Shown here piece by piece: positions 1-64,000 of a DNA stretch of 64,000 nucleotides (position 1 is the first letter of the stretch; each line of letters starts with the position of its first letter). Under the pieces are notes generated by a model that saw nothing but the letters and a program-made list of their open reading frames with translations, was not told the origin of the DNA and made no database searches. The position numbers and the translations under genes are program-made. The DNA comes from Alphaproteobacteria bacterium (GTDB lineage: Bacteria; Pseudomonadota; Alphaproteobacteria; UBA828). The DNA is taken from assembly GCA_965216915.1 (NCBI GenBank), contig CBDCGS010000011.1:1314569-1378568 (forward strand). Direction: 5' to 3'.

Positions 1-263
1 GACGCCGAACACCGGCTCGTCCTCTCCGACGCGGATCACGTAGCGCACGCCGCCATCGTCAACGGTCAGATTGATGTTGCTCAAGCCGCCGCTCAGCAAT
101 GTCGGTTCGACAGCGCCCTGCCAGACCGGCAGCGCCTGCGTGCGCTCGATCGCCTTGGCACCGCGCGCCTCCATGCCACGCACGCCGCCGATCAGGGCAT
201 ACACCTCGTCGTCGGATTTCGGGGTCTCCGCCATGGCTCGCTCCCCTGGGTCCTGTTGCCGGC

Positions 264-2720
264 TCAAGCCTTGACGCGGGAATTGTCGGGGTCATAGAGC
301 GATCGGGTGTGAAGCGTGGCCGGCACGATGCGGGTTGCCACCTCCAGCTCGTAGGTGCCGGATTGCAGGTAGTCATCGCTGACGCCGGCCTCGTTGCGAA
401 CATAGCCGAAGCCGATGCCGCGCCCGATGGTATGGCCGAAGCCCGCCGAGGCGAGCCAGCCGACGCGCTCTCCATCGCGGATGATCGTCTCGCGGCCCCA
501 GAGCTGCACCTCCGGGTCGTCGTCGATGCTCAGCGTGACGAGCTTGCGCGTGAGCGGCCTCTCGCGCTGGCGCTCGAGTGCCTCTTGGCCGATGAAAGAC
601 TGCGGTTTGTCGAAGGCAACCGCGAAGCCGAGGCCCGCTTCCAGCGGCGTGTAGTCCGACCCGATATCGGCGGCCCAAACTCGATAGCCTTTCTCGAGCC
701 GAAGACTGTCGATCGCCCGATAGCCCGCATCGCGCAAGCCCCGCTCAGCACCGGCATCCATCAGCGCGTCGTAAACGGTCACCATGTACTCGGTCGGAAC
801 GTGCAGCTCCCAGCCGAGTTCGCCGACGAAGGTGAGGCGCATCGCGCGCACTGGTGCGCCCGCTATGTAGATCTCGCGCACCGAGCCAAAGGGAAAGCCC
901 TCCGCGCTGACATCGCTTTCGGCCGCCGCGCCAAGGATCTCGCGCGCCTTCGGCCCCATCAGCGCGAGCGTTCCGAAGGCCGATGTGACGTCGACCAAGG
1001 ACGCGTGGGCGTCGTCAGCCATATTGCGCGCGATGTGGTCGAAGTCGTGGGTCGCGAAGCCCGTGCCCGTGACGATGTAGTAGTGGTCGTCTGCGATGCG
1101 CGCGACCGTCAAGTCGCATTCGATGCCACCATGCTGGTTGAGCATTTGCGTGTAAATGAGACGGCCGGGCGGGCGCGCGACGTTTGCGGCGCAGAGCCGC
1201 TGCAACACGGCTTCGGCATCGCGTCCGACCAGCGCGAATTTCGCGAAGGAGGATTGATCGAAGAGCGCCGCCGTCGAGCGGCACGCGGCGTGCTCGGCGC
1301 CGACATGGTCGTGCCAGTTTGGCCGCTCGAAGGACTCGACCTCGACCGGCTCGACGCCGTCCGGCGCGAACCAGTTGGGACGCTCCCAGCCGAATTTCGC
1401 TCCGAAGCATGCCCGTTTCGCCGCGAGGTGGTCGTAGATCGCACTCCGGCGGAGCGGGCGCCCGGCCTTCATCTCCTCGCGTGGCCAGACGACCGTATAG
1501 TGGTGGCCCTGTCCTTCCAGCGAGCGCACCAGCACTTGATTGTCGGAGCGGTGGTAGCCGCCGAAGCGGCGGATATCGAAGCTCCAGAGGTCGTAGGGCG
1601 GCTCGCCGTTCATGATCAGCTCGCCGAGCGCCATGCCGGCGCCGCCGCAGCCGGTCACGCCATAGGCGTTGAAGCCTGCGCTGACGAAGATGTTGCGCAC
1701 TTCGGGCGCCTCGCCCATCACGGGGTTCTGGTCTTCGGTGAAGGCTTCGAGGCCGTTGAACCATGTCTTGATGCCGGCCGTTTTGAGCGCGGGGATCCAC
1801 TCGAGCAGTCCCTCGAGGCGCGGCATGAAGTGGTCCAGATTCTCGGGCATGAGCTTGAACTCATGGTCCCGCGGGATCTGCCCGAGGAAGGGGATTGGGT
1901 CGGGATCATATTGGCCGACGATCAAGCCGCCGACCTCCTCGCGGATGTAGTGCCACAGATCGGGGTCGCGGGTCGTTGGGATGTCTTTCGTCACCCCCTC
2001 GATCGGCTCGGTGACGAAATAGCAATGATGGGACGGCTGGATCGGCACGTTGACGCCGGCTAGGCGTCCGACCTCGCGTGACCAGATGCCACAGCAGATC
2101 ACCGCCTTTTCGCAGCGGATCATGCCGCGCTCGGTGACGACGCCCGCGACGCTGCCGCGCTCGATCTCGAAGCCCGTGACGCCCGTGTCCTCGAACAAGC
2201 GCGCGCCATATTGGCGGGCCCCCTTGGCCAACGCCATGCAGAGATCCGAAGGGCTGAAGGCGCCGTCGGACGGGATGTAGAGCGCGCAATCGACCTTGTC
2301 GATCGTCATCAGCGGGAAGAGATCTTGCGCTTCCTTCGCCGAGATCAATTCCATTTCGACGTTGAACGAGCGCGCGGTGGTAATCGCCCGCTCATATTCG
2401 CGGCGCCGATCCTTGTTGGAGGCGACCCGCATCCCGCCGGTTTGGCGCCAGCCCGTGGCCTGACCGGTTTCGGCCTCGAGCGAGGCGTAGAGATCGGCGC
2501 CATAGGCCATCAGCCGCCCGGCGTTCGGATCGGTGCGAAATTGCGCAAAGGCACCGGCGGCGTGCCACGTCGAACCCGAGGTGAGCTTGGCCTTCTCGAC
2601 GAGAACGACGTCTTTGCACCCGTGTTTGGCGAGGTGATAGGCCGTCGCGCACCCGATCGCGCCGCCTCCGATGATGACGACCTGCGCCTGGTCCGGAACC
2701 GCCTGGTCCATGAGCCTCAC
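264..2720 (-). CDS. Dimethylglycine/sarcosine dehydrogenase-family flavoprotein: N-terminal FAD oxidoreductase domain plus C-terminal GcvT-like folate-binding aminomethyltransferase domain (818 aa)
   Basis: N-terminal Rossmann motif VVIIGGGAIGCATAYHL. The ~810-aa length and the C-terminal block (RLEKGYRVWAADIG...GTYELEVATRIVPATL) are typical of the DMGDH/SarDH family. Confidence 0.85.
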   Translation of the reverse strand: MRLMDQAVPDQAQVVIIGGGAIGCATAYHLAKHGCKDVVLVEKAKLTSGSTWHAAGAFAQFRTDPNAGRLMAYGADLYASLEAETGQATGWRQTGGMRVASNKDRRREYERAITTARSFNVEMELISAKEAQDLFPLMTIDKVDCALYIPSDGAFSPSDLCMALAKGARQYGARLFEDTGVTGFEIERGSVAGVVTERGMIRCEKAVICCGIWSREVGRLAGVNVPIQPSHHCYFVTEPIEGVTKDIPTTRDPDLWHYIREEVGGLIVGQYDPDPIPFLGQIPRDHEFKLMPENLDHFMPRLEGLLEWIPALKTAGIKTWFNGLEAFTEDQNPVMGEAPEVRNIFVSAGFNAYGVTGCGGAGMALGELIMNGEPPYDLWSFDIRRFGGYHRSDNQVLVRSLEGQGHHYTVVWPREEMKAGRPLRRSAIYDHLAAKRACFGAKFGWERPNWFAPDGVEPVEVESFERPNWHDHVGAEHAACRSTAALFDQSSFAKFALVGRDAEAVLQRLCAANVARPPGRLIYTQMLNQHGGIECDLTVARIADDHYYIVTGTGFATHDFDHIARNMADDAHASLVDVTSAFGTLALMGPKAREILGAAAESDVSAEGFPFGSVREIYIAGAPVRAMRLTFVGELGWELHVPTEYMVTVYDALMDAGAERGLRDAGYRAIDSLRLEKGYRVWAADIGSDYTPLEAGLGFAVAFDKPQSFIGQEALERQRERPLTRKLVTLSIDDDPEVQLWGRETIIRDGERVGWLASAGFGHTIGRGIGFGYVRNEAGVSDDYLQSGTYELEVATRIVPATLHTRSLYDPDNSRVKA

Positions 2721-2867
2721 CTCCGAGAAGCGGCAAACGCAAAATCGCCGCGAGCTTATCAGCGCGACCTGGAGATAACGAGCGCGCTGTCATACACGCC
2801 TGTTGAGCCGGCGCGGGCGCTGCGGCGTCCAGGGCCGCCCGGTTTCGCGGCGAGCCCGGCCTCGCTC

Positions 2868-3665
2868 TCAGCGTTCGGTGGTCAGGAGATCCGACCGGAC
2901 GAAGTCGACATGGTCGGTGATGATCTCGATGGCGCGGGCCGTGTCTCGGCGCGCGAGCGCGGCGAGCAGCGCCTCATGCTGCGTGTTGTATTCAGCGATC
3001 CGTTCCGGCGTCAGGATCTTGTCGCGGATCGTGCTCCACTGATCGTGGGTGCGGACGTGGTTCACGCGGCGGCAAATCTCGATCATCAGCGGATTGCGCG
3101 TGGCGCGGGCGAGGCCGAGGTGAAACCGCTCGTCGTGTTTGGAAAAGCGCGCGGGATCGTAGATTGCCGTCGCCATCTCACGGGTTTCGCGCTCGAGCGC
3201 GGCGATATCTCGTGCCGTCGCGTTGCGCACCGCGAGGCGAACGATATGCGGCTCGATCGCGGCCCTCACCTCCGCGAGCTCGAGCGGCGAGGTGATCTCG
3301 GCGACGTCGTCATCCTCGCCGGCGTCCGGCTCGAAGGCCACGAACGTGCCGCTCCCGACCCGGCGCGCCACCAGGCCTTGGGTTTCCAAAGAGCGCAGAG
3401 CCTCGCGCACCGTGCCGCGTGAGGTCGAGAATGTCGCGGCGAGCTCGCGCTCCGTCGGGAGCCTTTGTCCAACCGTCAATCCGCCATCGACAATGCGCCG
3501 CTCGAGCGCGGCCGCGATCGAATCGGCGGTCGAGCTCGCGCGCGCGACGATCGCCTCGGCCTGCTCTTCGGCGAGCGACGCCGTCGGCGCCGGATCATCC
3601 GCTGGGTAACCGCCCCGTTGTCTCATGTACCAATTGTGTGCCAATTCACCCCAATAAGGCAACAA
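2868..3665 (-). CDS. GntR-family transcriptional regulator (FadR/FCD subfamily)
   Basis: HTH signature ...ERELAATFSTSRGTVREALRSLETQGLVARRVGSGTFV followed by a helical FCD-like C-terminal domain. It lies just upstream of the DMGDH-like gene on the same strand. The start is uncertain; an alternative ATG lies at 3626. Confidence 0.8.
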   Translation of the reverse strand: MLPYWGELAHNWYMRQRGGYPADDPAPTASLAEEQAEAIVARASSTADSIAAALERRIVDGGLTVGQRLPTERELAATFSTSRGTVREALRSLETQGLVARRVGSGTFVAFEPDAGEDDDVAEITSPLELAEVRAAIEPHIVRLAVRNATARDIAALERETREMATAIYDPARFSKHDERFHLGLARATRNPLMIEICRRVNHVRTHDQWSTIRDKILTPERIAEYNTQHEALLAALARRDTARAIEIITDHVDFVRSDLLTTER

Positions 3666-3691
3666 AATCCCGTGTCATACGCCAAATTGGC

Positions 3692-3708
3692 TTGACAGAT
3701 ATTGTCAA
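3692..3708. promoter_or_regulatory. Perfect inverted repeat TTGACAgatatTGTCAA in the divergent intergenic region. It is a candidate GntR-type operator and overlaps a -35-like TTGACA hexamer for the plus-strand operon.
   Basis: Read directly from the sequence at 3692-3708. The 6-bp arms are exact reverse complements separated by a 5-bp spacer. A TTATTG -10-like element lies ~17 nt downstream, and the RBS GAGGAG sits at 3731-3736 ahead of the GTG at 3754. Confidence 0.45.
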
Positions 3709-3753
3709 TTCCCGCGTTATTGTCGCAACGAGGAGAACGATGGGAGAGGCGCC

Positions 3754-5097
3754 GTGGCACTTCCGGGCCATGTGAAATACCTCGTCATCGGGGCCGGGAT
3801 TCACGGGCTCAGCACCGCGTACCATTTGGCCGCGTCTCTCAAGGCGCGGGGAATCGGCGATGGCTCCGATATTCTCGTCGTCGACAAGACCGCAATCGCA
3901 GCCGGCGCCTCCGGTATTGCCTGCGGCGTCATCCGCAACAACTACTACCAGCCCGCGATGCGTGAGCTGATGGCGTCCTCCGTGGACATTTGGGAGAGCG
4001 ACCCGGAGGCCTACCACTACCATCCGGTCGGCTACATGCAGATCTCGCATGAGGCGATGCACGACGACGTGGCGCAGATCGCCGAGGAGCAGCGCGCGAT
4101 CGGCTATGAGTCGGTTTTCGTCGAGGGGGCGGACCGGTGCAGCAGCTACATGAAGCAGATCTTCGGTGACTGGCAGGCGGCCGGGATCACCTCAGTGCTG
4201 CACGAGAAGCGCGGTGGCTACGCCAACAACACCGCCTCGATCTACGGTCTCGCGGGAAAGGCAGAAGGAGAGGGCGTGCGCATCCTCACGGGGCTCGAGG
4301 TCACCGGCCTGAAATGCGGCGGCAACTCGCAAGCCGTGACAGCGGTCGAGACCGCCCGCGGCGACATTGAGATCGACCATCTCGTGGTCGCTGCCGGGCC
4401 CTGGGTGCCGCGCATCTGGGACATGCTCGAGCTGCCGCGCCGGATTGATGTGACCGATCCTGCCGGCACGGTGCATCGCGATATCGCCATGTGGCATTTC
4501 TGGTGCCTTGAGGAAGGTACGCTCGGCGTCGAGCCAGACTTCGGCAAGGCCGACAACGGGAACATGCCGCCGGTGATCCATGTCGATTCGGATGCGCCGC
4601 TTCGCTCGGACATCGATGGCCGGGTGCTCACGGAGGAGCCCTGGGGCATCTACTACAAGCCCGATTTCAATTTCGGCGGTATCCAGGGCGGCTCGATGCC
4701 CTACAAGGTGGAAACGTCTGCATCCGACGTCGCGATCGATCCCTACGGGCCCGAGTCGCCCGAGTTCATCGTCGACGATGCGTTCGCGGAGAAGTGGTGC
4801 TCGGCGCTCGCGTTCTGCCAGAAGCGCTACGAGGGCCAAATCGCCAAATGGCGCAAGGAGCCGTCGGGCGGGATCGGTGCCTTTACGGCCGATAGCTTCC
4901 CGGTATTCGATCGCTTTCGCGAGAATTGCTACGTCATCGCCGATTCCAATCACGGCTTCAAAATGATCGCCGTGGGCAAGCTGGTGGCGCAAGAAATCCT
5001 GGGTGAGGCCTCGGCTCTGCTCGAGCCGTTTCGCTTCTCGCGTTTTGCGACCGGCGAGCTGCACCCCACCTCGAACAGCCCGTTCCCCTGGAGCTGA
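3754..5097 (+). CDS. FAD-dependent oxidoreductase (DAO / sarcosine-oxidase-beta-like family), 447 aa
   Basis: N-terminal dinucleotide-binding motif YLVIGAGIHGLSTAYHLA. It has GTG start preceded by GAGGAG. It is the first gene of a plus-strand operon with the GS-like and GltS-like genes. Confidence 0.8.
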   Translation: MALPGHVKYLVIGAGIHGLSTAYHLAASLKARGIGDGSDILVVDKTAIAAGASGIACGVIRNNYYQPAMRELMASSVDIWESDPEAYHYHPVGYMQISHEAMHDDVAQIAEEQRAIGYESVFVEGADRCSSYMKQIFGDWQAAGITSVLHEKRGGYANNTASIYGLAGKAEGEGVRILTGLEVTGLKCGGNSQAVTAVETARGDIEIDHLVVAAGPWVPRIWDMLELPRRIDVTDPAGTVHRDIAMWHFWCLEEGTLGVEPDFGKADNGNMPPVIHVDSDAPLRSDIDGRVLTEEPWGIYYKPDFNFGGIQGGSMPYKVETSASDVAIDPYGPESPEFIVDDAFAEKWCSALAFCQKRYEGQIAKWRKEPSGGIGAFTADSFPVFDRFRENCYVIADSNHGFKMIAVGKLVAQEILGEASALLEPFRFSRFATGELHPTSNSPFPWS

Positions 5098-5144
5098 GCG
5101 GAACGGCGGGAGATCACCGCACCACAACAAGGGATGGCCGAACG

Positions 5145-6614
5145 ATGACCGATCTGGAAGCCCATGTGAGGCAGGAAGGCCGCGACGAGCTGGTCAAGGC
5201 GGTGCGCGCCAAGATCGACGAACTCGGCATCACCTACATCTACTACCAATTCATCTCGGTGACCGGCCGCATCGTCGGCAAAGGCATTCCGGCGGATCAC
5301 TGGGAAGCCATGGCCGAGCGCGGCTTCCAACTCGTTTACGGCTCGACGGCCAATCTCTTCGTCGACCGGCACTCAAACTATATCGGCTACGGGCCCGAGG
5401 CATCGGAGCTCGTCGGGATTCCCGATCCCGAGACCTTCGCCCAGCTCCCGTGGGACAAGCGGGTCGCGCGCGTCTTCTGCACCTGCTTCCGCAACCGCGA
5501 GGAGCCGGAAAACCCCGGCGGACACCTGACCTCGGATTGCCGCGGCAATCTGCGCCTGATCCACGATGAGTTTCAGGCCAAGCACGGCCTCCAGATGCGC
5601 CACGGCGCAGAGCCCGAGATGATGTGGCTCAAGCGTGGCGCCGACGGCAAGGCAGACGGCGGCATCACCAAGCCCAATTGCTATCACATCGATCAGTTCG
5701 AGGAGCTGCGCCCGATCTTCCTGCAGGTCATCGAGTATGCGCAGGCGATGGGGCTCGACATGATCCAGGGCGATCACGAGGATGCGCCCGGCCAGCTCGA
5801 GCTAAACTTCACCTTCGACGACGCGCTCCGCACCTGCGATCGGCTCACTACCTATCGCCAGATTTGCGCTCAGGTCGCCCGCGAGCATGGGGTCATCGCA
5901 TGCTTCATGTCGAAGCCATTCATGGGCGTCTCGGCGAGTGGTTGCCACCACAACATCTCGCTCTGGAAGGGTGGCGAGCAGCAGATCAACGCGCTGCATC
6001 AAGACCCCCTTCCGGGCATGGATGACGTGTTCTCGTACTGGCGCGGCGGCGACAACCTCTTCTTGCCCGATCAGTCTCGCGATCCGCGCAAGCCGGGCCC
6101 GGTCGGCCTCAATTGCATCGGTGGCGTGATGGAGCATCTGCCGGCGCTCACCTCGATCGGCTCCTCGACGGTCAACTCCTACCGGCGCCTATGGGATACC
6201 GGCTTCTGGGCGCCCGTCTTCGCCGATTGGGGCTACCAGAACCGGACGTGCGGGCTTCGGGTGTCGGCACCCGGGCGGTTCGAATATCGCTCGGTCGATT
6301 CGATGGTGAATCCCTATCTGCTGGCCGGTGCGCTCCTGAAGTCGTTCGACGACGGCATCGCGCGCGATCTCGATCCCGGCGAACCGGAGGAGCGCAACAT
6401 CTACGAAGCGATGGACGCCGGCAAGCAGGTCAAGAAGCTCCCCATGTCGCTCGGCGAAGCGCTCGACGCACTTGAGCGCGACGAGGTGATCAAATCGGCG
6501 ATGCCGGACGAGATGTATCGCGTCTTCACGCACTACAAGCGCGACGAGTGGGAGAAGTTCAACGCAACCGTCACCGAGTGGGACGTCGAGACCTATCTCG
6601 ACTGCCTGCCCTAG
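5145..6614 (+). CDS. Glutamine synthetase-family protein; gamma-glutamylmethylamide synthetase (GmaS)-like gamma-glutamyl-amine ligase
   Basis: GS catalytic-domain architecture (489 aa). The genomic context is the canonical GS-like gene followed by a class-II GATase, a GXGXG protein and a GltS FMN protein, as in the N-methylglutamate pathway. Confidence 0.8.
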   Translation: MTDLEAHVRQEGRDELVKAVRAKIDELGITYIYYQFISVTGRIVGKGIPADHWEAMAERGFQLVYGSTANLFVDRHSNYIGYGPEASELVGIPDPETFAQLPWDKRVARVFCTCFRNREEPENPGGHLTSDCRGNLRLIHDEFQAKHGLQMRHGAEPEMMWLKRGADGKADGGITKPNCYHIDQFEELRPIFLQVIEYAQAMGLDMIQGDHEDAPGQLELNFTFDDALRTCDRLTTYRQICAQVAREHGVIACFMSKPFMGVSASGCHHNISLWKGGEQQINALHQDPLPGMDDVFSYWRGGDNLFLPDQSRDPRKPGPVGLNCIGGVMEHLPALTSIGSSTVNSYRRLWDTGFWAPVFADWGYQNRTCGLRVSAPGRFEYRSVDSMVNPYLLAGALLKSFDDGIARDLDPGEPEERNIYEAMDAGKQVKKLPMSLGEALDALERDEVIKSAMPDEMYRVFTHYKRDEWEKFNATVTEWDVETYLDCLP

Positions 6615-6637
6615 AGATCGAGAAGGACGCGACCGAC

Positions 6638-7594
6638 ATGTGTGGGATTGCAGGTCTCATCCACCGTGGATCGAGCGGCGATATTGGCCGCGAGATGACG
6701 GCAATGCTCCAGGCTCTCAGGCACCGTGGACCCGATTCGACCGGGTTTGCGGTTTATGGCCTGCCGGCCGGCGAGGAATTCGTGCTGCGCTTCAAGGTCG
6801 CGGAGCAGGAGGATCTCGCCAAGGGTTTCGACATCCACGACCAGATCCAGACGCGCAAAGCCGCGGTCGACGAGCGCATCCGAAGCATGGGGGGCGAGCT
6901 CGTCGGGCAGGAGGCAGCGACGGAATACGCCTTCCGATACCGCCTCCGCTTTACCGACGGCGCGATGGATCAACACGAGGAGTTCAAGCGCTTCGCGGAC
7001 TTCGTCGAGGATATCGAGGGTGCCGAGATCCTCTCTTTCGGCAAGGCCCTGGAGCTGGTCAAGGACCTCGGCGATGCGACACGCGTCAGCGGGCAGTACG
7101 ACCTCGCGGGCTTCGAGGGAACCCACGCGATCGGCCACACGCGCATGGCGACCGAATCCGATGTCGACATTCGCTCGGCTCATCCTTATTGGGCCTACCC
7201 GTTTTGCGATATCGCGGTCGTGCACAACGGGCAGCTCACCAACTATTGGAAATTCAGGCGCCAGCTTGAGCACCGCGGCCATCGCTTCATGTCGAATTGC
7301 GATTCGGAGCTGATCGCCGTCTACCTCGCCGATCGCATCGCCGAGGGCACGGAGCTCGAAGACGCGATGCACCGGTCCGTCTCCGAGCTGGATGGCGTCT
7401 TCACCTATCTCGTGGCGACCGCCGACAGCCTTGGCATGGCGAAAGACACCATGGCCGCGAAACCCATGGTGCTCTACGAGAGCGACAGCTTCGTCGGGCT
7501 CGCCTCGGAGGAGGTTGCGATCCGGAGCGTGTTCCGCGACGAGATCGAGACTTGGGACCCTTATGAAGGGGAGGTCATGGTATGGCGGAACTAG
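6638..7594 (+). CDS. Class-II glutamine amidotransferase domain protein (N-methylglutamate synthase subunit A-like)
   Basis: Starts MCGIAGLIHRG..., so the Ntn Cys follows the initiator Met. The start was trimmed from the ORF-track start at 6548 to the ATG at 6638. Confidence 0.8.
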   Translation: MCGIAGLIHRGSSGDIGREMTAMLQALRHRGPDSTGFAVYGLPAGEEFVLRFKVAEQEDLAKGFDIHDQIQTRKAAVDERIRSMGGELVGQEAATEYAFRYRLRFTDGAMDQHEEFKRFADFVEDIEGAEILSFGKALELVKDLGDATRVSGQYDLAGFEGTHAIGHTRMATESDVDIRSAHPYWAYPFCDIAVVHNGQLTNYWKFRRQLEHRGHRFMSNCDSELIAVYLADRIAEGTELEDAMHRSVSELDGVFTYLVATADSLGMAKDTMAAKPMVLYESDSFVGLASEEVAIRSVFRDEIETWDPYEGEVMVWRN

Positions 7595-8433
7595 GATCGG
7601 ACGCCCCCCACAAATCCCGTGAAATGGGCATGCATAGCGAGCGGCTCGCGGGCCGCACGCAGCAGGTGTTCTTTTCGCCGGAAGCGAGCGAGAACTTCAC
7701 CTATCCGGAATCCTTCGACGTCGATTTCGACAAGCAGACGGAGCTTGACGCGGGTGAGCTGACACCGATCGAGGTGAACCGGAAGATCCGGCACCTCATG
7801 AAAGAGGGTTACGGCCACATCGTCGTGAAGAACCCGCTCGCCAAACATTCGCTCGGCGTCGGCATCCTCAATCGCCTCAAGCTCGATTTCGAAGGCAGCC
7901 TCGGCTATTTCGGGGTCGGCGAAATCGACGGACCAAACGTGCGCGTGCAGGGCCGCGTCGGGTGGTCCTGCGCCGAGAACATGATGGCCGGCACCGTCGT
8001 CGTGGAGAAGAACGCAGGCTCGACCTTCGGCGCGGCGATGCGCGGCGGCGATCTCGTGTGCAAGGGCGACGTCGGCTCGCGCACCGGCATCGACCTGAAG
8101 GGCGGCACCATCATCGTCGGCGGGCGATCCGGCGCATTCACGGGCTTCATGATGCAGCGTGGCCGCATCGTCGTGCTCGGCGATGTCGGCGCCAATCTCG
8201 GCGATTCACTCTACGACGGCGTCATGTATATCGGCGGCAAGATCGAGTCGCTGGGCGTCGATGCCGTGCCCGGCGAGATGACCGATATCGAGGTCGCCTG
8301 GCTCGAGCGAAAGCTCGCGGCCTACGGGCTCGCCGCACCGAACGGCGCTGCAAACATGCAGAAGATCGTCGCCGGCAAGCAGCTTTGGAATTACGACAAC
8401 CTCGAGCCGACCGAAAAGAAAATCGCGCTTTAG
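7582..8433 (+). CDS. GXGXG-motif protein (glutamate synthase alpha C-terminal domain-like; N-methylglutamate synthase subunit B-like)
   Basis: Glycine-rich beta-helix repeats (GILNRLKLDFEGSLGYFGVGEIDGPNVRVQGRVGWSCAENMMAGTVVV...). It overlaps the upstream stop by 13 nt, which suggests translational coupling. Confidence 0.8.
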   Translation: MAELGSDAPHKSREMGMHSERLAGRTQQVFFSPEASENFTYPESFDVDFDKQTELDAGELTPIEVNRKIRHLMKEGYGHIVVKNPLAKHSLGVGILNRLKLDFEGSLGYFGVGEIDGPNVRVQGRVGWSCAENMMAGTVVVEKNAGSTFGAAMRGGDLVCKGDVGSRTGIDLKGGTIIVGGRSGAFTGFMMQRGRIVVLGDVGANLGDSLYDGVMYIGGKIESLGVDAVPGEMTDIEVAWLERKLAAYGLAAPNGAANMQKIVAGKQLWNYDNLEPTEKKIAL

Positions 8434-8468
8434 GCGCGCTCGCTCGACACGCGATCAGGAATTTCGCC

Positions 8469-9833
8469 ATGGCAACGCGTCCCAAGGATTTACCGAACCG
8501 TCCGGAGCGGAACCGCTACGTGCTCGGCCAGAGCCGCATCTTCACACCGGAGGTGATCGACGACATCCACACGAAGTCGGAGCTCGGCCGCTATCGCATG
8601 CGCGGCTTCTCGATCTTCAAGAACATCCCGACCTTCGACGACCTCACCTTCATGCCGGGCACGCTGACGCGCTTCGTCATCGAGGGCTATCGCGAGAAGT
8701 GCGAGACGAAAACGCTGATCGGGCCGGCGGCCCCGCGCCCGCTCGAGCTCGACATCCCGATCTACATCACCGGCATGAGCTTCGGCGCGCTCTCCTACGA
8801 GGCGAAGACGGCGCTCGCGCGCGGCGCGACCATGGCGGGAACCGCCACATGCTCCGGCGAGGGCGGCATGATCCCCGACGAGCGGCGCTATTCCGAGAAG
8901 TGGCTCTATCAGTGCATCCAGTCGCGCTATGGCTTCAATCCGCACCATCTGCGCCTCGCGGATGGCTGCGAATTCTTCATCGGCCAGGGTTGCAAGGTCG
9001 GCCTTGGCGGGCACCTCATGGGCCAGAAGGTGACCGATCAGGTAGCGGAGATGCGCTCGCTCCCGGCCGGCATCGACCAGCGCTCGCCGGCGCGCCACCC
9101 GGATTGGCTGGGGCCCGACGACCTCGCGCTGAAGATCGACGAGATCCGCGAGGCGACCGACGGGCAAATTCCGATTCAGCTCAAGCTCGGTGCGGCGCGC
9201 GTCTATGACGACGTGCGCATGGCGATCAAGACCAACCCGGACAGCATCTATATCGACGGCATGGAAGGCTCCACCGGCGCGGGCCCGCATCTTGCGACCG
9301 AGGAGACCGGCGTCCCGGGAATCGCCGCGATCCGTCAGGCGCGCAAGGCCTTCGACGACCTTGGGGTGACCGGGCGCATCAGCCTGGTCTATGCCGGTGG
9401 TATCCGAAACGGCGGCGACGTGGCGAAGGCGCTCGCGCTCGGCGCGGACGCCGTGGCGATCGGGCATGCGGCCATGATGGCGCTCAATTGCAACAAGGAC
9501 ATTCCCGAGGCCGATTACGAAAGCGAGATCGGCGTCGAGGCGGGCTATTGCTACCATTGCCACACCGGACGCTGCCCGGTCGGCGTCGCGACGCAGGACC
9601 CTGAGCTGCGTGCGCGGCTCGATCCCGACGAGGCGGCCGAGCGGGTCTACAACTTCCTGCACACGCTTACCCTGGAGTGCCAGATGATGGCGCGCGCGTG
9701 CGGCAAGACCGATGTGCACTCGCTCGAGCCCGAGGATCTTGCCGCGCTCACGATGGAGGCCTCAGCGCTCGCGATGGTGCCGCTCGCGGGAACCCAATAC
9801 ACCGTCGGCCAGCCCGACATGACCCGGTATTAG
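8469..9833 (+). CDS. Glutamate-synthase-domain-2 FMN-binding protein (N-methylglutamate synthase subunit C-like)
   Basis: The GltS FMN-domain motifs are present (ITGMSFGALSYEAKTALARGA...GEGGM...KVGLGGHLMGQKV...YAGGIRNGGDVAKALALGADAV). The start was reassigned to the ATG at 8469 (MATRPKDL), because the earlier part of the ORF-track frame overlaps the previous gene. Confidence 0.8.
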   Translation: MATRPKDLPNRPERNRYVLGQSRIFTPEVIDDIHTKSELGRYRMRGFSIFKNIPTFDDLTFMPGTLTRFVIEGYREKCETKTLIGPAAPRPLELDIPIYITGMSFGALSYEAKTALARGATMAGTATCSGEGGMIPDERRYSEKWLYQCIQSRYGFNPHHLRLADGCEFFIGQGCKVGLGGHLMGQKVTDQVAEMRSLPAGIDQRSPARHPDWLGPDDLALKIDEIREATDGQIPIQLKLGAARVYDDVRMAIKTNPDSIYIDGMEGSTGAGPHLATEETGVPGIAAIRQARKAFDDLGVTGRISLVYAGGIRNGGDVAKALALGADAVAIGHAAMMALNCNKDIPEADYESEIGVEAGYCYHCHTGRCPVGVATQDPELRARLDPDEAAERVYNFLHTLTLECQMMARACGKTDVHSLEPEDLAALTMEASALAMVPLAGTQYTVGQPDMTRY

Positions 9834-9842
9834 GAGGGCGCG

Positions 9843-10238
9843 ATGAGCCAACGCGACCAGGACAACGTCGATTACTTCCTGACAGAAACCGGCCTCGACT
9901 CCGAGCGCGAGAAGGAGATCGGCCAGCACATCGGCTATCGCTACGACGTCAACCTGCTGCCCGACTACGAGCGCATCACGCCGTTCCTGAAGAGCTACAT
10001 GGAGACCATGGGTTGGTCCGACCTCAATTGGCTGGAAGATGTCCACATGGGCTACGAGGAAGGCCGGCCTGCGGTGTTCGACCGCAACATCAACGGCTGG
10101 GTCACGGTGCCGGAGGACCTGGCGCTTCCCAACAATCAGCAAGACCGGGACATGTTGGCACGTGAGTTGCTAGTGAAATTTCAGATGTCACCGAGCCACC
10201 CCATGGTCGATCTCAACAAGGCCTATCGAAAGTTTTGA
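9843..10238 (+). CDS. Hypothetical protein, 131 aa; candidate DMFase small (alpha) subunit by size and position
   Basis: It has strong RBS AGGAGGG 6 nt upstream of the ATG and begins 10 nt after the stop of the preceding gene. There is no recognisable motif. The call rests on context only. Confidence 0.55.
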   Translation: MSQRDQDNVDYFLTETGLDSEREKEIGQHIGYRYDVNLLPDYERITPFLKSYMETMGWSDLNWLEDVHMGYEEGRPAVFDRNINGWVTVPEDLALPNNQQDRDMLARELLVKFQMSPSHPMVDLNKAYRKF

Positions 10239-10328
10239 CATCCGCGGTCTGCGGTGTTGCGATCGAGCAATCGTGCGACACCGCCAACAATGAAGAGCCG
10301 GAGAACGGTCCCACACAGGGAGGAACAC

Positions 10329-10754
10329 ATGGCAGTTGATATTCCGAACAAGACCGGCATCCAACTCAATCAAGGTCACACGTCGACCGACGACTTCATC
10401 ACGCGAACCTATGTTCTGCCGCTCTTGACCGACGAGGCCACCAAGCAACGCCTCATCGAGGAGCATAAGAACAATCCCATCGGCAAGCCGGGCAAGGCCG
10501 GAAAGGCCGGTGTCGGCCATAGCGACGACCTCATTCGCGTCATCGACAAGCTGCGCCGCGCGCCGATGGCCGGCAAGTACGTCCGCATCTGCCTAAAGCC
10601 GCATGAGGAGTATTGCATCGGCGTCACCTCCGGCAAGCGGGGCGCGCCCGTCGAAATTCTTCGGGACGAGGTCTTCCCGAGCGAGGAAGCGTGCGAGCAC
10701 GGCATCTTCCTGAAGCGGATCGAGGACCTCCTCGCCGCCTACGGCGAGAAATAG
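10329..10754 (+). CDS. Hypothetical small protein, 141 aa; paralog of the ORF at 13266-13628
   Basis: It has RBS AGGGAGGAACAC upstream of the ATG at 10329. It shares the block YVRICLKPHEEYCIGV / ILRDEVFPSEEA with YVVVCTKPEEQWCVGQ / LKLLEDMLFDSPEA in the downstream ORF. Confidence 0.5.
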   Translation: MAVDIPNKTGIQLNQGHTSTDDFITRTYVLPLLTDEATKQRLIEEHKNNPIGKPGKAGKAGVGHSDDLIRVIDKLRRAPMAGKYVRICLKPHEEYCIGVTSGKRGAPVEILRDEVFPSEEACEHGIFLKRIEDLLAAYGEK

Positions 10755-10832
10755 CCGCTACCCGCATTCGCACCGAATTGAGACCGCGCGGGCGTCCGAG
10801 CCGACGCCTCACCGCACGGGAGGGAGAACACG

Positions 10833-13190
10833 ATGCTGCGCATCACCGGTTACAGCGATATCTACTCGGCGCATCCAGGCGACGAGGTGAAGTTTTACGT
10901 CAACTCCGAGGACAACGAGGATTACGAGGCGCATTTCGTGCGCCTGATCCACGGCGACACCAACCCTGAGGGGCCGGGATACAAGGAAGAGGAGCTCGAT
11001 GCTCCCTTCAACAAGACGTACACGGGCGTCAACCAGAAGATCCACGGCGGCTCCTACGTCATCATCCCCGATGACGCGCGCATGAACGTCGAGAGCTTTA
11101 CGGTCCAGGCCTACATTTTTCCGACGACGCCGGACAAGGGCGTCCAGGGGGTCGTGACCAAATGGCTCGCCGCGAACAATTCCGGCTACGCGCTCCTGGT
11201 CGACGAGAACGCCAACCTCGCCCTTTGGATCGGCGATGGCAATGGCAAGGTCGAGAAGATCGCGAGCGGCAAGCCGCTCCTCCGCAAGGTCTGGTATCTG
11301 GCGGCGGCGAGCTACGATGCGGCGAGCGGTGAGGTGCGGCTCTATCAGGAGCCGATGGTCAACCCGACCAACGGCGGGCTCGGTATGTCGCTGTTGCACC
11401 CGAACGACGAAACCGCCTCGGAGGTCACGCGGCGCAGCAGCATCGCGCCGGCCGCGAACGATGCGCCGCTGCTGATGGCCGCCTGCACCGCGGTATCGCG
11501 CGCGGGCCGTTCGGTCTCCGGTGGCCACTACAAGGAAGCGACGGAGCCCGTGGCGCTGCCGGAGCAGACCTGCACCTACAACGGCAAGATCGATCGGCCG
11601 CGGCTCTCGTCGGTCGCGCTCGACAAAAGCGGGATCGATGCGCTGGCACGCGGCTTCCAGGGTTGCCCCGCGGGGCTGCGTGAAACCGTGGTGGGCGCGT
11701 GGGATTTCCAGGCGAACATCACCACGAACATCGCGTCGACCCACATCATCGACACCTCGCCCAATGTCCTGCACGGCCATTGCATCAACCTGCCGTGCCG
11801 CGGGATGACCGGGTACAACTGGACCAGCGACGAGATGGTCTACCACCACGCGCCCGACGAATATGGCGCGATCCACTTCCACGACGACGACATCGACGAC
11901 GCCCGCTGGGACGTGAGCTTCACCCTCACCGTCCCCGAGGGCACGAAAAGCGGCGTCTATGCGGCCCGGCTGCGCATCGGCGGCGCGAGCTCGCCTGAGA
12001 CGGAGGACTACATCCCCATCTTCGTGCGGCCACCGCGCGGCACCGCGACGGCCGACATGGCGGTGATCATCCCCACCGATTCGTATCTCGCCTATTCGAA
12101 CGACAACCTGTCGACGAACTCGGTGGTCGCCCAGCTCCTGGCCGGCAAAGTGCCGATCATGCAGGCCTCCGACCTCTATCTGAACGAGCACCGCGAATAC
12201 GGCCTCTCGACCTATTCGCTGCACTCGGACGGAAGCGGCGTCTGCTACTCCTCGCGTCTCCGCCCGATCCTCAACATGCGGCCGAAATATCGCCACTGGC
12301 TGTCGCCCTCGCTCTGGCAGCTCAACGGCGACCTGCATTTGACCGATTGGCTGGAGGAGAAGGGCTTCACTTTCGACATCCACACCGACGAGGATCTCGA
12401 CCGTGAGGGCGTCGACCTCTTGAACCGCTACCGCGTCGTCCTCACCGGGAGCCATCCGGAATATTCGTCGGAGAAAATGCTGGTTGCCTATGAAGCCTAT
12501 CAGCAGAACGGCGGCCGCTGGATCTACCTCGGCGCCGACGGCTTCTACTGGATCAGCCAATATCATCCGGACAACGGCAACATCATCGAGGTCCGCAAAG
12601 GCGAGGCGGGCACGCGCGCTTGGACCGCCAACCCGGGCGAGTACTACAATGCCTTCGACGGCAAATATGGCGGCATGTGGCGCGCCCGCGGGCGCATTCC
12701 TTCCAAGGTCTGCGGCCTCACCTTCACGGCTTACGGCTTCGATGTGTCGTCCTACTACCGCCGCGAGCCGGATAGCTTCCGTCCGGAATGCGCCTGGATG
12801 TTCGAGGGCATCGGCGAGGACGAGGTCATCGGCGATTTCGGCCTCGTCGGCGGCGGCGCGGCGGGTCTCGAGCTTGACCGCTACGACCTCGAGTTCGGCA
12901 CGCCGCACAACGGCTATCTCCTCGCGCGCTCAGAAGGGCATACCGACCTGATGATGCAGGTCAACGAGGAGATCCACTTCACCTGCCGCGGCTATTACGG
13001 CGGCGGCGACGAGAACCCGATGGTTCGCGCCGACATGATCTACTACAAGACGCCGAACGACGGAGCGGTCTTCGGGCCCGGCTCGCTCGCCTGGTGCGGC
13101 AGCCTCTCGCACAACGACTACGACAACAACGTCTCGCGCCTGATGGAGAACGTGATCAACGGTTTCCTGAGGGAAGGCCCATTGCCGTAG
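10833..13190 (+). CDS. N,N-dimethylformamidase large (beta) subunit-family protein, 785 aa, with an N-terminal LamG/concanavalin-like jellyroll domain
   Basis: RBS GGGAGGGAG. The N-terminal region (EVKFYVNSEDNEDYEAHFVRLIHGD...SGYALLVDENANLALWIGDGNGK) resembles a LamG fold. The overall length and architecture match the DmfA2-like family. A long antisense ORF (10809-12908) is a GC artefact. Confidence 0.7.
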   Translation: MLRITGYSDIYSAHPGDEVKFYVNSEDNEDYEAHFVRLIHGDTNPEGPGYKEEELDAPFNKTYTGVNQKIHGGSYVIIPDDARMNVESFTVQAYIFPTTPDKGVQGVVTKWLAANNSGYALLVDENANLALWIGDGNGKVEKIASGKPLLRKVWYLAAASYDAASGEVRLYQEPMVNPTNGGLGMSLLHPNDETASEVTRRSSIAPAANDAPLLMAACTAVSRAGRSVSGGHYKEATEPVALPEQTCTYNGKIDRPRLSSVALDKSGIDALARGFQGCPAGLRETVVGAWDFQANITTNIASTHIIDTSPNVLHGHCINLPCRGMTGYNWTSDEMVYHHAPDEYGAIHFHDDDIDDARWDVSFTLTVPEGTKSGVYAARLRIGGASSPETEDYIPIFVRPPRGTATADMAVIIPTDSYLAYSNDNLSTNSVVAQLLAGKVPIMQASDLYLNEHREYGLSTYSLHSDGSGVCYSSRLRPILNMRPKYRHWLSPSLWQLNGDLHLTDWLEEKGFTFDIHTDEDLDREGVDLLNRYRVVLTGSHPEYSSEKMLVAYEAYQQNGGRWIYLGADGFYWISQYHPDNGNIIEVRKGEAGTRAWTANPGEYYNAFDGKYGGMWRARGRIPSKVCGLTFTAYGFDVSSYYRREPDSFRPECAWMFEGIGEDEVIGDFGLVGGGAAGLELDRYDLEFGTPHNGYLLARSEGHTDLMMQVNEEIHFTCRGYYGGGDENPMVRADMIYYKTPNDGAVFGPGSLAWCGSLSHNDYDNNVSRLMENVINGFLREGPLP

Positions 13191-13210
13191 GCCGTTGCCG
13201 ACGAACGAGG

Positions 13211-13245
13211 CGGCTCCGCGCGCGGGGCCGTTCTCGTCTCGTCCA
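13211..13245 (+). terminator. GC-rich imperfect hairpin followed by a T-containing tract, downstream of the DMFase-like gene
   Basis: cggctccgcgcgcggggccg is a near-palindrome (2 mismatches), followed by ttctcgtctcgtcc. Confidence 0.3.
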
Positions 13246-13265
13246 GACTCTCGGGGAGATCGGAG

Positions 13266-13628
13266 ATGAGAGACAAGACCCGCAGCTCGCTGATGCCGAC
13301 GTTCGAGATGCCACCCATCGGCAAGAAGGTGATGCCGACGACGGCCGAGCCGCCGAGCGAAATCGAGCGCGCCGTGATGGGCGGCCTCGATCCCGACAAG
13401 CTGAGCGACCTTTCGGAGGTTTTGTTCGCCCTCAACAATCACCGGCATGGGCCGATCGAGGGGTTTTACGTCGTGGTCTGCACCAAGCCGGAGGAGCAAT
13501 GGTGCGTCGGCCAGCTCTGCGCGGACCGCGCGAAGCCGCTCAAGCTCTTGGAGGATATGCTCTTTGATTCCCCCGAGGCGGCACAGGCGGCGGCCGAGCA
13601 GCTAAAGGCCGAGCGCGCGAACGCCTAG
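13266..13628 (+). CDS. Hypothetical small protein, 120 aa; paralog of the ORF at 10329-10754
   Basis: It has RBS GGGGAGATCGGAG. The Cys-containing block is shared with the upstream small ORF. Confidence 0.5.
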   Translation: MRDKTRSSLMPTFEMPPIGKKVMPTTAEPPSEIERAVMGGLDPDKLSDLSEVLFALNNHRHGPIEGFYVVVCTKPEEQWCVGQLCADRAKPLKLLEDMLFDSPEAAQAAAEQLKAERANA

Positions 13629-13668
13629 GCGCGCGGCACGATCGCGTGCGCCTGTCTCCGGCCAAGCG

Positions 13669-14241
13669 ATGACCGCCGCCAATCTGAACGCTATCGCGCA
13701 CGCGCTTGCGGCGCTTCGGCCGATCGCCGACGCCGCGACGGTGGGCGCGCAGGCGGCGCTCATCCACGACAATCTCCACGACGTCTATCAGACCGATATT
13801 CGTGCCTTCCAAGATTTCCGGCGCTTCATGAACCGCCGCGACCGTGACGCAGCGGGCACGCTCGCGGCGTTCTTGACGAAGCGCCGGTCGGCGACTGCGC
13901 AAGCACGTGCGGCGCTCGCGTCCCTTTCAGACGATATTCGCGCCGGCGCCGCGGCGTCCCTGGCCGACGGCCAGCGCCAGGCGCTTTGCGTCTACCTGGA
14001 TCGGGTCCTCGACATTTTGGACGTCGAACGGAACCATCCGGACGAGCGTGATCTGCGCGGGGCGCCCCCCTACGCCATCTCCGCGTTCCTCGAGGCCGGT
14101 CCCGAGGCGCGTCGTGCGCAAGCCAGTGATTTGGCCCGGTTTGCCGATGACATGTGGGTGCTGCTCCTCCCCGCTCGGTGGATGCGGCTCACCGCCGCTT
14201 ATGAGTGCATCGCTGCGGCCTCACATGATGGCGAGCGTTGA
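13669..14241 (+). CDS. Hypothetical protein (190 aa)
   Basis: An Ala/Arg-rich helical protein with no recognisable motif. It may be a frame artefact. Confidence 0.35.
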   Translation: MTAANLNAIAHALAALRPIADAATVGAQAALIHDNLHDVYQTDIRAFQDFRRFMNRRDRDAAGTLAAFLTKRRSATAQARAALASLSDDIRAGAAASLADGQRQALCVYLDRVLDILDVERNHPDERDLRGAPPYAISAFLEAGPEARRAQASDLARFADDMWVLLLPARWMRLTAAYECIAAASHDGER

Positions 14242-14288
14242 ACTCCGTTATGTCTTGGATGGCCTGGCGGCGACACACGCCCCGGCGC

Positions 14289-15083
14289 TCAGCGCATCAC
14301 GAGCCCGCCATTGATGTCGAGCGTGTGCCCCGTGATCGCCTGCGCATGGGGGCTCGCGAGAAACAGCACGGCCATCGCGACGTCGTCCTCGTCGGCCATA
14401 TCACCGGTCGGCATGGTGGCGGTGATCGCGGCAATCTCGGCTTCTGTGATGCCGCTTCGGATCATGCGGGTGTCGACGAGGGCCGGCGCGATGGCGTTGA
14501 CCGTGATGTTGTGAGGCCCAAGCTGGCGGGCCAGCGCCTTGGTCAGGGTCACGCCCGCTCCTTTGGAGACCGCGTAGACCGTCGCGTCGTGCAACCCGCC
14601 GGTGTGCGCCGCTTGGCTGACGAAGTTGATGATGCGACCCCAACCCGCCTCGCGCATCGGCCGTGCGGCTGCCCGGCTGAGGAAGAACTGGCTTTTCACG
14701 TTGGTATCCATCGTGCGCCGCCACGCCGCATCGTCGACGGCCTCGATGTTGCCGCGTTCGATGATCCCGGCAACGTTGACGAGAATATCGAGCCGGCTGT
14801 AGCGCGCCAGCGTGTCCACCACCAGGCGTTCGCACGCGTCGCCAGAGGCGAGGTCACACACCTGTGCGGCGTGGCGCTCGGGCTTGGCCAGGGTGGCGTG
14901 GCTTTCGTGCAGGGCGTCTTGATCGATGTCGCAGCAGACGACCCGGGCGCCGTAGGCCGCGAAGGCCCGCGCGGTCGCCCGGCCGATCCCGCGCGCGGCC
15001 CCCGTGACCAGGGCGACACGCCCGGGCAGGGCGAAATCCGTGGTCAAACGCTCCCCGGTTTCGTTCGCGGCGCGCGCTGTCAC
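14289..15083 (-). CDS. SDR-family oxidoreductase
   Basis: VALVTGAARGIGRAT Rossmann motif, NVAG, and a Y-x3-K catalytic pair (YAVSKGAG). The long N-terminal extension in the ORF track is rejected; a GTG start immediately follows the stop of the upstream gene. Confidence 0.7.
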   Translation of the reverse strand: MTARAANETGERLTTDFALPGRVALVTGAARGIGRATARAFAAYGARVVCCDIDQDALHESHATLAKPERHAAQVCDLASGDACERLVVDTLARYSRLDILVNVAGIIERGNIEAVDDAAWRRTMDTNVKSQFFLSRAAARPMREAGWGRIINFVSQAAHTGGLHDATVYAVSKGAGVTLTKALARQLGPHNITVNAIAPALVDTRMIRSGITEAEIAAITATMPTGDMADEDDVAMAVLFLASPHAQAITGHTLDINGGLVMR

Positions 15084-15952
15084 GCGAGATAGCCCTCGAG
15101 TTCCTGCTTCAGCTTTAGGGTCTCTGTAATGACATCGACATCGTAGCAGCCGCGATAGTTGACGCAGACATATTCGAGCGCGACGTTTCCGTGATAGCCG
15201 CGCGCCTTCAGTTGTTGGACGATGTGACCGAAATCCAAAATGCCGTCCTCCATGCGACACTGCAGCCGCTCGCGGTTTGCCTGGCGCGCGTGGACGTGGC
15301 CGGCCCACGGGATCAGCTCGTCGACCTCTTCCAGCGAGTGCCCTTGCGGCATGAAATGCGAATAGTCGAGGCTGATCTTGAGGCCGGACACGTCTTCGAG
15401 CATGCGCTTGCACGCGGCAAGCGTGCCCATCACCGATTCGCTATGCGGCTCGGGACGGACCTCAACGTCATGACTGCCGGCATGATCGACCATGCGGGTC
15501 AACTCGGCGCGCGAGACGGCGTAGGCCGCCTCGTCATCGACGCCTTGATCGCGATGGATGATCCCCGAGCTGATCGTGATGCCGGGGCATCCGAGAGCGC
15601 CGCAAAAGGCGACGAACGATTTGAACATCTCGAAGTTGTCTTCGCGCATGCGTGCGTCGGGCACGGTGATCGTGCATTTGAGCTCGTCGTCGAGCTCGTC
15701 GATATATTTGTTGCGAAACCAGATGAAGCTGTCGTCGACGGAGAGCTCGAGCGGCTCCATGACCCGCCGCACCTGATCGGCCGCCTTCACCGGATCGCTG
15801 CGCACGGCCGGCCAATCGATGTGCGCCCAGCCGACGGCGGTGTTGCGAAAGCCCAGCGCCCGCACGACCTGCGCGGCACCCTCGAGCGACAAATGTCCTT
15901 TAAGATGTTGCGTGCCGAAACTCCAGCACGGCACGCCGAGTTCGATCGTCAT
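15080..15952 (-). CDS. Sugar phosphate isomerase/epimerase (xylose-isomerase-like TIM barrel) family protein
   Basis: 290 aa with the typical AP-endonuclease-2 / xylose-isomerase-like TIM pattern (HVHARQ...ALEYV). Confidence 0.75.
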   Translation of the reverse strand: MTIELGVPCWSFGTQHLKGHLSLEGAAQVVRALGFRNTAVGWAHIDWPAVRSDPVKAADQVRRVMEPLELSVDDSFIWFRNKYIDELDDELKCTITVPDARMREDNFEMFKSFVAFCGALGCPGITISSGIIHRDQGVDDEAAYAVSRAELTRMVDHAGSHDVEVRPEPHSESVMGTLAACKRMLEDVSGLKISLDYSHFMPQGHSLEEVDELIPWAGHVHARQANRERLQCRMEDGILDFGHIVQQLKARGYHGNVALEYVCVNYRGCYDVDVITETLKLKQELEGYLA

Positions 15953-16080
15953 AACGCGTCTCCTGTTGCGACCGGTCCATCGGTGACATGTCCGGCCGGG
16001 TGAAGCGGTCCCCCGCGTGGTCGGCCGAGGCGGCCAATCGCATGCACACCCCGGCGAAGCCCTCTACGGAGATCTGAAGT

Positions 16081-17037
16081 ATGGCAGATATCAAGCCCGC
16101 AGCGGCGGTAATCGGGACCGGCACGATGGGACCGATGATCGCTCTGACCTTTGCCCTCCATGGCCATCGCACGTGCCTGATCGGGCGCACGGAAAAAGCA
16201 CTCGGCGCGGCGCGCACGGCGATCGGGGTCGCCTACGACGAGCTAGCGGGTGCCGATCTGCTTCCGCCCGGCGCCGCGGGGTGGGCCGGTCGTCTGACAT
16301 TTGACGTGACGCTGCGCCTGGGCGTTGCCGATGTCGATATCGTGGTCGAAGCGATCGCCGAGGATCTCGCGGTCAAGCAAGCGCTTTTCGCCGACCTCGA
16401 CCGAGGCGCGCCACCGGACGCCATCTTGACGAGCTCGACGTCCGGCTTGCCGGTCGATGGCATCGCGGCGGAGTGCGAGAGGCCGGGCCGCGTCGCGGTG
16501 CTGCATTTTGCCAATCCCCCCCACCTGATGCCGACGGTCGAGGTCGTCCCCGGACGCATGACCGACGCCGCGGTGATGGATGCTCTGATCGCGCTGGCGG
16601 TCTCCCTCGGCAAAGAGCCTATTCGGCTTGCGAAAGATATCCCCGGCCACCTTTTCAACCGGCTGCAATACGCCCTGATGCGCGAGGCGTTCGCGCTGGT
16701 GCGAGACGGCGTCGCCGCCCCCGAGGAGATCGACCGTGTCATCAAGCGGGGCTATGCGCTCCGACTGGCCGCCGAAGGCCCGCTCGAGAAGGCTGATCTC
16801 GCAGGCCTTCCCCTGGTCGCGAGTGTCGCGACCTATCTCTTTCCGACGCTCGATCGCAGCACCGCACCGGATCTGATCGAGCGCCTGATCGCAGAGGGCC
16901 GCTCCGGTGCGGCGTCCGGTCAGGGGCTCCACGATTGGACGACTGAGAAAGCCCAACGCGTGGTCGCCGCGCGCAACCAAGACGTGATCCGCCACCTCAA
17001 GCGGAAACCGACCCGGGGGCCGAACGGCGATCGCTGA
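16081..17037 (+). CDS. 3-hydroxyacyl-CoA dehydrogenase-family NAD-binding protein
   Basis: AAVIGTGTMGPMIA N-terminal NAD(P) motif plus a 3HCDH C-terminal domain; 318 aa. Confidence 0.75.
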   Translation: MADIKPAAAVIGTGTMGPMIALTFALHGHRTCLIGRTEKALGAARTAIGVAYDELAGADLLPPGAAGWAGRLTFDVTLRLGVADVDIVVEAIAEDLAVKQALFADLDRGAPPDAILTSSTSGLPVDGIAAECERPGRVAVLHFANPPHLMPTVEVVPGRMTDAAVMDALIALAVSLGKEPIRLAKDIPGHLFNRLQYALMREAFALVRDGVAAPEEIDRVIKRGYALRLAAEGPLEKADLAGLPLVASVATYLFPTLDRSTAPDLIERLIAEGRSGAASGQGLHDWTTEKAQRVVAARNQDVIRHLKRKPTRGPNGDR

Positions 17038-17182
17038 TCGCCGCCTCCCGTCGTCAACCCAAAAAGCCGCTTGAGCGCGATCGGTGCGCAGCGCTAGATA
17101 GGCGCGGCAACGGCGTGCGTTTCCGCGGGCCCGGCCAATTGATGGGCGCGCCGCGTCCAAACCCACGCAAACGAGACGCCGC

Positions 17183-18025
17183 ATGCTCCGAGCGCGATAC
17201 CATCAGCTACGCCGACTCGTGGTGCTGGCCGCTTGCGGACTGGCCCTGCTTGGATCCGCGACCGGCGCCCGCGCCGACACGCCGCACATCACGATCGCGT
17301 CGACGACGTCGACCGAATCATCCGGTTTGTTCGCGCATCTGCTGCCCCAGTTCGAAGCGGCCGCCGGGGTGGCCGCGCGGGTGGTCGCTGTCGGCACGGG
17401 GCAGGCGCTCCGCATCGCCCGCAACGGCGATGCGGACGTGCTCTTCGTGCATCACAAGCCCTCGGAGGAGGCGTTCGTCGCGGAGGGGTGGGGCGTCGAG
17501 CGTTTCGACGTCATGTACAACGATTTCGCGATCGTCGGCCCGGCGGCGGATCCGGCCGGCGTCAAGGGCATGGCCGATGCCGCGGCCGCGCTCGAGCAGA
17601 TTGCGGCGCGGGAGGTGGTGTTCGTCTCGCGCGGCGACGACAGCGGTACGCACAAGAAGGAGCGGAGCCTGTGGGAGGCGGCGGGTGTCGACGTGGTCAC
17701 AGCAAGCGGCACCTGGTATCGCGAGACCGGCAGCGGCATGGGGGCGACGCTGAGCACCGCGAGCGGCATGGAGGCTTACACGCTGACCGACCGCGGCACC
17801 TGGATCAGCTTCAAGAACAAAGGCCCGCTCGCGATCCTGGTCGCGGGAGACGACCGGTTGTTCAACCAATATGGCGTGATCCTGGTCAATCCGGCGAAGC
17901 ACCCCCACGTCAAGGCGGCGCTCGGCCAACGGTTCGTGACCTGGGTGACCTCGGCCGAGGGCCAACGAGCGATCGCTGAGTTCAAGCTCGGCGGCCAGCA
18001 ATTGTTCTTCCCGAATGCGCGGTGA
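17183..18025 (+). CDS. TupA-like tungstate/molybdate-type periplasmic substrate-binding protein (orphan, with signal peptide)
   Basis: Signal peptide LAACGLALLGSATGARA. Conserved TupA-type motifs TTSTESSGL and VSRGDDSGTH. No adjacent permease or ATPase genes. Confidence 0.7.
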   Translation: MLRARYHQLRRLVVLAACGLALLGSATGARADTPHITIASTTSTESSGLFAHLLPQFEAAAGVAARVVAVGTGQALRIARNGDADVLFVHHKPSEEAFVAEGWGVERFDVMYNDFAIVGPAADPAGVKGMADAAAALEQIAAREVVFVSRGDDSGTHKKERSLWEAAGVDVVTASGTWYRETGSGMGATLSTASGMEAYTLTDRGTWISFKNKGPLAILVAGDDRLFNQYGVILVNPAKHPHVKAALGQRFVTWVTSAEGQRAIAEFKLGGQQLFFPNAR

Positions 18026-18062
18026 CGCCCAGCCGGGCATCGTTGGACGGCAAGGCATCCTC

Positions 18063-21000
18063 TCATTCGGGGGGTGCCTTTCTGATGGCGTCATCTTCCA
18101 CTGCTGCGGCGTGTTCGAGTTCACGCGCGAGGCGGGCTCCCTCGGCGGCTCGCGGCTTGGACAATCGTGCGAGACCGAGATAGGCGATCGGCGCAAGATA
18201 AAGCGTGAAGAGCGCCGCCAAACCGAGGCCGCCAAACACGACCCAACCGATGGCGGCGCGGGCCTCGGCGCCGGGTCCGGTGCTCAAGATCAGCGGCAAC
18301 CCACCCAACACGGTCGAAATCATCGTCATCACGATCGGGCGCAGACGCACCTTGGCCGCCGTCGCGGCCGCCTCGCGCACGGAGAAGCCGCGGTCACGAA
18401 GCTGGTCGGCAAACTCGATGACGAGAATGCCGTTCTTCGCCATCAGGCCGATCAGCATGATCAAACCGATCTGGGAGTAAACGTTGACCGAGGTGCCGGT
18501 GAGCAGGAGGGCAAACACCGCAGCCGCGATCCCGAACGGGACCGTGATGAGCACCGCCGCCGCCGATGTCAGGCTCTCGAACTGTGCGGCGAGAACGAGA
18601 AAGGCGACGAGAAGCGCCAAGGCATAGGTGATGGACACGCCGTGCGACGTCTCGTCGAGCGTTGCCGCTTCGCCGAGCAAGACAAGCTCGGTGTCTTCGG
18701 GCAGGACGCGATCCGCGAGCGCTTGCAAATCCGCGACGGCGCTCCGCAGCGGGTAGCCGCTCGCGACCTCGGCATCGATGTCGATCGCACGGCGTTGTCG
18801 ATGCCGATCGAGTTCGGCGGCAACCCCCGCTTCGTGTAGCGAGACGACGCTGGACAACGGCACCAGTGTGCCCGTTGCCGATTTGACGTGCAGATTCATC
18901 AGGTCGGACGGGTCGTCGATCGCGCCTCTCATCGCCTCGAGCTGGACGGGCACGGCCTCGTCGTCGATGTTCAAATCGACGATCTCGTCACCGTCGACGA
19001 GCGCACGCAGTGTCAAAGCCAAGTCGTCAAGCGCGAGCCCAAGGTCGGCCGCGCGCTGCCGGTCGATGCGCACCGAAAGCTGGGGCTGCGTTGGCTGGTA
19101 TGAGATCTCGGGATCACTGAGGTTGGGTAGGTCATCCTCAATGCCGCGCGCCATCAGCTTCGCCGCTTCGTAGAGCCGTTCATAGTCGTTGCCGAGCACG
19201 GCGACTTCGACGCCGCCGCCGCGACCACGGAGGCCGAGGCTGTTCGGGCTGAAGACGCGCACCCGAGAGCCCGCGATCTTCGACACGTCACCGCGCAGCT
19301 CCGCCACGATCTCCTGCTGGCTGCGCGCACGCTCTCCCCAGGGCGCGAGGCGCGCGGTCACGAGCACGCGGTTGAGATCCCAGCGACCAACGATGATCTG
19401 CACCCGCTCGATCTCGCCGCTCTCCACGTAGCGACGGAGGATGGCGTCGATCGCGTCGGCCTGACGCCGCGAGTAGGCGAGGCCGGCGCCGTCGGGGCCG
19501 GTCGCCAGGATGTTGATTTTCCCGCGGTCCTCCGCGGGCAGAAGCTCCTCGTCGAGGCCTTGGAAAATCAGCCACGCCGCCGCGGCGAAACAAAGGGCCA
19601 ACGCGAACACCACCAGTGGCGCCTTGAAGGCCCATGCGAGCGTGCGTTCGTAGGCCCGTTCGAGAGCCCGGCCGAGCGCGACGAGCGGCGCCGTTTGCCG
19701 CGCCGGTTTGTGCGGTAGGCGCGCCGTGAGCGCCGGGACGAGCGAGAGCGCGACAAACGACGAGATCGCGACGGCGATCGCGAGCACGAAGCCAAATTCG
19801 CGGAACAGCCGGCCTGCCGTGCTCGGCAGAACCGACAAGGGGACGAAGACCGAGATCAACACGGCGGTTGTCGCGATCACCGCGAAAAACACTTGTCGCG
19901 TGCCGAGCACGGATGCCGCACGGCTTCCGAGACCCTGGGACTTGCGCCGCTGGATGTTCTCGAGCACGACGATCGAATCGTCGACGATCATACCGGTCGC
20001 GAGGACGAGCGCGAGCAACGTGAGAAGGTTGATGGAAAAGCCGGCGAGCCATATCGCCGCGATGGTCCCGATCAGCGCGATCGGGATGGCGAGTGTCGGG
20101 ATCAGCGTCGCGCGCACCGATCCCACGAAAAGCCAGATCGTCGCGACCACGATGCCCACCGCGATCCCCAGGGTGATCAGCACTTCGCGGATGGAGCCGC
20201 GAACGAAGATGGCATCGTCGGCGGTCGTGACGATTTCGACCGTGTCAAAGCGCGCGTTGAGCCGCTCGATGGCGGCGGCAACACCAGCCGAAATATCGAT
20301 CGTGTTGGATCCTGCCTGACGAATGACGCCCATGCCGATGACGCGACGTCCCTCGACGAGCGTGTAGGAAATCGCGTCCGCCGGGCCGAAATAGACTTGA
20401 GCGACGTCACCGATCTTGATCGCACCCGCGATCGTGAGCGCCTTGATCTCTTCGGGCGTTACGACCGTCGCTTCGGACCGCACGATCAATTCCAGATCAT
20501 CCGAGCGGAAGCTTCCGGCCGGAACGTCGAACGGCGCGTTCGAGAGCGCGACGGCGACATCGGTGACGGACAGTCCGTAGGACGCGAGCCTCAGTGGATC
20601 GACCACCACACGCAAGAGCCGTTGTCGCTCGCCGAAGACGACGATGTCCGCAACGCCATCGACCGCGATGAGCTCCGGCACGACGACATCCCGGACGGTT
20701 CGCGAGAGGGCTTCCGCGCTCACGGTCGTGCTCGATGCGGCCAGTCGGATGACCGGTGAGGCGTCGGCATCTGCCTTGATCACTCTCAGTTGCTCGACCG
20801 CTTCGGGCAACTGCCGCGCGACCCGGCTTACGGCTTCGCGAATGTCCGCGGCGGCCGCGCCGATGTCGACGCCGGGTGAGAACTCGGCGCGGATCCGAAA
20901 ATTGTCTTCTTCGCTCGAGGAGCGGATCGAGGTCACACCGGAGACCCGCGCAACCGCGCTCTCGACAATCGAGGTGACCTCCGCGTCCATCGTCTCGGGA

Positions 21001-21266
21001 GACGCGCCCGGTAGGTTTCCGCGCACCGTCACGATGGGGCGGTCGACGTTCGGCAACTCTCTGACCTCGACGGCGAAAAGGGCTGCAAGCCCCGCCAACG
21101 CGATCAAGAGGTTGAGGACGAAGACGAGCAGCGGCCGCCTGATCGCGAGCGAGGGCAAGTCGCGCCGGAGATGGGGCGTCGTGTCGTCGCCCTCGGGCGG
21201 TTGGCTCGGGCGCTTCCGCGCGACGTCGCCGGTATGCGGCGTGACCGGAGGGCGGTCCGCGCTCAT
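18063..21266 (-). CDS. RND efflux transporter permease (AcrB/HAE1-like), 1067 aa
   Basis: 12-TM RND architecture with large periplasmic loops and typical N-terminal motifs (LAIRRPLLVFVLNLLIALAG). Confidence 0.9.
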   Translation of the reverse strand: MSADRPPVTPHTGDVARKRPSQPPEGDDTTPHLRRDLPSLAIRRPLLVFVLNLLIALAGLAALFAVEVRELPNVDRPIVTVRGNLPGASPETMDAEVTSIVESAVARVSGVTSIRSSSEEDNFRIRAEFSPGVDIGAAAADIREAVSRVARQLPEAVEQLRVIKADADASPVIRLAASSTTVSAEALSRTVRDVVVPELIAVDGVADIVVFGERQRLLRVVVDPLRLASYGLSVTDVAVALSNAPFDVPAGSFRSDDLELIVRSEATVVTPEEIKALTIAGAIKIGDVAQVYFGPADAISYTLVEGRRVIGMGVIRQAGSNTIDISAGVAAAIERLNARFDTVEIVTTADDAIFVRGSIREVLITLGIAVGIVVATIWLFVGSVRATLIPTLAIPIALIGTIAAIWLAGFSINLLTLLALVLATGMIVDDSIVVLENIQRRKSQGLGSRAASVLGTRQVFFAVIATTAVLISVFVPLSVLPSTAGRLFREFGFVLAIAVAISSFVALSLVPALTARLPHKPARQTAPLVALGRALERAYERTLAWAFKAPLVVFALALCFAAAAWLIFQGLDEELLPAEDRGKINILATGPDGAGLAYSRRQADAIDAILRRYVESGEIERVQIIVGRWDLNRVLVTARLAPWGERARSQQEIVAELRGDVSKIAGSRVRVFSPNSLGLRGRGGGVEVAVLGNDYERLYEAAKLMARGIEDDLPNLSDPEISYQPTQPQLSVRIDRQRAADLGLALDDLALTLRALVDGDEIVDLNIDDEAVPVQLEAMRGAIDDPSDLMNLHVKSATGTLVPLSSVVSLHEAGVAAELDRHRQRRAIDIDAEVASGYPLRSAVADLQALADRVLPEDTELVLLGEAATLDETSHGVSITYALALLVAFLVLAAQFESLTSAAAVLITVPFGIAAAVFALLLTGTSVNVYSQIGLIMLIGLMAKNGILVIEFADQLRDRGFSVREAAATAAKVRLRPIVMTMISTVLGGLPLILSTGPGAEARAAIGWVVFGGLGLAALFTLYLAPIAYLGLARLSKPRAAEGARLARELEHAAAVEDDAIRKAPPE

Positions 21267-22381
21267 CGGCGTGCCGCAGCTGAGCCACCCGGGCTGATCT
21301 CGAGCTCGCTCCGCTTGCGTTGAACGCCCTCGACCACGATCAGCTCGCCGGCTTCCACCGCCGCATCAACGAGGACCGAACCGCTCTGCCGCTGCACGAT
21401 CCGCACGGAAACGCGCATGGCGCGGCCGCTGCGCACAACCCAAAAGTAGGCGCCGTCTCCATCCCACTGCACCGCAACCTCGGGCACCAGCGGATATGCG
21501 GAGCCGAGAAGCTCGATGGCCACCGCGAAACTCATTCCGGGGCGAAACCGATCCTCGGGATTGGCGAGGTGTGCGCGCACGGTGAAACTTCGGTTCTCCG
21601 GGTCGACCCGGCTTCCGATGTCCACGATCTTGCCGGACATCTCCCGTTCGCGGTCCGCCCAGGTCGCGACCTTGATCGGATGGTCGACACCCAGGCGATC
21701 GAGGAATATCTCGGGCACTGAAAAGCTGATCACGAGCGCGCTTCGATCGTCGATCGTGGTGATCGGATCGTCGGGGCCGATACGATCACCCACCGCCACG
21801 TCGGTCATGCCAACATGGCCCTCGAAGGGCGCAACGACCGTCCGCTTCGCGTAGGCCAAGTCGGCTTCGCGCCGCACGATCTGCGCCTCAGTGAGCGCGG
21901 CCCGTGCTTCATCGATCGTGGCTCGCGGTACCGCACCCGAGCCCACCGTACTCTCGTAACGCTCGAGCAGCCGGCGCGCCTCCTCTGCGCGCGCGGTCGC
22001 GAGTTCGACGGCGAGGGCTTCGGCGCGGCGGTCCAGCACCAGCAGCGCATGGCCTTTCGTCACGCGGCGGTCCGGCTCGATGTTGACCGCGACCACCTGG
22101 CCCGCTGAGGCCGCGTAGAGCGTGGCCGAACGCGCCGCCTCGGCGGTTCCGATCGCCTCGATCTGGACCCGTTCGCGGTGCACCTCGATCGGCTCGACGA
22201 CGACTTGGGTCGGCTGGCGTTCACGGCGCGTTTCTTCGGCTGGGTGGCGATTGTCGGTCGAGCCGAGCGCCGGCCAGCCGTGGAAATAGCCGAGATAGCC
22301 CAAGCCCCCGAGTGCCGCGATTATCAGCAACTGTTTGAAAAGGCCCATCAATCGACCGCCCAACCACCCAAATCGAACCAC
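21263..22381 (-). CDS. RND efflux periplasmic adaptor (membrane fusion protein, HlyD family)
   Basis: N-terminal TM/lipid anchor, a coiled-coil hairpin and a beta-barrel. There is a 4-nt overlap with the RND permease gene. Confidence 0.85.
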   Translation of the reverse strand: MVRFGWLGGRLMGLFKQLLIIAALGGLGYLGYFHGWPALGSTDNRHPAEETRRERQPTQVVVEPIEVHRERVQIEAIGTAEAARSATLYAASAGQVVAVNIEPDRRVTKGHALLVLDRRAEALAVELATARAEEARRLLERYESTVGSGAVPRATIDEARAALTEAQIVRREADLAYAKRTVVAPFEGHVGMTDVAVGDRIGPDDPITTIDDRSALVISFSVPEIFLDRLGVDHPIKVATWADREREMSGKIVDIGSRVDPENRSFTVRAHLANPEDRFRPGMSFAVAIELLGSAYPLVPEVAVQWDGDGAYFWVVRSGRAMRVSVRIVQRQSGSVLVDAAVEAGELIVVEGVQRKRSELEISPGGSAAARR

Positions 22382-22566
22382 CCTGTTCCGTCGCCGCCCA
22401 TTATCTCAGAATTTCTTATTGTCGGGATGCAGGCGGATCAGCGTGCCTGCCCGTGGCGCGCCTCGAGCGATCGCTGATCGAGGTCGGGGACGGCGCTATT
22501 GACGCTCGAGACAGATGCGCGGCGTTGTCACGCCAACGAGGCATCCGGCCCGTGCTGACTCGGCGG

Positions 22567-23268
22567 TCAGATAGCCAGGTATTTCCTCGACACCTCTGGA
22601 TCGGCGATTTCTTCCGCCGCAAGGCGATCGACGATGTTGCCTTTGTCGATGACGAGGCAGCGATCGGCAACGGCGTTTATGAGATCGAGATTCTGCTCGA
22701 CGATGACGACGGTTAGTCCGACCTCATCGCGTAGGCGCTTGATGATCTCGCCGATCGATTGGACGATATTTGGCTGGATCCCTTCGGAGGGCTCGTCGAG
22801 AAGGATGAGGTCCGGATGCCCGACGAGGACTCGGCCGATCGCCAGCTGCTGCTGCTCGCCGCCGCTGAGCGAGCCGGCCTTCTGCGATTGCCGTTCTTTC
22901 AGGATCGGGAAGAACTTGTAGACCCGGTTGTAATCGGGCGGCCGCCCCTTGCCGCCAACTTGCTCGCCCATGCGCAAATTGTCGGCAACCGAGAGGCGCG
23001 AGAAGATGCCGCGTCCCTGCGGCACATACCCGATGCCGCGTTGCGCCCTCGCCGCTGCGGCCATCCGAGAGACGTTCTCTCCCTTGAACTCGATCGTTCC
23101 ACCGAGATTGCGCAGCAAGCCGACGAGGGTCTTCATCAGCGTCGTCTTGCCGACGCCGTTGCGGCCGATAACGGCCACGATCTCGCGCTCCGCAACATCG
23201 AACGACACGTCGTTGATGATGCGAACGGCGCCATAGCCGGAGGTCAGTTCGCTGACGCTCAGAAGCAT
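22567..23268 (-). CDS. ABC transporter ATP-binding protein, UrtE/LivF-like
   Basis: Walker A GRNGVGKTT, signature LSGGEQQ, Walker B LILLDEPS. Confidence 0.85.
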   Translation of the reverse strand: MLLSVSELTSGYGAVRIINDVSFDVAEREIVAVIGRNGVGKTTLMKTLVGLLRNLGGTIEFKGENVSRMAAAARAQRGIGYVPQGRGIFSRLSVADNLRMGEQVGGKGRPPDYNRVYKFFPILKERQSQKAGSLSGGEQQQLAIGRVLVGHPDLILLDEPSEGIQPNIVQSIGEIIKRLRDEVGLTVVIVEQNLDLINAVADRCLVIDKGNIVDRLAAEEIADPEVSRKYLAI

Positions 23269-23280
23269 CCGGTTTCTCGA

Positions 23281-24024
23281 TCAGATCTTGCCAAGATAAA
23301 TGCGGTGGACATCTTCATTCCGCTCGATCTCCGCGAAGGTGCCCTGCGCGAACAATTTGCCATAGTGGAGCACGCTGGTACGCGAATCGAGATCGCGTAC
23401 GAAAGCCATGTCGTGCTCGATGACCACGATCGTGATGCCCGTCGCATTGAGGCGCCGTACGATCTCCGCGGTCTGCTCTGTTTCGGCGGGCGACATGCCT
23501 GCCGTCGGCTCGTCCAGCAACAGGACCTTGGGTTCGACCGCCATCGACATGCCAATGGCGAGCCACTGCTGCTGTCCATGGGACAGGTCTCCGACCACCA
23601 CCTCCTCGGTCCCCGAGAGATGAAGCTGAGCCAGCAATCCCGCCGCCTGGTCCGCGATCTCGCGCCGTTTGTGACGGCGGCGCAGCGGGATGAAGAGATT
23701 CTGGTGCACCGTCAGATCCTGATAGACCTGCATGGCCTGGAACTTGATCGCGAGCCCGAGGCGCGCGCGCTGATAGGAGCGGAGCCGACTGACGTCTCTC
23801 CCCTCGAAGGTGACCATGCCGGCTGTGGGCCGTTCAATGCCCATCAGCAGTTTGAAGAACGTGCTTTTGCCGGCGCCGTTCGGTCCGATTATGCAATGGA
23901 TCTCGCCGTCCTCGATCTCGATGTCGAGGCCATCGACGGCCCGCACGCCGCCGAAGACCTTCGCGAGCGATCGGGTTTCGATGATCGCGTGCGATCCCTG
24001 GCCGCCCGTGGCCGGCTCGCTCAT
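23281..24024 (-). CDS. ABC transporter ATP-binding protein, UrtD/LivG-like
   Basis: Walker A GPNGAGKST, signature LSHGQQQ, Walker B LLLDEPTAG. Confidence 0.85.
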   Translation of the reverse strand: MSEPATGGQGSHAIIETRSLAKVFGGVRAVDGLDIEIEDGEIHCIIGPNGAGKSTFFKLLMGIERPTAGMVTFEGRDVSRLRSYQRARLGLAIKFQAMQVYQDLTVHQNLFIPLRRRHKRREIADQAAGLLAQLHLSGTEEVVVGDLSHGQQQWLAIGMSMAVEPKVLLLDEPTAGMSPAETEQTAEIVRRLNATGITIVVIEHDMAFVRDLDSRTSVLHYGKLFAQGTFAEIERNEDVHRIYLGKI

Positions 24025-25211
24025 CGTTCTTCCGGCAGGTTTGCGGCGCGGTCGGGCGTTCGCTCGCGGCGCAGCAAGCGGTCATGGAGCCATCGTAAGC
24101 GGTCACCGACGCTGATCGCGAGGCCGTTCGGCGCAATGAGCATGACCAGAACCAGGATGGCACCGAGCACAAGAAGCGACATTTCGCCTTGGGCGGCCAA
24201 TCTGAGTGATACCCACTCTAGGACGATTGCGCCGGCGATGGCCGCCCCGAGATCCTTGCGGCCGCCGACCGCAACCCAGATCACGACAAGGATGTTGGGC
24301 GCGACGCCGAAGCCGTCCGGGTGGATGTAGGTGCCCCAGGCCGTGTAAAGCACACCGGACAGCCCGGCGATCGCGGCGGCGAGGCAGAACACGCTGAGTT
24401 GGATGATCCGCACGTCGTAGCCGAAGGTCTCCGTGCGGTCGGGATCCTCGCGACAGCCGACGAGCAAGTAGCCGTAGCTCGAGTTGACGAGGCAGCGGAG
24501 GCCTAAGTACACGGCAACGAGGAGGCCGAGGACGAAATAGTAGAACTCCCGACTTCGTCCATCGAGCTCGATCACCGCACTCCCGATGCCGAAGATCAAG
24601 TTCGGTAGAAGGGGATCGTCGACCGATGCCGGCCGCAAGCCATTCATTCCGCCAAGATAGGCGGCGCCAACCGTGTAGCTTGGGTCGGCGGTTTGGCGCA
24701 TGAAGGTCCCGATCAAGAGCGAGACGACGAGCATCAGGATGGCGATGTAGACGCCGCGGAGGCGCGCGTAGAACATGACCGCGCCGATGAGCGCAGCGAA
24801 GATCACGGGCACCGCGATCCCAGCGATGAACGCAACATCGGTGTTCCCGTGGGCATTGAACAGGTTCAGCGCGACGATTCCGAATGCATACCCACCGATC
24901 CCGTGAAAGGCAGCCTGGCCGAGGCTCAGGATCCCGCAATAGCCCCAGATCAAGCTCAGACTGAGGGCGAGAAATCCCGAGATCAGGAAATTGCTGAAAT
25001 TGATGATGTCATAACGCCGCATGTATTCCGGGAAGCTCGCCATGACGCCGATGACGATGACGAAACCCACCCAGAAGACGACACCGCGCCCCATCGTGTG
25101 AGGCCCGTTGAGGAGACCAAGGTAAGGGTCGAGGACGCTACGCCGTTGTTGCACGGCCACCATTCCGTTCGATGCGGATCTTCCGGCGTTCGAGATACTC
25201 AGAGATCCCAC
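24021..25211 (-). CDS. ABC transporter permease, UrtC/LivM-like
   Basis: Multi-TM branched-chain-amino-acid-type permease. The start is uncertain: it overlaps the upstream permease, and an alternative start lies near 25163. Confidence 0.75.
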   Translation of the reverse strand: MGSLSISNAGRSASNGMVAVQQRRSVLDPYLGLLNGPHTMGRGVVFWVGFVIVIGVMASFPEYMRRYDIINFSNFLISGFLALSLSLIWGYCGILSLGQAAFHGIGGYAFGIVALNLFNAHGNTDVAFIAGIAVPVIFAALIGAVMFYARLRGVYIAILMLVVSLLIGTFMRQTADPSYTVGAAYLGGMNGLRPASVDDPLLPNLIFGIGSAVIELDGRSREFYYFVLGLLVAVYLGLRCLVNSSYGYLLVGCREDPDRTETFGYDVRIIQLSVFCLAAAIAGLSGVLYTAWGTYIHPDGFGVAPNILVVIWVAVGGRKDLGAAIAGAIVLEWVSLRLAAQGEMSLLVLGAILVLVMLIAPNGLAISVGDRLRWLHDRLLRRERTPDRAANLPEER

Positions 25212-26049
25212 GCGGCAGGAGCAAGAGAATGACGAACGCCGCGCCCATCATCGCGACATATCCCACATAGACATTGACCAGGTTGTTGACGGCAGTTTGA
25301 ACGCCGGCGAGGGCCATCACGCTCGACAGGAGCCCGGTGATCACGTTGGCGCCACCGCCGACCACCACCGTGATGAACGCGAGCGGCGTGTAGTTGATGC
25401 CGAAGAACGGCGAGATCGTCGCGGTCAGCGCGAACATCCCGCCAGCGATCCCGCCCATCGCCGAGCCGAGCCCAAACGTGGCCATGTAGATGTTGCGGGT
25501 GTTGACGCCGAGCGCGTCGGCCATGTCCGGGTCTTCCATGGTCGCCCGCGCATGCGTGCCGAATTTCGTGAACGTGAAGATCGCCCATACGCCCGCGACC
25601 ATGAACAAGGAGACCGCGAACAAGACGAGGCGGTAGATCCCGAAAGTCTGTTCGCTCACGGGGAAATTGCCGAACGGCGTCGGCACGTTGAGGATCGACG
25701 GGCCGAAAATCAGGAGGAACGCTTGGCTGATCATCAGACTCAAGCCCCACGTCACGACCAGTGACGACAAGAGCTGCTTGTAGAAATGCCTGATCACCAG
25801 ACGTTCGAGGACCATGCCGGCAGCGCCCGCTCCGATCCCCGCGAGAATGATGGCAATTGGCGCCGGCACGCCGAGATGATAGGCGCTGGCGGTGATGTAC
25901 GCGCCGATCATCATCAGCTCGCCGTGGGCCATGTTGATGACCCCCATCATGCCGAAAATGATGATGAGCCCCGACGCCGAGAGGATCAGGAAGCCGATAT
26001 TGTCGAAATATTGGTAGGCGTAGCTAAAGACCGCCGCGACGGTGTCCAT
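25138..26049 (-). CDS. ABC transporter permease, UrtB/LivH-like
   Basis: 303-aa hydrophobic LivH-type permease. Confidence 0.85.
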   Translation of the reverse strand: MDTVAAVFSYAYQYFDNIGFLILSASGLIIIFGMMGVINMAHGELMMIGAYITASAYHLGVPAPIAIILAGIGAGAAGMVLERLVIRHFYKQLLSSLVVTWGLSLMISQAFLLIFGPSILNVPTPFGNFPVSEQTFGIYRLVLFAVSLFMVAGVWAIFTFTKFGTHARATMEDPDMADALGVNTRNIYMATFGLGSAMGGIAGGMFALTATISPFFGINYTPLAFITVVVGGGANVITGLLSSVMALAGVQTAVNNLVNVYVGYVAMMGAAFVILLLLPRGISEYLERRKIRIERNGGRATTA

Positions 26050-26176
26050 GGCCCCTAATCCGGCTGCACGGTGCCTCGGTACAGCCTAGCTAAGGTGGTC
26101 GGTTCCACAATCCCGTAAATCTGCGAAGAGAAAAAGAGACGGCCGGTTGCGGGCCGGCCGTCTTAAGGCAGAGAGA

Positions 26177-27484
26177 TCACTGACCGACGCGTTCCTGGCC
26201 TTCGAAGAACGGCGCCCACGCGGCATTGTCCGGCGGAAGGAATTGCCGGCCCGGCGCCTTGTCGCGCATGTTCACACCGATATCGCGCAGGAACGTGGGT
26301 TCGGTGTAGCCGAGGTCCGCAATCAGCTCGAGGCTATGATCGTCGTTGACCTTGAACAGGTAGGAGTGCATGGCGGCGTGGTGCTGGTCGCCGTGCAGCT
26401 TCCACGGACCGCCCGGCGCCTCCGGCACCTCGATGTCGGACTGGAGCGCAGCGATCACCGCATCGGTCTCGGTCGTGCCGGCTTTTTCCCAAGCTCTCGC
26501 CATCGCCTTGACTGCCACGTAGCCGAAGCCTGCGTGCTCGTTGGCATAGGTCATGTCCGGGAACATCTCGCGCAGCTTGCGCACGAACTCGACGCTGTTC
26601 GGGTGCGGAACGTCCTCGATATAGCCCGGCGACACGTGCATGTTGGCCAGCGACGGGGGTGCAAAGCGCTTGTGCTCGTAGCCATCGGCAATCGTCACGT
26701 TCGACCAGGTTGGGATTGCCAGACCGGCTGATTGCGCCTGCGGATAGAATTGCACATGCTCTGCGCCCACAAGGCAATGCACCTGGAAGTCCGGCCCGAC
26801 TTTCTGAATCTTGTCGATCGTGGCCTGCCACTGCGAAACGCCGAAGGGAAAGTATTCCTCGTATTCGATCGTCCCGCCATAAAGGTTGGCCGCCGTACGA
26901 GTCCACATGCCGATGGCCCGGCAGAAGTTATAGTCTGCGCCAATATAAATGAGGCGCGTACCGTAGTTCTCGATCATCCACTTTAGTGCGGGGATGACTT
27001 GCTGTTCGGGCGTCGGACCGGAAAAGAAGGAATATTTGTCCGCGATGCCGCCTTCGCCCTGATTGTTGTGCCAGTAAATCACCCGGTTGCGGACGACTTC
27101 GCGCCTTGCGGCTTCCCGCTCGGCGCCGGTGTAAGCGGCCATGACGACATCCGCCTCGTCGTCGAAGATGCACTTCTGCGCAAGCTCCTGATAACGCTTG
27201 ACGTTGGACTGCCCGTCATACGTGACGAGCTTGATCATCTTTTTGTTGCCGTCGACCATGATTCCGCCGGCCTCGTTCACCTCTTTGGTGGCGAGCTGGT
27301 AGCCATAGGTCTTGGGTGTCGCCATGATCGAAAAATCGCCCGAGAGATCATCGATCGTACACAGGATGATTTCGTCATCCGTTGCGGCCTCGGCCGGTGT
27401 GTTGGCGCCGCTCAGGCCTATGACGCCGACGACCGCCAATGCGGCCACCAAGGCCCCTCGTAGTGCTGTTAATCGCCTCATCAA
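26177..27484 (-). CDS. Urea / short-chain-amide ABC transporter substrate-binding protein (UrtA/FmdD-like), 435 aa with signal peptide
   Basis: Signal peptide ...LAVVGVIGLSGANTPAEA. At ~430 aa it is larger than LivK, consistent with UrtA-type amide-binding proteins. It is the first gene of an A-B-C-D-E operon. Confidence 0.75.
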   Translation of the reverse strand: MMRRLTALRGALVAALAVVGVIGLSGANTPAEAATDDEIILCTIDDLSGDFSIMATPKTYGYQLATKEVNEAGGIMVDGNKKMIKLVTYDGQSNVKRYQELAQKCIFDDEADVVMAAYTGAEREAARREVVRNRVIYWHNNQGEGGIADKYSFFSGPTPEQQVIPALKWMIENYGTRLIYIGADYNFCRAIGMWTRTAANLYGGTIEYEEYFPFGVSQWQATIDKIQKVGPDFQVHCLVGAEHVQFYPQAQSAGLAIPTWSNVTIADGYEHKRFAPPSLANMHVSPGYIEDVPHPNSVEFVRKLREMFPDMTYANEHAGFGYVAVKAMARAWEKAGTTETDAVIAALQSDIEVPEAPGGPWKLHGDQHHAAMHSYLFKVNDDHSLELIADLGYTEPTFLRDIGVNMRDKAPGRQFLPPDNAAWAPFFEGQERVGQ

Positions 27485-27885
27485 CCCGTCTCCTTCGTCA
27501 CCTCGTTACCGACTGCCTCCGTACCCAAAGCTGGGCTCGGCACCTCTTGTTGATCCCGTCATGCGGGTGACACGGCAGCCCAGGGTCAGCCGAAAAAAGG
27601 CTAGGCAAAAGCCGAACCTGCCGGTAGCTCCCCGAAGGGGTCTGCCCGAAGTCGTTACCCTAAACGGGTAGGTTTTTTCCGATTGCAGGCGTCCACGCGG
27701 CGCCCCAATCGTTACCAAGCGATCGGTTGACGTAAGGCGGCAATTCGCCGGTCGATCGTTCATCCCAACGTGTGGCGTCGCGTCGTAACTTCGCCGTGCG
27801 TTGGCGACCGAACTGAACTACGATTTCCTGGAATTTGATGCCGTGGCGAGGGAACCGCCCAAACGTGGGGCGCGAGGAGGGGACA

Positions 27886-28323
27886 ATGGTGGTTTGGAGG
27901 CACTCACCGGCGATCACACTGGCTGCCGCGTTTCTGTTGTTTGTGGCGGGGACCCCGGCCATGGCAGGCGGATCGCTGTATGAGCGGCTTGGCGGCATCG
28001 ACGCCATCACGGCCGTGGTCGATAAGTTCACCGCCGACCAACTCGCCGACCCGCGTATCGCCAAGCGCTACACGAACACGGATATCGCTGCGTGGCGTGG
28101 CCACCTCACCGATCTCATCTGCCAGGCGAGTGGTGGACCGTGCGAATATACCGGCCGCGCGATGGAAAAGGCACACGCGCGGCTCTCCATCACCGAGGAC
28201 GAATTCAATTGGACCGCTGAACACCTGGTGGCCGCGTTGAACCACTTCAACGTGCCCCAGGCGGAGCAGGAAGAGCTCGTCACCATCGTTGCGTCCCTGA
28301 AGGACAAGGTGGTGGGGCAATAA
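27886..28323 (+). CDS. Group-I truncated hemoglobin (trHbN-like) with an N-terminal signal-peptide-like hydrophobic segment
   Basis: Globin motifs LYERLGGIDAITAVVDKF...HLVAALNHF. The N-terminus MVVWRHSPAITLAAAFLLFVAGTPAMAGG looks like a Sec signal peptide. The start was trimmed to the ATG at 27886. Confidence 0.7.
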   Translation: MVVWRHSPAITLAAAFLLFVAGTPAMAGGSLYERLGGIDAITAVVDKFTADQLADPRIAKRYTNTDIAAWRGHLTDLICQASGGPCEYTGRAMEKAHARLSITEDEFNWTAEHLVAALNHFNVPQAEQEELVTIVASLKDKVVGQ

Positions 28324-28392
28324 GGTTACGCGTGAGCCTCTTCACGCGGCGTGCCCCTGCGAAATGGCGCGGCGGTTTGCCGGGGCGAGGGG

Positions 28393-28872
28393 CTATCCGA
28401 AGGCAAGCACCGCCAGCACGACGATCGCGACGCCGAGGATGAGCACCGCCATGCCCAATCGCTCGATGACCTTCGTGTCGGGCGCGGCGGTGCCGCGTCT
28501 CATGCGGGCGCTCTGACGGTGGATCAACCCGACAGAGAGCGTCAGCAGCGCGACCAATCCGACCTTGATGTGGAAGAGCACGCCGCCGGCCGCCGCGAGA
28601 CCATCGTAGATTGCGATCAGCGCGATGCCGGTGCCCCAAAGCAAGAGCAGCGACAGGCCACTCAAGAGTCCCGAGACGGACGAGCCGGCGGCCATGACCC
28701 GTGCTCCATCCTCGGTCGGCATGCGCGCTGTGCGGATGCCCAAGCCCGCCATGAAAAAGGAGGTTCCGAGCCCCGCCGCGAGACCCAGAAAGTGCAGAAT
28801 CAACAGAGCCTCGTAAACGACCTTGGGGTGCCTCCTCCAGATCCTCTCCGCGTGTGCGGCCCAGAACACCAT
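28393..28872 (-). CDS. Hypothetical integral membrane protein (4 predicted TM helices)
   Basis: Hydrophobic segments LLILHFLGLAAGLGTSFFMAGL, SGLLSGLSLLLLWGTGIALIAIY, VGLVALLTLSVGLI and GMAVLILGVAIVVLAVLAF. Confidence 0.5.
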   Translation of the reverse strand: MVFWAAHAERIWRRHPKVVYEALLILHFLGLAAGLGTSFFMAGLGIRTARMPTEDGARVMAAGSSVSGLLSGLSLLLLWGTGIALIAIYDGLAAAGGVLFHIKVGLVALLTLSVGLIHRQSARMRRGTAAPDTKVIERLGMAVLILGVAIVVLAVLAFG

Positions 28873-29398
28873 AGGTGCCTCGGAGCATCAAGTTGAGGGC
28901 GAGGGCGAATCGCGTCCACCCATTTCGTCTCACCTCACTGGTTGACGGACCTAATCGGCGGCGCGCGCGATGCCATGAAGCGACACGCCGATCCGCAAAT
29001 CCTGTGCGTTCGGCCCGACCGAGTGCCTCCTCCATCCGTTGAACGTCGGCGGCACATTCGACCTCGGCATACACTTCGTACCGCGAGAAGCAAGGGCGGG
29101 TGGCGTGCGAGAGTCTGATAGACAAAGGGGCGGGCGGCACTTACGCTCGGCGCGGGAGACGATTAGAGCTGACCACGAATGGAGACGGGCGATGAACCCG
29201 GACCGTTCGCAAAGCGCCGACCCCGGTCCGCTGGCGCCGTGTAGCCAGGGAGCCGACGCGCTGCCCCGGGGGAGCCGCGCGCCGTTCAACAGACGAGACC
29301 CGGTGCACCTCGCCGCCGCGCCCGGCGTGCGACCGATCGTCCCTGACGACCGTCAAAGGCCGGGGTTGCTCGCTCTCTCACATTCAAAGGAGCGGTAG

Positions 29399-30469
29399 AT
29401 GCTCGACGACGTATTCGTGCTCGATGCCGTCTGTCACGCCTATAGCTTCGCGCCTCAGAATAGGATCGGCCAGCCCTACGCCGATGGCATTGCGAGCGGT
29501 GTCTATCAGATCCACCAGCATTTCGCGCCGAAGGGACGCGAGGACCTGATCCTGGACGAGGAGACCTTCAATACCCGCATCTGCGACGCCGGTTTCACCG
29601 CTCAGGTGATGTTCGGCGAGAGTCACACCGACGCGACGATCTATCACGAGCTGCCGCTCTACGGCTATTTCAAGGACGGCGGCTCGCCGATTTCGATCGG
29701 CGCGGAAATGCGTGAGCGCTGGCCCGGCCGCGTCTATCTCTACGGTGGCGTGTCGCCGCATCAACCGGGTGCACTCGAGCGCGTCGACCAGCTCGTCGAG
29801 GAACACAAGGTCTCAGGCATCAAGCTCTATCCGCACGACGTCGTTGCCGGCGAGCTGCGCAGCATCAGGATCGATGATGAGAAGCTCCTATTCCCGATCT
29901 TCGAACGGGTCCAGAAGCATGGGTTGCGCACGGTCGCCATGCACAAGGCGATCGTCATGGGGCCGGTGCCCATCGAACCCTACATGCCGTTCGAGGTCGG
30001 CACCGCCGCAAAGGCCTTCCCCGACCTAACCTTTGAGATCGTCCATGGCGGTTTCGCCTTTATGGAAGAGACCATGGCGCTCCTCATGTGGCATCCCAAC
30101 ATCACCGTGAGCACCGAGGGCACAACCGCCCTGCTCGCACGGGCACCGCGCAAATTCCTGGAGATCATCGGCAATCTGATGTCCGCCGGGGCGGCCGACC
30201 GGATCCTTTGGGCGATCGGCGGTCCCGTGGTTCATTCGCGCTGGTACGAGGAGGCGTTCTGGAACCTCGAAATGCCCGAGGACTTGATGGAGGGCTATGG
30301 CTTTCCTCCGCTCACCGAAGACGTCAAGCGCGGCATTCTCGGCCTCAACGCCGCGCGGCTGCTCGGCATCGACGTCGACGCCTTGAAGGCGCAAACGGCA
30401 AGCGACGACTTCGCCAAGCCGCGTACGCTCGCCGAGCCCTGGTCGGGTCTGAGCAGGCATGCCGCCTGA
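29399..30469 (+). CDS. Amidohydrolase-family (amidohydrolase-2, metal-dependent TIM-barrel) hydrolase
   Basis: Strong RBS AAAGGAG before the ATG. The fold-typical His/Asp positions are present (LDAVCHAY..., HKAIV..., IVHGG). Confidence 0.75.
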   Translation: MLDDVFVLDAVCHAYSFAPQNRIGQPYADGIASGVYQIHQHFAPKGREDLILDEETFNTRICDAGFTAQVMFGESHTDATIYHELPLYGYFKDGGSPISIGAEMRERWPGRVYLYGGVSPHQPGALERVDQLVEEHKVSGIKLYPHDVVAGELRSIRIDDEKLLFPIFERVQKHGLRTVAMHKAIVMGPVPIEPYMPFEVGTAAKAFPDLTFEIVHGGFAFMEETMALLMWHPNITVSTEGTTALLARAPRKFLEIIGNLMSAGAADRILWAIGGPVVHSRWYEEAFWNLEMPEDLMEGYGFPPLTEDVKRGILGLNAARLLGIDVDALKAQTASDDFAKPRTLAEPWSGLSRHAA

Positions 30470-30887
30470 GCCCGACCACACCGCCTTACGCAGCGCGATC
30501 TCGTCGCGCCTCGAGGCGATCGTCGATCCGTGCAGCGCAGCCGCCGGCGCGCCGGCGGGTCTGGTCTCGATGGGTCTCGTCGGCGACCTGACGATCGAAG
30601 AGCGGCCGAGCGGTGCCCATATCGATCTCACGCTCCTCGTCACCGAGCCAGGTTGCATGATGGCCGCGGTGTTTCAGGCAACGGCCGAGCGCGAGATCGC
30701 GGCGCTGCCGGGCGTCGCGAGCGTCGAGGTCCGCGTCGACCATTCGCACATCTGGGATCGGGACCATATGACGCCCGCTTATCGCGGGCGTCTTGCCTCG
30801 TTCCGCGCCAACCAGGCGGCTCATATGGCGTCGCGGCACGAGACGGCGCAGCAAGAATCAAAGGCCAACCAATGGGGAGACGAATGA
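30459..30887 (+). CDS. DUF59 / MIP18-family metal-sulfur-cluster assembly-type small protein
   Basis: IVDPCSAAAG...SMGLVGDL...ALPGV pattern of the DUF59 (PaaD/SufT-like) family. It overlaps the amidohydrolase gene by 11 nt. Confidence 0.6.
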   Translation: MPPEPDHTALRSAISSRLEAIVDPCSAAAGAPAGLVSMGLVGDLTIEERPSGAHIDLTLLVTEPGCMMAAVFQATAEREIAALPGVASVEVRVDHSHIWDRDHMTPAYRGRLASFRANQAAHMASRHETAQQESKANQWGDE

Positions 30888-30888
30888 G

Positions 30889-32025
30889 ATGTTGGGAAAA
30901 ACTTGGTACCGGCTAGCCGCCGTAACGGCGGTCTGCGCCTTGGGCTTTACCGTGGCGCCCCATGCTAAGAGTGACGAGGCGTCGGACGCTGTCGCCTATG
31001 CGAAGAAGGTTGTTGCGGCGGGTCAGCTGAGCACGATGTCGCGTAGTCCGCTCGAGGAGGGGGGCGTCTATTGGACGGGCGCTGAGTCATCGCCACCGCC
31101 GGTCGAGGGCGTGACTGTGGCTGTGATGCCCTGTCCGTTGGCCTTTGTCGTCTGCAAGTATCTCTTCGACAAGGCCAAGGACGCGGCGGATGCGATTGGC
31201 TGGGAGGCCTTCTCGATCGATTCCAAGGGGGAGCCTGCGACCGCGCAGAAGGCGGTGGACGTCGCGATCAACCGGGGCGTCAAATGCGTCCTGACGCTGG
31301 CGAGCCCGGCCCGGGACATCAGCCCGCAAATCGCCCGCGGCAAGGAGCAAGGCGTCGCCTTCGTCACGGGTTTCTCCGATGATCCGCGTGATTTCGGCGG
31401 AGATGTCGGCTACGGCCTCGACTATGCGGCGGCGGGCGCATTGCTCGGCGCCTATGTGATCGCCAATGGCGGTGGCAAGATCGTCGTCTTCAACGCGCCG
31501 CAGCTTCCGCAGCTCACGGTGCGCACCGATGGCTTCATCGACTACATCGAGAAGCATGGCGGCGGCACGGCGGAGATCCTCCACCGCGAGGAGTTCTCGC
31601 TGGTGCAAGGTGCCCAAGGTCTCGTGACCAAGACACAAGCGCTGCTCACGCGCTACCCCAAGGACAGCTTCCAATGGGTGATCGGCCCCTATGACGAGGT
31701 GCTGCGGCCGGTCCTCGAGGTTGCGGGGCAACGCGGACGCGACGAGATCAAGGGCGTCAGCTTCGATGGCGAGGATGTCGCCTACAATTCGATCCGGACC
31801 GGCGGTGGTCAGGTCGCGACCATCAGCTGGGGTCTCGAGTGGGTCTCGTGGGCCGGGATCGACGAATGCAATCGCGCCCTGAACGGTGCACCGGTCGGCG
31901 TCAATACGGATTTCCCGATCCAGTTGACCGACCACACGAATGTCCCGCCGGAGGGCGAAAAATATTGGCCGGGCTTCGATTTTAAAGCGCGCTACAAGGA
32001 GATGTGGGACGCCGCGAGACAATAA
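30889..32025 (+). CDS. Sugar ABC transporter periplasmic binding protein (PBP1/LacI-type fold) with signal peptide
   Basis: Signal peptide LAAVTAVCALGFTVAPHA plus type-I periplasmic binding fold features. The start was trimmed to the ATG at 30889. Confidence 0.75.
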   Translation: MLGKTWYRLAAVTAVCALGFTVAPHAKSDEASDAVAYAKKVVAAGQLSTMSRSPLEEGGVYWTGAESSPPPVEGVTVAVMPCPLAFVVCKYLFDKAKDAADAIGWEAFSIDSKGEPATAQKAVDVAINRGVKCVLTLASPARDISPQIARGKEQGVAFVTGFSDDPRDFGGDVGYGLDYAAAGALLGAYVIANGGGKIVVFNAPQLPQLTVRTDGFIDYIEKHGGGTAEILHREEFSLVQGAQGLVTKTQALLTRYPKDSFQWVIGPYDEVLRPVLEVAGQRGRDEIKGVSFDGEDVAYNSIRTGGGQVATISWGLEWVSWAGIDECNRALNGAPVGVNTDFPIQLTDHTNVPPEGEKYWPGFDFKARYKEMWDAARQ

Positions 32026-32084
32026 GCCGGCGGTCATCACCACACCACGACAGACGGTCGACCGTGACGGGTCACGAACGGGCG

Positions 32085-33626
32085 ATGGCGGGCGCGGGAA
32101 GCGGTGCGGCACCGCTTCTCTCGTTCCGCGAGGTGACCAAAACGTTCGGCTCCACGGTCGCCGTCGATCGCGTCAGCGCGGATCTCGTGGCGGGCGAGAT
32201 CCATGCGCTCGTCGGAGAGAACGGGGCCGGGAAATCGACGCTGATCCGGATACTCGCCGGCGACCACATCGCCGATTCGGGCGAGATCCTGCTCGACGGC
32301 AAAGCGGTGCGCTTCACGCATCCCCGCGAGGCGATGGAGCACGGCGTTGGGTGCGTGCACCAAATCCCGATGTTCGTGCCCAACCTCACCGTGACCGAGA
32401 ACCTGCTTCTTGGCGTGCCTTATGAGCGTCGGCGGGCTGGGCTCATCGACTGGCGCGCCGAGCATCGCGCGGCCCGCCAAGACCTCGCCGAGGTCGGCCT
32501 CTCGGTGGATCCGCGTGCCCCGCTTGAGACGCTGCACATCCACGAGCGGCAGCTGGTCGCCGTCGCACGGGCGCTCAAGCGCGGGCTCCGTGTCCTCGTG
32601 CTCGACGAGGTGACTGCTTCTCTCTCCGAACCAGAGGTGCGCATCCTGCATGATGTGATCCGCGACGTGCGAGATCGCGGCGTCACGATCATCTATATCA
32701 GCCACCGGCTCGAAGAGATCTTTCGCTTGGCCGATCGCGTCACGGTGCTGCGCGATGGCAAGCATGTCGCGACGCTTCCGGTCGACGGACTGACCCATAG
32801 CGAGATCGCCCACCACATCGTCGGCACGGCGGTCGATGATCTCTTCCAGCGCAAGAGCCGCGCCACGCCGGCCGAGAGCAAGGAACCGAGGCTCATCGTG
32901 CGCGGCCTCGGCGACGGTAGGCTCCGCGACATCTCGTTCGATCTTCATCCCGGTGAGATCCTCGGTGTCTCGGGGCTCGGCGGCTCGGGCCGAACCCGCC
33001 TGCTTCACGTGCTCTTCGGCGTGCGCCCCTTCAGCAGGGGCGAGATCCGGATCGACGGCGAGCCGCACAACTTTCGCGACGCCGCGGATGCCTTGATTGC
33101 CGGCGTCGCACTGGTGACCGAGGATCGCCAAGCGGACGGTTATGTGGCATCGCTCCAGGTTTGGCAGAACGTCACCTTGCCCTGGGCCCGCCGCTTCACC
33201 CGAGGCGGCCTCCTGCGCCTCGGGGAAGAGCGGCGGGCGGCTCGGGCCTCGACCGAGCGACTCGGTGTGCGCATGCCCGCGATCACCGCGTTGATGACCC
33301 AGCTGTCGGGTGGCAATCAGCAGAAGGCGATTTTCGCGCGTTGGATCACCGGGCCGATCCGTGTTCTCCTGCTCGATGAGCCGACCCACGGCGTCGACAT
33401 TCGCTCGAAGGGCCAGATCTACGACATCATTCGAAACCTTGCGGCCGAAGGCGTCGCGATCATCATGGTGTCTTCGGAGCTTGAGGAGTTCGAGGCGCTG
33501 TGCGACCGGGTGCTCCTGTTGCGTGAGGGCAGAATGATCGGCGAGGTCGACGGGGAGCACATCTCGAAGGACACGATCCTTCACACCCTGCTGACCGGCG
33601 AGCAGGACGAGGCCGTGCAGCAATGA
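32085..33626 (+). CDS. Sugar ABC transporter ATP-binding protein with duplicated ABC domains (RbsA/MglA-like)
   Basis: Two Walker A motifs (GENGAGKST; GLGGSGRT) and two signature motifs (LSEPE...; LSGGNQQK). The start is uncertain; 32004 is the ORF-track alternative. Confidence 0.8.
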   Translation: MAGAGSGAAPLLSFREVTKTFGSTVAVDRVSADLVAGEIHALVGENGAGKSTLIRILAGDHIADSGEILLDGKAVRFTHPREAMEHGVGCVHQIPMFVPNLTVTENLLLGVPYERRRAGLIDWRAEHRAARQDLAEVGLSVDPRAPLETLHIHERQLVAVARALKRGLRVLVLDEVTASLSEPEVRILHDVIRDVRDRGVTIIYISHRLEEIFRLADRVTVLRDGKHVATLPVDGLTHSEIAHHIVGTAVDDLFQRKSRATPAESKEPRLIVRGLGDGRLRDISFDLHPGEILGVSGLGGSGRTRLLHVLFGVRPFSRGEIRIDGEPHNFRDAADALIAGVALVTEDRQADGYVASLQVWQNVTLPWARRFTRGGLLRLGEERRAARASTERLGVRMPAITALMTQLSGGNQQKAIFARWITGPIRVLLLDEPTHGVDIRSKGQIYDIIRNLAAEGVAIIMVSSELEEFEALCDRVLLLREGRMIGEVDGEHISKDTILHTLLTGEQDEAVQQ

Positions 33627-34639
33627 CGTCGCCACCCGTCAATCGCAACCAGAATGGCGAGGCGCATGGCTGGTCGGCGTCCTGGCGCGCGGCGCGGCGG
33701 CGCTATGACCTGGGCTCGCTCGCGCCGATCCTCTTTTTCATCTTTCTGATCGTCGGCTTCGGCGCGGCTGAGCCGACCTATTTTCCGACCACCGACAATC
33801 TGACGGCGATCCTCAACAATGGCGCCGTGCTCGCGATCCTGACCTGCGGGCTCACGGTCGTGCTGGTGGTTGGCGAATTCGACCTCTCGGTCGGCGCTGC
33901 TGCCTCGTTTGGCGGTTCGCTCGCCGCCGTGCTCGATGCGCAAGCGGACTGGCATCTCGGCCTCGTGATTCTCGCGGTGGTCGGCTGCGGTGTTCTGATC
34001 GGTTTGTTCAACGGCATCCTCGTGACCAAATTCCAGATCCCGGCGCTGATCGCGACGATCGGATCGTCGAGCCTCTTGATCGGCTTCTCCCTCTGGATCA
34101 CCGACAACCGGGTTATCTTCACGGGGTATACGGACCCGTTCCTCGTCCTCGGCCGCTGGTCGGTCGGTGGGCTTCAAGCGCCCGTCTTCTACCTCATCGT
34201 CTGCGCCGTCGCGCTTGCGATCCTGCTCCGCTACACCGCGACGGGCCGACATATGTATGCCGCGGGCGGAAACCGCGCCGCGAGCCGTATGTCCGGGATC
34301 CGGGTCGAGCGCCAGGTTGTTCTCGCGTTCGTGGCCGCGGGCGTGCTGAGCGCGCTCGCCGGCATGGTCTACACGGCCCGGCAAGCATCGCTGACGCCCG
34401 AGTTTGGCGTCGTGTTCCTGCTGCCGGCATTTGCCGCGGCCTTCCTCGGCTCGGTCACTCTGACGCGGCGCACGTTCCACATCGTGGGCACCGTGCTCGG
34501 CGTTTACCTGATCGAGACCGGCACCGTCGGCCTCCTCATGTTCGGCGCCCCCGCCTTCACACAGCAGCTTTTCGCGGGCGCCGTGCTCATTCTCGCAACA
34601 ATCGGCGCACGATACCGAGGAAGCGGGAACATTTCGTAG
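33623..34639 (+). CDS. ABC transporter permease (RbsC/CUT2 family)
   Basis: 338-aa polytopic permease. There is a 4-nt overlap with the ATPase gene. Confidence 0.8.
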   Translation: MTSPPVNRNQNGEAHGWSASWRAARRRYDLGSLAPILFFIFLIVGFGAAEPTYFPTTDNLTAILNNGAVLAILTCGLTVVLVVGEFDLSVGAAASFGGSLAAVLDAQADWHLGLVILAVVGCGVLIGLFNGILVTKFQIPALIATIGSSSLLIGFSLWITDNRVIFTGYTDPFLVLGRWSVGGLQAPVFYLIVCAVALAILLRYTATGRHMYAAGGNRAASRMSGIRVERQVVLAFVAAGVLSALAGMVYTARQASLTPEFGVVFLLPAFAAAFLGSVTLTRRTFHIVGTVLGVYLIETGTVGLLMFGAPAFTQQLFAGAVLILATIGARYRGSGNIS

Positions 34640-34685
34640 GAAACGGCGCGGCGCTTTGACATCGTGGCGACCCGATGGCGGCGCC

Positions 34686-35411
34686 TCAGACGATCAAACG
34701 CGATCCGGGATAGAACGCCGTCTGATAGGCGGGGCGGGCGCGGATCCGCGCATACCAGTCTGCGACGCGCGGCCGCCGAGCCCACCGATCGGCCATACCG
34801 AGATCCTCCATGCGTTGCAAAAGAGGGGCAATGCAGATGTCGGCGATCGAGTAGTGATCGTCGACCAGCCAGGCGCCTCGACCGAGCGCCTCCTCCATGC
34901 GGCCGAGCGACTGGTCGAGCTGCTCGATCGCCATGGCGCAATCCTCCGCGCTGAAGCCGGCGCGGCCCATGCGCTTGAGAAACGGCTTGCGCAAGGGGTT
35001 GGCGTCGGCGAAAGCGTCGAACTCCTCCTCGGTCATTTGCTGGAAACGCGGCAGCTGGATCTCCTGGAAGGTCGGGACCCGGATCGCCATGGAGGGTACC
35101 TCATCGATGAAGCGGAGCCAGACGCGCATTCGCGCGCGCATCAATGGATCTTCCGGCGAAAGACGCGGCTCGCCCGGATAGAGCTCGTCGAGGTACTCGC
35201 AGATCACCGTGGATTCGATGATTGGCTGCCCGTTGTGGACGAGTGTTGGCACGACCCCGTTTGGATTGAGTGCGAGATATGGCGGCCGCACGTGCTCGCC
35301 GCCGGGCAGATCGACATGGTGGCTGACCCAGTCCAGCTGTTTCTCCGCCAAGCAAATGCGGACCTTCTGGCTGCAGGTGGACTTGTGGAAATGATAGAGT
35401 TCGAGCGTCAT
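34686..35411 (-). CDS. Glutathione S-transferase-family protein
   Basis: N-terminal thioredoxin-like GST motif MTLELYHFHKSTCSQKVRICL plus a C-terminal helical domain. The upstream extension in the ORF track was trimmed. Confidence 0.8.
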   Translation of the reverse strand: MTLELYHFHKSTCSQKVRICLAEKQLDWVSHHVDLPGGEHVRPPYLALNPNGVVPTLVHNGQPIIESTVICEYLDELYPGEPRLSPEDPLMRARMRVWLRFIDEVPSMAIRVPTFQEIQLPRFQQMTEEEFDAFADANPLRKPFLKRMGRAGFSAEDCAMAIEQLDQSLGRMEEALGRGAWLVDDHYSIADICIAPLLQRMEDLGMADRWARRPRVADWYARIRARPAYQTAFYPGSRLIV

Positions 35412-35707
35412 CTCGCCTCCGTCTCGGCCCGTTTCACCAGAGCAAGCGCGCACGCCGCGTCTCGCCCAACCGTCGCGCGCACGACCCATGCGGGCGGACC
35501 CATCAGTTCGACATCCTAGGTTCGTGGACCCGCAGCCGCCGATCAAGTCCGACTGATGCCGGTCCGGCAGCGCCAGGCGCTCCGGGGCCAGTGCGGCCAG
35601 CGCGCTCTCGATGCGGATCGCTCTTCTTCAACAACCGTGGCCCGGTTGGAAAAATCGCCGACGCTGGGTGCCGCCGATGACGGCAAGCGAGATTCTGCCA
35701 CACGTGG

Positions 35708-36169
35708 TTATTGCGCTGCCTTGGTTAGCTTTTGCAGCAGCGCTTGTGCCTCGGATGCGCCAGGGAACCCGCCGCCGTTTCGCAGCGCCTTCTCCAGCTC
35801 CCTGCGTGCCTCCGCGGGTTTGTCGAGCCGATCGAGCGCGACGGCGATGTGGTAGCGCACCATGTCCTCTTGGCGCCCGCGCGTGAGCGCCCCTCGCAGC
35901 AGGGCGAGACCGCGTGCCGGCTCTCCCGATTACACGAGGATCCAGCCTAGCGTGTCCATCGCCCCTGGATCGCTCGGCATCAACGCATAGGCCTTCTCGG
36001 CGTGACCGAGCGCCCTCGGATCGCCGAGTTCGCCATAGAGCCAGGCGAGGTTGTTGAGCAGCGTCCCGTCATTCGGAGACGTCTGAACGAGGCTCTCGTG
36101 CACCGTCGCGGCCTCGCGGTACTGCCGGTCGCGATCAACGCTGTGGCCACCCTGATCGGTTGCGAGCAA
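35708..36169 (-). pseudogene. Degenerate TPR-repeat gene fragment, interrupted by an in-frame TAA and truncated at an AT-rich junction
   Basis: A manual minus-strand translation reads ...NNLAWLYGELGDP...DTLGWILV, then TAA (35930-35932), then SGEPARGLALLRGALTRGRQEDMVRYHIAVALDRLDKPAEARRELEKAL... to the stop at 35708. The N-terminal TPR repeats are missing upstream of 36169. Confidence 0.45.
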
Positions 36170-36505
36170 GAATCGTGCGGTAATTAAATAATCTGTTTTT
36201 TTCAGCAGGTTGGCACGCCGGATATTGGCGGCTGTCGTCGTTCTTTACAGATCTGGCGGCCATCTTAACCCTGGTTCGCGTGCATTCTCTTTGATAACAA
36301 CGACTTGTCGGATCGACGGGCGTCAGCATTCTTTACACTTTGCGTGAATCTCAGACGAAACGACGTGATCGCGCTGGCATACGATGATCTTTCGTGGCCG
36401 GGGCAGAGGTCTGGCTCTTGGGTGCGCCGACCGATCCGAGCCTGGGCTCGCGCAATCCCGCGCAGGTGGCATCACCTGCACCGACGCATTTGTGTCGGCA
36501 AAGGG

Positions 36506-38950
36506 CTAGCCTTTCACCCGCTTGCCTGCGGGATCGTAGAACGCACGCAGAGAGGCATCCGCCGGGAAGCGCTCGCAGGCGATCTCGATTTCCCAATCGC
36601 CGCTCTCGACATAATCCTTGGTGATGCCCTCCCCATGGTTGACATAGCCCATGCCGACCGAGGCGCCGAGGGTGAAGCCGTAGGCGCCTGAGCTGATATA
36701 GCCGACGATCTCACCGTCGCGGCGGATGAGCTCCTCGTGGAACAGCACCGGCTCGGCGTCGCGGAGCTTGAACATGACGAGGCGCTTGGGCAGTGGCCCG
36801 GCCTCCCTCTGGCGCGCCAGCGCGTCGTGCCCGATGAAGCCACCCGGCTTGTCGAGCTTGACGGTGAATCCGAGCCCGGCTTCGAGCGGCGTATCCTCGG
36901 GCGTCAGGTCGAGCTCATATTCGCGGTACGCGCGCTCGGAGCGGAGATGTTCGAGCGCATGATAGCCGGCGGGCTTGAGGCCGTTCCCGGCGCCCGCCTC
37001 CATCAGCGCGTCGAACACCCCCCGGGCGAATTCGGTCGGGATATGCAGTTCCCAACCGAGTTCGCCGACATAGGTCAGGCGGTTGAGGATGACGCGGGCA
37101 TAGCCGACGTCGGCCTCTTTCGACGTGGCGAAAGGGAAGGACTCGTTGTCGAGCGCGGTGTCGGTCACCTGCGACAGGATGTCGCGCGCGTTCGGGCCCT
37201 GCAGGGAGAGCACGGCATAGCCCGAGGTCACGTCCGTCAGGGTGACGTTGTCGTCATCCTCGATGTGGCGCTCGATCCATGCCTTGTCGCGCGGGTGAAC
37301 CGTCGCCGAGGAGATGATCAGGTAGCGGTTCTCGGCGAGCCGGTTGACCGTGATGTCGGTTTCGATGCCGCCACGGTTGTTCAGCATGTGGGTGTAGACG
37401 AGCTTGCCGATGGGCACGTCGACATTGCCGGCGCAAAGGCGCTGGAGAAATGACGTGGAGTCTCGGCCCTGGATGAGATGCTTGCCGAAGGAGCTTTGGT
37501 CGAGAAGGATCGCCGTCTCGCGCGCGGCCCGGCACTCCTCGGCCAAAGGCCCGAACCAGTTCGGCCGTGTGTGGGAATAGATGTTTTCGGTGGAGCCGCC
37601 GTCGGGCGCAAACCACATCGGCCGCTCCCAGCCCATGCCCTCGCCGAAGCTCGCGCCGAGCGCGGCCCAACAGTCGTGCAGAACGCTCTTGCGCACGTTG
37701 CGCGAGGTTTCCGGCTGGTAATGCGGCCAATGCGGCTTGTAGTGCAGGCCGACGATCTCCGTGGTGCGATGGTGCAGATAGGTGCGGTTGACCTGGAAGG
37801 GATGATAGCGCGCCACATCGACATGGCTGAGGTCGAGGGTCGGCTCGCCTTCGACGATCCATTCGGCGAGCGCTCGTCCGGCGCCGGGGCCGAACTCGAT
37901 GCCTTCCGAGTTGTAGCCGGCCGAGATGTAGCAATTGGGCAGGCCCGGCGCCTCGCCGAGGGCGAACAGCAGGTCCGGCGTGAAGCTTTCCGGCCCGTTG
38001 AGGAAGGTCTGGATACCGGCATGTTCGAGGTTCGGCAGGATCTCCATCGCCTTCGAAAAGGGCAGCGAAAAATGATCCCAATCCTCGGGCAGTTGGATGA
38101 AGGCGCTGTCGCGGGGCAATTGCTCCATGTGCAAGGGCTTGCCGACCGGCTCGAAGGCGCCGACGAGCCATTTACCGGCGTCTTCTTTGACATAGGTATA
38201 GCCGTCCGTGTCGCGCAGCACCGGGAGGCTGGGCGTGGCGGCGTCGAGCGCCTCGGTCACCACATAGAAGTGCTCGCACGGATAGAGCGGCACGCGCACG
38301 CCGAGCTGCGCTGCGAGATCGCGTGTCCAAAGGCCACAGGCGAGGATCAGCGTCTCGCATTGCACGGTGCCCTCGGCGGTCTCGGCGCGGTATTCACCGG
38401 AGGCGAGGCGCTCCAGCTTGCTCACCGGGCAGTTCTCCACCACTTTGACGCCGTTCTGGCGCGCTCCGGCGATGAGCGACAGGGTCGAATCCACCGGATT
38501 GGTCTGGCCGTCCTTGGGAATGTAGATCGCGCCCTCGATGATGCTCTCGTTCATCGCCGGGTAGATTTCTTTGGCTTCGGCCGGGGTGATGATCTGGGCT
38601 TCGATATCGAAGCTCTTGGCGATCGAGGCGACGCGCTTGGTCTCGAACAGGCGGTCCTTGGTGCGACAAACGCCGAGCGTGCCGTTCTGCTTGAAGCCGG
38701 TCGCCTGGCCGGTCTCCGCCTCGAGGTTGGAGTAGAGTTCGACATTGTAGCGCGCGAGCTCGGTGAGCGCGTGGGTCGAGCGGAGCTGCATGATCAGCCC
38801 GGCCGCGTGCCAAGTCGTGCCCGAGGTGAGCTGGTTGCGCTCGACGAGCAACGTATCGGTGCGGCCGAGCTTGGCGAGATGGTAGGCGGCGCTCGCACCG
38901 GCGACGCCGCCGCCGACGATCAGTGTTCGAATATATGAGGGGAAAGACAT
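36506..38950 (-). CDS. Second dimethylglycine/sarcosine dehydrogenase-family flavoprotein (FAD domain plus GcvT-like domain), 814 aa
   Basis: LIVGGGVAGASAAYHLAKLG Rossmann motif. It is a paralog of the 264-2720 gene, with the same architecture and C-terminal RSERAYREYELDLTPEDTPLEAGLGF block. The start was set at MSFPSY (38950). Confidence 0.85.
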   Translation of the reverse strand: MSFPSYIRTLIVGGGVAGASAAYHLAKLGRTDTLLVERNQLTSGTTWHAAGLIMQLRSTHALTELARYNVELYSNLEAETGQATGFKQNGTLGVCRTKDRLFETKRVASIAKSFDIEAQIITPAEAKEIYPAMNESIIEGAIYIPKDGQTNPVDSTLSLIAGARQNGVKVVENCPVSKLERLASGEYRAETAEGTVQCETLILACGLWTRDLAAQLGVRVPLYPCEHFYVVTEALDAATPSLPVLRDTDGYTYVKEDAGKWLVGAFEPVGKPLHMEQLPRDSAFIQLPEDWDHFSLPFSKAMEILPNLEHAGIQTFLNGPESFTPDLLFALGEAPGLPNCYISAGYNSEGIEFGPGAGRALAEWIVEGEPTLDLSHVDVARYHPFQVNRTYLHHRTTEIVGLHYKPHWPHYQPETSRNVRKSVLHDCWAALGASFGEGMGWERPMWFAPDGGSTENIYSHTRPNWFGPLAEECRAARETAILLDQSSFGKHLIQGRDSTSFLQRLCAGNVDVPIGKLVYTHMLNNRGGIETDITVNRLAENRYLIISSATVHPRDKAWIERHIEDDDNVTLTDVTSGYAVLSLQGPNARDILSQVTDTALDNESFPFATSKEADVGYARVILNRLTYVGELGWELHIPTEFARGVFDALMEAGAGNGLKPAGYHALEHLRSERAYREYELDLTPEDTPLEAGLGFTVKLDKPGGFIGHDALARQREAGPLPKRLVMFKLRDAEPVLFHEELIRRDGEIVGYISSGAYGFTLGASVGMGYVNHGEGITKDYVESGDWEIEIACERFPADASLRAFYDPAGKRVKG

Positions 38951-39334
38951 TCGACCGGCGGCCCCTCTTTGTATTGTCCGCAAGCGCTCGAGACCCCGCC
39001 CGGTTTCTCCGGGCTGGCTCGACTAAGCCAACAACTGATCGAACGACCGAACGATGTCAATGCCACGTTGCCGGTGGCGCAGTTTGTCGGTGCGATCTGG
39101 CGGCGAGGCCGACATCGCTGCCGTGACCGTCACGATGACGACCGGAAAAATTAGCCGGTGAGGATGATGCCGCGATGGCGGTGCTGGTTCTCGCGAGCCC
39201 TGTGCGCACGCCATCACGAGCGAATTTTCAGAAGCCGTCGATTGGTCGAGCGCCGTTGATCCTGATCAATGTGCGCCGGCTCGGCCGGTCTACCGTGACC
39301 TATCCCGAGTCAGCGTTTTGACACGCAGGAGGTT

Positions 39335-42300
39335 GTGATGTCGGAGGGGAGTGTCGGTCGGACAAGAATCACGAGAAGGACGTTCCTGTCACAACTGGCC
39401 GCCGCTGGGGCGGGGGCCGCCCTCATCTCCAAGCAAGCTGGCGCGTCGACGCGTTTGCTCGAGCCCCTGGAAATCGCGAACCCGCTGTCGGGTTATCCCA
39501 ACCGAGATTGGGAAAAGGTCTACCGCGACCTTTATAACAGCGACTCTTCGTTCACCTTCCTCTGCGCGCCAAACGACACGCACAATTGCCTGATGCGCGG
39601 CTTCGTCAAGAACGGCGTTGTGACCCGCATCGCACCGACCTACGGTTTCCACAAAGCGACCGACCTCGATGGAAACCGGGCGAGCCAGCGCTGGGATCCG
39701 CGCTGCTGCCAAAAAGGCTTGGCGCTCGTGCGCCGGTTCTACGGTGACCGCCGGTGCAAGCGGCCGCTCGTGCGCCGCGGTTTCTTGGAATGGGTGGAGG
39801 CAGGCTTTCCGCGCGACGCCGAGACCGGTGCGGTCGATCCCAAATACACCCAACGTGGCAAGGACCCGCTGTTGCCGATCAGCTGGGACGAGGCCTTCGA
39901 ACTCAGCGCCAAAGCGCTCGTCAACATCACGCGCACCTACTCCGGCACGGAGGGCAGTGCGCGGCTCAGCGCGCAGGGCTACGACCCCGCGATGGTCGCA
40001 GCCACCGGCGACGCCGGGACTCAGGTGCTCAAGTTTCGCGGCGGGATGCCGCCGCTCGGCATGACGCGGGTGTTTGCCCAATACCGCATGGCCAACGGCA
40101 TGGCGCTGCTCGACGACAAATTGCGCGGCACCGGCCCCGAGAAGGCCATCGGCGCCCGCGGGTGGGACAATTATAGCTGGCACACCGATCTGCCGCCCGG
40201 ACATCCCATGGTGACCGGTCAGCAGACGGTCGACTTCGATCTTTGCAACGTCGAGCACGCCAATCTCGTGCTCGTTTGGGGCATGAACTGGATCACCACC
40301 AAGATGCCCGACGCGCACTGGATGACCGAGGCGCGTATGAAGGGCACCAAGATCGTGGTGATCGCGGCTGAGTACAGCGCGACCGCGAACAAAGGTGACG
40401 AGGTCATCATCGTGCGCCCCGGCACCACACCGGCTCTCGCGCTCGGCATCGCGCAGGTGATCATCGAAGAAGGCCTCTATGACGCCGACTACGTCAAAGC
40501 CAACACCGACCTGCCGATGCTCGTGCGCCTCGACACCGGCGAGCGCTTGCGGGCGGACGAGGTGTTCGACAGCCACCAGCTCGCCGCGCTGAAGAACAAC
40601 ACCGTGGTGCTGGCCAAAGGCGAGAAAGGCCCGCCCATCCACAAGCAGCCAGGTCCGGTCATGAGCGCAGCGCAGCGTGAGACCTGGGGCGACGCCGTGC
40701 TGTGGGACACCAACACCGGCGGCCCAGTCGCGATCAATCGCGATGCTGTGGGCAGCCATTTCGCGCCACTCGGCATCGATCCGGCGCTCGAGGGGACTTT
40801 CGAGGTCACGTTGGTCTCGGGCGAGCGCGTCGGGTGCCGCACCGTGTTTGACGTCACGCGCGAGGTCCTGGACGGAAGCTACCGGCCGGCGGATGTCGAA
40901 AAGCTGACCTGGGCTCCGGCAGACGCGGTTCGCGGCCTCGCCCGCCAGATCGCGAAGAGCATGGACAAGACCCTCTTCGTGATGGGAATGGGACCGAACC
41001 AGTTCTTCAACAACGACCTCAAGGATCGCGCGGTCTTCCTCGTCGCGGCGCTAACGCGCAATGTCGGGAAGATTGGCGGCAATGTCGGGAGTTATGCCGG
41101 CAACTACCGGGCGAGCTTCTTCAACGGATTGCCGCAATATATCGGCGAGGACCCCTTCGATATCGAGCTCGACCCCAGCAAGCCGGCGCGCCCGCGCATG
41201 CGCTGGAAACCCGAGAGCGTTCACTATTTCAACCATGGCGAGAAGATCCTCCGCGTCGGTAAGGCGATGCTCACCGGCAAGTCGCACATCCCGACACCGA
41301 CGAAGTCGATCATGGTGAGCAATTCAAACTCGCTCATCGGCAACGCGAAGGGCCACTACGACACGGTCGTCAATGTGCTGCCCAAGGTTGAGTTCATCGC
41401 CATTAGCGAGTGGTGGTGGACGGCGAGCTGCGAGTATTCCGACATCATCTTCCCGGTCGATAGCTGGGCCGAGTTCGCCTACCCGGACATGTCGATCAGC
41501 GTGACCAACCCGTTTCTCTACGTGTTTCCGACCACACCATTGTCACGCATGCACGACACCCGCTCCGACATGGAGGTGGCCGAAGGCGTCGCGCGGGCGA
41601 TCGGACGCATCACAGGCGATCCCCGGCATGAGGACTATTGGCGGTTCGTGCGCGAGGGGAATGCGCGGCCCTACATTCAGCGCATTCTCGATCATTCCAA
41701 TGCGACGCGGGGCTACAGGATCGAGGATTTGGAGCGCGAGGCGGAAGATGGTGTGCCGGCGATCCTGCAGACCCGAACCTATCCCAAGGTCGGTGCATGG
41801 GAGCAGGGGAATGAAAGCAAGCCCTGGTACACCAAGACCGGGCGGCTCGAATTCTATCGCGACGAGCCGGAATTCATGGACAGCGGCGAAAATATCGTCG
41901 TGCACCGCGAGCCCGTGGATTCCACCTTCTACGAGCCCAACGTCATTGTCGCCAAACCGCACCCTCTGATTCGCCCGAAAGCGCCGGCCGACTACGGCCT
42001 CGCCCAAGACGACGTCTCCGGCGAGGCGCGCCAGGCGCGTCACGTGCTGCGCTCGGTGGATGAGGTGCTGGCCTCCGAGCATCCGCTCACCAAGGATGGC
42101 TATCACTTCATCTTCCACACCCCGAAATACCGCCATGGCGCGCACACCATGGGTGTGGACACCGACATCGTGGCACTTTGGTTCGGCCCGTTCGGCACCA
42201 TGCACCGCAACGACAAGCGCATGCCTTTCATCACGGAGGCGTTCGTCGACATCAACCCGCTGGACGCGCAGGAGATGGGGATCGATGACGGCGACTACAT

Positions 42301-42823
42301 CTATGTCGATGCCGACCCCCACGACCGTCCGTTCTACGGCTGGCAAAGCAAGCCGGACGACTACAAGGTCGCGCGGCTGCTCATCCGGGCCCGCTACTAT
42401 CCGGGCACGCCGCGCGGCGTCACACGGGTTTGGCACAACATGTACGGCGCCACCTACAGCTCCGTGGCGGGGCAAGAGACGAACGGCACAGGCCTCGCCA
42501 AGTCTCCCGAGACGGGGTACCAGGCGCTGTTTCGTCGCGGCAGCCATCAAAGCTGCACCCGCGGCTGGCTCAAGCCGACCTGGATGACGGATACCCTGAC
42601 GGTCAAGGGGCTGCTCGGACAGAAGATCACCAAGGGCTTCGTGCCGGACGTTCATTGCCCGACCGGGGCGCCGCGCGAATCCTATGTCCGTATCACGCGA
42701 GCGGAAGCCGGGGGCATCGACGGCGTGGCGCCCTGGAAGCCGGCTCGGCTCGGACTCCGACCGACTTACGAAAACGAACTCCTGAAGAGCTTCATCGCCG
42801 GACGTTTCGTGAACCGCGTCTGA
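39335..42823 (+). CDS. Molybdopterin oxidoreductase catalytic alpha subunit, type-II DMSO-reductase family (NarG/EbdA/DdhA-like), Tat-exported, 1162 aa
   Basis: Twin-arginine motif [18 protein letters not shown]. An N-terminal FS0-like region ([11 protein letters not shown]...x38...RCCQKG) is followed by molybdopterin-binding domains. The start is GTG at 39335 or ATG at 39338, after CAGGAGG. Confidence 0.85.
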
Positions 42824-42870
42824 TCGGCGGCGGCCGGTCGGAAACCAGTCCCTTTGGACAGGAGGAAAGA

Positions 42871-43998
42871 ATGGCCAAGCGGCAGAATTGGCAGATCGGG
42901 CGAGACATCGACTACCCCTACGAGGGCCCGCCTCCGCAAAAGCAAGTCGCCTATATCTTCGACACGAACAAGTGCATCGCGTGCCAGACCTGTACGGTGG
43001 CCTGCAAGACCTGTTGGACCAGCGGCAAAGGCCAGGAGACGGTCTTTTGGAACAATGTCGAGAGCAAGCCATATGGCGGCTACCCGACGGGTTGGGACAT
43101 CAAGCTGCTGGATAAGCTCGGGCCGGCCGAATGGTCCGGCGATGTGCTCGCGAGCAGAACGCCGTTCGACGGCCTGGATGATTTCGAGCAGCCGCGGGGC
43201 TACCGGCCGGATGCCGACGACTATGGCCAGCCCAACCTGGGCGAGGACGAGATCACCGGCACGCTCGACAAAGGCGCTCATTTCGAGGGCGTGCATCCGA
43301 TGTGGATGTTCTATCTCGCCCGCATCTGCAACCATTGCAGCAATCCCGCCTGCCTCGCCGCTTGCCCGCGCAAGGCGATCTACAAGCGGGATGAAGACGG
43401 GATCGTGCTGGTCGACCAGGAGCGCTGCCGCGGTTACCAGGAGTGTGTGCGCGCTTGCCCTTACAAGAAGGTGTTCTACAACCTGGTCAGCCGGATCTCG
43501 GAGAAATGCATCGGGTGCTTCCCGCGCGTAGAGCAGGGCGAGGTCGCGCTCTGCGTCGAATCGTGCATCGGCAAGATTCGTTTTCACGGGTTCCTGTCCA
43601 CTCAGGAGGCGCCACGCGACGACAACCCGCTGGATTACATCGTCAAGATTCGCAAGCTCGCGTTGCCGCTCTATCCGCAGTTCGGCACGGCGCCGAACGT
43701 CTATTACATTCCACCACTCCACGTGCCGAACGGCTTCCTGGAGCAGGTCTTTGGGACCGGTGTTGAAGCCGCCAAGGAAGTCTATCGCAACCTCAAGGAC
43801 GACCCACAGCTGCTCGGCGCGCTTCTGCTTTTCGGCGCCAGCAACCGTATCATCATGCGCTACGAGGTGCGGGGCGAAGAGGTCGTGGGCTGGGATGTGG
43901 ATGGCACCGAGGTCGCACGCGTGCCGTTTACGGAGCCGACCTACATCCGCGAACACTACGACGCCAAGTTTGACGCCTACCGGCACAACACGACTTGA
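42871..43998 (+). CDS. Iron-sulfur beta subunit (NarH/EbdB-like, four-cluster ferredoxin) of the type-II molybdoenzyme
   Basis: RBS AGGAGGAAAG. Cys clusters CIACQTCTVACK..., CNHCSNPACLAACP..., CRGYQECVRACP, CIGCFPRVEQG...CVESC. Confidence 0.85.
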   Translation: MAKRQNWQIGRDIDYPYEGPPPQKQVAYIFDTNKCIACQTCTVACKTCWTSGKGQETVFWNNVESKPYGGYPTGWDIKLLDKLGPAEWSGDVLASRTPFDGLDDFEQPRGYRPDADDYGQPNLGEDEITGTLDKGAHFEGVHPMWMFYLARICNHCSNPACLAACPRKAIYKRDEDGIVLVDQERCRGYQECVRACPYKKVFYNLVSRISEKCIGCFPRVEQGEVALCVESCIGKIRFHGFLSTQEAPRDDNPLDYIVKIRKLALPLYPQFGTAPNVYYIPPLHVPNGFLEQVFGTGVEAAKEVYRNLKDDPQLLGALLLFGASNRIIMRYEVRGEEVVGWDVDGTEVARVPFTEPTYIREHYDAKFDAYRHNTT

Positions 43999-44012
43999 GC
44001 GGAGGAGCCAAC

Positions 44013-44951
44013 ATGAAACCGTTTGCTCGTTTGATCCTGGTGGCGGGCTGCCTGGCCGGCGCAGCGAACACATCGGGGCTCGCCGCTGGCGAACCCTCGG
44101 CGAGCTGGCCGGCCGCGGGCGTCGCGGCCTTGCCCGAGGTCGCGGTGGTTGCCGCCGAGGAGCTGGTCGTGGTCAAGATCGACCATGCGCTCCTGAGCGA
44201 GGACCCCTATTCGGTCGATTGGTGGGTGGCGCCGTATGTCGAGGTCGAGATTGACGCCCAGCAAATGGCGCGGCCTGCGCTCGACGAGGCATCGGTCGGC
44301 ACACTTCGCGTCCAGGGCCTCACAGACGGAACCTACATCGCATGGCGGGTCTCCTGGCGCGACACGACGCCCGATGGCAACGTCGACGTCAGCCGCTTCA
44401 CGGATGGCGTTGCGGTCGAATTTCCGTTGGATCCGGACGCGCTGCCGATGATGGGCGACGAAGAGTCGAAGGTGCAGATCCTCTACTGGAAGGCGTTGTG
44501 GCAGAAGGATATCGACGTCGGGTTTCAGGATGTCCAGGACGTGCATCCGAATTTCTGGACCGATCTCTACTGGTTCGCGGAGGGAGAATTCCCCTATCCG
44601 GTTCCGACGGCCTTTGAGAACCCGGTGGCGATGCAGTGGTTCGTCGCGCATCAAGCGGGCAACCCGATGGCGGCTTTCTCACGCCGTCAGCCCGTCCAAG
44701 AGCTCGTGGCGAAGGGGTGGAGCACGCTGACGATCCAGCCTTATTCGGTGACCACCTCACGCGGCACTTGGGTGCGCGACAGTTGGGCTGTCGTGTTCCG
44801 CCGCCCGATGATCACCGACGACCCGCTCGACTATCAGTTTGCCGCGGGCATGGCAGGGCAGATCGCCTTCGCGGTGTGGGACGGCGCGTCGAACAATGTC
44901 GGGGGCCGCAAGCACTGGTCGGACTGGGTGGATTTTCGAATCGAGGAGTGA
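44013..44951 (+). CDS. Heme-b gamma subunit (EbdC/DdhC/SerC-like 'ethylbenzene-dehydrogenase-related' domain) with Sec signal peptide
   Basis: RBS GGAGGAG before the ATG at 44013. Signal peptide MKPFARLILVAGCLAGAANTSGLAAG. Its position after the alpha and beta genes is typical of type-II enzymes. Confidence 0.7.
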   Translation: MKPFARLILVAGCLAGAANTSGLAAGEPSASWPAAGVAALPEVAVVAAEELVVVKIDHALLSEDPYSVDWWVAPYVEVEIDAQQMARPALDEASVGTLRVQGLTDGTYIAWRVSWRDTTPDGNVDVSRFTDGVAVEFPLDPDALPMMGDEESKVQILYWKALWQKDIDVGFQDVQDVHPNFWTDLYWFAEGEFPYPVPTAFENPVAMQWFVAHQAGNPMAAFSRRQPVQELVAKGWSTLTIQPYSVTTSRGTWVRDSWAVVFRRPMITDDPLDYQFAAGMAGQIAFAVWDGASNNVGGRKHWSDWVDFRIEE

Positions 44952-44954
44952 GCC

Positions 44955-45668
44955 ATGGCTTCGACGCCTCTCCAGCTGCTCGCGCAGGCCGACCTGTTGC
45001 TATTCGTTGCGGATGGCTTTCGCGAGCCCAACGATGCCTTGCGTGACGGTTTTTCCGAAACGGCCTCGGCGCTTCCGGCACTCATCGAACGCGCGGGGGC
45101 CGGCCGCGCCGTCGAAGCGTCGTTCGAGGAGGCTCGTGCCGCGCTCGATGCTCTCGACGTGGCGCGCTGGCGCGAGGAGTTCACTTATCTGTTCGAAGGC
45201 GGTGTCGAATGCCCCATCAACGAGGCGGGCTTCGTGCGGCGCGACAAAGGCGCGATCCTCGGCGATATCGCCGGTTTCTACCGTGCCTTCGGGTTCCGTC
45301 TCACTGATGACTGCAACGAGCGCGTCGACCATCTCGTCTGCGAACTGGAATTCACGGCCATGCTGCTCGTCTTGTGGGCGCAAGCCGAGACGGGTGGGGA
45401 GAGGGCGCACGCCGAGATCAGCCGCGACGCGCTCGACGCCTTCACCTACGCGCATTTGGGCGAATGGTTACCCGCTTTCTGCGAGCGGTTGGAGGAAGTG
45501 ACCGCTCTTCCGTACTATTGTCATCTTGCGCGCTTGCTGGCTGTCGCGTGGGCGCACGTTTGCCAGCAGAACGCGCTGGCGGTGCCGGCCGAGCCGAACC
45601 TGTCGGACCCCGGAGAGGACGAGGGCACGCCGTACGAATGCGGTCTCGCAGACGCCGGAATCGCCTGA
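44955..45668 (+). CDS. TorD/NarJ/DdhD-family redox-enzyme maturation chaperone (delta)
   Basis: 237-aa acidic helical protein. Its position and size match the delta chaperones of type-II molybdoenzyme operons. Confidence 0.65.
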   Translation: MASTPLQLLAQADLLLFVADGFREPNDALRDGFSETASALPALIERAGAGRAVEASFEEARAALDALDVARWREEFTYLFEGGVECPINEAGFVRRDKGAILGDIAGFYRAFGFRLTDDCNERVDHLVCELEFTAMLLVLWAQAETGGERAHAEISRDALDAFTYAHLGEWLPAFCERLEEVTALPYYCHLARLLAVAWAHVCQQNALAVPAEPNLSDPGEDEGTPYECGLADAGIA

Positions 45669-45803
45669 GGCGGCTTCACCGCCTGCGCAAGGCCCCGGCG
45701 TTCGCCCCACGAGGTCTCCGACGCGGCGCGCCTTGGCACACGCGATCCCAAACGGAGGGACAAACGCCGGGAAGCAGTCAGCGCGGGAGCTGGGGGGATA
45801 ACC

Positions 45804-46586
45804 ATGAGACTAGAAGACAAGACCGCACTCGTCACAGGGGCGACGGCTGGTATTGGGGAAGCTTGTGCGAAGCTATTTGCGGCGGAAGGCGCGCGCGTGT
45901 TGTTCACCGGGCGCGATGTGCCCCGGGGCAATGCTGTGCTCGAAGCGATTACAGACGCCGGAGGGACGGCCGAATTCGTAACGGCGGATCTGCGGGAGAG
46001 CGGCGCGTGCGACCGACTTGTCGAGGAAACCGTAGAGCGGCTGGGTCGCATAGACGTTCTCGTCAACAACGCTGGCATCCTCTATTCGGCCCCAGCCGCT
46101 GAAACGACGGACGAGCAATGGGAGGACACCTTTGCTGTCAACGTGACCGCCGTTTTCCAATTGGCACGTGCCGCGCTGAGAAAGATGATTGCGCAGGGTG
46201 GCGGTTCAATCGTCAACATTGCGTCCGAGTCGGGGTTAAACGGCGAGCCGGGCCTTACTGCTTATTGCGCCAGCAAAGGCGCGGTCATTCAAATGACCAA
46301 ATGCATGGCGCTGGATCATATCGGCGACAACGTGCGGATTAACTCGGTCTGCCCAGGTGAAACGATGACCAAAATGATCGACGACTGGCTTCAGTCTCTG
46401 CCGGGCAATATCGAGGACAATATCGACGCTCTAGCCAAGGTCCTCCCGATCAAACGTTTGGCGCGACCCGAGGAAGTCGCCAACGCCGCGCTTTTCCTCG
46501 CGTCCGATGAAGCAAGCTATTGTGTCGGCACAAATCTCTCAGTTGATGGCGGCACCGCCGCGACCGGCGGGCCCTATCCGGTATGA
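45804..46586 (+). CDS. SDR-family oxidoreductase (candidate secondary-alcohol dehydrogenase of the pathway)
   Basis: TALVTGATAGIGEA, NNAG, catalytic YCASKGAV. It immediately follows the molybdoenzyme operon, analogous to ped after ebdABCD. Confidence 0.85.
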   Translation: MRLEDKTALVTGATAGIGEACAKLFAAEGARVLFTGRDVPRGNAVLEAITDAGGTAEFVTADLRESGACDRLVEETVERLGRIDVLVNNAGILYSAPAAETTDEQWEDTFAVNVTAVFQLARAALRKMIAQGGGSIVNIASESGLNGEPGLTAYCASKGAVIQMTKCMALDHIGDNVRINSVCPGETMTKMIDDWLQSLPGNIEDNIDALAKVLPIKRLARPEEVANAALFLASDEASYCVGTNLSVDGGTAATGGPYPV

Positions 46587-46835
46587 CACACTAGCTCGCG
46601 CCGCCTCTTCGGCCTTCCACGTGGCGAAAGGGGTACGATCACGCTGGGGGACGCCGGCAACTCGCGCGGCGTTTGTAGGGCGATGAGGTGCAGCAGTTCG
46701 AGCCTGCCGTGTACCATTGTCGGTGGCGGGTCGAGATGAAATTTCATCCAACGGATCGTCCTGACGAAGTGTTCTTGTGCGGTTCGGGCAATCGTGCCCC
46801 ACCCTGGAGCACTCCGATTGGAGGCTGACACAGCG

Positions 46836-48860
46836 ATGTGGCGAGTAGGAATCGATGTCGGGGGCACGTTCACGGATCTGTACGCGCTCGACGAGCAGCG
46901 AAATAGGAGTGTCAGCTCGAAGGTACTAACCGTCCGGCATGACAGGGCCATCGGCGTGTTCAACGCGTTGAGGGCCGCAAGCATAGCGCCCGGGGAGGTC
47001 GAAACACTTGTGCACGGCAGCACAACGGCGACCAACGCGCTCGTGGAGCGGAACTATCCGCCGGCGGCCATGATCACGACAGAGGGTTTCAGAGACGTCA
47101 TCGAAATCGGGCGCCAGAGGCGCAAGGACCTCTTCGACCTGCACCAACAACGCCCAGAACCGCTTATTCGGCGCCGGTATCGTTTCACGGTGTCGGGTCG
47201 CATGGGTTCTGATGGCGGCGAGCTCGAGCCGTTGGATGATCGCGGTGCGGTTGTCCTCGCGAGGCAGTTGAAGGCGATGGGAATCACGTCAGTCGCGGTC
47301 TGCTTCATCAATGCCTACGCGAACCCGTCGCACGAGCGGCGTGTGCGGGACATCCTGAGAGATGAGCATCCGAACTGCTTCGTGGCGCTTTCCTCGGACA
47401 CGGTAAGCAAGTTTCGCGAGCACGGCCGCTTCACGACCACGACGATCCGCGCCGTGCTGTTGCCAGTCATGTCTGACTATTACGATCGCCTGCATTCGAG
47501 CCTCGTTGACAACGGCTTCACGGGAAATCTTCTCATATTGAAAAGCAATGGCGGCATGATGGGAGTGGATCTTGCGCGTGAACGCCCGGAAGAAACCGTC
47601 GAGTCAGGTCCCGCCGGCGGTGTCGGCTATGCACGCTTCCTAAGTGCGAAATCGGAATTCCCGCGGATCATATCGACCGATATGGGCGGCACGACGTTTG
47701 ATGCGTCCATTATCGAGGATGGCGAAGGATTGATAACGCACGACTACGAGCTCGATTGGGAAATGCCGATCATCATTCCGATGCTCGATATTCGCAGCGT
47801 TGGGGCCGGCGGTGGCTCGATTGCCTGGGTCGACGACGGTGGATCGCTGCGGGTCGGTCCACGGAGTGCTGGTTCGGAACCGGGGCCCGTGTGCTATGGC
47901 GGCGGTGGAACCGAGCCCACGGTGACAGATGCGAACTTGGTTCTCGGCCGCCTGGAACCCACTCTCGGCGGAAAATTCGAGCTAGACGAGGACGCAGCGC
48001 AAGCTGCGATCGCTGCGGTGGGTGAGCAGGTCCAATTGGGCCCGCTGGAAACGGCCCAAGCGATCATAGAGATCTGCTGCGAGAACATGGCGCAAGCGAT
48101 CAAACTGGTCCTCGTCGATCGTGGTCGCGACCCTCGCGATTATGCGATTGCAAGCTTTGGTGGGGCCGGGCCGATGCACGCTGCCTTCATTGCCCGGGCA
48201 ATGAACATACCGAAGGTCGTCGTGCCGGCCAACGCTGGTGTCGCCTCGGCGTTTGGTGCTATCACAATGGAATTGCGGCACGACTTGGAGGACTTTTACT
48301 ATGGGGACGTCGCAACCGCAGATCTCGATCGCCTAAGTACCTTGTATGACGCTTTGGAAGCGCGCGGTCGGGATCTGCTCGCAAGAGATGGTGTGGCCCC
48401 CGAAGATATGCGTCTCCAGAGAAATGCCCAGATGCGCTATGTCGGTCAATTCTGGGAAGTTCTTACGCCGATCCCCTCGGGGTCTTTGAACCGCGAGTCG
48501 GTCGCACGGATCTCGGAGGCCTTCCACCAGGCGCACGAAACCGAGCACGGGGTGTGCTCGCCCGAGTTCCAGGTGGAATTTGTGAGCATTGGTCTGACGG
48601 CCACGGGTCGATCCAGGGGACAGCAGCAGATCGTCGAGCAACGAACCGCCGCTGCGGCTCAAGCTAGCCGCCGGCAGGTCTATTTCGACGGTACCTGGTT
48701 TGACACCTCAGTGCTCGACGGAAACGCATTGGGTGCGGACGAGATCGTCAATGGGCCAGCGATCATTGAGTACCCACACTCAGTGACGGTTCTTCCCCCT
48801 CATTCCAGCGCGTCGGTTGACCGGCTGGCGAACCTCATCATCGAGGCTCGAAAGCCTTGA
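46836..48860 (+). CDS. Hydantoinase/oxoprolinase/acetone-carboxylase-family protein, HyuA-type (ATP-binding) subunit
   Basis: N-terminal MWRVGIDVGGTFTDL actin-like ATPase motif of the HyuA family; 674 aa. RBS GGAGG. The region has lower GC. Confidence 0.85.
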   Translation: MWRVGIDVGGTFTDLYALDEQRNRSVSSKVLTVRHDRAIGVFNALRAASIAPGEVETLVHGSTTATNALVERNYPPAAMITTEGFRDVIEIGRQRRKDLFDLHQQRPEPLIRRRYRFTVSGRMGSDGGELEPLDDRGAVVLARQLKAMGITSVAVCFINAYANPSHERRVRDILRDEHPNCFVALSSDTVSKFREHGRFTTTTIRAVLLPVMSDYYDRLHSSLVDNGFTGNLLILKSNGGMMGVDLARERPEETVESGPAGGVGYARFLSAKSEFPRIISTDMGGTTFDASIIEDGEGLITHDYELDWEMPIIIPMLDIRSVGAGGGSIAWVDDGGSLRVGPRSAGSEPGPVCYGGGGTEPTVTDANLVLGRLEPTLGGKFELDEDAAQAAIAAVGEQVQLGPLETAQAIIEICCENMAQAIKLVLVDRGRDPRDYAIASFGGAGPMHAAFIARAMNIPKVVVPANAGVASAFGAITMELRHDLEDFYYGDVATADLDRLSTLYDALEARGRDLLARDGVAPEDMRLQRNAQMRYVGQFWEVLTPIPSGSLNRESVARISEAFHQAHETEHGVCSPEFQVEFVSIGLTATGRSRGQQQIVEQRTAAAAQASRRQVYFDGTWFDTSVLDGNALGADEIVNGPAIIEYPHSVTVLPPHSSASVDRLANLIIEARKP

Positions 48861-48886
48861 TCCAAAGCAGGAGGAGCAACGCGGAT

Positions 48887-50671
48887 ATGACCGAGAGTGG
48901 CAATCCCAAAAGCGGAACCCGCGAACTGGATCCGGTCACATTCGAGGTGCTCCGCAATCAATTCGAATTTTGCTGCGACCGAATGTCCAAGGTGCTCTAC
49001 AAAACGGCGTTTTCGCCGATCCTTAGTGACATTCTCGATTTTTCGAACGCGGTCTACGATAGCGAGATTCGGTTGCTCGCTCAGTCGCCGGGCTGCCCAA
49101 TCCACATGGCGGCAATGCACTTCGCGGCGCGGGCATCGGTCGAGCGGTATGGGATCGAGAATCTCGCGGCGGGCGATGTCGTGATCCTGAACGATCCGTT
49201 CGCCGGTGGCACGCACATCCCCGATACAACGTTCATGATGCCGATCTACGCCGGCTCGGAGCTACTTGGGTTCGCGGTTAGTCGTGGCCATTGGCAGGAT
49301 CTCGGCGGTGGTGCTGCTGGTGGTCAATCATTTGGAACCCATATCGCGGGCGAGGGCCTGCGTATCCCGCCACTCAAGCTTTTCAATGAGTACGAGATCA
49401 ACAAGGATCTCGTATCACTCATTAAAAATAACACGCGGTGTCCGCAATATATCGAGGGAGATATTCAGGCGCACATGGCTGCCTTGAAGGTTGCCGAACA
49501 GGAATATCTTCGCGCGGTCGATCGGTATGGTTTGGACACGGTGAAAACGGCGATGCGGGAATTGATCGCCTATACAAACCGAATAACAAGGAGGCGCATC
49601 GCAAACGTCGCAGATGGCGAATACGAGGTTGAGGATTTCGTCGATACTGACGGGTTCAGCGATAAACCGATCAAACTCAAGGTCAAAGCGACCATCAACG
49701 ACGAGCATATCACGATCGATTTTACCGGTTCCGATCCGCAATGCATCGGCGCGATTAACTCGCCGTTGGCAAACACCTACTCGTCCGTGTACCTCGCGCT
49801 GAGATTTTTTCTGTGTCCAGACGCGCCGGCCAACGCCGGCCTCTTCGACGCCGTCGATATCATTCTACCCGACGACTGTTGGCTGAACGCCAAATGGCCG
49901 GCTCCAACAATCGGCTGTACGACGGTCACCGCAGCGAAAATCAATAGCGCAATTTGGTTCGCGATGGGGCAAGCCATGCCCGAGCATGCAATTGGCGGGA
50001 CGATGTCCGATTGCAATTGGCTCGTTTGCTCTGTCAAGACCCCAGGGTCGAGCGAACAGGCGGTGTTCTCGGACTTGCCGGCGGGTGGCTGGGGTGGAAT
50101 GCGCGACCACGACGGCGTTAGTGTTTACTACGATCCGACTGGAAATTGCATGAACCTCTCGGCAGAGGTCGCCGAGCTTTGCTATCCAGTCGTCTACGAA
50201 ATGTTCGAAATGCGGACGGATTCGGCTGGCGCAGGCCTCCATCGCGGCGGGATGGGCGCCAGCCTGCAGTTTCGTTTCAAAGGTTCGGCCGAGCTGAGTA
50301 TCGAAACATCGCGGACGATAGAAGGGAGTCCCGGTGTCGAAGGCGGTCTCGCCAGCCCTGTGCAAAAACTTTTCAAGGTAGATGGAGACGGGACGAGCGA
50401 GGTTATCGGTGGTTGGTGCGAGGATGGTTCGTGGAAAAACCCTCTTCTCGCGGCATACCGTTTCCAGGCCGGCGAAGCCTTTCGCATCGATACAACTGGC
50501 GGGGGCGGTTGGGGAGATCCGAAGCAGAGACCAAAAGAGCGCGTCAGGGAAGACGTGCTCGATGGATATGTTTCCATCGAAGCGGCGCGTGAAATCTACG
50601 GTGTCGAGTTAAACGAAAGTGGCATAACACCCGAACAGCCGCCACCGCCACCGGGAGCCGCGTCAGATTAG
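48887..50671 (+). CDS. Hydantoinase/oxoprolinase/acetone-carboxylase-family protein, HyuB-type subunit
   Basis: 594 aa with the HyuB-like pattern (DPVTFEVLRNQF...). RBS AGGAGGAG. The start overlaps or abuts the HyuA stop, which suggests coupling. Confidence 0.85.
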   Translation: MTESGNPKSGTRELDPVTFEVLRNQFEFCCDRMSKVLYKTAFSPILSDILDFSNAVYDSEIRLLAQSPGCPIHMAAMHFAARASVERYGIENLAAGDVVILNDPFAGGTHIPDTTFMMPIYAGSELLGFAVSRGHWQDLGGGAAGGQSFGTHIAGEGLRIPPLKLFNEYEINKDLVSLIKNNTRCPQYIEGDIQAHMAALKVAEQEYLRAVDRYGLDTVKTAMRELIAYTNRITRRRIANVADGEYEVEDFVDTDGFSDKPIKLKVKATINDEHITIDFTGSDPQCIGAINSPLANTYSSVYLALRFFLCPDAPANAGLFDAVDIILPDDCWLNAKWPAPTIGCTTVTAAKINSAIWFAMGQAMPEHAIGGTMSDCNWLVCSVKTPGSSEQAVFSDLPAGGWGGMRDHDGVSVYYDPTGNCMNLSAEVAELCYPVVYEMFEMRTDSAGAGLHRGGMGASLQFRFKGSAELSIETSRTIEGSPGVEGGLASPVQKLFKVDGDGTSEVIGGWCEDGSWKNPLLAAYRFQAGEAFRIDTTGGGGWGDPKQRPKERVREDVLDGYVSIEAAREIYGVELNESGITPEQPPPPPGAASD

Positions 50672-50714
50672 GAGACAACTGTCCGGCCCGCCAACGACAC
50701 CGAAAGGAGCTGAA

Positions 50715-51479
50715 GTGACAGGAAAACTAGAATCCAAAGTCGCGCTCGTGACCGGTGGTTCCCGCGGAATGGGTCGGTCGTACAGCGAGCGGTTCGGTGC
50801 CGAAGGCGCGGCAGTGGCGGTCATTTATCGGTCTGACTCTGACGCGGCGCACCAAGTCGTCGACGCTATACAAAAGACGGGTGGCCAGGCTGTCGCGATC
50901 CAATGTGACGTGTCGAACGTTGACGCCATCCACCGTATGGTCAGCGAGGTATGCAAGCACTTCGGCGGAGTCGACATTCTCGTCAACAACGCCGGCATTT
51001 ATCTTTTCACACCGGTTGAGACGACGACCGAGGAAATCTGGGATCAACAGATCAACACCAACCTCAAGAGCGCATTTTTCTGTGCCCAGGCCGTCGTCCC
51101 GGCAATGAAAAAGCGAGGCGGCGGCAAGATCATCAACATTTCCTCGATATTCGGACAGAGTGGATTTGCCGGATCGGCCGCCTACTGCGCGACAAAGGCC
51201 GGAATGTCTCTGTTGACCAAGACGCTTTGCCTAGAACTTCGCGAGGCGAATATTCAGGTCAATCAGATTTCGCCTGGCTGCATCAAGACCGATATGAACG
51301 AGGCATATCGAGCCGAGAATGACGATTACAATGCTGCGCTCCAGAACCACTTCGGTGTTGGTGATCCTTGGCTCGACCCCGACGAGCTGACCGGCGCTGC
51401 CGTTTTCCTCGCATCGTCTGATTTGAACTCTGTGACAGGTGCAAACATCAATGTCGACCGTGGTTATGCCGCGGGGTGA
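50715..51479 (+). CDS. SDR-family oxidoreductase
   Basis: VALVTGGSRGMGRS, NNAG, YCATKAG. GTG start after AGGAG. Confidence 0.8.
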   Translation: MTGKLESKVALVTGGSRGMGRSYSERFGAEGAAVAVIYRSDSDAAHQVVDAIQKTGGQAVAIQCDVSNVDAIHRMVSEVCKHFGGVDILVNNAGIYLFTPVETTTEEIWDQQINTNLKSAFFCAQAVVPAMKKRGGGKIINISSIFGQSGFAGSAAYCATKAGMSLLTKTLCLELREANIQVNQISPGCIKTDMNEAYRAENDDYNAALQNHFGVGDPWLDPDELTGAAVFLASSDLNSVTGANINVDRGYAAG

Positions 51480-51521
51480 ATCGGACCCGCGTGGTCGGGG
51501 CCTCTCAGACGCCTAATCGGC

Positions 51522-51549
51522 CCTCAACCTGGCGCGGGCCAGGTTGAGG
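51522..51549 (+). terminator. Perfect 12-bp stem / 4-nt loop hairpin (cctcaacctggc-gcgg-gccaggttgagg) 42 nt after the SDR stop
   Basis: Read directly from the sequence. There is no U-tract, so it may be a rho-dependent or REP-like element rather than an intrinsic terminator. Confidence 0.35.
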
Positions 51550-51735
51550 CACATCGGCCGGCGCCGATCATCAACCCGGCGGGCCCCGCAACGACCCCGC
51601 GGAAGATGCGGTTCAATCCGAGCCCACTCCTCATCGCTCAGCCAACAAGGCGTCTTCACCATCCAAGCCTCCTACCGTTCCGAAGCTTGAATCAAAAAAA
51701 TCAACCGAGATGAGAATCCCTATTGAGTACCGACA

Positions 51736-52200
51736 CTAGTGCGAGCACGTCCGCGGTTGGACGAGGTCGCGCCTCTTGAAGCTCGCCGCCCCAAGGAGCG
51801 CATCGACGGCGTGCCCATCGGAGCTCAGCGGCAGCAGAATCGCGCGATAGAGCATTTCGCTCCCGTGATAGCTCAGGAAAACGTCACTGTTGGCGACGGG
51901 TTTTCCGACGTTCACCACAACCCGGCAGAAATCGATGATCTGATCCGCGTGCTCGTCGGGGAGCGTGTCGATCCGCCGTCCCGTCAGATCGAGTCTCAAG
52001 CCTTGCGCGAGCTCGGACCCGCAGCGGGTCACCGCATAGGCTTCCGGACCGCCGGAGGTGTCGATCACGAAGGAATTTTCCAGCAATGCCCCAGTGCACG
52101 CGGCTTCGACATCACGCAACCGAGGGTAGGGCCGATCGCCGCACAGCGTGTGCCACGCGGAAAATGCCTGCCCGATCAATCGCCTTTCAAGCCGACGCAT
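51736..52200 (-). CDS. Hypothetical protein (possible PAS-like fold), ~154 aa
   Basis: C-terminal 150 aa of a long GC-rich ORF (MRRLERRLIGQAFSAWHTLCGDRPYPRLRDVEAACTGALLENSFVIDTSGG...). The upstream part of the ORF-track frame is probably spurious, and the start is uncertain. Confidence 0.3.
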   Translation of the reverse strand: MRRLERRLIGQAFSAWHTLCGDRPYPRLRDVEAACTGALLENSFVIDTSGGPEAYAVTRCGSELAQGLRLDLTGRRIDTLPDEHADQIIDFCRVVVNVGKPVANSDVFLSYHGSEMLYRAILLPLSSDGHAVDALLGAASFKRRDLVQPRTCSH

Positions 52201-52401
52201 GGTTCCCTCAACAAACAAACGCCCGTGGCCTGTCTTGTCGGCACCGTCTGTTTGATGCGGCGACGACACCGGCGTGTCGCCCGACAACATTGGGGTCAGA
52301 GTTAGAAATGTTGGTAAACGAATCCTTAACGAGCTCACCCGCGAAAAGTGGAAACCCGTCAGGAAAGGGCCAAGTGGTACAGCGCCAATGCATAGGGTGA
52401 T

Positions 52402-54186
52402 ATGGTCGGCCCGATGGAAGTGCCGGGATTTTCCGAGACCGAGAAGACGGCGGGGCGCAACGCCCGGCGGTGCGTGCGGACGCTGATCGCTGGCGCTGTG
52501 GTCGCGTCGCTCACGGTCGGCGCGGGTGTCGACGACCTCGACGCGGCGGCGTTGCTCGAGATGCGGGGCGAAGCGTCGCCGATCGCGCTGCAAGTCGCGA
52601 GCCTGAGCGACGAGGACAATGACGAGGAGTTGCGCAGCGGTCGCTATAGCCTGCTCGTCAGGAAGATCCAGCTGCGCCTCGCCGAGATCGGAGTTTATCG
52701 CGGCCCGATTGGCGGCGTCATGTCGCCCGAGACGATCGAGGCGATTCGCCGGTACCAGCAAACCGCCGGCCTGCCCGTCGATGGCAAGCCATCGCGCGAA
52801 TTGCTCGAGCATCTGACCTCAGCTGCGGGCGCCGCGCAACACCTCCTACAGCGTCTCGACGAGGCCCGTCGCGTCCAAATCGAAGAGGCGCGGCTTGCGC
52901 TGGAAAGGGAGTTTGGGCCGGATTGGGCCAACCCCGACGTCGATACGGCGCGATCGGTCGACCGCACGGGCGCCGCGTGTTTCGAGCTGCCGACCACGCG
53001 CTGCTTGATCCACGAGGCGCGCCAGGCGGCCACGCAGGTCGACAAGGAGGACCTGCGCGACTGGGCGCTGAGCAACGTCGTCGAGGCGCAGGCGCGCGCG
53101 GGCCGCCCCGACGAAGCGCTGGAGGTCGCACGCACGATCCAGGATCCGCGCTCGGTCGTCGCGGCGATCAGCAGCATCGCTGTTTCGCTGGCGAAGGCCG
53201 GGCGAACCGAGGACGCGTTGGTCACCGCCGATCGGGTTCCGAGCGAGCGCTTGAAGGACAAGGCGCTCCGCGCGATCGCCGAAGGGCAAGCGGCCGGCGG
53301 AAGCCCCGATCAAGCCGAGGAAACGGCCCGGCGAATCGCCCGCGATCAGGAGCGTGTTCCCGCGCTTGCGGCGATTGCACGTGCCTACCTCGAAGCCGGC
53401 GACGAGCGGACGGCGCGCGTGGTCGTGGAAGAGGCGCGCACGCTGGTTGGCACGATTCGGACCAAGGTGTTCCGCGATTGGGCGACCGGCGAGGTGGCGG
53501 TGCTGCTGGCGCTGGCCGATCAGATTGCCGAGGGCAAGGCGCTTGCGAGCACCATCGAGACGCCGATGCACCGGATCCAGGCGCTTTGCGAAATCGTCAT
53601 CATTGAGGCCGAAAGCGACGAACTCGACGACGCGCGGGAGACGCTTGCAGGGGCCAAGTCGGTTCTGCCGACCATTCCGCGCAAGGCGGCGCGTCAGCAA
53701 GCGCTGGCCCGTGTCGCAATCGCCGAAGCGGCGGTCGGCGATTTCGCGGCCGCGCGCAGCTCGGTGCGCAAGATCGACCAGGGCTACACGCTGTCATTCG
53801 TGCAGACCAAGGTCGCGGTCAATCTCGCCCGTTTTGGCGAGATTGACGATGCCGTCGCGCTCGCGACGTCGGTCGAGGACGATCGGCTCAAGGTCGACAC
53901 GCTCCTGAGCATCGCGCGCATCCTCGACGACGACGGAGAAGACGAGAAGGCGCGCGAAACCGAGGCCGAGGGCCACGAGATCGCGCGCGCCATCAAAAGC
54001 ACGCTCGATCGCGCGTTCGTGCTGTCCGATCTCGCCGTCGTGAACGCCCAGGCCGGACGTGCGGATTTTGCCCGAGAGACGCTCGCCGAAGCCCTCGACG
54101 TGGCACGCAAGATCGACGACCCGTGGGCGCGCTCGCGCTCGCTGAGCAAGGTCGCAAGCGCCCTCGCGGTGATCGGCGAGATATAG
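52402..54186 (+). CDS. Peptidoglycan-binding-domain protein with C-terminal HEAT/TPR-like helical repeats, 594 aa
   Basis: PG_binding_1-like segment (LRLAEIGVYRGPIGGVMSPETIEAIRRYQQTAGLPVDGKPSRELLEHL) and an N-terminal hydrophobic segment. It is followed by ~12 repeats of the A-x-x-I/V-x-D-P-x-x-R-A-x-A-L pattern. Confidence 0.6.
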   Translation: MVGPMEVPGFSETEKTAGRNARRCVRTLIAGAVVASLTVGAGVDDLDAAALLEMRGEASPIALQVASLSDEDNDEELRSGRYSLLVRKIQLRLAEIGVYRGPIGGVMSPETIEAIRRYQQTAGLPVDGKPSRELLEHLTSAAGAAQHLLQRLDEARRVQIEEARLALEREFGPDWANPDVDTARSVDRTGAACFELPTTRCLIHEARQAATQVDKEDLRDWALSNVVEAQARAGRPDEALEVARTIQDPRSVVAAISSIAVSLAKAGRTEDALVTADRVPSERLKDKALRAIAEGQAAGGSPDQAEETARRIARDQERVPALAAIARAYLEAGDERTARVVVEEARTLVGTIRTKVFRDWATGEVAVLLALADQIAEGKALASTIETPMHRIQALCEIVIIEAESDELDDARETLAGAKSVLPTIPRKAARQQALARVAIAEAAVGDFAAARSSVRKIDQGYTLSFVQTKVAVNLARFGEIDDAVALATSVEDDRLKVDTLLSIARILDDDGEDEKARETEAEGHEIARAIKSTLDRAFVLSDLAVVNAQAGRADFARETLAEALDVARKIDDPWARSRSLSKVASALAVIGEI

Positions 54187-54251
54187 CGCTCCTCCGCAGC
54201 AGATACGCGGCGGTAGGGTCGGGGCCCGAAACCGGATAGCCTCCGGGCGCC

Positions 54252-55184
54252 ATGCCGCCCAAGCACACGCTCGGAACCGCCGACGGCCCTCGGCGCGGGG
54301 ATTCCCGCGCGATCGAGGGTGCCCTCTTGATGATCTTCACCTGCGCCTGCTTCGCCGGCATGTCCGCGGCCATTCGGCACGTCTCGGCCGAGCTTTCGGT
54401 GTTTCAGATCGCGTTCTTTCGCAATGCCGTTGGATGCCTGGTCTTGCTCCCCTTTATGGCGCGCGCCGGCTTTGGGCCGGTCTCAGGTGTCCGCTTTCGC
54501 TTGTTCGGCGTGCGGGCATTGGTCGGGATCTGCGCCATGTGGGCGTGGTATGCAGCGCTCCAGCGCACGCCGCTCGCTGAGGCGATCACGCTCAACTTCA
54601 CGGTGGCCTTGTGGATGATCCCGGTCGCCATCTTCATGCTTGGCGAGAAGGTGGGGCCGCGGCGCCTGATTGCGGTGCTCGTGGGCTTCGTCGGCGTCCT
54701 AATCGTGCTGAGACCCGGCGCGGAGACCATCAGCACGGGCGGCCTGCTTGCAATCTTTTCGGCCCTCCTGTTCGCAATCTCCATGGGTCTGGTGCGGCTT
54801 TTGGCACGCGCCGAATCGCCGCTCGCCATCGTGTTCTACATGAACCTCATCATGACGCCGATTTCGCTCGGGCCGGCAATCGCCTTTTGGCAGATGCCGA
54901 CGATCGATCAATTCGGCTGGCTGATCGGCATCGGGGTCGTTCTCACCGCGGCGCATTTCGCCATGGCACGGGCGCTCTCGGTGTCGGAGGCGACGGCTAT
55001 CGTGCCGCTGGACTTCACGCGCCTCCCCTTCGCCGTCTTGTTCGGCTGGTTGGCCTTCAACGAGTTTCCCGGCCCCTGGACCTGGGTCGGCGCGGCGATC
55101 ATCATTGGCAGCGCCTTCTACATTTCGCACCGCGAGGCGCGGCTTCATCGCGCCGCGCTCCGGCGGTCCGAGGATGCTGACTGA
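54252..55184 (+). CDS. DMT-superfamily transporter (EamA/RhaT-like, 10 TM)
   Basis: Duplicated EamA domains and a hydrophobic profile. The start is uncertain; internal ATGs lie at MIFTCA and MSAAI. Confidence 0.7.
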   Translation: MPPKHTLGTADGPRRGDSRAIEGALLMIFTCACFAGMSAAIRHVSAELSVFQIAFFRNAVGCLVLLPFMARAGFGPVSGVRFRLFGVRALVGICAMWAWYAALQRTPLAEAITLNFTVALWMIPVAIFMLGEKVGPRRLIAVLVGFVGVLIVLRPGAETISTGGLLAIFSALLFAISMGLVRLLARAESPLAIVFYMNLIMTPISLGPAIAFWQMPTIDQFGWLIGIGVVLTAAHFAMARALSVSEATAIVPLDFTRLPFAVLFGWLAFNEFPGPWTWVGAAIIIGSAFYISHREARLHRAALRRSEDAD

Positions 55185-55255
55185 GCGGTCGCTTCGGCGT
55201 CGCGCCGCGCCGCGCGATTTGTTATGAAGGCGCGCTTGCAACGGCGGAGGACGGA

Positions 55256-56020
55256 ATGGAGATTCAGGGCTGCACCGCGGTCGTCACCGGCGGCGCCTCG
55301 GGCCTCGGAGAAGCGACATCGCGTGCGCTCGCGAAGGCTGGCGCGCGCGTGGGCGTGCTCGACATGAACGAAGAACGAGCGCATCAGGTCGCGAGCGAGA
55401 TCGGCGGCGTCGCCGCGGTCTGCGATGTGGTCGACGCCGCGAGCCATGAAGCCGCCTTGGGCAAAGTGCGCGAGCAATTGGGTCCCTGCCGCATTTTGGT
55501 CGCGTGCGCGGGCATCGCGGTCGGCGCAAAGCTTGTCGGCAAAGATGGCGCCGCGACGCCGCTCGACACGCTCACCCGGGCGATCAAGGTCAACCTGATC
55601 GGCACGATCAATTCCTGCCGGCTCGCGGCCGCCGACATGATCGCGCAAGTCCCGCTCGACGAAAACGAGCGCGGTGCGATCGTCATGACATCCTCGATCG
55701 CGTCAACCGAGGGCCAGGTTGGACAGTGCGACTACTCCGCGTCCAAGGGCGGCGTCGCCGCGATGACCATCACGCTTGCGCGCGAGCTGGCACGCGACGG
55801 TGTGCGGGTCAATGCGATCGCTCCGGGGATCATGGACACGCCAATGATGGCGGGGCTTCCTGAGGCAGTGCGCGAGTCGCTGGTCGCGACCACGCTCTAT
55901 CCCAAGCGCCTCGGCAAGTCGGACGAATTCGCGGACCTCGCGATCCATTTGATCGAGAATCGGTTCATGAACGGGGCGGTGGTGCGATTTGACGGGGCAC
56001 TGCGCATGATGCCGCGCTAG
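55256..56020 (+). CDS. SDR-family oxidoreductase (HSD17B10 / 3-hydroxyacyl-CoA dehydrogenase type-2-like)
   Basis: AVVTGGASGLGEAT, catalytic YSASKGGV; 254 aa. Confidence 0.85.
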   Translation: MEIQGCTAVVTGGASGLGEATSRALAKAGARVGVLDMNEERAHQVASEIGGVAAVCDVVDAASHEAALGKVREQLGPCRILVACAGIAVGAKLVGKDGAATPLDTLTRAIKVNLIGTINSCRLAAADMIAQVPLDENERGAIVMTSSIASTEGQVGQCDYSASKGGVAAMTITLARELARDGVRVNAIAPGIMDTPMMAGLPEAVRESLVATTLYPKRLGKSDEFADLAIHLIENRFMNGAVVRFDGALRMMPR

Positions 56021-56226
56021 GAAGTGGACCCCGCGCCGCGGCAGTCATGAACGGGGCGGGTCGGCGGCAATGCCCAACATGGCGAGATGCGACGGCGTTT
56101 CGCGGCAACGGTGGCGCCGAGTGAAAGATGTCGCGATATGATCGCGTGATGGCCCACTTGCAGGGACCCGCCTGGCGCAGGGTGCAACGGGTGAAGGCGA
56201 CAGAAGAGGCGTTGGGATAGGCAGCG

Positions 56227-57324
56227 ATGCACATTTCGCCCATCCTCTCGCTCTATATCGGCCGCCAATTCTTGATCGCGATCGCGGCCGTGTTCCTCGT
56301 TTTCGTCGCGACGATCTTTCTCTTCGACGCGGTCGAGCTGGTGCGTCGGTCGTCCGGGCCCGACCAATCCGTCCCGGTGAGCCTGCTGCTTCAAATGGCG
56401 CTACTTCGCATTCCGATGCTCGCGCAGGAAGCACTGCCCTTCGCGGCGCTGGTGGGCGGAATCGTCACGTTTACGCGCATGACACGCTCGAGCGAGCTCG
56501 TGATCGCCCGCTCTGCGGGTGTGTCGGCTTGGCAATTCCTGCTACCGCCCCTCCTGCTGGCGATCGTGATCGGCGGGATTAGCATGACCGTGATCAATCC
56601 ATTCGCATCGACCATGGTCTCGCGCTATGAGCACATGGAGGCGACCGTGCTCGAAGGGAAATCGAGCCTGCTGGAGCTCAAGAAAACTGGCATATGGCTA
56701 CGCCAAGGCGATCGCGACGGCCACTCGGTTGTCCAGGCCGACCGGCTCGAGCAGGAAACTCTGACGCTGCACAACGTCACCATCTTTCTCTACAAGGAGA
56801 ACGACCAATTCGTCGGCCGCATCGACGCCGATCACGCGCGCCTCACCGAGGGCGCTTGGGAGATCAGCGACGCGCTGCTGACGAGCCCCGACGGCCCGGC
56901 GGAGCGGCTGCCGCACCATCGCATCCAAACCGATCTCACCTTCGAACGCATCCAGGACAGCTTCTCGCCACCCGAGACATTGTCGTTCTGGGCCTTGCCC
57001 GGCTTCATCAAGGTGCTCGAGGACTCGGGATTCTCGGCGGTTCGGCATCGCCTGCACTGGCACTCGCTGCTCGCGGGGCCGCTCCTTCTCTGTGCCATGG
57101 TATTGATTGCCGCCACGTTTTCGCTGCGCTTCTACCGACGCGGCGGAACACTGCTCCTGGTCGTGGCCGCGGTGGTCACCGGGTTTCTGCTCTATTTCGT
57201 ATCGGATCTCGTGCTGGCTCTTGGCATGTCCGGAAAGATTCCGCCGGTCTTGGCCGCTTGGACCCCGGTCGGGACTTTCTTGCTGTTGGGGGTCGCAAGT
57301 CTTTTCCACCTCGAGGACGGCTAG
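56227..57324 (+). CDS. lptG: LPS export ABC permease, LptF/LptG family (likely LptG, given its position before lptD)
   Basis: N-terminus MHISPILSLYIGRQFLIAIAAVFLVFVATIFLFDAVEL is typical of the YjgP/YjgQ permease family. It is followed immediately by lptD. Confidence 0.75.
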   Translation: MHISPILSLYIGRQFLIAIAAVFLVFVATIFLFDAVELVRRSSGPDQSVPVSLLLQMALLRIPMLAQEALPFAALVGGIVTFTRMTRSSELVIARSAGVSAWQFLLPPLLLAIVIGGISMTVINPFASTMVSRYEHMEATVLEGKSSLLELKKTGIWLRQGDRDGHSVVQADRLEQETLTLHNVTIFLYKENDQFVGRIDADHARLTEGAWEISDALLTSPDGPAERLPHHRIQTDLTFERIQDSFSPPETLSFWALPGFIKVLEDSGFSAVRHRLHWHSLLAGPLLLCAMVLIAATFSLRFYRRGGTLLLVVAAVVTGFLLYFVSDLVLALGMSGKIPPVLAAWTPVGTFLLLGVASLFHLEDG

Positions 57325-57331
57325 GGCGGAC

Positions 57332-59509
57332 ATGCAGCGACGCCTGATCGAGCTTTTCGCGTTTCTGATCTTTCTCGTCGTGTCGGTGCCGCTCGCCCTG
57401 GCGCAGGAGACGGTGGAAGAGTTCGAACTCGACGGGTTGGAGCAAGACGTCGTCATCTCGGCCGATGTGCTCTCCTATGACGAGCCGACCAAGATCGTCA
57501 CGGCGACCGGCAATGTCGAAATCACGCAAGGGGAGCGCGTTCTTCTCGCCGATCGCGTGACCTACGACCAGAACACCGGCAAGGTTTCCGCGGCCGGAGA
57601 GGTGACGCTGCTCGAACCCACGGGTGAGGTCATTTTCGCCGACGAAGTCGAGCTCACGGACGACCTGCGCGAAGGCTTCGTGCGCGCCGTCGGGATGTTG
57701 TTCACCGACGGCTCTCGGATGGTCGCGAACGGTGCGAACCGCTATGGCGGCAGGCGCACCGAGCTTCGCAAGGTCATCTTCTCACCGTGTCAGCTCTGCA
57801 TCGAAAATCCGACCCGAGCACCCCTCTGGCAGATCAAGGCGAACCGGGTGGTGCACGATCAGGAAGCCCGCGACATCACTTACTACGGCGCCTGGCTCGA
57901 GGTGTTCGGGCTCCCCGTCATCTACACGCCCTACTTCAAACACCCCGATCCGACGGTGAAGCGGCGCTCGGGCTTTCTGAGCCCGAGCTACGGAACCTCC
58001 ACGGCGCTCGGGTTCGAGGTCACCGTTCCTTATTTTTGGAACATCGCACCTCATCGTGACGTCACGATCTCGCCGCGCCTCACCGACAAGGAAGGCCTGA
58101 TTCTCGGCGCGCAGTACCGCGAGAGGACGCATGACGGTCGTTTCGAGTTCGACGGGAGCGGGACCTACACCGATGCCCGTGACGACAATGGCACGTTGAC
58201 CGGCGGCTACGAGTTCCGCGGGCACATCTTCGGCTACGGCACCTTCGACATCGACGAGTTGTCGCGTTGGAGTTTTCAGCTCGAGCGCGCGAGCGACGAT
58301 ACCTATCTCAACCGCTACGGGATCAGCGGTGACGACGTGCTGATCACGCGCGGGACCGTCGAAAGCTTCAACGACCGAAGCTACGCCGCGGCGAACGCCT
58401 ATTGGTTCCAGGGCCTCGAGAACGGCGATGAGGACGATCAGATTCCGATCGCGTTTCCACGGCTCGATCTCAGCTATGTCAGCGACCCGATCCTTCTCGG
58501 TGGACATCTGACCCTCGACGGCAACCTGTTGGTCCTCGAGCGTCTGACTGGCGTGGACAGCCGCAGGGTCTCCGTCAACGGTGGCTGGTACCGACCCTTC
58601 GTCACTGATGGCGGGCAGCTGTTCCAAGTGTGGGGCTCGCTGCGCGCCGACGCCTACCTTGTCAACAACCTCGTCGACCCCACCGACATCAGCGGCGCGA
58701 CCAAGCAAGACCTGACCGGTCGGATCGTACCGGAGGTCGGCATCGAGTGGCGCTATCCGTGGATTGCGGAAGTCGGAACCATTCGACAGATCATCGAGCC
58801 GATCGTTCAGGTGATCGCAAGCCCCAATGGCGGCAACCCCGACGAGATCCCCAATGAAGACAGCCAGGATTTCGAATTCGATCAATCCAACCTGTTCAGC
58901 AACAACCGGTTCACCGGTCTCGATCGCGTGGAAGGTGGACCGCGCGCAAACTACGGGCTTCACCTCGGCGTTTACGGCGAAAGCGGCGGCCGCGCGACGG
59001 TGTTGCTCGGGCAAAGTGCCCGGCTCAGGGCCGATGCGACGTTCGATCTCGGGAGCGGGTTGGAGGATCATTTTTCAGACTATGTCGGCCAAATATCCGT
59101 CACGCCGTCGCCGCTCTTCGCGGGTAGCTATCGCTTCCGCCTCGATCGCAACGACCTGTCGGCGCGGCGCAATGAGATCGACCTCGCAGGCGGGCCGAGC
59201 TGGCTGCGCCTTGCCGTGAGCTACGCCCTCATCGACCAGCAAATCGCGAGCGGCGGCACCACCACGTTCGAGAACCGGGAAGAGATCGTGGCAAGCGGGA
59301 TCACCCGTTTCCTGGATCACTGGGCGCTGTCGGCGGGGGCGCGGCGCGACCTCGGCTCCGGCGCCACCATCGACTGGAATCTCGGCCTCGACTACGAGGA
59401 CGAATGTCTTTTCTTCGGGACTCGTGTCATCCGATCCTTCACGCGCGATCGTGAGGTCGAGCCCGACACGAGCATTATCTTCACGATCAATCTCAAGCAC
59501 CTCGGCTGA
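57332..59509 (+). CDS. lptD: LPS-assembly outer-membrane protein LptD
   Basis: Signal peptide. N-terminal OstA-like domain (VLSYDEPTKIVTATGNVEITQGERVLLADRVTYDQNTGKVSAAGEV) plus a large C-terminal beta-barrel. Conserved lptD-surA-rsmA synteny. Confidence 0.85.
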   Translation: MQRRLIELFAFLIFLVVSVPLALAQETVEEFELDGLEQDVVISADVLSYDEPTKIVTATGNVEITQGERVLLADRVTYDQNTGKVSAAGEVTLLEPTGEVIFADEVELTDDLREGFVRAVGMLFTDGSRMVANGANRYGGRRTELRKVIFSPCQLCIENPTRAPLWQIKANRVVHDQEARDITYYGAWLEVFGLPVIYTPYFKHPDPTVKRRSGFLSPSYGTSTALGFEVTVPYFWNIAPHRDVTISPRLTDKEGLILGAQYRERTHDGRFEFDGSGTYTDARDDNGTLTGGYEFRGHIFGYGTFDIDELSRWSFQLERASDDTYLNRYGISGDDVLITRGTVESFNDRSYAAANAYWFQGLENGDEDDQIPIAFPRLDLSYVSDPILLGGHLTLDGNLLVLERLTGVDSRRVSVNGGWYRPFVTDGGQLFQVWGSLRADAYLVNNLVDPTDISGATKQDLTGRIVPEVGIEWRYPWIAEVGTIRQIIEPIVQVIASPNGGNPDEIPNEDSQDFEFDQSNLFSNNRFTGLDRVEGGPRANYGLHLGVYGESGGRATVLLGQSARLRADATFDLGSGLEDHFSDYVGQISVTPSPLFAGSYRFRLDRNDLSARRNEIDLAGGPSWLRLAVSYALIDQQIASGGTTTFENREEIVASGITRFLDHWALSAGARRDLGSGATIDWNLGLDYEDECLFFGTRVIRSFTRDREVEPDTSIIFTINLKHLG

Positions 59510-59575
59510 CCGCGGTGCGGCGACTGCGCCCTGGGCCGAAGCCGAAACTCCGCTTAATATGGCCGCCCCTGAGCG

Positions 59576-60880
59576 ATGGTTGAAAAGCGTTTCGAGCGGA
59601 TTCGAATGGTGACATTGGGCGGCCTGGCGCGAGCGCTTGCATGCGCGGGTGCGTTGGCCATTGCCTTGGTTCTGCCTGCCGATCGAAGCACGCATGGCCA
59701 AGAGCTGATGCGCATTGCGGCGGTGGTCAACGATGAGATCGTCTCGATCTACGACCTCGGCGCGCGGATCGCCATCGTGATCGCATCGTCCAATCTTCCC
59801 GACAGTCCCGAGCTGCGCCGCCAAGTCGCGCCACAGGTCCTCCGCTCGCTGGTCGACGAGCGCCTACAAGCGCAGGAAGCCGCGCGCCTGGATGTCTCAG
59901 TGGGTGATGACGAGATGGGCGCCGCGATACGCACGCTTGAGGAACGCAACAATCTGCCCCCGGGAGGTCTAGGCAATTTCATTCGGTCGAAGCGCCTCGA
60001 CCAAAGCGCGGTGATGGAGCAAATCCAGGCCGAGCTGTTGTGGTCGAAGATCGTGACGCGCCGATTGGCGGCGACGGTGTCGGTCGGCGAGGACGAAATC
60101 GACGACGCGCTGAGCCGCCTGGAGGCTAATCGAGGCCTTCCCGAATACCGCATCGCCGAGATCTTCCTCGCGGTCGAAACACCGGATGTCGAACGCGAGG
60201 TGGCGCAAACCGCCCGGGGGCTGGTTCAGCAGATTCGCGGCGGCGCCCGGTTCCCGGCGATCGCCCGCCAGTTCTCCCAAAGCGCGACCGCAGCGGTCGG
60301 CGGCGATATCGGCTGGGTGATCCAGGGCCAGCTCCCACCCGAGCTCGACAGCGTCATCCAGTCCCTGGAACGAGGTAACGTGTCGGATCCCATCCGCGCC
60401 TTCGACGGTTTTTACATCCTCTGGCTGGTCGATCGACGGACGGTGCTGACAGCGGATCCGCTTACCACGCGGGTAAGGCTCGCGCAGCTCGTCGTCGAAG
60501 CCGGAGATACCGCCGGAGAGGATCTCTCCGCCTTCGCCGCGCGCATCGGAAGCGGCGTTCGGGGCTGCGAGGCCTTGCTTGCCCAGGCGGCGACGCTCGG
60601 CTCCACGCTTTCGGGGGAGTTGGGCGAGGTCGCGATGAAGGATCTCCCCGAGCCCATCAGGGACGCCATTGGAACGCTTCCGGTCGGCCAAGCGAGCGCA
60701 CCCCTCCCGTTCGACCAGCACGTCCGGCTGCTGATGGTGTGCGGACGCGATGAGGCGGAGACTCGCTTGCCGGATCGCGATGCGGTGCGCAACGGCATCG
60801 CCGGGCGTCGGCTCGAGATGCTGGCGCGGCGTTATCTGAGAGACCTGCGTCGCGCGGCATTCGTCGAGTATCGCATCTAG
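59576..60880 (+). CDS. surA: Periplasmic chaperone / PPIase SurA
   Basis: Signal peptide. SurA N-terminal domain ([14 protein letters not shown]...) and a parvulin-like domain. Located between lptD and rsmA. Confidence 0.8.
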
Positions 60881-60890
60881 GCCGGCTCCC

Positions 60891-61763
60891 GTGAGCGACG
60901 ACGACGCTCGGTCGCACGCCGAATCGCTTGATGACCTCCCACCGCTCCGCACGATCATCGCCGCGCACGATCTCAGCGCCCGTCGTGCGCTCGGCCAGCA
61001 TTTCCTCCTAGACACGAACCTTTGCGCGCGGATTGCGCGTGCTGCGGGTCCGTTGGAGGCGGCCACAGTCGTCGAGGTCGGCCCTGGGCCGGGCGGGCTT
61101 ACGCGCGCCCTGCTCCACGCCGGCGCGGCGCGCGTCATCGCCATCGAGCGTGACCCGCGGTGCGTCGCCGCCTTGCAATCCCTGTTGGCGGCCGTGCCGC
61201 AACGCCTGATGCTCCTCGAGGCTGACGCGCTCGATGTAGCCCCGGGCCAACTTGCCGACGGGCCGCTCAAGATCGTGTCCAACCTCCCTTACAACATCGG
61301 CACCGCGCTGCTCCTCCGTTGGCTGAACGACGCGCCGCGGTTCCAAAGCATGACACTGATGTTTCAACGAGAGGTCGCTGAGCGGATTACCGCTATAAAC
61401 GGCAAGGCTTATGGCCGGTTGTCGGTGCGCGCCCAGTGGTGTTGCGCGTGCGAAAGGCTGTTCGACGTCACGCCGCGCGCCTTCACGCCACCACCGGAGG
61501 TAACGTCGACCGTGGTGCGCCTCACGCCGCGGCCGTTGCCGCTTTTCCCGGCGGATGCAGGGGACCTCGAGCGGATCACCCGGGCCGCCTTCGGTCAGCG
61601 GCGCAAGATGCTGAGACGAGCCCTTCGGACCCTTGAGGTCGACGCCGAGCGCCTGTTGCGGGAGGCCGGCATTTCACCCGAGCGGCGCGCCGAGACGCTC
61701 TCGATCGAAGAATTTTGTGCCCTGGCGCGCGCACTTGGCACGCTCCACCGACATGACGGCTAG
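60891..61763 (+). CDS. rsmA: 16S rRNA (adenine1518/1519-N6)-dimethyltransferase RsmA/KsgA
   Basis: [19 protein letters not shown] and LPYNIG motifs. Confidence 0.85.
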
Positions 61764-61925
61764 GGTCACACCGCACCGAATTGACTTGCCTTAACAACAA
61801 CATGCCGGTATGAGAGCGGCGTCATGACCGAAAGAGCCCGACTCCGACGACGATAGAGTGCGCCGATCCGCCGCGGCGGCGGCATGTTTACCTTGCCTCG
61901 CTCACGTCGTTTGAAAGCTAGTCGG

Positions 61926-62423
61926 ATGGTTATGATTCGCGCCGAGCGGCCGCAAGACGGCCCGCACATCGAAACCCTTCTGGATTTGGCATTCGGTCCC
62001 GCCCGCCGGGCGCGTCCGGCCTATCGGCTGCGCGAAGGGACCGATCCTCTGCCCTCCCTCTGCCTCGTCGCCCAAACGGACGACCGCGTCGCCGGAACAA
62101 TCCGCTTCTGGCCTTTGCAGCTCGATGGCGAGCCAGCCGTGCTGCTCGGGCCCATCGCGGTCCATCCGGACTTTGAGGGCCGGGGCATCGGCCGGTTGCT
62201 GGTGTCGCGCGGCCTCGCCGCGGCGCGGGACGCCGGCCACTCGCATGTCATCGCCGTCGGCTCCGCTGATTATCTTGGCCGGTTCGGGTTCCATGCCGCG
62301 GCCGAGGCGGGGTTGCGCACGCCGGAAGGCATTCCGGCGGAGCGCTATCTCTCTCTTCGCCTCGCCGAGACGACGGGGCGCGCCGGCGGCTCGATCGTCA
62401 GGCGCGCGATGTCTCACCGGTAA
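61926..62423 (+). CDS. GNAT-family N-acetyltransferase
   Basis: Acetyl-CoA-binding motif VHPDFEGRGIGRLLVSRGL. The start was trimmed to MVMIRAER. Confidence 0.65.
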   Translation: MVMIRAERPQDGPHIETLLDLAFGPARRARPAYRLREGTDPLPSLCLVAQTDDRVAGTIRFWPLQLDGEPAVLLGPIAVHPDFEGRGIGRLLVSRGLAAARDAGHSHVIAVGSADYLGRFGFHAAAEAGLRTPEGIPAERYLSLRLAETTGRAGGSIVRRAMSHR

Positions 62424-63057
62424 GGCGGCCGACGAAGTCATCAAGGCCGACGAGCCGCTCGCGGTGTAGCCGCGCAGCGTGGAGAACCGCGCGCACGCCG
62501 CCGACGGCTTCGTCGAGGGTGTTGTTGACCACGATGAAGTCGTACTCGGCATAGTGGCTGAGCTCATCCGCCGCCTTTTGCATGCGTGCCGCGACGACGT
62601 CATCGCTGTCCTGCGCGCGCCGCCTGAGCCGCTCCTCCAGCGACGCGAACGAGGGGGGGAGCACGAACACCCGCACGACGTCTTCGGGCATGGCGCTGGC
62701 AAGCTGCTGGGCGCCCTGCCAATCGATGTCGAAGATAGTATCGAGACCGCTGTCGAGGGCGGCCTCCACCGGCTCACGCGGCGTGGCGTACCAGTTGCCG
62801 AACACCTCGGCATGCTCGAGAAACTCACCCCGCTCGCGCATTCGCTGGAACCGCGTCACGCTGACGAAATGATAGTCGCGGCCTTCGATCTCGTCGGGCC
62901 GCTTCGACCGCGTGGTGCATGAAACGGACATGCGAAGGCGCGCGCCTTCGAGCTCGAGAAGCCGGCGCGCAATACTCGTCTTGCCCGCACCCGACGGTGA
63001 GGAGAGAACGAAAAGAAGGCCTCGGCGATCGATTGCCGACGTGGACGGATCGCTCAT
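62398..63057 (-). CDS. gmk: Guanylate kinase
   Basis: P-loop LSSPSGAGKTS, CTTRSKRPDEIEGRDYHFV and the GMP-binding region. Confidence 0.85.
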   Translation of the reverse strand: MSDPSTSAIDRRGLLFVLSSPSGAGKTSIARRLLELEGARLRMSVSCTTRSKRPDEIEGRDYHFVSVTRFQRMRERGEFLEHAEVFGNWYATPREPVEAALDSGLDTIFDIDWQGAQQLASAMPEDVVRVFVLPPSFASLEERLRRRAQDSDDVVAARMQKAADELSHYAEYDFIVVNNTLDEAVGGVRAVLHAARLHRERLVGLDDFVGRLTGETSRA

Positions 63058-63941
63058 TCGATGTTTTGCACCTGCTCGCGAAATTGATCGATCACCGCCT
63101 TGAGAGCGAGGCCGACTTCCGAAAGCGTTTCGTCGGAGGCTTTGGAGCAGAGCGTGTTTGCTTCGCGGTTGAACTCTTGCGCCAGAAAATCGAGCTTCCG
63201 TCCGACCGCCCCGCCCCGCGTCAACTCGCGTGCGGCGGCGGCGGTGTGCGCCTTGAGCCGGTCGAGCTCCTCACGCACATCGAACTTGGTGGCAAGGACC
63301 GCGAGCTCCTGCGCGAGACGCTCTTCGGGAAGCGGCGTGCCAGCGGTCAACAATTCGGAAACCTGACGCGCGAGGCGCTCGCGCGCCGCCTCGATCCGCG
63401 AATCCGCTCCCGCCTCCGCGCGCTCCGTGAGCGATGTCACTTCGGCGAGGCGCGCAGTTAGGATGGTTTCGATCGCCTCGCCCTCGGCGCGCCGCATCAC
63501 CACAAGATCGTCAAGCGCAGCCGCAAACGAGGCGAGCATCGCTTCGTCTCGGGCGCGCTGTGCGGTCTCGTCGATTTCGTCTTCGGCAGGCTCGATCACG
63601 CCGCGCAAGCCCATGAGACCATCGAGCGTCGGCTGCGCAATTCCCTCGGCATCGCGGTACGTCTCGGCGACCGCGATGAGCTCGTCGAGCCACGCGCGGT
63701 TGATGCGCATGACGCCCGATCCGACCGTGCGCGAGACCTGAAGCGTCACATTGACGTTGCCACGCCGTAGCTTGGATGCGAGGGCCTCGCGCAACTTGGG
63801 CTCCAGGCGCTCCATCCCCGCTGGCAGCCGACAGCGAATATCGAGCGTGCGGCCGTTGACGCAGCGCACCTCCCAGGTCCAACCGATGGTCTCGTCCTGG
63901 CCGCTGGCGCGGGCGAAACCGGTCATGCTGGCGATGCTCAC
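63054..63941 (-). CDS. yicC: YicC/YloC-family stress-induced protein
   Basis: N-terminal MTGFARASG...W.WE.RCVNGR motif of the YicC family. It forms the conserved yicC-gmk pair, with a 4-nt overlap. Confidence 0.8.
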   Translation of the reverse strand: MSIASMTGFARASGQDETIGWTWEVRCVNGRTLDIRCRLPAGMERLEPKLREALASKLRRGNVNVTLQVSRTVGSGVMRINRAWLDELIAVAETYRDAEGIAQPTLDGLMGLRGVIEPAEDEIDETAQRARDEAMLASFAAALDDLVVMRRAEGEAIETILTARLAEVTSLTERAEAGADSRIEAARERLARQVSELLTAGTPLPEERLAQELAVLATKFDVREELDRLKAHTAAAARELTRGGAVGRKLDFLAQEFNREANTLCSKASDETLSEVGLALKAVIDQFREQVQNIE

Positions 63942-64000
63942 CGCTCCCTACTCTCTCTACTCGACCGCCAAAGCGCACGGTCGCGACCGGCTCGGACTAT

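Follow-up and report, generated by a model that had tools for sequence, protein, structure and literature searches.

The eight co-oriented genes on the + strand at 39338-51479 of the window (the whole 64 kb stretch of DNA analysed here) are best read as three evolutionarily independent units lying head to tail on one strand: an NXR/NAR-type molybdoenzyme cassette, a short-chain dehydrogenase (SDR1) and a HyuAB-SDR2 hydrolase module. We give this reading a probability of about 80%. The gene calls confirmed the coordinates and the HyuA and HyuB lengths given in a first-pass annotation, but the single ethylbenzene-like pathway (Ebd-Ped-Apc) that it drew from them is contradicted by the NXR-type scores of the Mo enzyme, a hydrolase-like HyuAB, the lack of shared loci, a composition break and the occurrence of SDR1 elsewhere. 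The Mo operon and the island downstream of it are a juxtaposition of independent modules and not an ethylbenzene-like pathway.

Organization of the locus

36506-38983, - strand: DMGDH-family flavoprotein with DAO, FAO_M and GCV_T domains, divergent from the Mo operon
39256-39269, + strand: FNR/CRP-family box TTGATCCTGATCAA, 69 bp 5' of the alpha ATG
39338-42823, + strand: alpha, NxrA/NarG-like catalytic molybdopterin subunit, type II DMSO-reductase family, 1161 aa, TAT signal
42871-43998, + strand: beta, NxrB-like 4-cluster Fe-S subunit, 375 aa, Fer4_11 domain
44013-44951, + strand: gamma, NxrC-like soluble haem-b subunit, Pfam EB_dh, Sec signal peptide
44955-45668, + strand: delta, NarJ/TorD-type assembly chaperone, Nitrate_red_del domain, type II chaperone subfamily
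45804-46586, + strand: SDR1, classical short-chain dehydrogenase, adh_short domain, first gene of the low-GC3 stretch
46836-48860, + strand: HyuA-type ATP-binding subunit, 674 aa
48887-50671, + strand: HyuB-type metal-dependent hydrolytic subunit, 594 aa, Hydantoinase_B (507 bits)
50715-51479, + strand: SDR2, conserved dehydrogenase partner of the HyuAB clade, from identity to HyuAB-adjacent SDRs
51522-51549, + strand: perfect 12-bp hairpin CCTCAACCTGGC-GCGG-GCCAGGTTGAGG, 3' of SDR2, from folding

The alpha reading frame opens with GTG at 39335, and the ATG at 39338 is preceded by an AGGAGG ribosome-binding site, as is the beta ATG at 42871. The TAT motif of alpha is RITRRTFL and the N-terminus of gamma carries the Sec signal peptide MKPFARLILVAGCLAGAA. 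Neither terminator scanning nor folding picked out a recognisable intrinsic terminator between delta and SDR1 (135 bp) or between SDR1 and HyuA (249 bp), and because the genes are co-oriented, read-through co-transcription is possible; the transcription units of 39256-51479 are predicted ones. The hairpin beyond SDR2 is a possible terminator without a T-run that was not called by the consensus terminator scan.

The molybdoenzyme cassette

For alpha, beta and gamma alike, the solved complex that matches best is the nitrite oxidoreductase NXR-ABC of Kuenenia stuttgartiensis (PDB 7B04; Chicano et al. 2021, PMC8387239). Alpha matches its NxrA (7b04_B) with 913 bits over residues 10-1158, compared with 178 bits to PcrA and 138 bits to EbdA; beta scores 342 bits to NxrB and 223 bits to EbdB, and gamma 80 bits to NxrC and 52 bits to EbdC. 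Residues C76, N79, D80, C84, C124 and D284 of alpha align with C67, N70, D71, C75, C115 and D275 of the Kuenenia subunit and are all invariant in 118 homologues, among which the window alpha deviates at 8 of 453 columns conserved in at least 95%. Asn79 corresponds to the substrate-coordinating Asn of NXR/NAR, the Mo-Asp is kept, and gamma retains the residues that align with the haem ligands Met155 and Lys305. Because the Kuenenia NXR is the best match for all three subunits and the catalytic and cofactor ligands are retained, the enzyme is assigned to the NXR/periplasmic-NAR type of complex.

Both complexes follow the same TAT/Sec export logic and have the FS0 motif Cys-x3-Asp-x3-Cys...Cys, the substrate Asn, the Mo-Asp and a haem b ligated by Met/Lys. 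The alpha match, though full-length, reaches only ~42% identity, and the window is without the NXR-T tubule subunit and the large anammox-type accessory cluster; its host resembles a heterotrophic alphaproteobacterium and there is a predicted FNR box upstream. Four-gene cassettes of this kind are also known from the periplasmic NAR/NXR 'sister clade' and from poorly annotated NXR-like enzymes of non-nitrifiers, examples being the Nitrotoga NXR, the Hydrogenobacter pNAR, Planctomycetota MAGs and the Beggiatoaceae 'NxrA/NarG' (PMC6050957, PMC10732223, PMC6052272). Judged by the lineages of its homologues, the window cassette is alike: those with 59-86% identity are found in just such lineages, their hosts being Alphaproteobacteria, Thioploca, Thiomargarita, Parabeggiatoa, Planctomycetota, Myxococcota and others. 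EbdABCD (PDB 2IVF) is also a periplasmic type II DMSO-reductase-family enzyme with the order A-B-C-D and a gamma subunit of EB_dh fold with Met/Lys-ligated haem b. The Ebd-like C-H hydroxylase proposed in the first-pass annotation is nevertheless contradicted by the disparity between 913 and 138 bits, by Asn79 at a position occupied by Ile in EbdA and by an FS0 cluster that is Asp-ligated rather than His-ligated; alpha also misses equivalog models more than tenfold (147 bits against a cut-off of 2000 for EbdA).

Across 84 related loci the alpha-beta-gamma(-delta) cassette stands alone with unrelated neighbours. HyuA or HyuB is present at none of the 84, of which 54 extend 5 kb or more downstream of alpha, and delta is the fourth gene in 57 of the 65 loci with enough downstream DNA to judge. 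From these comparisons the four-gene cassette is judged to be autonomous. The box ahead of it is the sole perfect match to TTGAT-N4-ATCAA across the 64 kb window (0.04 expected from shuffles). Of 76 related loci, 11, most of them proteobacterial, have an FNR-type box with at most one mismatch 5' of the alpha gene, and a Crp/FNR-family regulator gene adjoins the closest homologous cassette; these observations favour anaerobic control of the cassette.

Composition of the downstream island

In the window, 23 Pfam-supported background genes have a GC3 of 0.812 ± 0.029 with a minimum of 0.770. The Mo operon is host-like (0.77-0.83; z = -1.5 to +0.5), while SDR1 (0.659; z = -5.2), HyuA (0.690), HyuB (0.644) and SDR2 (0.647) fall at z = -4.1 to -5.7, and the synonymous-codon log-likelihood of these four under background usage is below that of every background gene. 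The break between the chaperone gene and SDR1 thus divides the Mo operon from the genes that follow it, and host-like values (0.77-0.84) return at 52-64 kb. The lower GC noticed earlier at 45.7-51.7 kb is therefore statistically distinct in a GC and codon profile (GC3 0.64-0.69 against 0.81 ± 0.03), and it covers SDR1-HyuAB-SDR2 but not the Mo operon. The distinct stretch is consistent with the horizontal acquisition suggested at that time, and units 2 and 3 (SDR1 and HyuAB-SDR2), both atypically low in GC3, were probably acquired horizontally. Insertion scars, a tRNA gene and mobile-element genes were not found at the island boundaries.

SDR1 and the HyuAB-SDR2 module

Unit 2 (45804-46586) would be a stand-alone short-chain dehydrogenase. 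Orthologues of SDR1 with 84-88% identity sit in unrelated gene contexts, adjoining an OYE-like oxidoreductase at one locus (L171) and lying among SDRs and a TRAP transporter at another (L172), which argues against the role of pathway alcohol dehydrogenase once given to it. SDR1 and SDR2 are 35% identical.

The full length of HyuA is covered by Hydant_A_N, Hydantoinase_A and Hydant_A_C domains and contains the ATP motifs DVGGTFTD, DMGGT and GSEPGP (as defined in PMC8453981), and D51, H110, D113 and H135 of HyuB take the aligned positions of D41, H99, D102 and H124, the metal ligands of CapB. Among solved structures HyuA scores 429 bits to an 'N-methylhydantoinase' (the depositor's name) and 356 to caprolactamase, compared with 285 to Apc and 187 to Acx, and HyuB scores 242 bits to CapB compared with 91 to Apc delta and 64 to Acx alpha, so that for both subunits the hydrolase scores are 2-4 times as high as the carboxylase scores. 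The carboxylases depend on further subunits, namely Acx gamma and, in Apc, alpha', gamma and epsilon (PMC8453981), and the locus has neither a gene for a third or extra carboxylase subunit nor free space for one. HyuAB is accordingly placed by sequence in the hydrolase branch (hydantoinase/oxoprolinase/caprolactamase) and not in the carboxylase branch, and the Apc-like ketone carboxylase of the first-pass annotation is contradicted by the lower scores and the absent third-subunit gene. The highest NCBIfam matches, CapA (472 bits) and CapB (301 bits), are well under the equivalog cut-offs of 1000, and HyuAB is for that reason not a caprolactamase orthologue.

CapAB of Pseudomonas jessenii (PDB 6YRA; PMC8453981) and the ATP-dependent lactamases/5-oxoprolinases share the two-subunit architecture of HyuAB, and CapAB shares all of the A-subunit ATP motifs and the Asp-His-Asp-His metal site of the B subunit. 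The window differs in having the order A then B and in its SDR and DMGDH-type partners, in place of the aminotransferase of the caprolactam route. Apc (PDB 5L9W) and Acx (PDB 5SVB/5M45) are remotely homologous to both subunits and have the ATP-binding fold and metal site in common with them, but carboxylase B-type subunits are 684-776 aa long, against 594 aa for HyuB. In summaries of the N-methylpyrrolidone pathway (Alicycliphilus BQ1 and Paracoccus; PMC6987047, PMC12866759), NmpAB is a HyuA/HyuB-type pair that opens the five-membered ring of an N-methylated cyclic amide or imide (N-methylpyrrolidone or N-methylsuccinimide), after which an amine oxidase/demethylase and a succinate-semialdehyde dehydrogenase act. 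Relatives of the window HyuAB with 55-58% identity similarly cluster with GabT, GabD, DMGDH or an FAD oxidase, whereas the window module has two SDRs instead of GabD, GabT and amine-oxidase genes.

At 76 loci related to HyuAB, an NXR-like operon is never a neighbour. DMGDH-family (N-demethylase) genes are neighbours at 24 of them and an XRE-cupin/PuuR-like regulator at 29; a Liv-type ABC transporter, GabT and GabD also occur. The annotated cluster of a cultured Phaeobacter includes ETF, FolD, PurU, GabT and DMGDH-like genes, and one from Paracoccus includes an FAD oxidase and GabD and is nmp-like in composition. The fallback of the first-pass annotation, an N-methylhydantoinase-type enzyme tied to DMGDH/sarcosine metabolism, fits the DMGDH neighbours and the Phaeobacter cluster. 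In the window itself, the DMGDH-family gene at 36506-38983 is a possible, unproven partner of HyuAB. An SDR2-type gene accompanies HyuAB in seven close relatives; SDR2 is 78% identical to the SDR following HyuAB at L168 and 57-66% identical to those at L006/7, L088, L137, L169 and L170. Some Mo enzyme adjoins HyuAB-SDR2 in three of seven independent close relatives (XDH/CODH-family at L168 and L170, a cytoplasmic bis-MGD enzyme at L137), which makes the NXR-like adjacency less obviously accidental. A Mo-oxidoreductase partner may be a recurrent need of the HyuAB-SDR2 pathway, and this counts against the reading of independent units.

Alternative explanations

In the Ebd-Ped-Apc route a periplasmic hydroxylase feeds cytoplasmic enzymes. 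A single catabolic operon of eight genes built in this manner (Ebd-like hydroxylation, alcohol oxidation by SDR1, ketone carboxylation by HyuAB, then SDR2) would match that topology, the gene order and common strand, the EB_dh fold of gamma, the undetected terminators between units and the other Mo enzymes beside HyuAB-SDR2. Against it stand the alpha scores, Asn79 and the FS0 ligand, the ordinary place of alpha in a clade without HyuAB co-occurrence, the hydrolase-like scores of HyuA and HyuB with neither gene nor space for extra carboxylase subunits, the differing composition of the Mo operon and the location of SDR1 orthologues elsewhere. The model largely fails these sequence-level comparisons already and we consider it highly improbable. 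An assembly chimera of two organisms is less probable still: the source is a metagenomic or uncultured-genome contig and GC3 drops sharply at 45.7 kb, but the host-like composition beyond the island means that two chimeric joins would be needed, and two sources record identical HyuA and SDR1 proteins on one contig of 1,786,248 bp.

It is unlikely, though less so than either of these, that HyuAB is the N-methylhydantoin amidohydrolase of a creatinine route, with the DMGDH at 36506-38983 as its sarcosine-dehydrogenase partner and the NXR-like cassette and SDR1 inserted between them. The name of the best solved chain for HyuA points this way, as do the closest relatives (L005 and L168), where a divergent DMGDH-family gene directly adjoins HyuA in the layout of the window minus the cassette and SDR1. 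Additionally, L170 has an amidohydrolase of the isochorismatase type, a fold shared with N-carbamoylsarcosine amidase, and the window is rich in methylated-amine genes. However, the window DMGDH is only 44-52% identical to all HyuAB-linked DMGDHs and its GC3 is host-like (0.845), unlike that of HyuAB, and neither insertion scars nor intergenic similarity to L005 were found. The classical creatinine route has no role for an SDR, no N-carbamoylsarcosine amidase or creatinine deaminase gene lies beside the module in the window, and caprolactamase scores about as high as the 'N-methylhydantoinase' chain.

Proposed functions

Under the preferred reading of three independent units, unit 3 (46836-51479) would encode a two-subunit ATP-dependent cyclic-amide hydrolase and a dehydrogenase. 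HyuA would phosphorylate a cyclic amide or imide in its enol/iminol form and the HyuB metal site would hydrolyse the ring. A small cyclic amide with an N-methylated five-membered ring, of the N-methylhydantoin, N-methyl-lactam or N-methyl-imide type, is the probable substrate, and a DMGDH-family enzyme would then remove the N-methyl group from the ring-opened product. SDR2 is most likely an imide/lactam-producing or -consuming dehydrogenase, which would oxidise a ring hydroxyl to make the substrate or reduce the imide/lactam to use it up.

Unit 1 (39256-45668) would be a self-contained cassette for a respiratory nitrate/nitrite oxidoreductase of the periplasmic NXR/NAR type, with a putative FNR box ahead of it. 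Alpha, with Mo-bisMGD and the Asp/3Cys FS0 cluster, would leave the cytoplasm by TAT and carry beta with it; gamma, with its Met/Lys-ligated haem b, would use Sec, and delta would act as a cytoplasmic NarJ-type chaperone. Nitrate and nitrite would be interconverted at the Mo centre, with five Fe-S clusters relaying electrons to or from the haem. The direction of the NXR/NAR reaction is not readable from sequence, as the literature notes (PMC6050957, PMC10732223, PMC6052272). Nitrite oxidation is a lesser prospect, perhaps one chance in several, and the enzyme more likely than not serves mainly as an anaerobically induced nitrate reductase in a heterotrophic, methylamine-using alphaproteobacterium.

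Organization and composition of the locus

Eight genes on one shared strand occupy positions 39335–51479 of the window. The first-pass annotation had read them as a single pathway resembling anaerobic ethylbenzene catabolism (Ebd-Ped-Apc), and its coordinates, lengths and family calls were reproduced by the re-derived genes and their domain matches.

Genes at 39335–51479 and their immediate neighbors
36506–38983, − strand: DMGDH-family flavoprotein, upstream of the Mo operon and divergent from it
39338–42823, + strand: molybdopterin alpha subunit, 1161 aa, with an AGGAGG ribosome-binding site and the TAT motif RITRRTFL
42871–43998, + strand: Fe-S beta subunit, 375 aa
44013–44951, + strand: EB_dh-fold gamma subunit with a Sec-type signal peptide
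44955–45668, + strand: NarJ-type chaperone (delta)
45804–46586, + strand: SDR1
46836–48860, + strand: HyuA, 674 aa
48887–50671, + strand: HyuB, 594 aa
50715–51479, + strand: SDR2
51736–52812, − strand: PAS_5-domain ORF, downstream of SDR2 and convergent with it

Consensus scans for intrinsic terminators and promoters returned none in the gaps between these units, among them the 135 bp between delta and SDR1 and the 249 bp between SDR1 and HyuA, and overall counts did not exceed shuffle expectation. The predicted RNA folds of the spacers were no more stable than shuffled sequence (z = −0.07 to −1.6).

Composition divides the eight genes in two. Against a background of 23 window genes with Pfam support (GC3 = 0.812 ± 0.029, minimum 0.770), the four Mo-operon genes are indistinguishable from the host (GC3 of 0.828, 0.814, 0.808 and 0.769), while SDR1 (0.659), HyuA (0.690), HyuB (0.644) and SDR2 (0.647) fall far below it (z = −4.1 to −5.7) and each fits the background synonymous codon usage more poorly than every background gene. 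The low-GC stretch at 45.7–51.7 kb is thus statistically distinct, as had been proposed from its appearance, and its horizontal acquisition is supported in general terms by that composition. The stretch starts past the chaperone gene, which sets the Mo operon apart from the very genes that had been coupled to it; host-like composition returns past ~52 kb. No mobile-element genes were found at the edges of the island, the only direct or inverted repeats flanking it reflect SDR1/SDR2 paralogue similarity and chance matches, and the window contains neither tRNA genes nor Rfam families.

The right edge of the island is marked by a perfect 12-bp hairpin without a T-run (51522–51549, 43 bp past the SDR2 stop) and by an A-rich run, TCAAAAAAATCAA (51690–51700), in the spacer ahead of the convergent ORF. 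That PAS_5 ORF (51736–52812, −) overlaps a PG_binding_1/TPR ORF (52402–54186, +) by ~410 bp on the opposite strand and has an atypical codon-position GC, with GC1 close to GC3 at ~0.70; probably at least one of the two starts, or one of the ORFs, is wrong. On the other side of the locus, a + strand ORF at 34656–35519 was rejected as a gene, having no Pfam match and a shadow-like codon-position GC; the real gene there is a − strand glutathione S-transferase (34686–35546). A methylated-amine neighborhood lies further upstream at 264–13190, with a run of domains of the N-methylglutamate-pathway type.

Methylated-amine neighborhood of the window
264–2720, − strand: second DMGDH-family gene
3754–5097: DAO flavoprotein (N-methylglutamate-pathway-type run)
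5145–6614: type III GS-like (same run)
6548–7594: GATase (same run)
7582–8433: GXGXG (same run)
7962–9833: GltB-like (same run)
10833–13190: N,N-dimethylformamidase-beta-like protein

A periplasmic NXR/NAR-type molybdoenzyme

The subunits of the Mo enzyme were scored against all solved structures and, separately, against NCBIfam equivalogs. The alpha subunit matched, from end to end, the NXR alpha subunit of Kuenenia stuttgartiensis (KsNxrA; 7b04_B) at 913 bits (E = 1.6e-273; residues 10–1158 against 2–1144, ~42% identity over 859 aligned residues), with perchlorate reductase (178 bits), NarG (~135–139 bits) and EbdA (138 bits) far behind among solved relatives. The beta subunit scored 342 bits to Kuenenia NxrB versus 223 to EbdB, and the gamma subunit 80 bits to NxrC versus 52 to EbdC. 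All four EbdA–D equivalogs were missed (146.9, 233, 67.5 and 43.2 bits against cut-offs of 2000, 740, 400 and 360), by factors of ~3 (EbdB) to 14 (EbdA).

The residues that distinguish the two enzyme types point the same way. In KsNxrA the FS0 cluster is ligated by C67, D71, C75 and C115, N70 coordinates the substrate and D275 is a ligand of Mo, whereas EbdA has an Ile at the substrate position and a His-ligated FS0 (Chicano et al., PMC8387239). The window alpha carries C76, N79, D80, C84, C124 and D284 at the positions aligned with C67, N70, D71, C75, C115 and D275, and so has the Cys-x3-Asp-x3-Cys...Cys FS0 motif, the substrate Asn and the Mo-ligating Asp; where EbdA has Ile and His, the window alpha has Asn79 and Asp80. 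These six positions are invariant across 119 sequences (the window alpha and 118 homologues). Of the 453 columns conserved to 95% or more among the 118 homologues, the window alpha departs from eight, in most cases through a conservative substitution, and the alignment gives no sign of an altered active site. The gamma subunit keeps both axial haem-b ligands of NxrC, Met155 and Lys305 (PMC8387239). Besides the TAT motif of alpha, the gamma N-terminus, MKPFARLILVAGCLAGAA, reads as a Sec-type signal, and the beta subunit, as read from the DNA, has a polar start, MAKRQNWQIGRDIDYPYEGPPPQKQ, without a twin-arginine motif. Judged by these alignments and scores, the Mo enzyme is a periplasmic enzyme of the NXR/NAR type and not of the EBDH type.

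An autonomous cassette under probable anaerobic control

More than 100 proteins are 68–86% identical to alpha over the full length, originating from Alphaproteobacteria, Planctomycetota, large sulfur bacteria, Myxococcota and others. Scanning GTDB representatives, with a single genome for each species, yielded 80 loci at 59–86% identity. The cassette survey covered 84 loci on 82 distinct contigs, and for 54 of these loci 5 kb or more of DNA is available past alpha. Of the 65 loci with enough DNA to judge, 57 have alpha followed by beta, gamma and delta, and HyuA or HyuB homologues occur in none of the 84. The single locus with an SDR match (L060) has a weak one, far upstream of alpha. In the three closest contexts the four genes are followed by unrelated genes for TPR and radical-SAM proteins, GatCAB, or ArgG. 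As a cassette, the Mo operon is autonomous and has been widely transferred. A plasmid search with alpha gave no evidence of a plasmid-borne bacterial cassette, the sole close match being a haloarchaeal plasmid at 48% identity.

The closest cassette (L001/L008, CAYVIG010000029.1; alpha 86% identical) lies on a 17-kb contig with a GC of 0.54, binned as 'uncultured Dehalococcoidia', on which a Crp-family regulator and an FNR-like box are also present; this is either a recent transfer or a mis-binned contig.

Members of this clade have been described as poorly annotated 'molybdopterin oxidoreductases' in Planctomycetota MAGs, scoring >1000 bits to KsNxrA and of undetermined direction (PMC10732223), while those of the Beggiatoaceae were treated as 'NxrA/NarG' and assumed to be dissimilatory nitrate reductases (PMC6052272). 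A related periplasmic NAR/NXR sister clade includes both the Nitrotoga NXR and the characterised nitrate reductase of Hydrogenobacter (PMC6050957).

The 64 kb window has a single perfect FNR-type palindrome, TTGAT-N4-ATCAA (TTGATCCTGATCAA; 0.04 expected from shuffles), which is located at 39256–39269, 69 bp ahead of the ATG of alpha. Of 76 related loci, 11 (~9 distinct) have a box with no more than one mismatch in the 400 bp preceding alpha, compared with a rough expectation of ~1 under equal base frequencies, and the loci that bear such boxes include the 86% and 80% relatives, Thioploca, Thiomargarita and Parabeggiatoa. Variant boxes are also seen upstream of the cassette, as TTGAC-N4-GTCAA in proteobacterial relatives and as ATGAT-N4-ATCAT in deltaproteobacterial MAGs. 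From the unique box, the boxes in relatives and the Crp/FNR-family regulator gene that adjoins the closest cassette, we infer that the cassette would be induced anaerobically. As to physiological direction, nitrate reduction is tentatively favored over nitrite oxidation, with a probability of roughly 0.6.

HyuAB as a cyclic-amide hydrolase

HyuA matches Hydant_A_N (169 bits), Hydantoinase_A (299 bits) and Hydant_A_C (54 bits) and contains DVGGTFTD, DMGGT and GSEPGP, which correspond to the A-subunit ATP motifs defined as DxGGTxTD, DxGGT and GxxPGP in the caprolactamase (CapAB) literature (PMC8453981). HyuB covers positions 1–519 of the 519-position Hydantoinase_B profile (507 bits), and its D51, H110, D113 and H135 align with the CapB metal ligands D41, H99, D102 and H124. 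As the ATP motifs and the metal site are common to hydrolases and carboxylases, discrimination rests on similarity and subunit content. Among solved chains, HyuA scores highest to one named 'N-methylhydantoinase' by its depositor (429 bits), followed by caprolactamase (356), acetophenone carboxylase (285) and acetone carboxylase (187); for HyuB the corresponding values are 240, 242, 91 and 64 bits. The best NCBIfam matches, CapA (472 bits) and CapB (301 bits), are far under their cut-offs of 1000, short of caprolactamase orthology, and ApcC (286 bits) and ApcD (101 bits) compare with cut-offs of 1500.

The acetone and acetophenone carboxylases (Acx/Apc) require one or more additional subunits (PMC8453981), small and encoded together with the A and B subunits, which the window HyuAB pair lacks: HyuA and HyuB are spaced by 26 bp and HyuB and SDR2 by 43 bp, unoccupied DNA is limited to the 249 bp ahead of HyuA, and there is neither a gene nor space for such subunits beside the pair. 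On similarity scores and subunit content, HyuAB is a two-subunit ATP-dependent hydrolase of cyclic amides rather than a carboxylase. A housekeeping 5-oxoprolinase role was rejected as the main reading, since HyuAB has the composition of an island and catabolic genes as its partners.

Neighborhoods of HyuAB in related genomes

Across 76 loci with a HyuA or HyuB more than 50% identical, a DMGDH-family gene is present in 24 and an SDR2-type gene in seven, and neighbor clustering recovered an XRE-cupin regulator (29 loci), Liv-type ABC transporters and GabD-like and GabT-like genes. An NXR-like operon occurs in none of the 76, with no matches to beta, gamma or delta and two short generic molybdopterin matches.

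The closest module (L168; HyuA 77%, HyuB 84% and SDR2 78% identical) has a divergent DMGDH-family gene, then HyuA, HyuB, a PuuR-like XRE-cupin regulator and SDR2, after which come a three-subunit Mo hydroxylase of the XDH/CODH family, an omega-aminotransferase and an alanine dehydrogenase. Among the other close relatives, L006/7, L088 and L169 have the order SDR2-HyuA-HyuB. In L170 an XDH-family enzyme with CoxG lies upstream, and a GS-like ligase, an isochorismatase-type amidohydrolase and a DMGDH-family gene downstream, while in L137 a cytoplasmic bis-MGD oxidoreductase (791 aa, no NCBIfam equivalog) directly follows HyuB and precedes two SDR2-like genes. The L168 and L170 enzymes, both of three subunits, are 31% identical in their large subunits.

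Mo enzymes near HyuAB-SDR2 in relatives
L168, 10395–14252: XDH/CODH-family Mo hydroxylase
L170, 4706–9175: XDH-family enzyme
L137, 13896–16271: bis-MGD oxidoreductase

Some Mo oxidoreductase thus adjoins HyuAB-SDR2 in three of seven independent close relatives, which suggests a recurrent logic of Mo oxidoreductase, SDR and ATP-dependent ring hydrolase for N-heterocycle catabolism. To look for an insertion of the cassette between an ancestral DMGDH gene and HyuA, the window was aligned with L005, L006, L088, L137 and L091; nucleotide similarity to L005 began exactly at the HyuA ATG, and there was none in the spacers.

Cultured organisms have similar neighborhoods. On plasmid pP24_b of Phaeobacter inhibens P24 (L173, 56002–75705), a HyuAB cluster (HyuB 58% identical to that of the window) includes ETF, FolD, PurU, GabT, a cupin regulator, an ABC transporter and an 815-aa FAD oxidoreductase of DMGDH size. 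In Paracoccus pantotrophus, HyuAB is found with an FAD oxidase, a cupin, PucR and GabD, a composition resembling that of nmpABCDEF, the N-methylpyrrolidone cluster, as far as the latter is summarised in PMC6987047 and PMC12866759. The HyuAB clade may open N-methylated five-membered cyclic amides or imides, the ring-opened products of which would be demethylated by DMGDH-type enzymes, with SDR2 putatively interconverting hydroxy-lactam and imide. Taken together, HyuAB, SDR2 and DMGDH, at times with an XDH-type enzyme, may constitute a widespread, uncharacterised pathway for N-methylated cyclic imides or lactams, a reading to which we give somewhat less than even odds.

In five loci with HyuA ~56% identical (L109, L110, L135, L156 and L157), GabT-like and GabD-like genes are found close to HyuAB, recurrent members of these loci being a Liv-type ABC transporter and an XRE-cupin regulator, and all except L135 have a DMGDH-family gene within the fetched stretch; the arrangement fits a route from N-methyl-lactam through N-methyl-GABA and GABA to succinate. 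The pP24_b plasmid, from a cultured roseobacter, is mobilizable, and immediately ahead of its HyuA gene an IS256 transposase has inserted.

SDR1 is only 35% identical to SDR2. Its orthologues (84–88% identity) have an OYE-like oxidoreductase as neighbor in L171 and several SDRs with a TRAP transporter in L172, with no Hyu or Mo genes near them in either locus. The DMGDH-family gene at 36506–38983 has host-like GC3 and is 44–52% identical to every HyuAB-linked copy, equidistant from their three groups; since the window holds a second DMGDH-family gene and the N-methylglutamate-type run, an adjacent DMGDH paralogue is not surprising. A functional link between this gene and HyuAB is possible.

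Discussion

A single Ebd-Ped-Apc-like pathway across the eight genes is favored by their order and common strand, by the lack of a detectable terminator in the two larger gaps and by the Mo oxidoreductases found beside HyuAB-SDR2 in relatives. It is not supported once the parts are considered individually: the Mo enzyme keeps an unchanged NXR/NAR signature, the affinity of HyuAB is with hydrolases, SDR1 has a separate history, and the compositional break falls exactly between the Mo operon and the genes downstream. The contexts are likewise separate, as the NXR-like cassette stands alone throughout its survey and is missing from all 76 HyuAB loci. The fallback suggestion, an N-methylhydantoinase linked to sarcosine/DMGDH-type metabolism, fared better, in that the neighborhoods support in general terms a hydantoinase-type enzyme tied to such metabolism.

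The Mo oxidoreductases beside three of the seven HyuAB-SDR2 relatives are the reason to keep a small probability for one further alternative, in which the NXR-like periplasmic complex was recruited into an N-heterocycle or N-methyl-lactam pathway, where it would hydroxylate or oxidise independently of oxygen and feed SDR1/SDR2 and HyuAB. If true, a nitrite-oxidoreductase-like enzyme would have acquired a function on an organic substrate; we consider this very improbable. The preferred reading is that each module belongs to a known kind and that their juxtaposition is ordinary. As originally flagged, the locus would have been significant for an anaerobic pathway of the hydrocarbon type in a host where none was expected; with that reading unsupported, the locus is largely ordinary.

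Two aspects extend beyond this genome. The cassette is a further case of a widely transferred, biochemically uncharacterised NXR-like enzyme outside the nitrifiers, here in a genome resembling that of a methylamine-degrading alphaproteobacterium and with a perfect FNR box in front. The box and the methylamine-degrading host argue that at least some members of the NXR-like clade respire nitrate anaerobically and do not oxidise nitrite, which bears on the practice of counting metagenomic 'nxr' genes as nitrification potential. The HyuAB clade, for its part, has DMGDH-type demethylases, an SDR and PuuR-like regulators as consistent neighbors, joined in some loci by XDH-type hydroxylases, and these partners point to a putative catabolic route for N-methylated cyclic amides. 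With Phaeobacter inhibens (pP24_b) and Paracoccus pantotrophus as cultured carriers of the clade, the pP24_b cluster offers a tractable system for finding the substrate.
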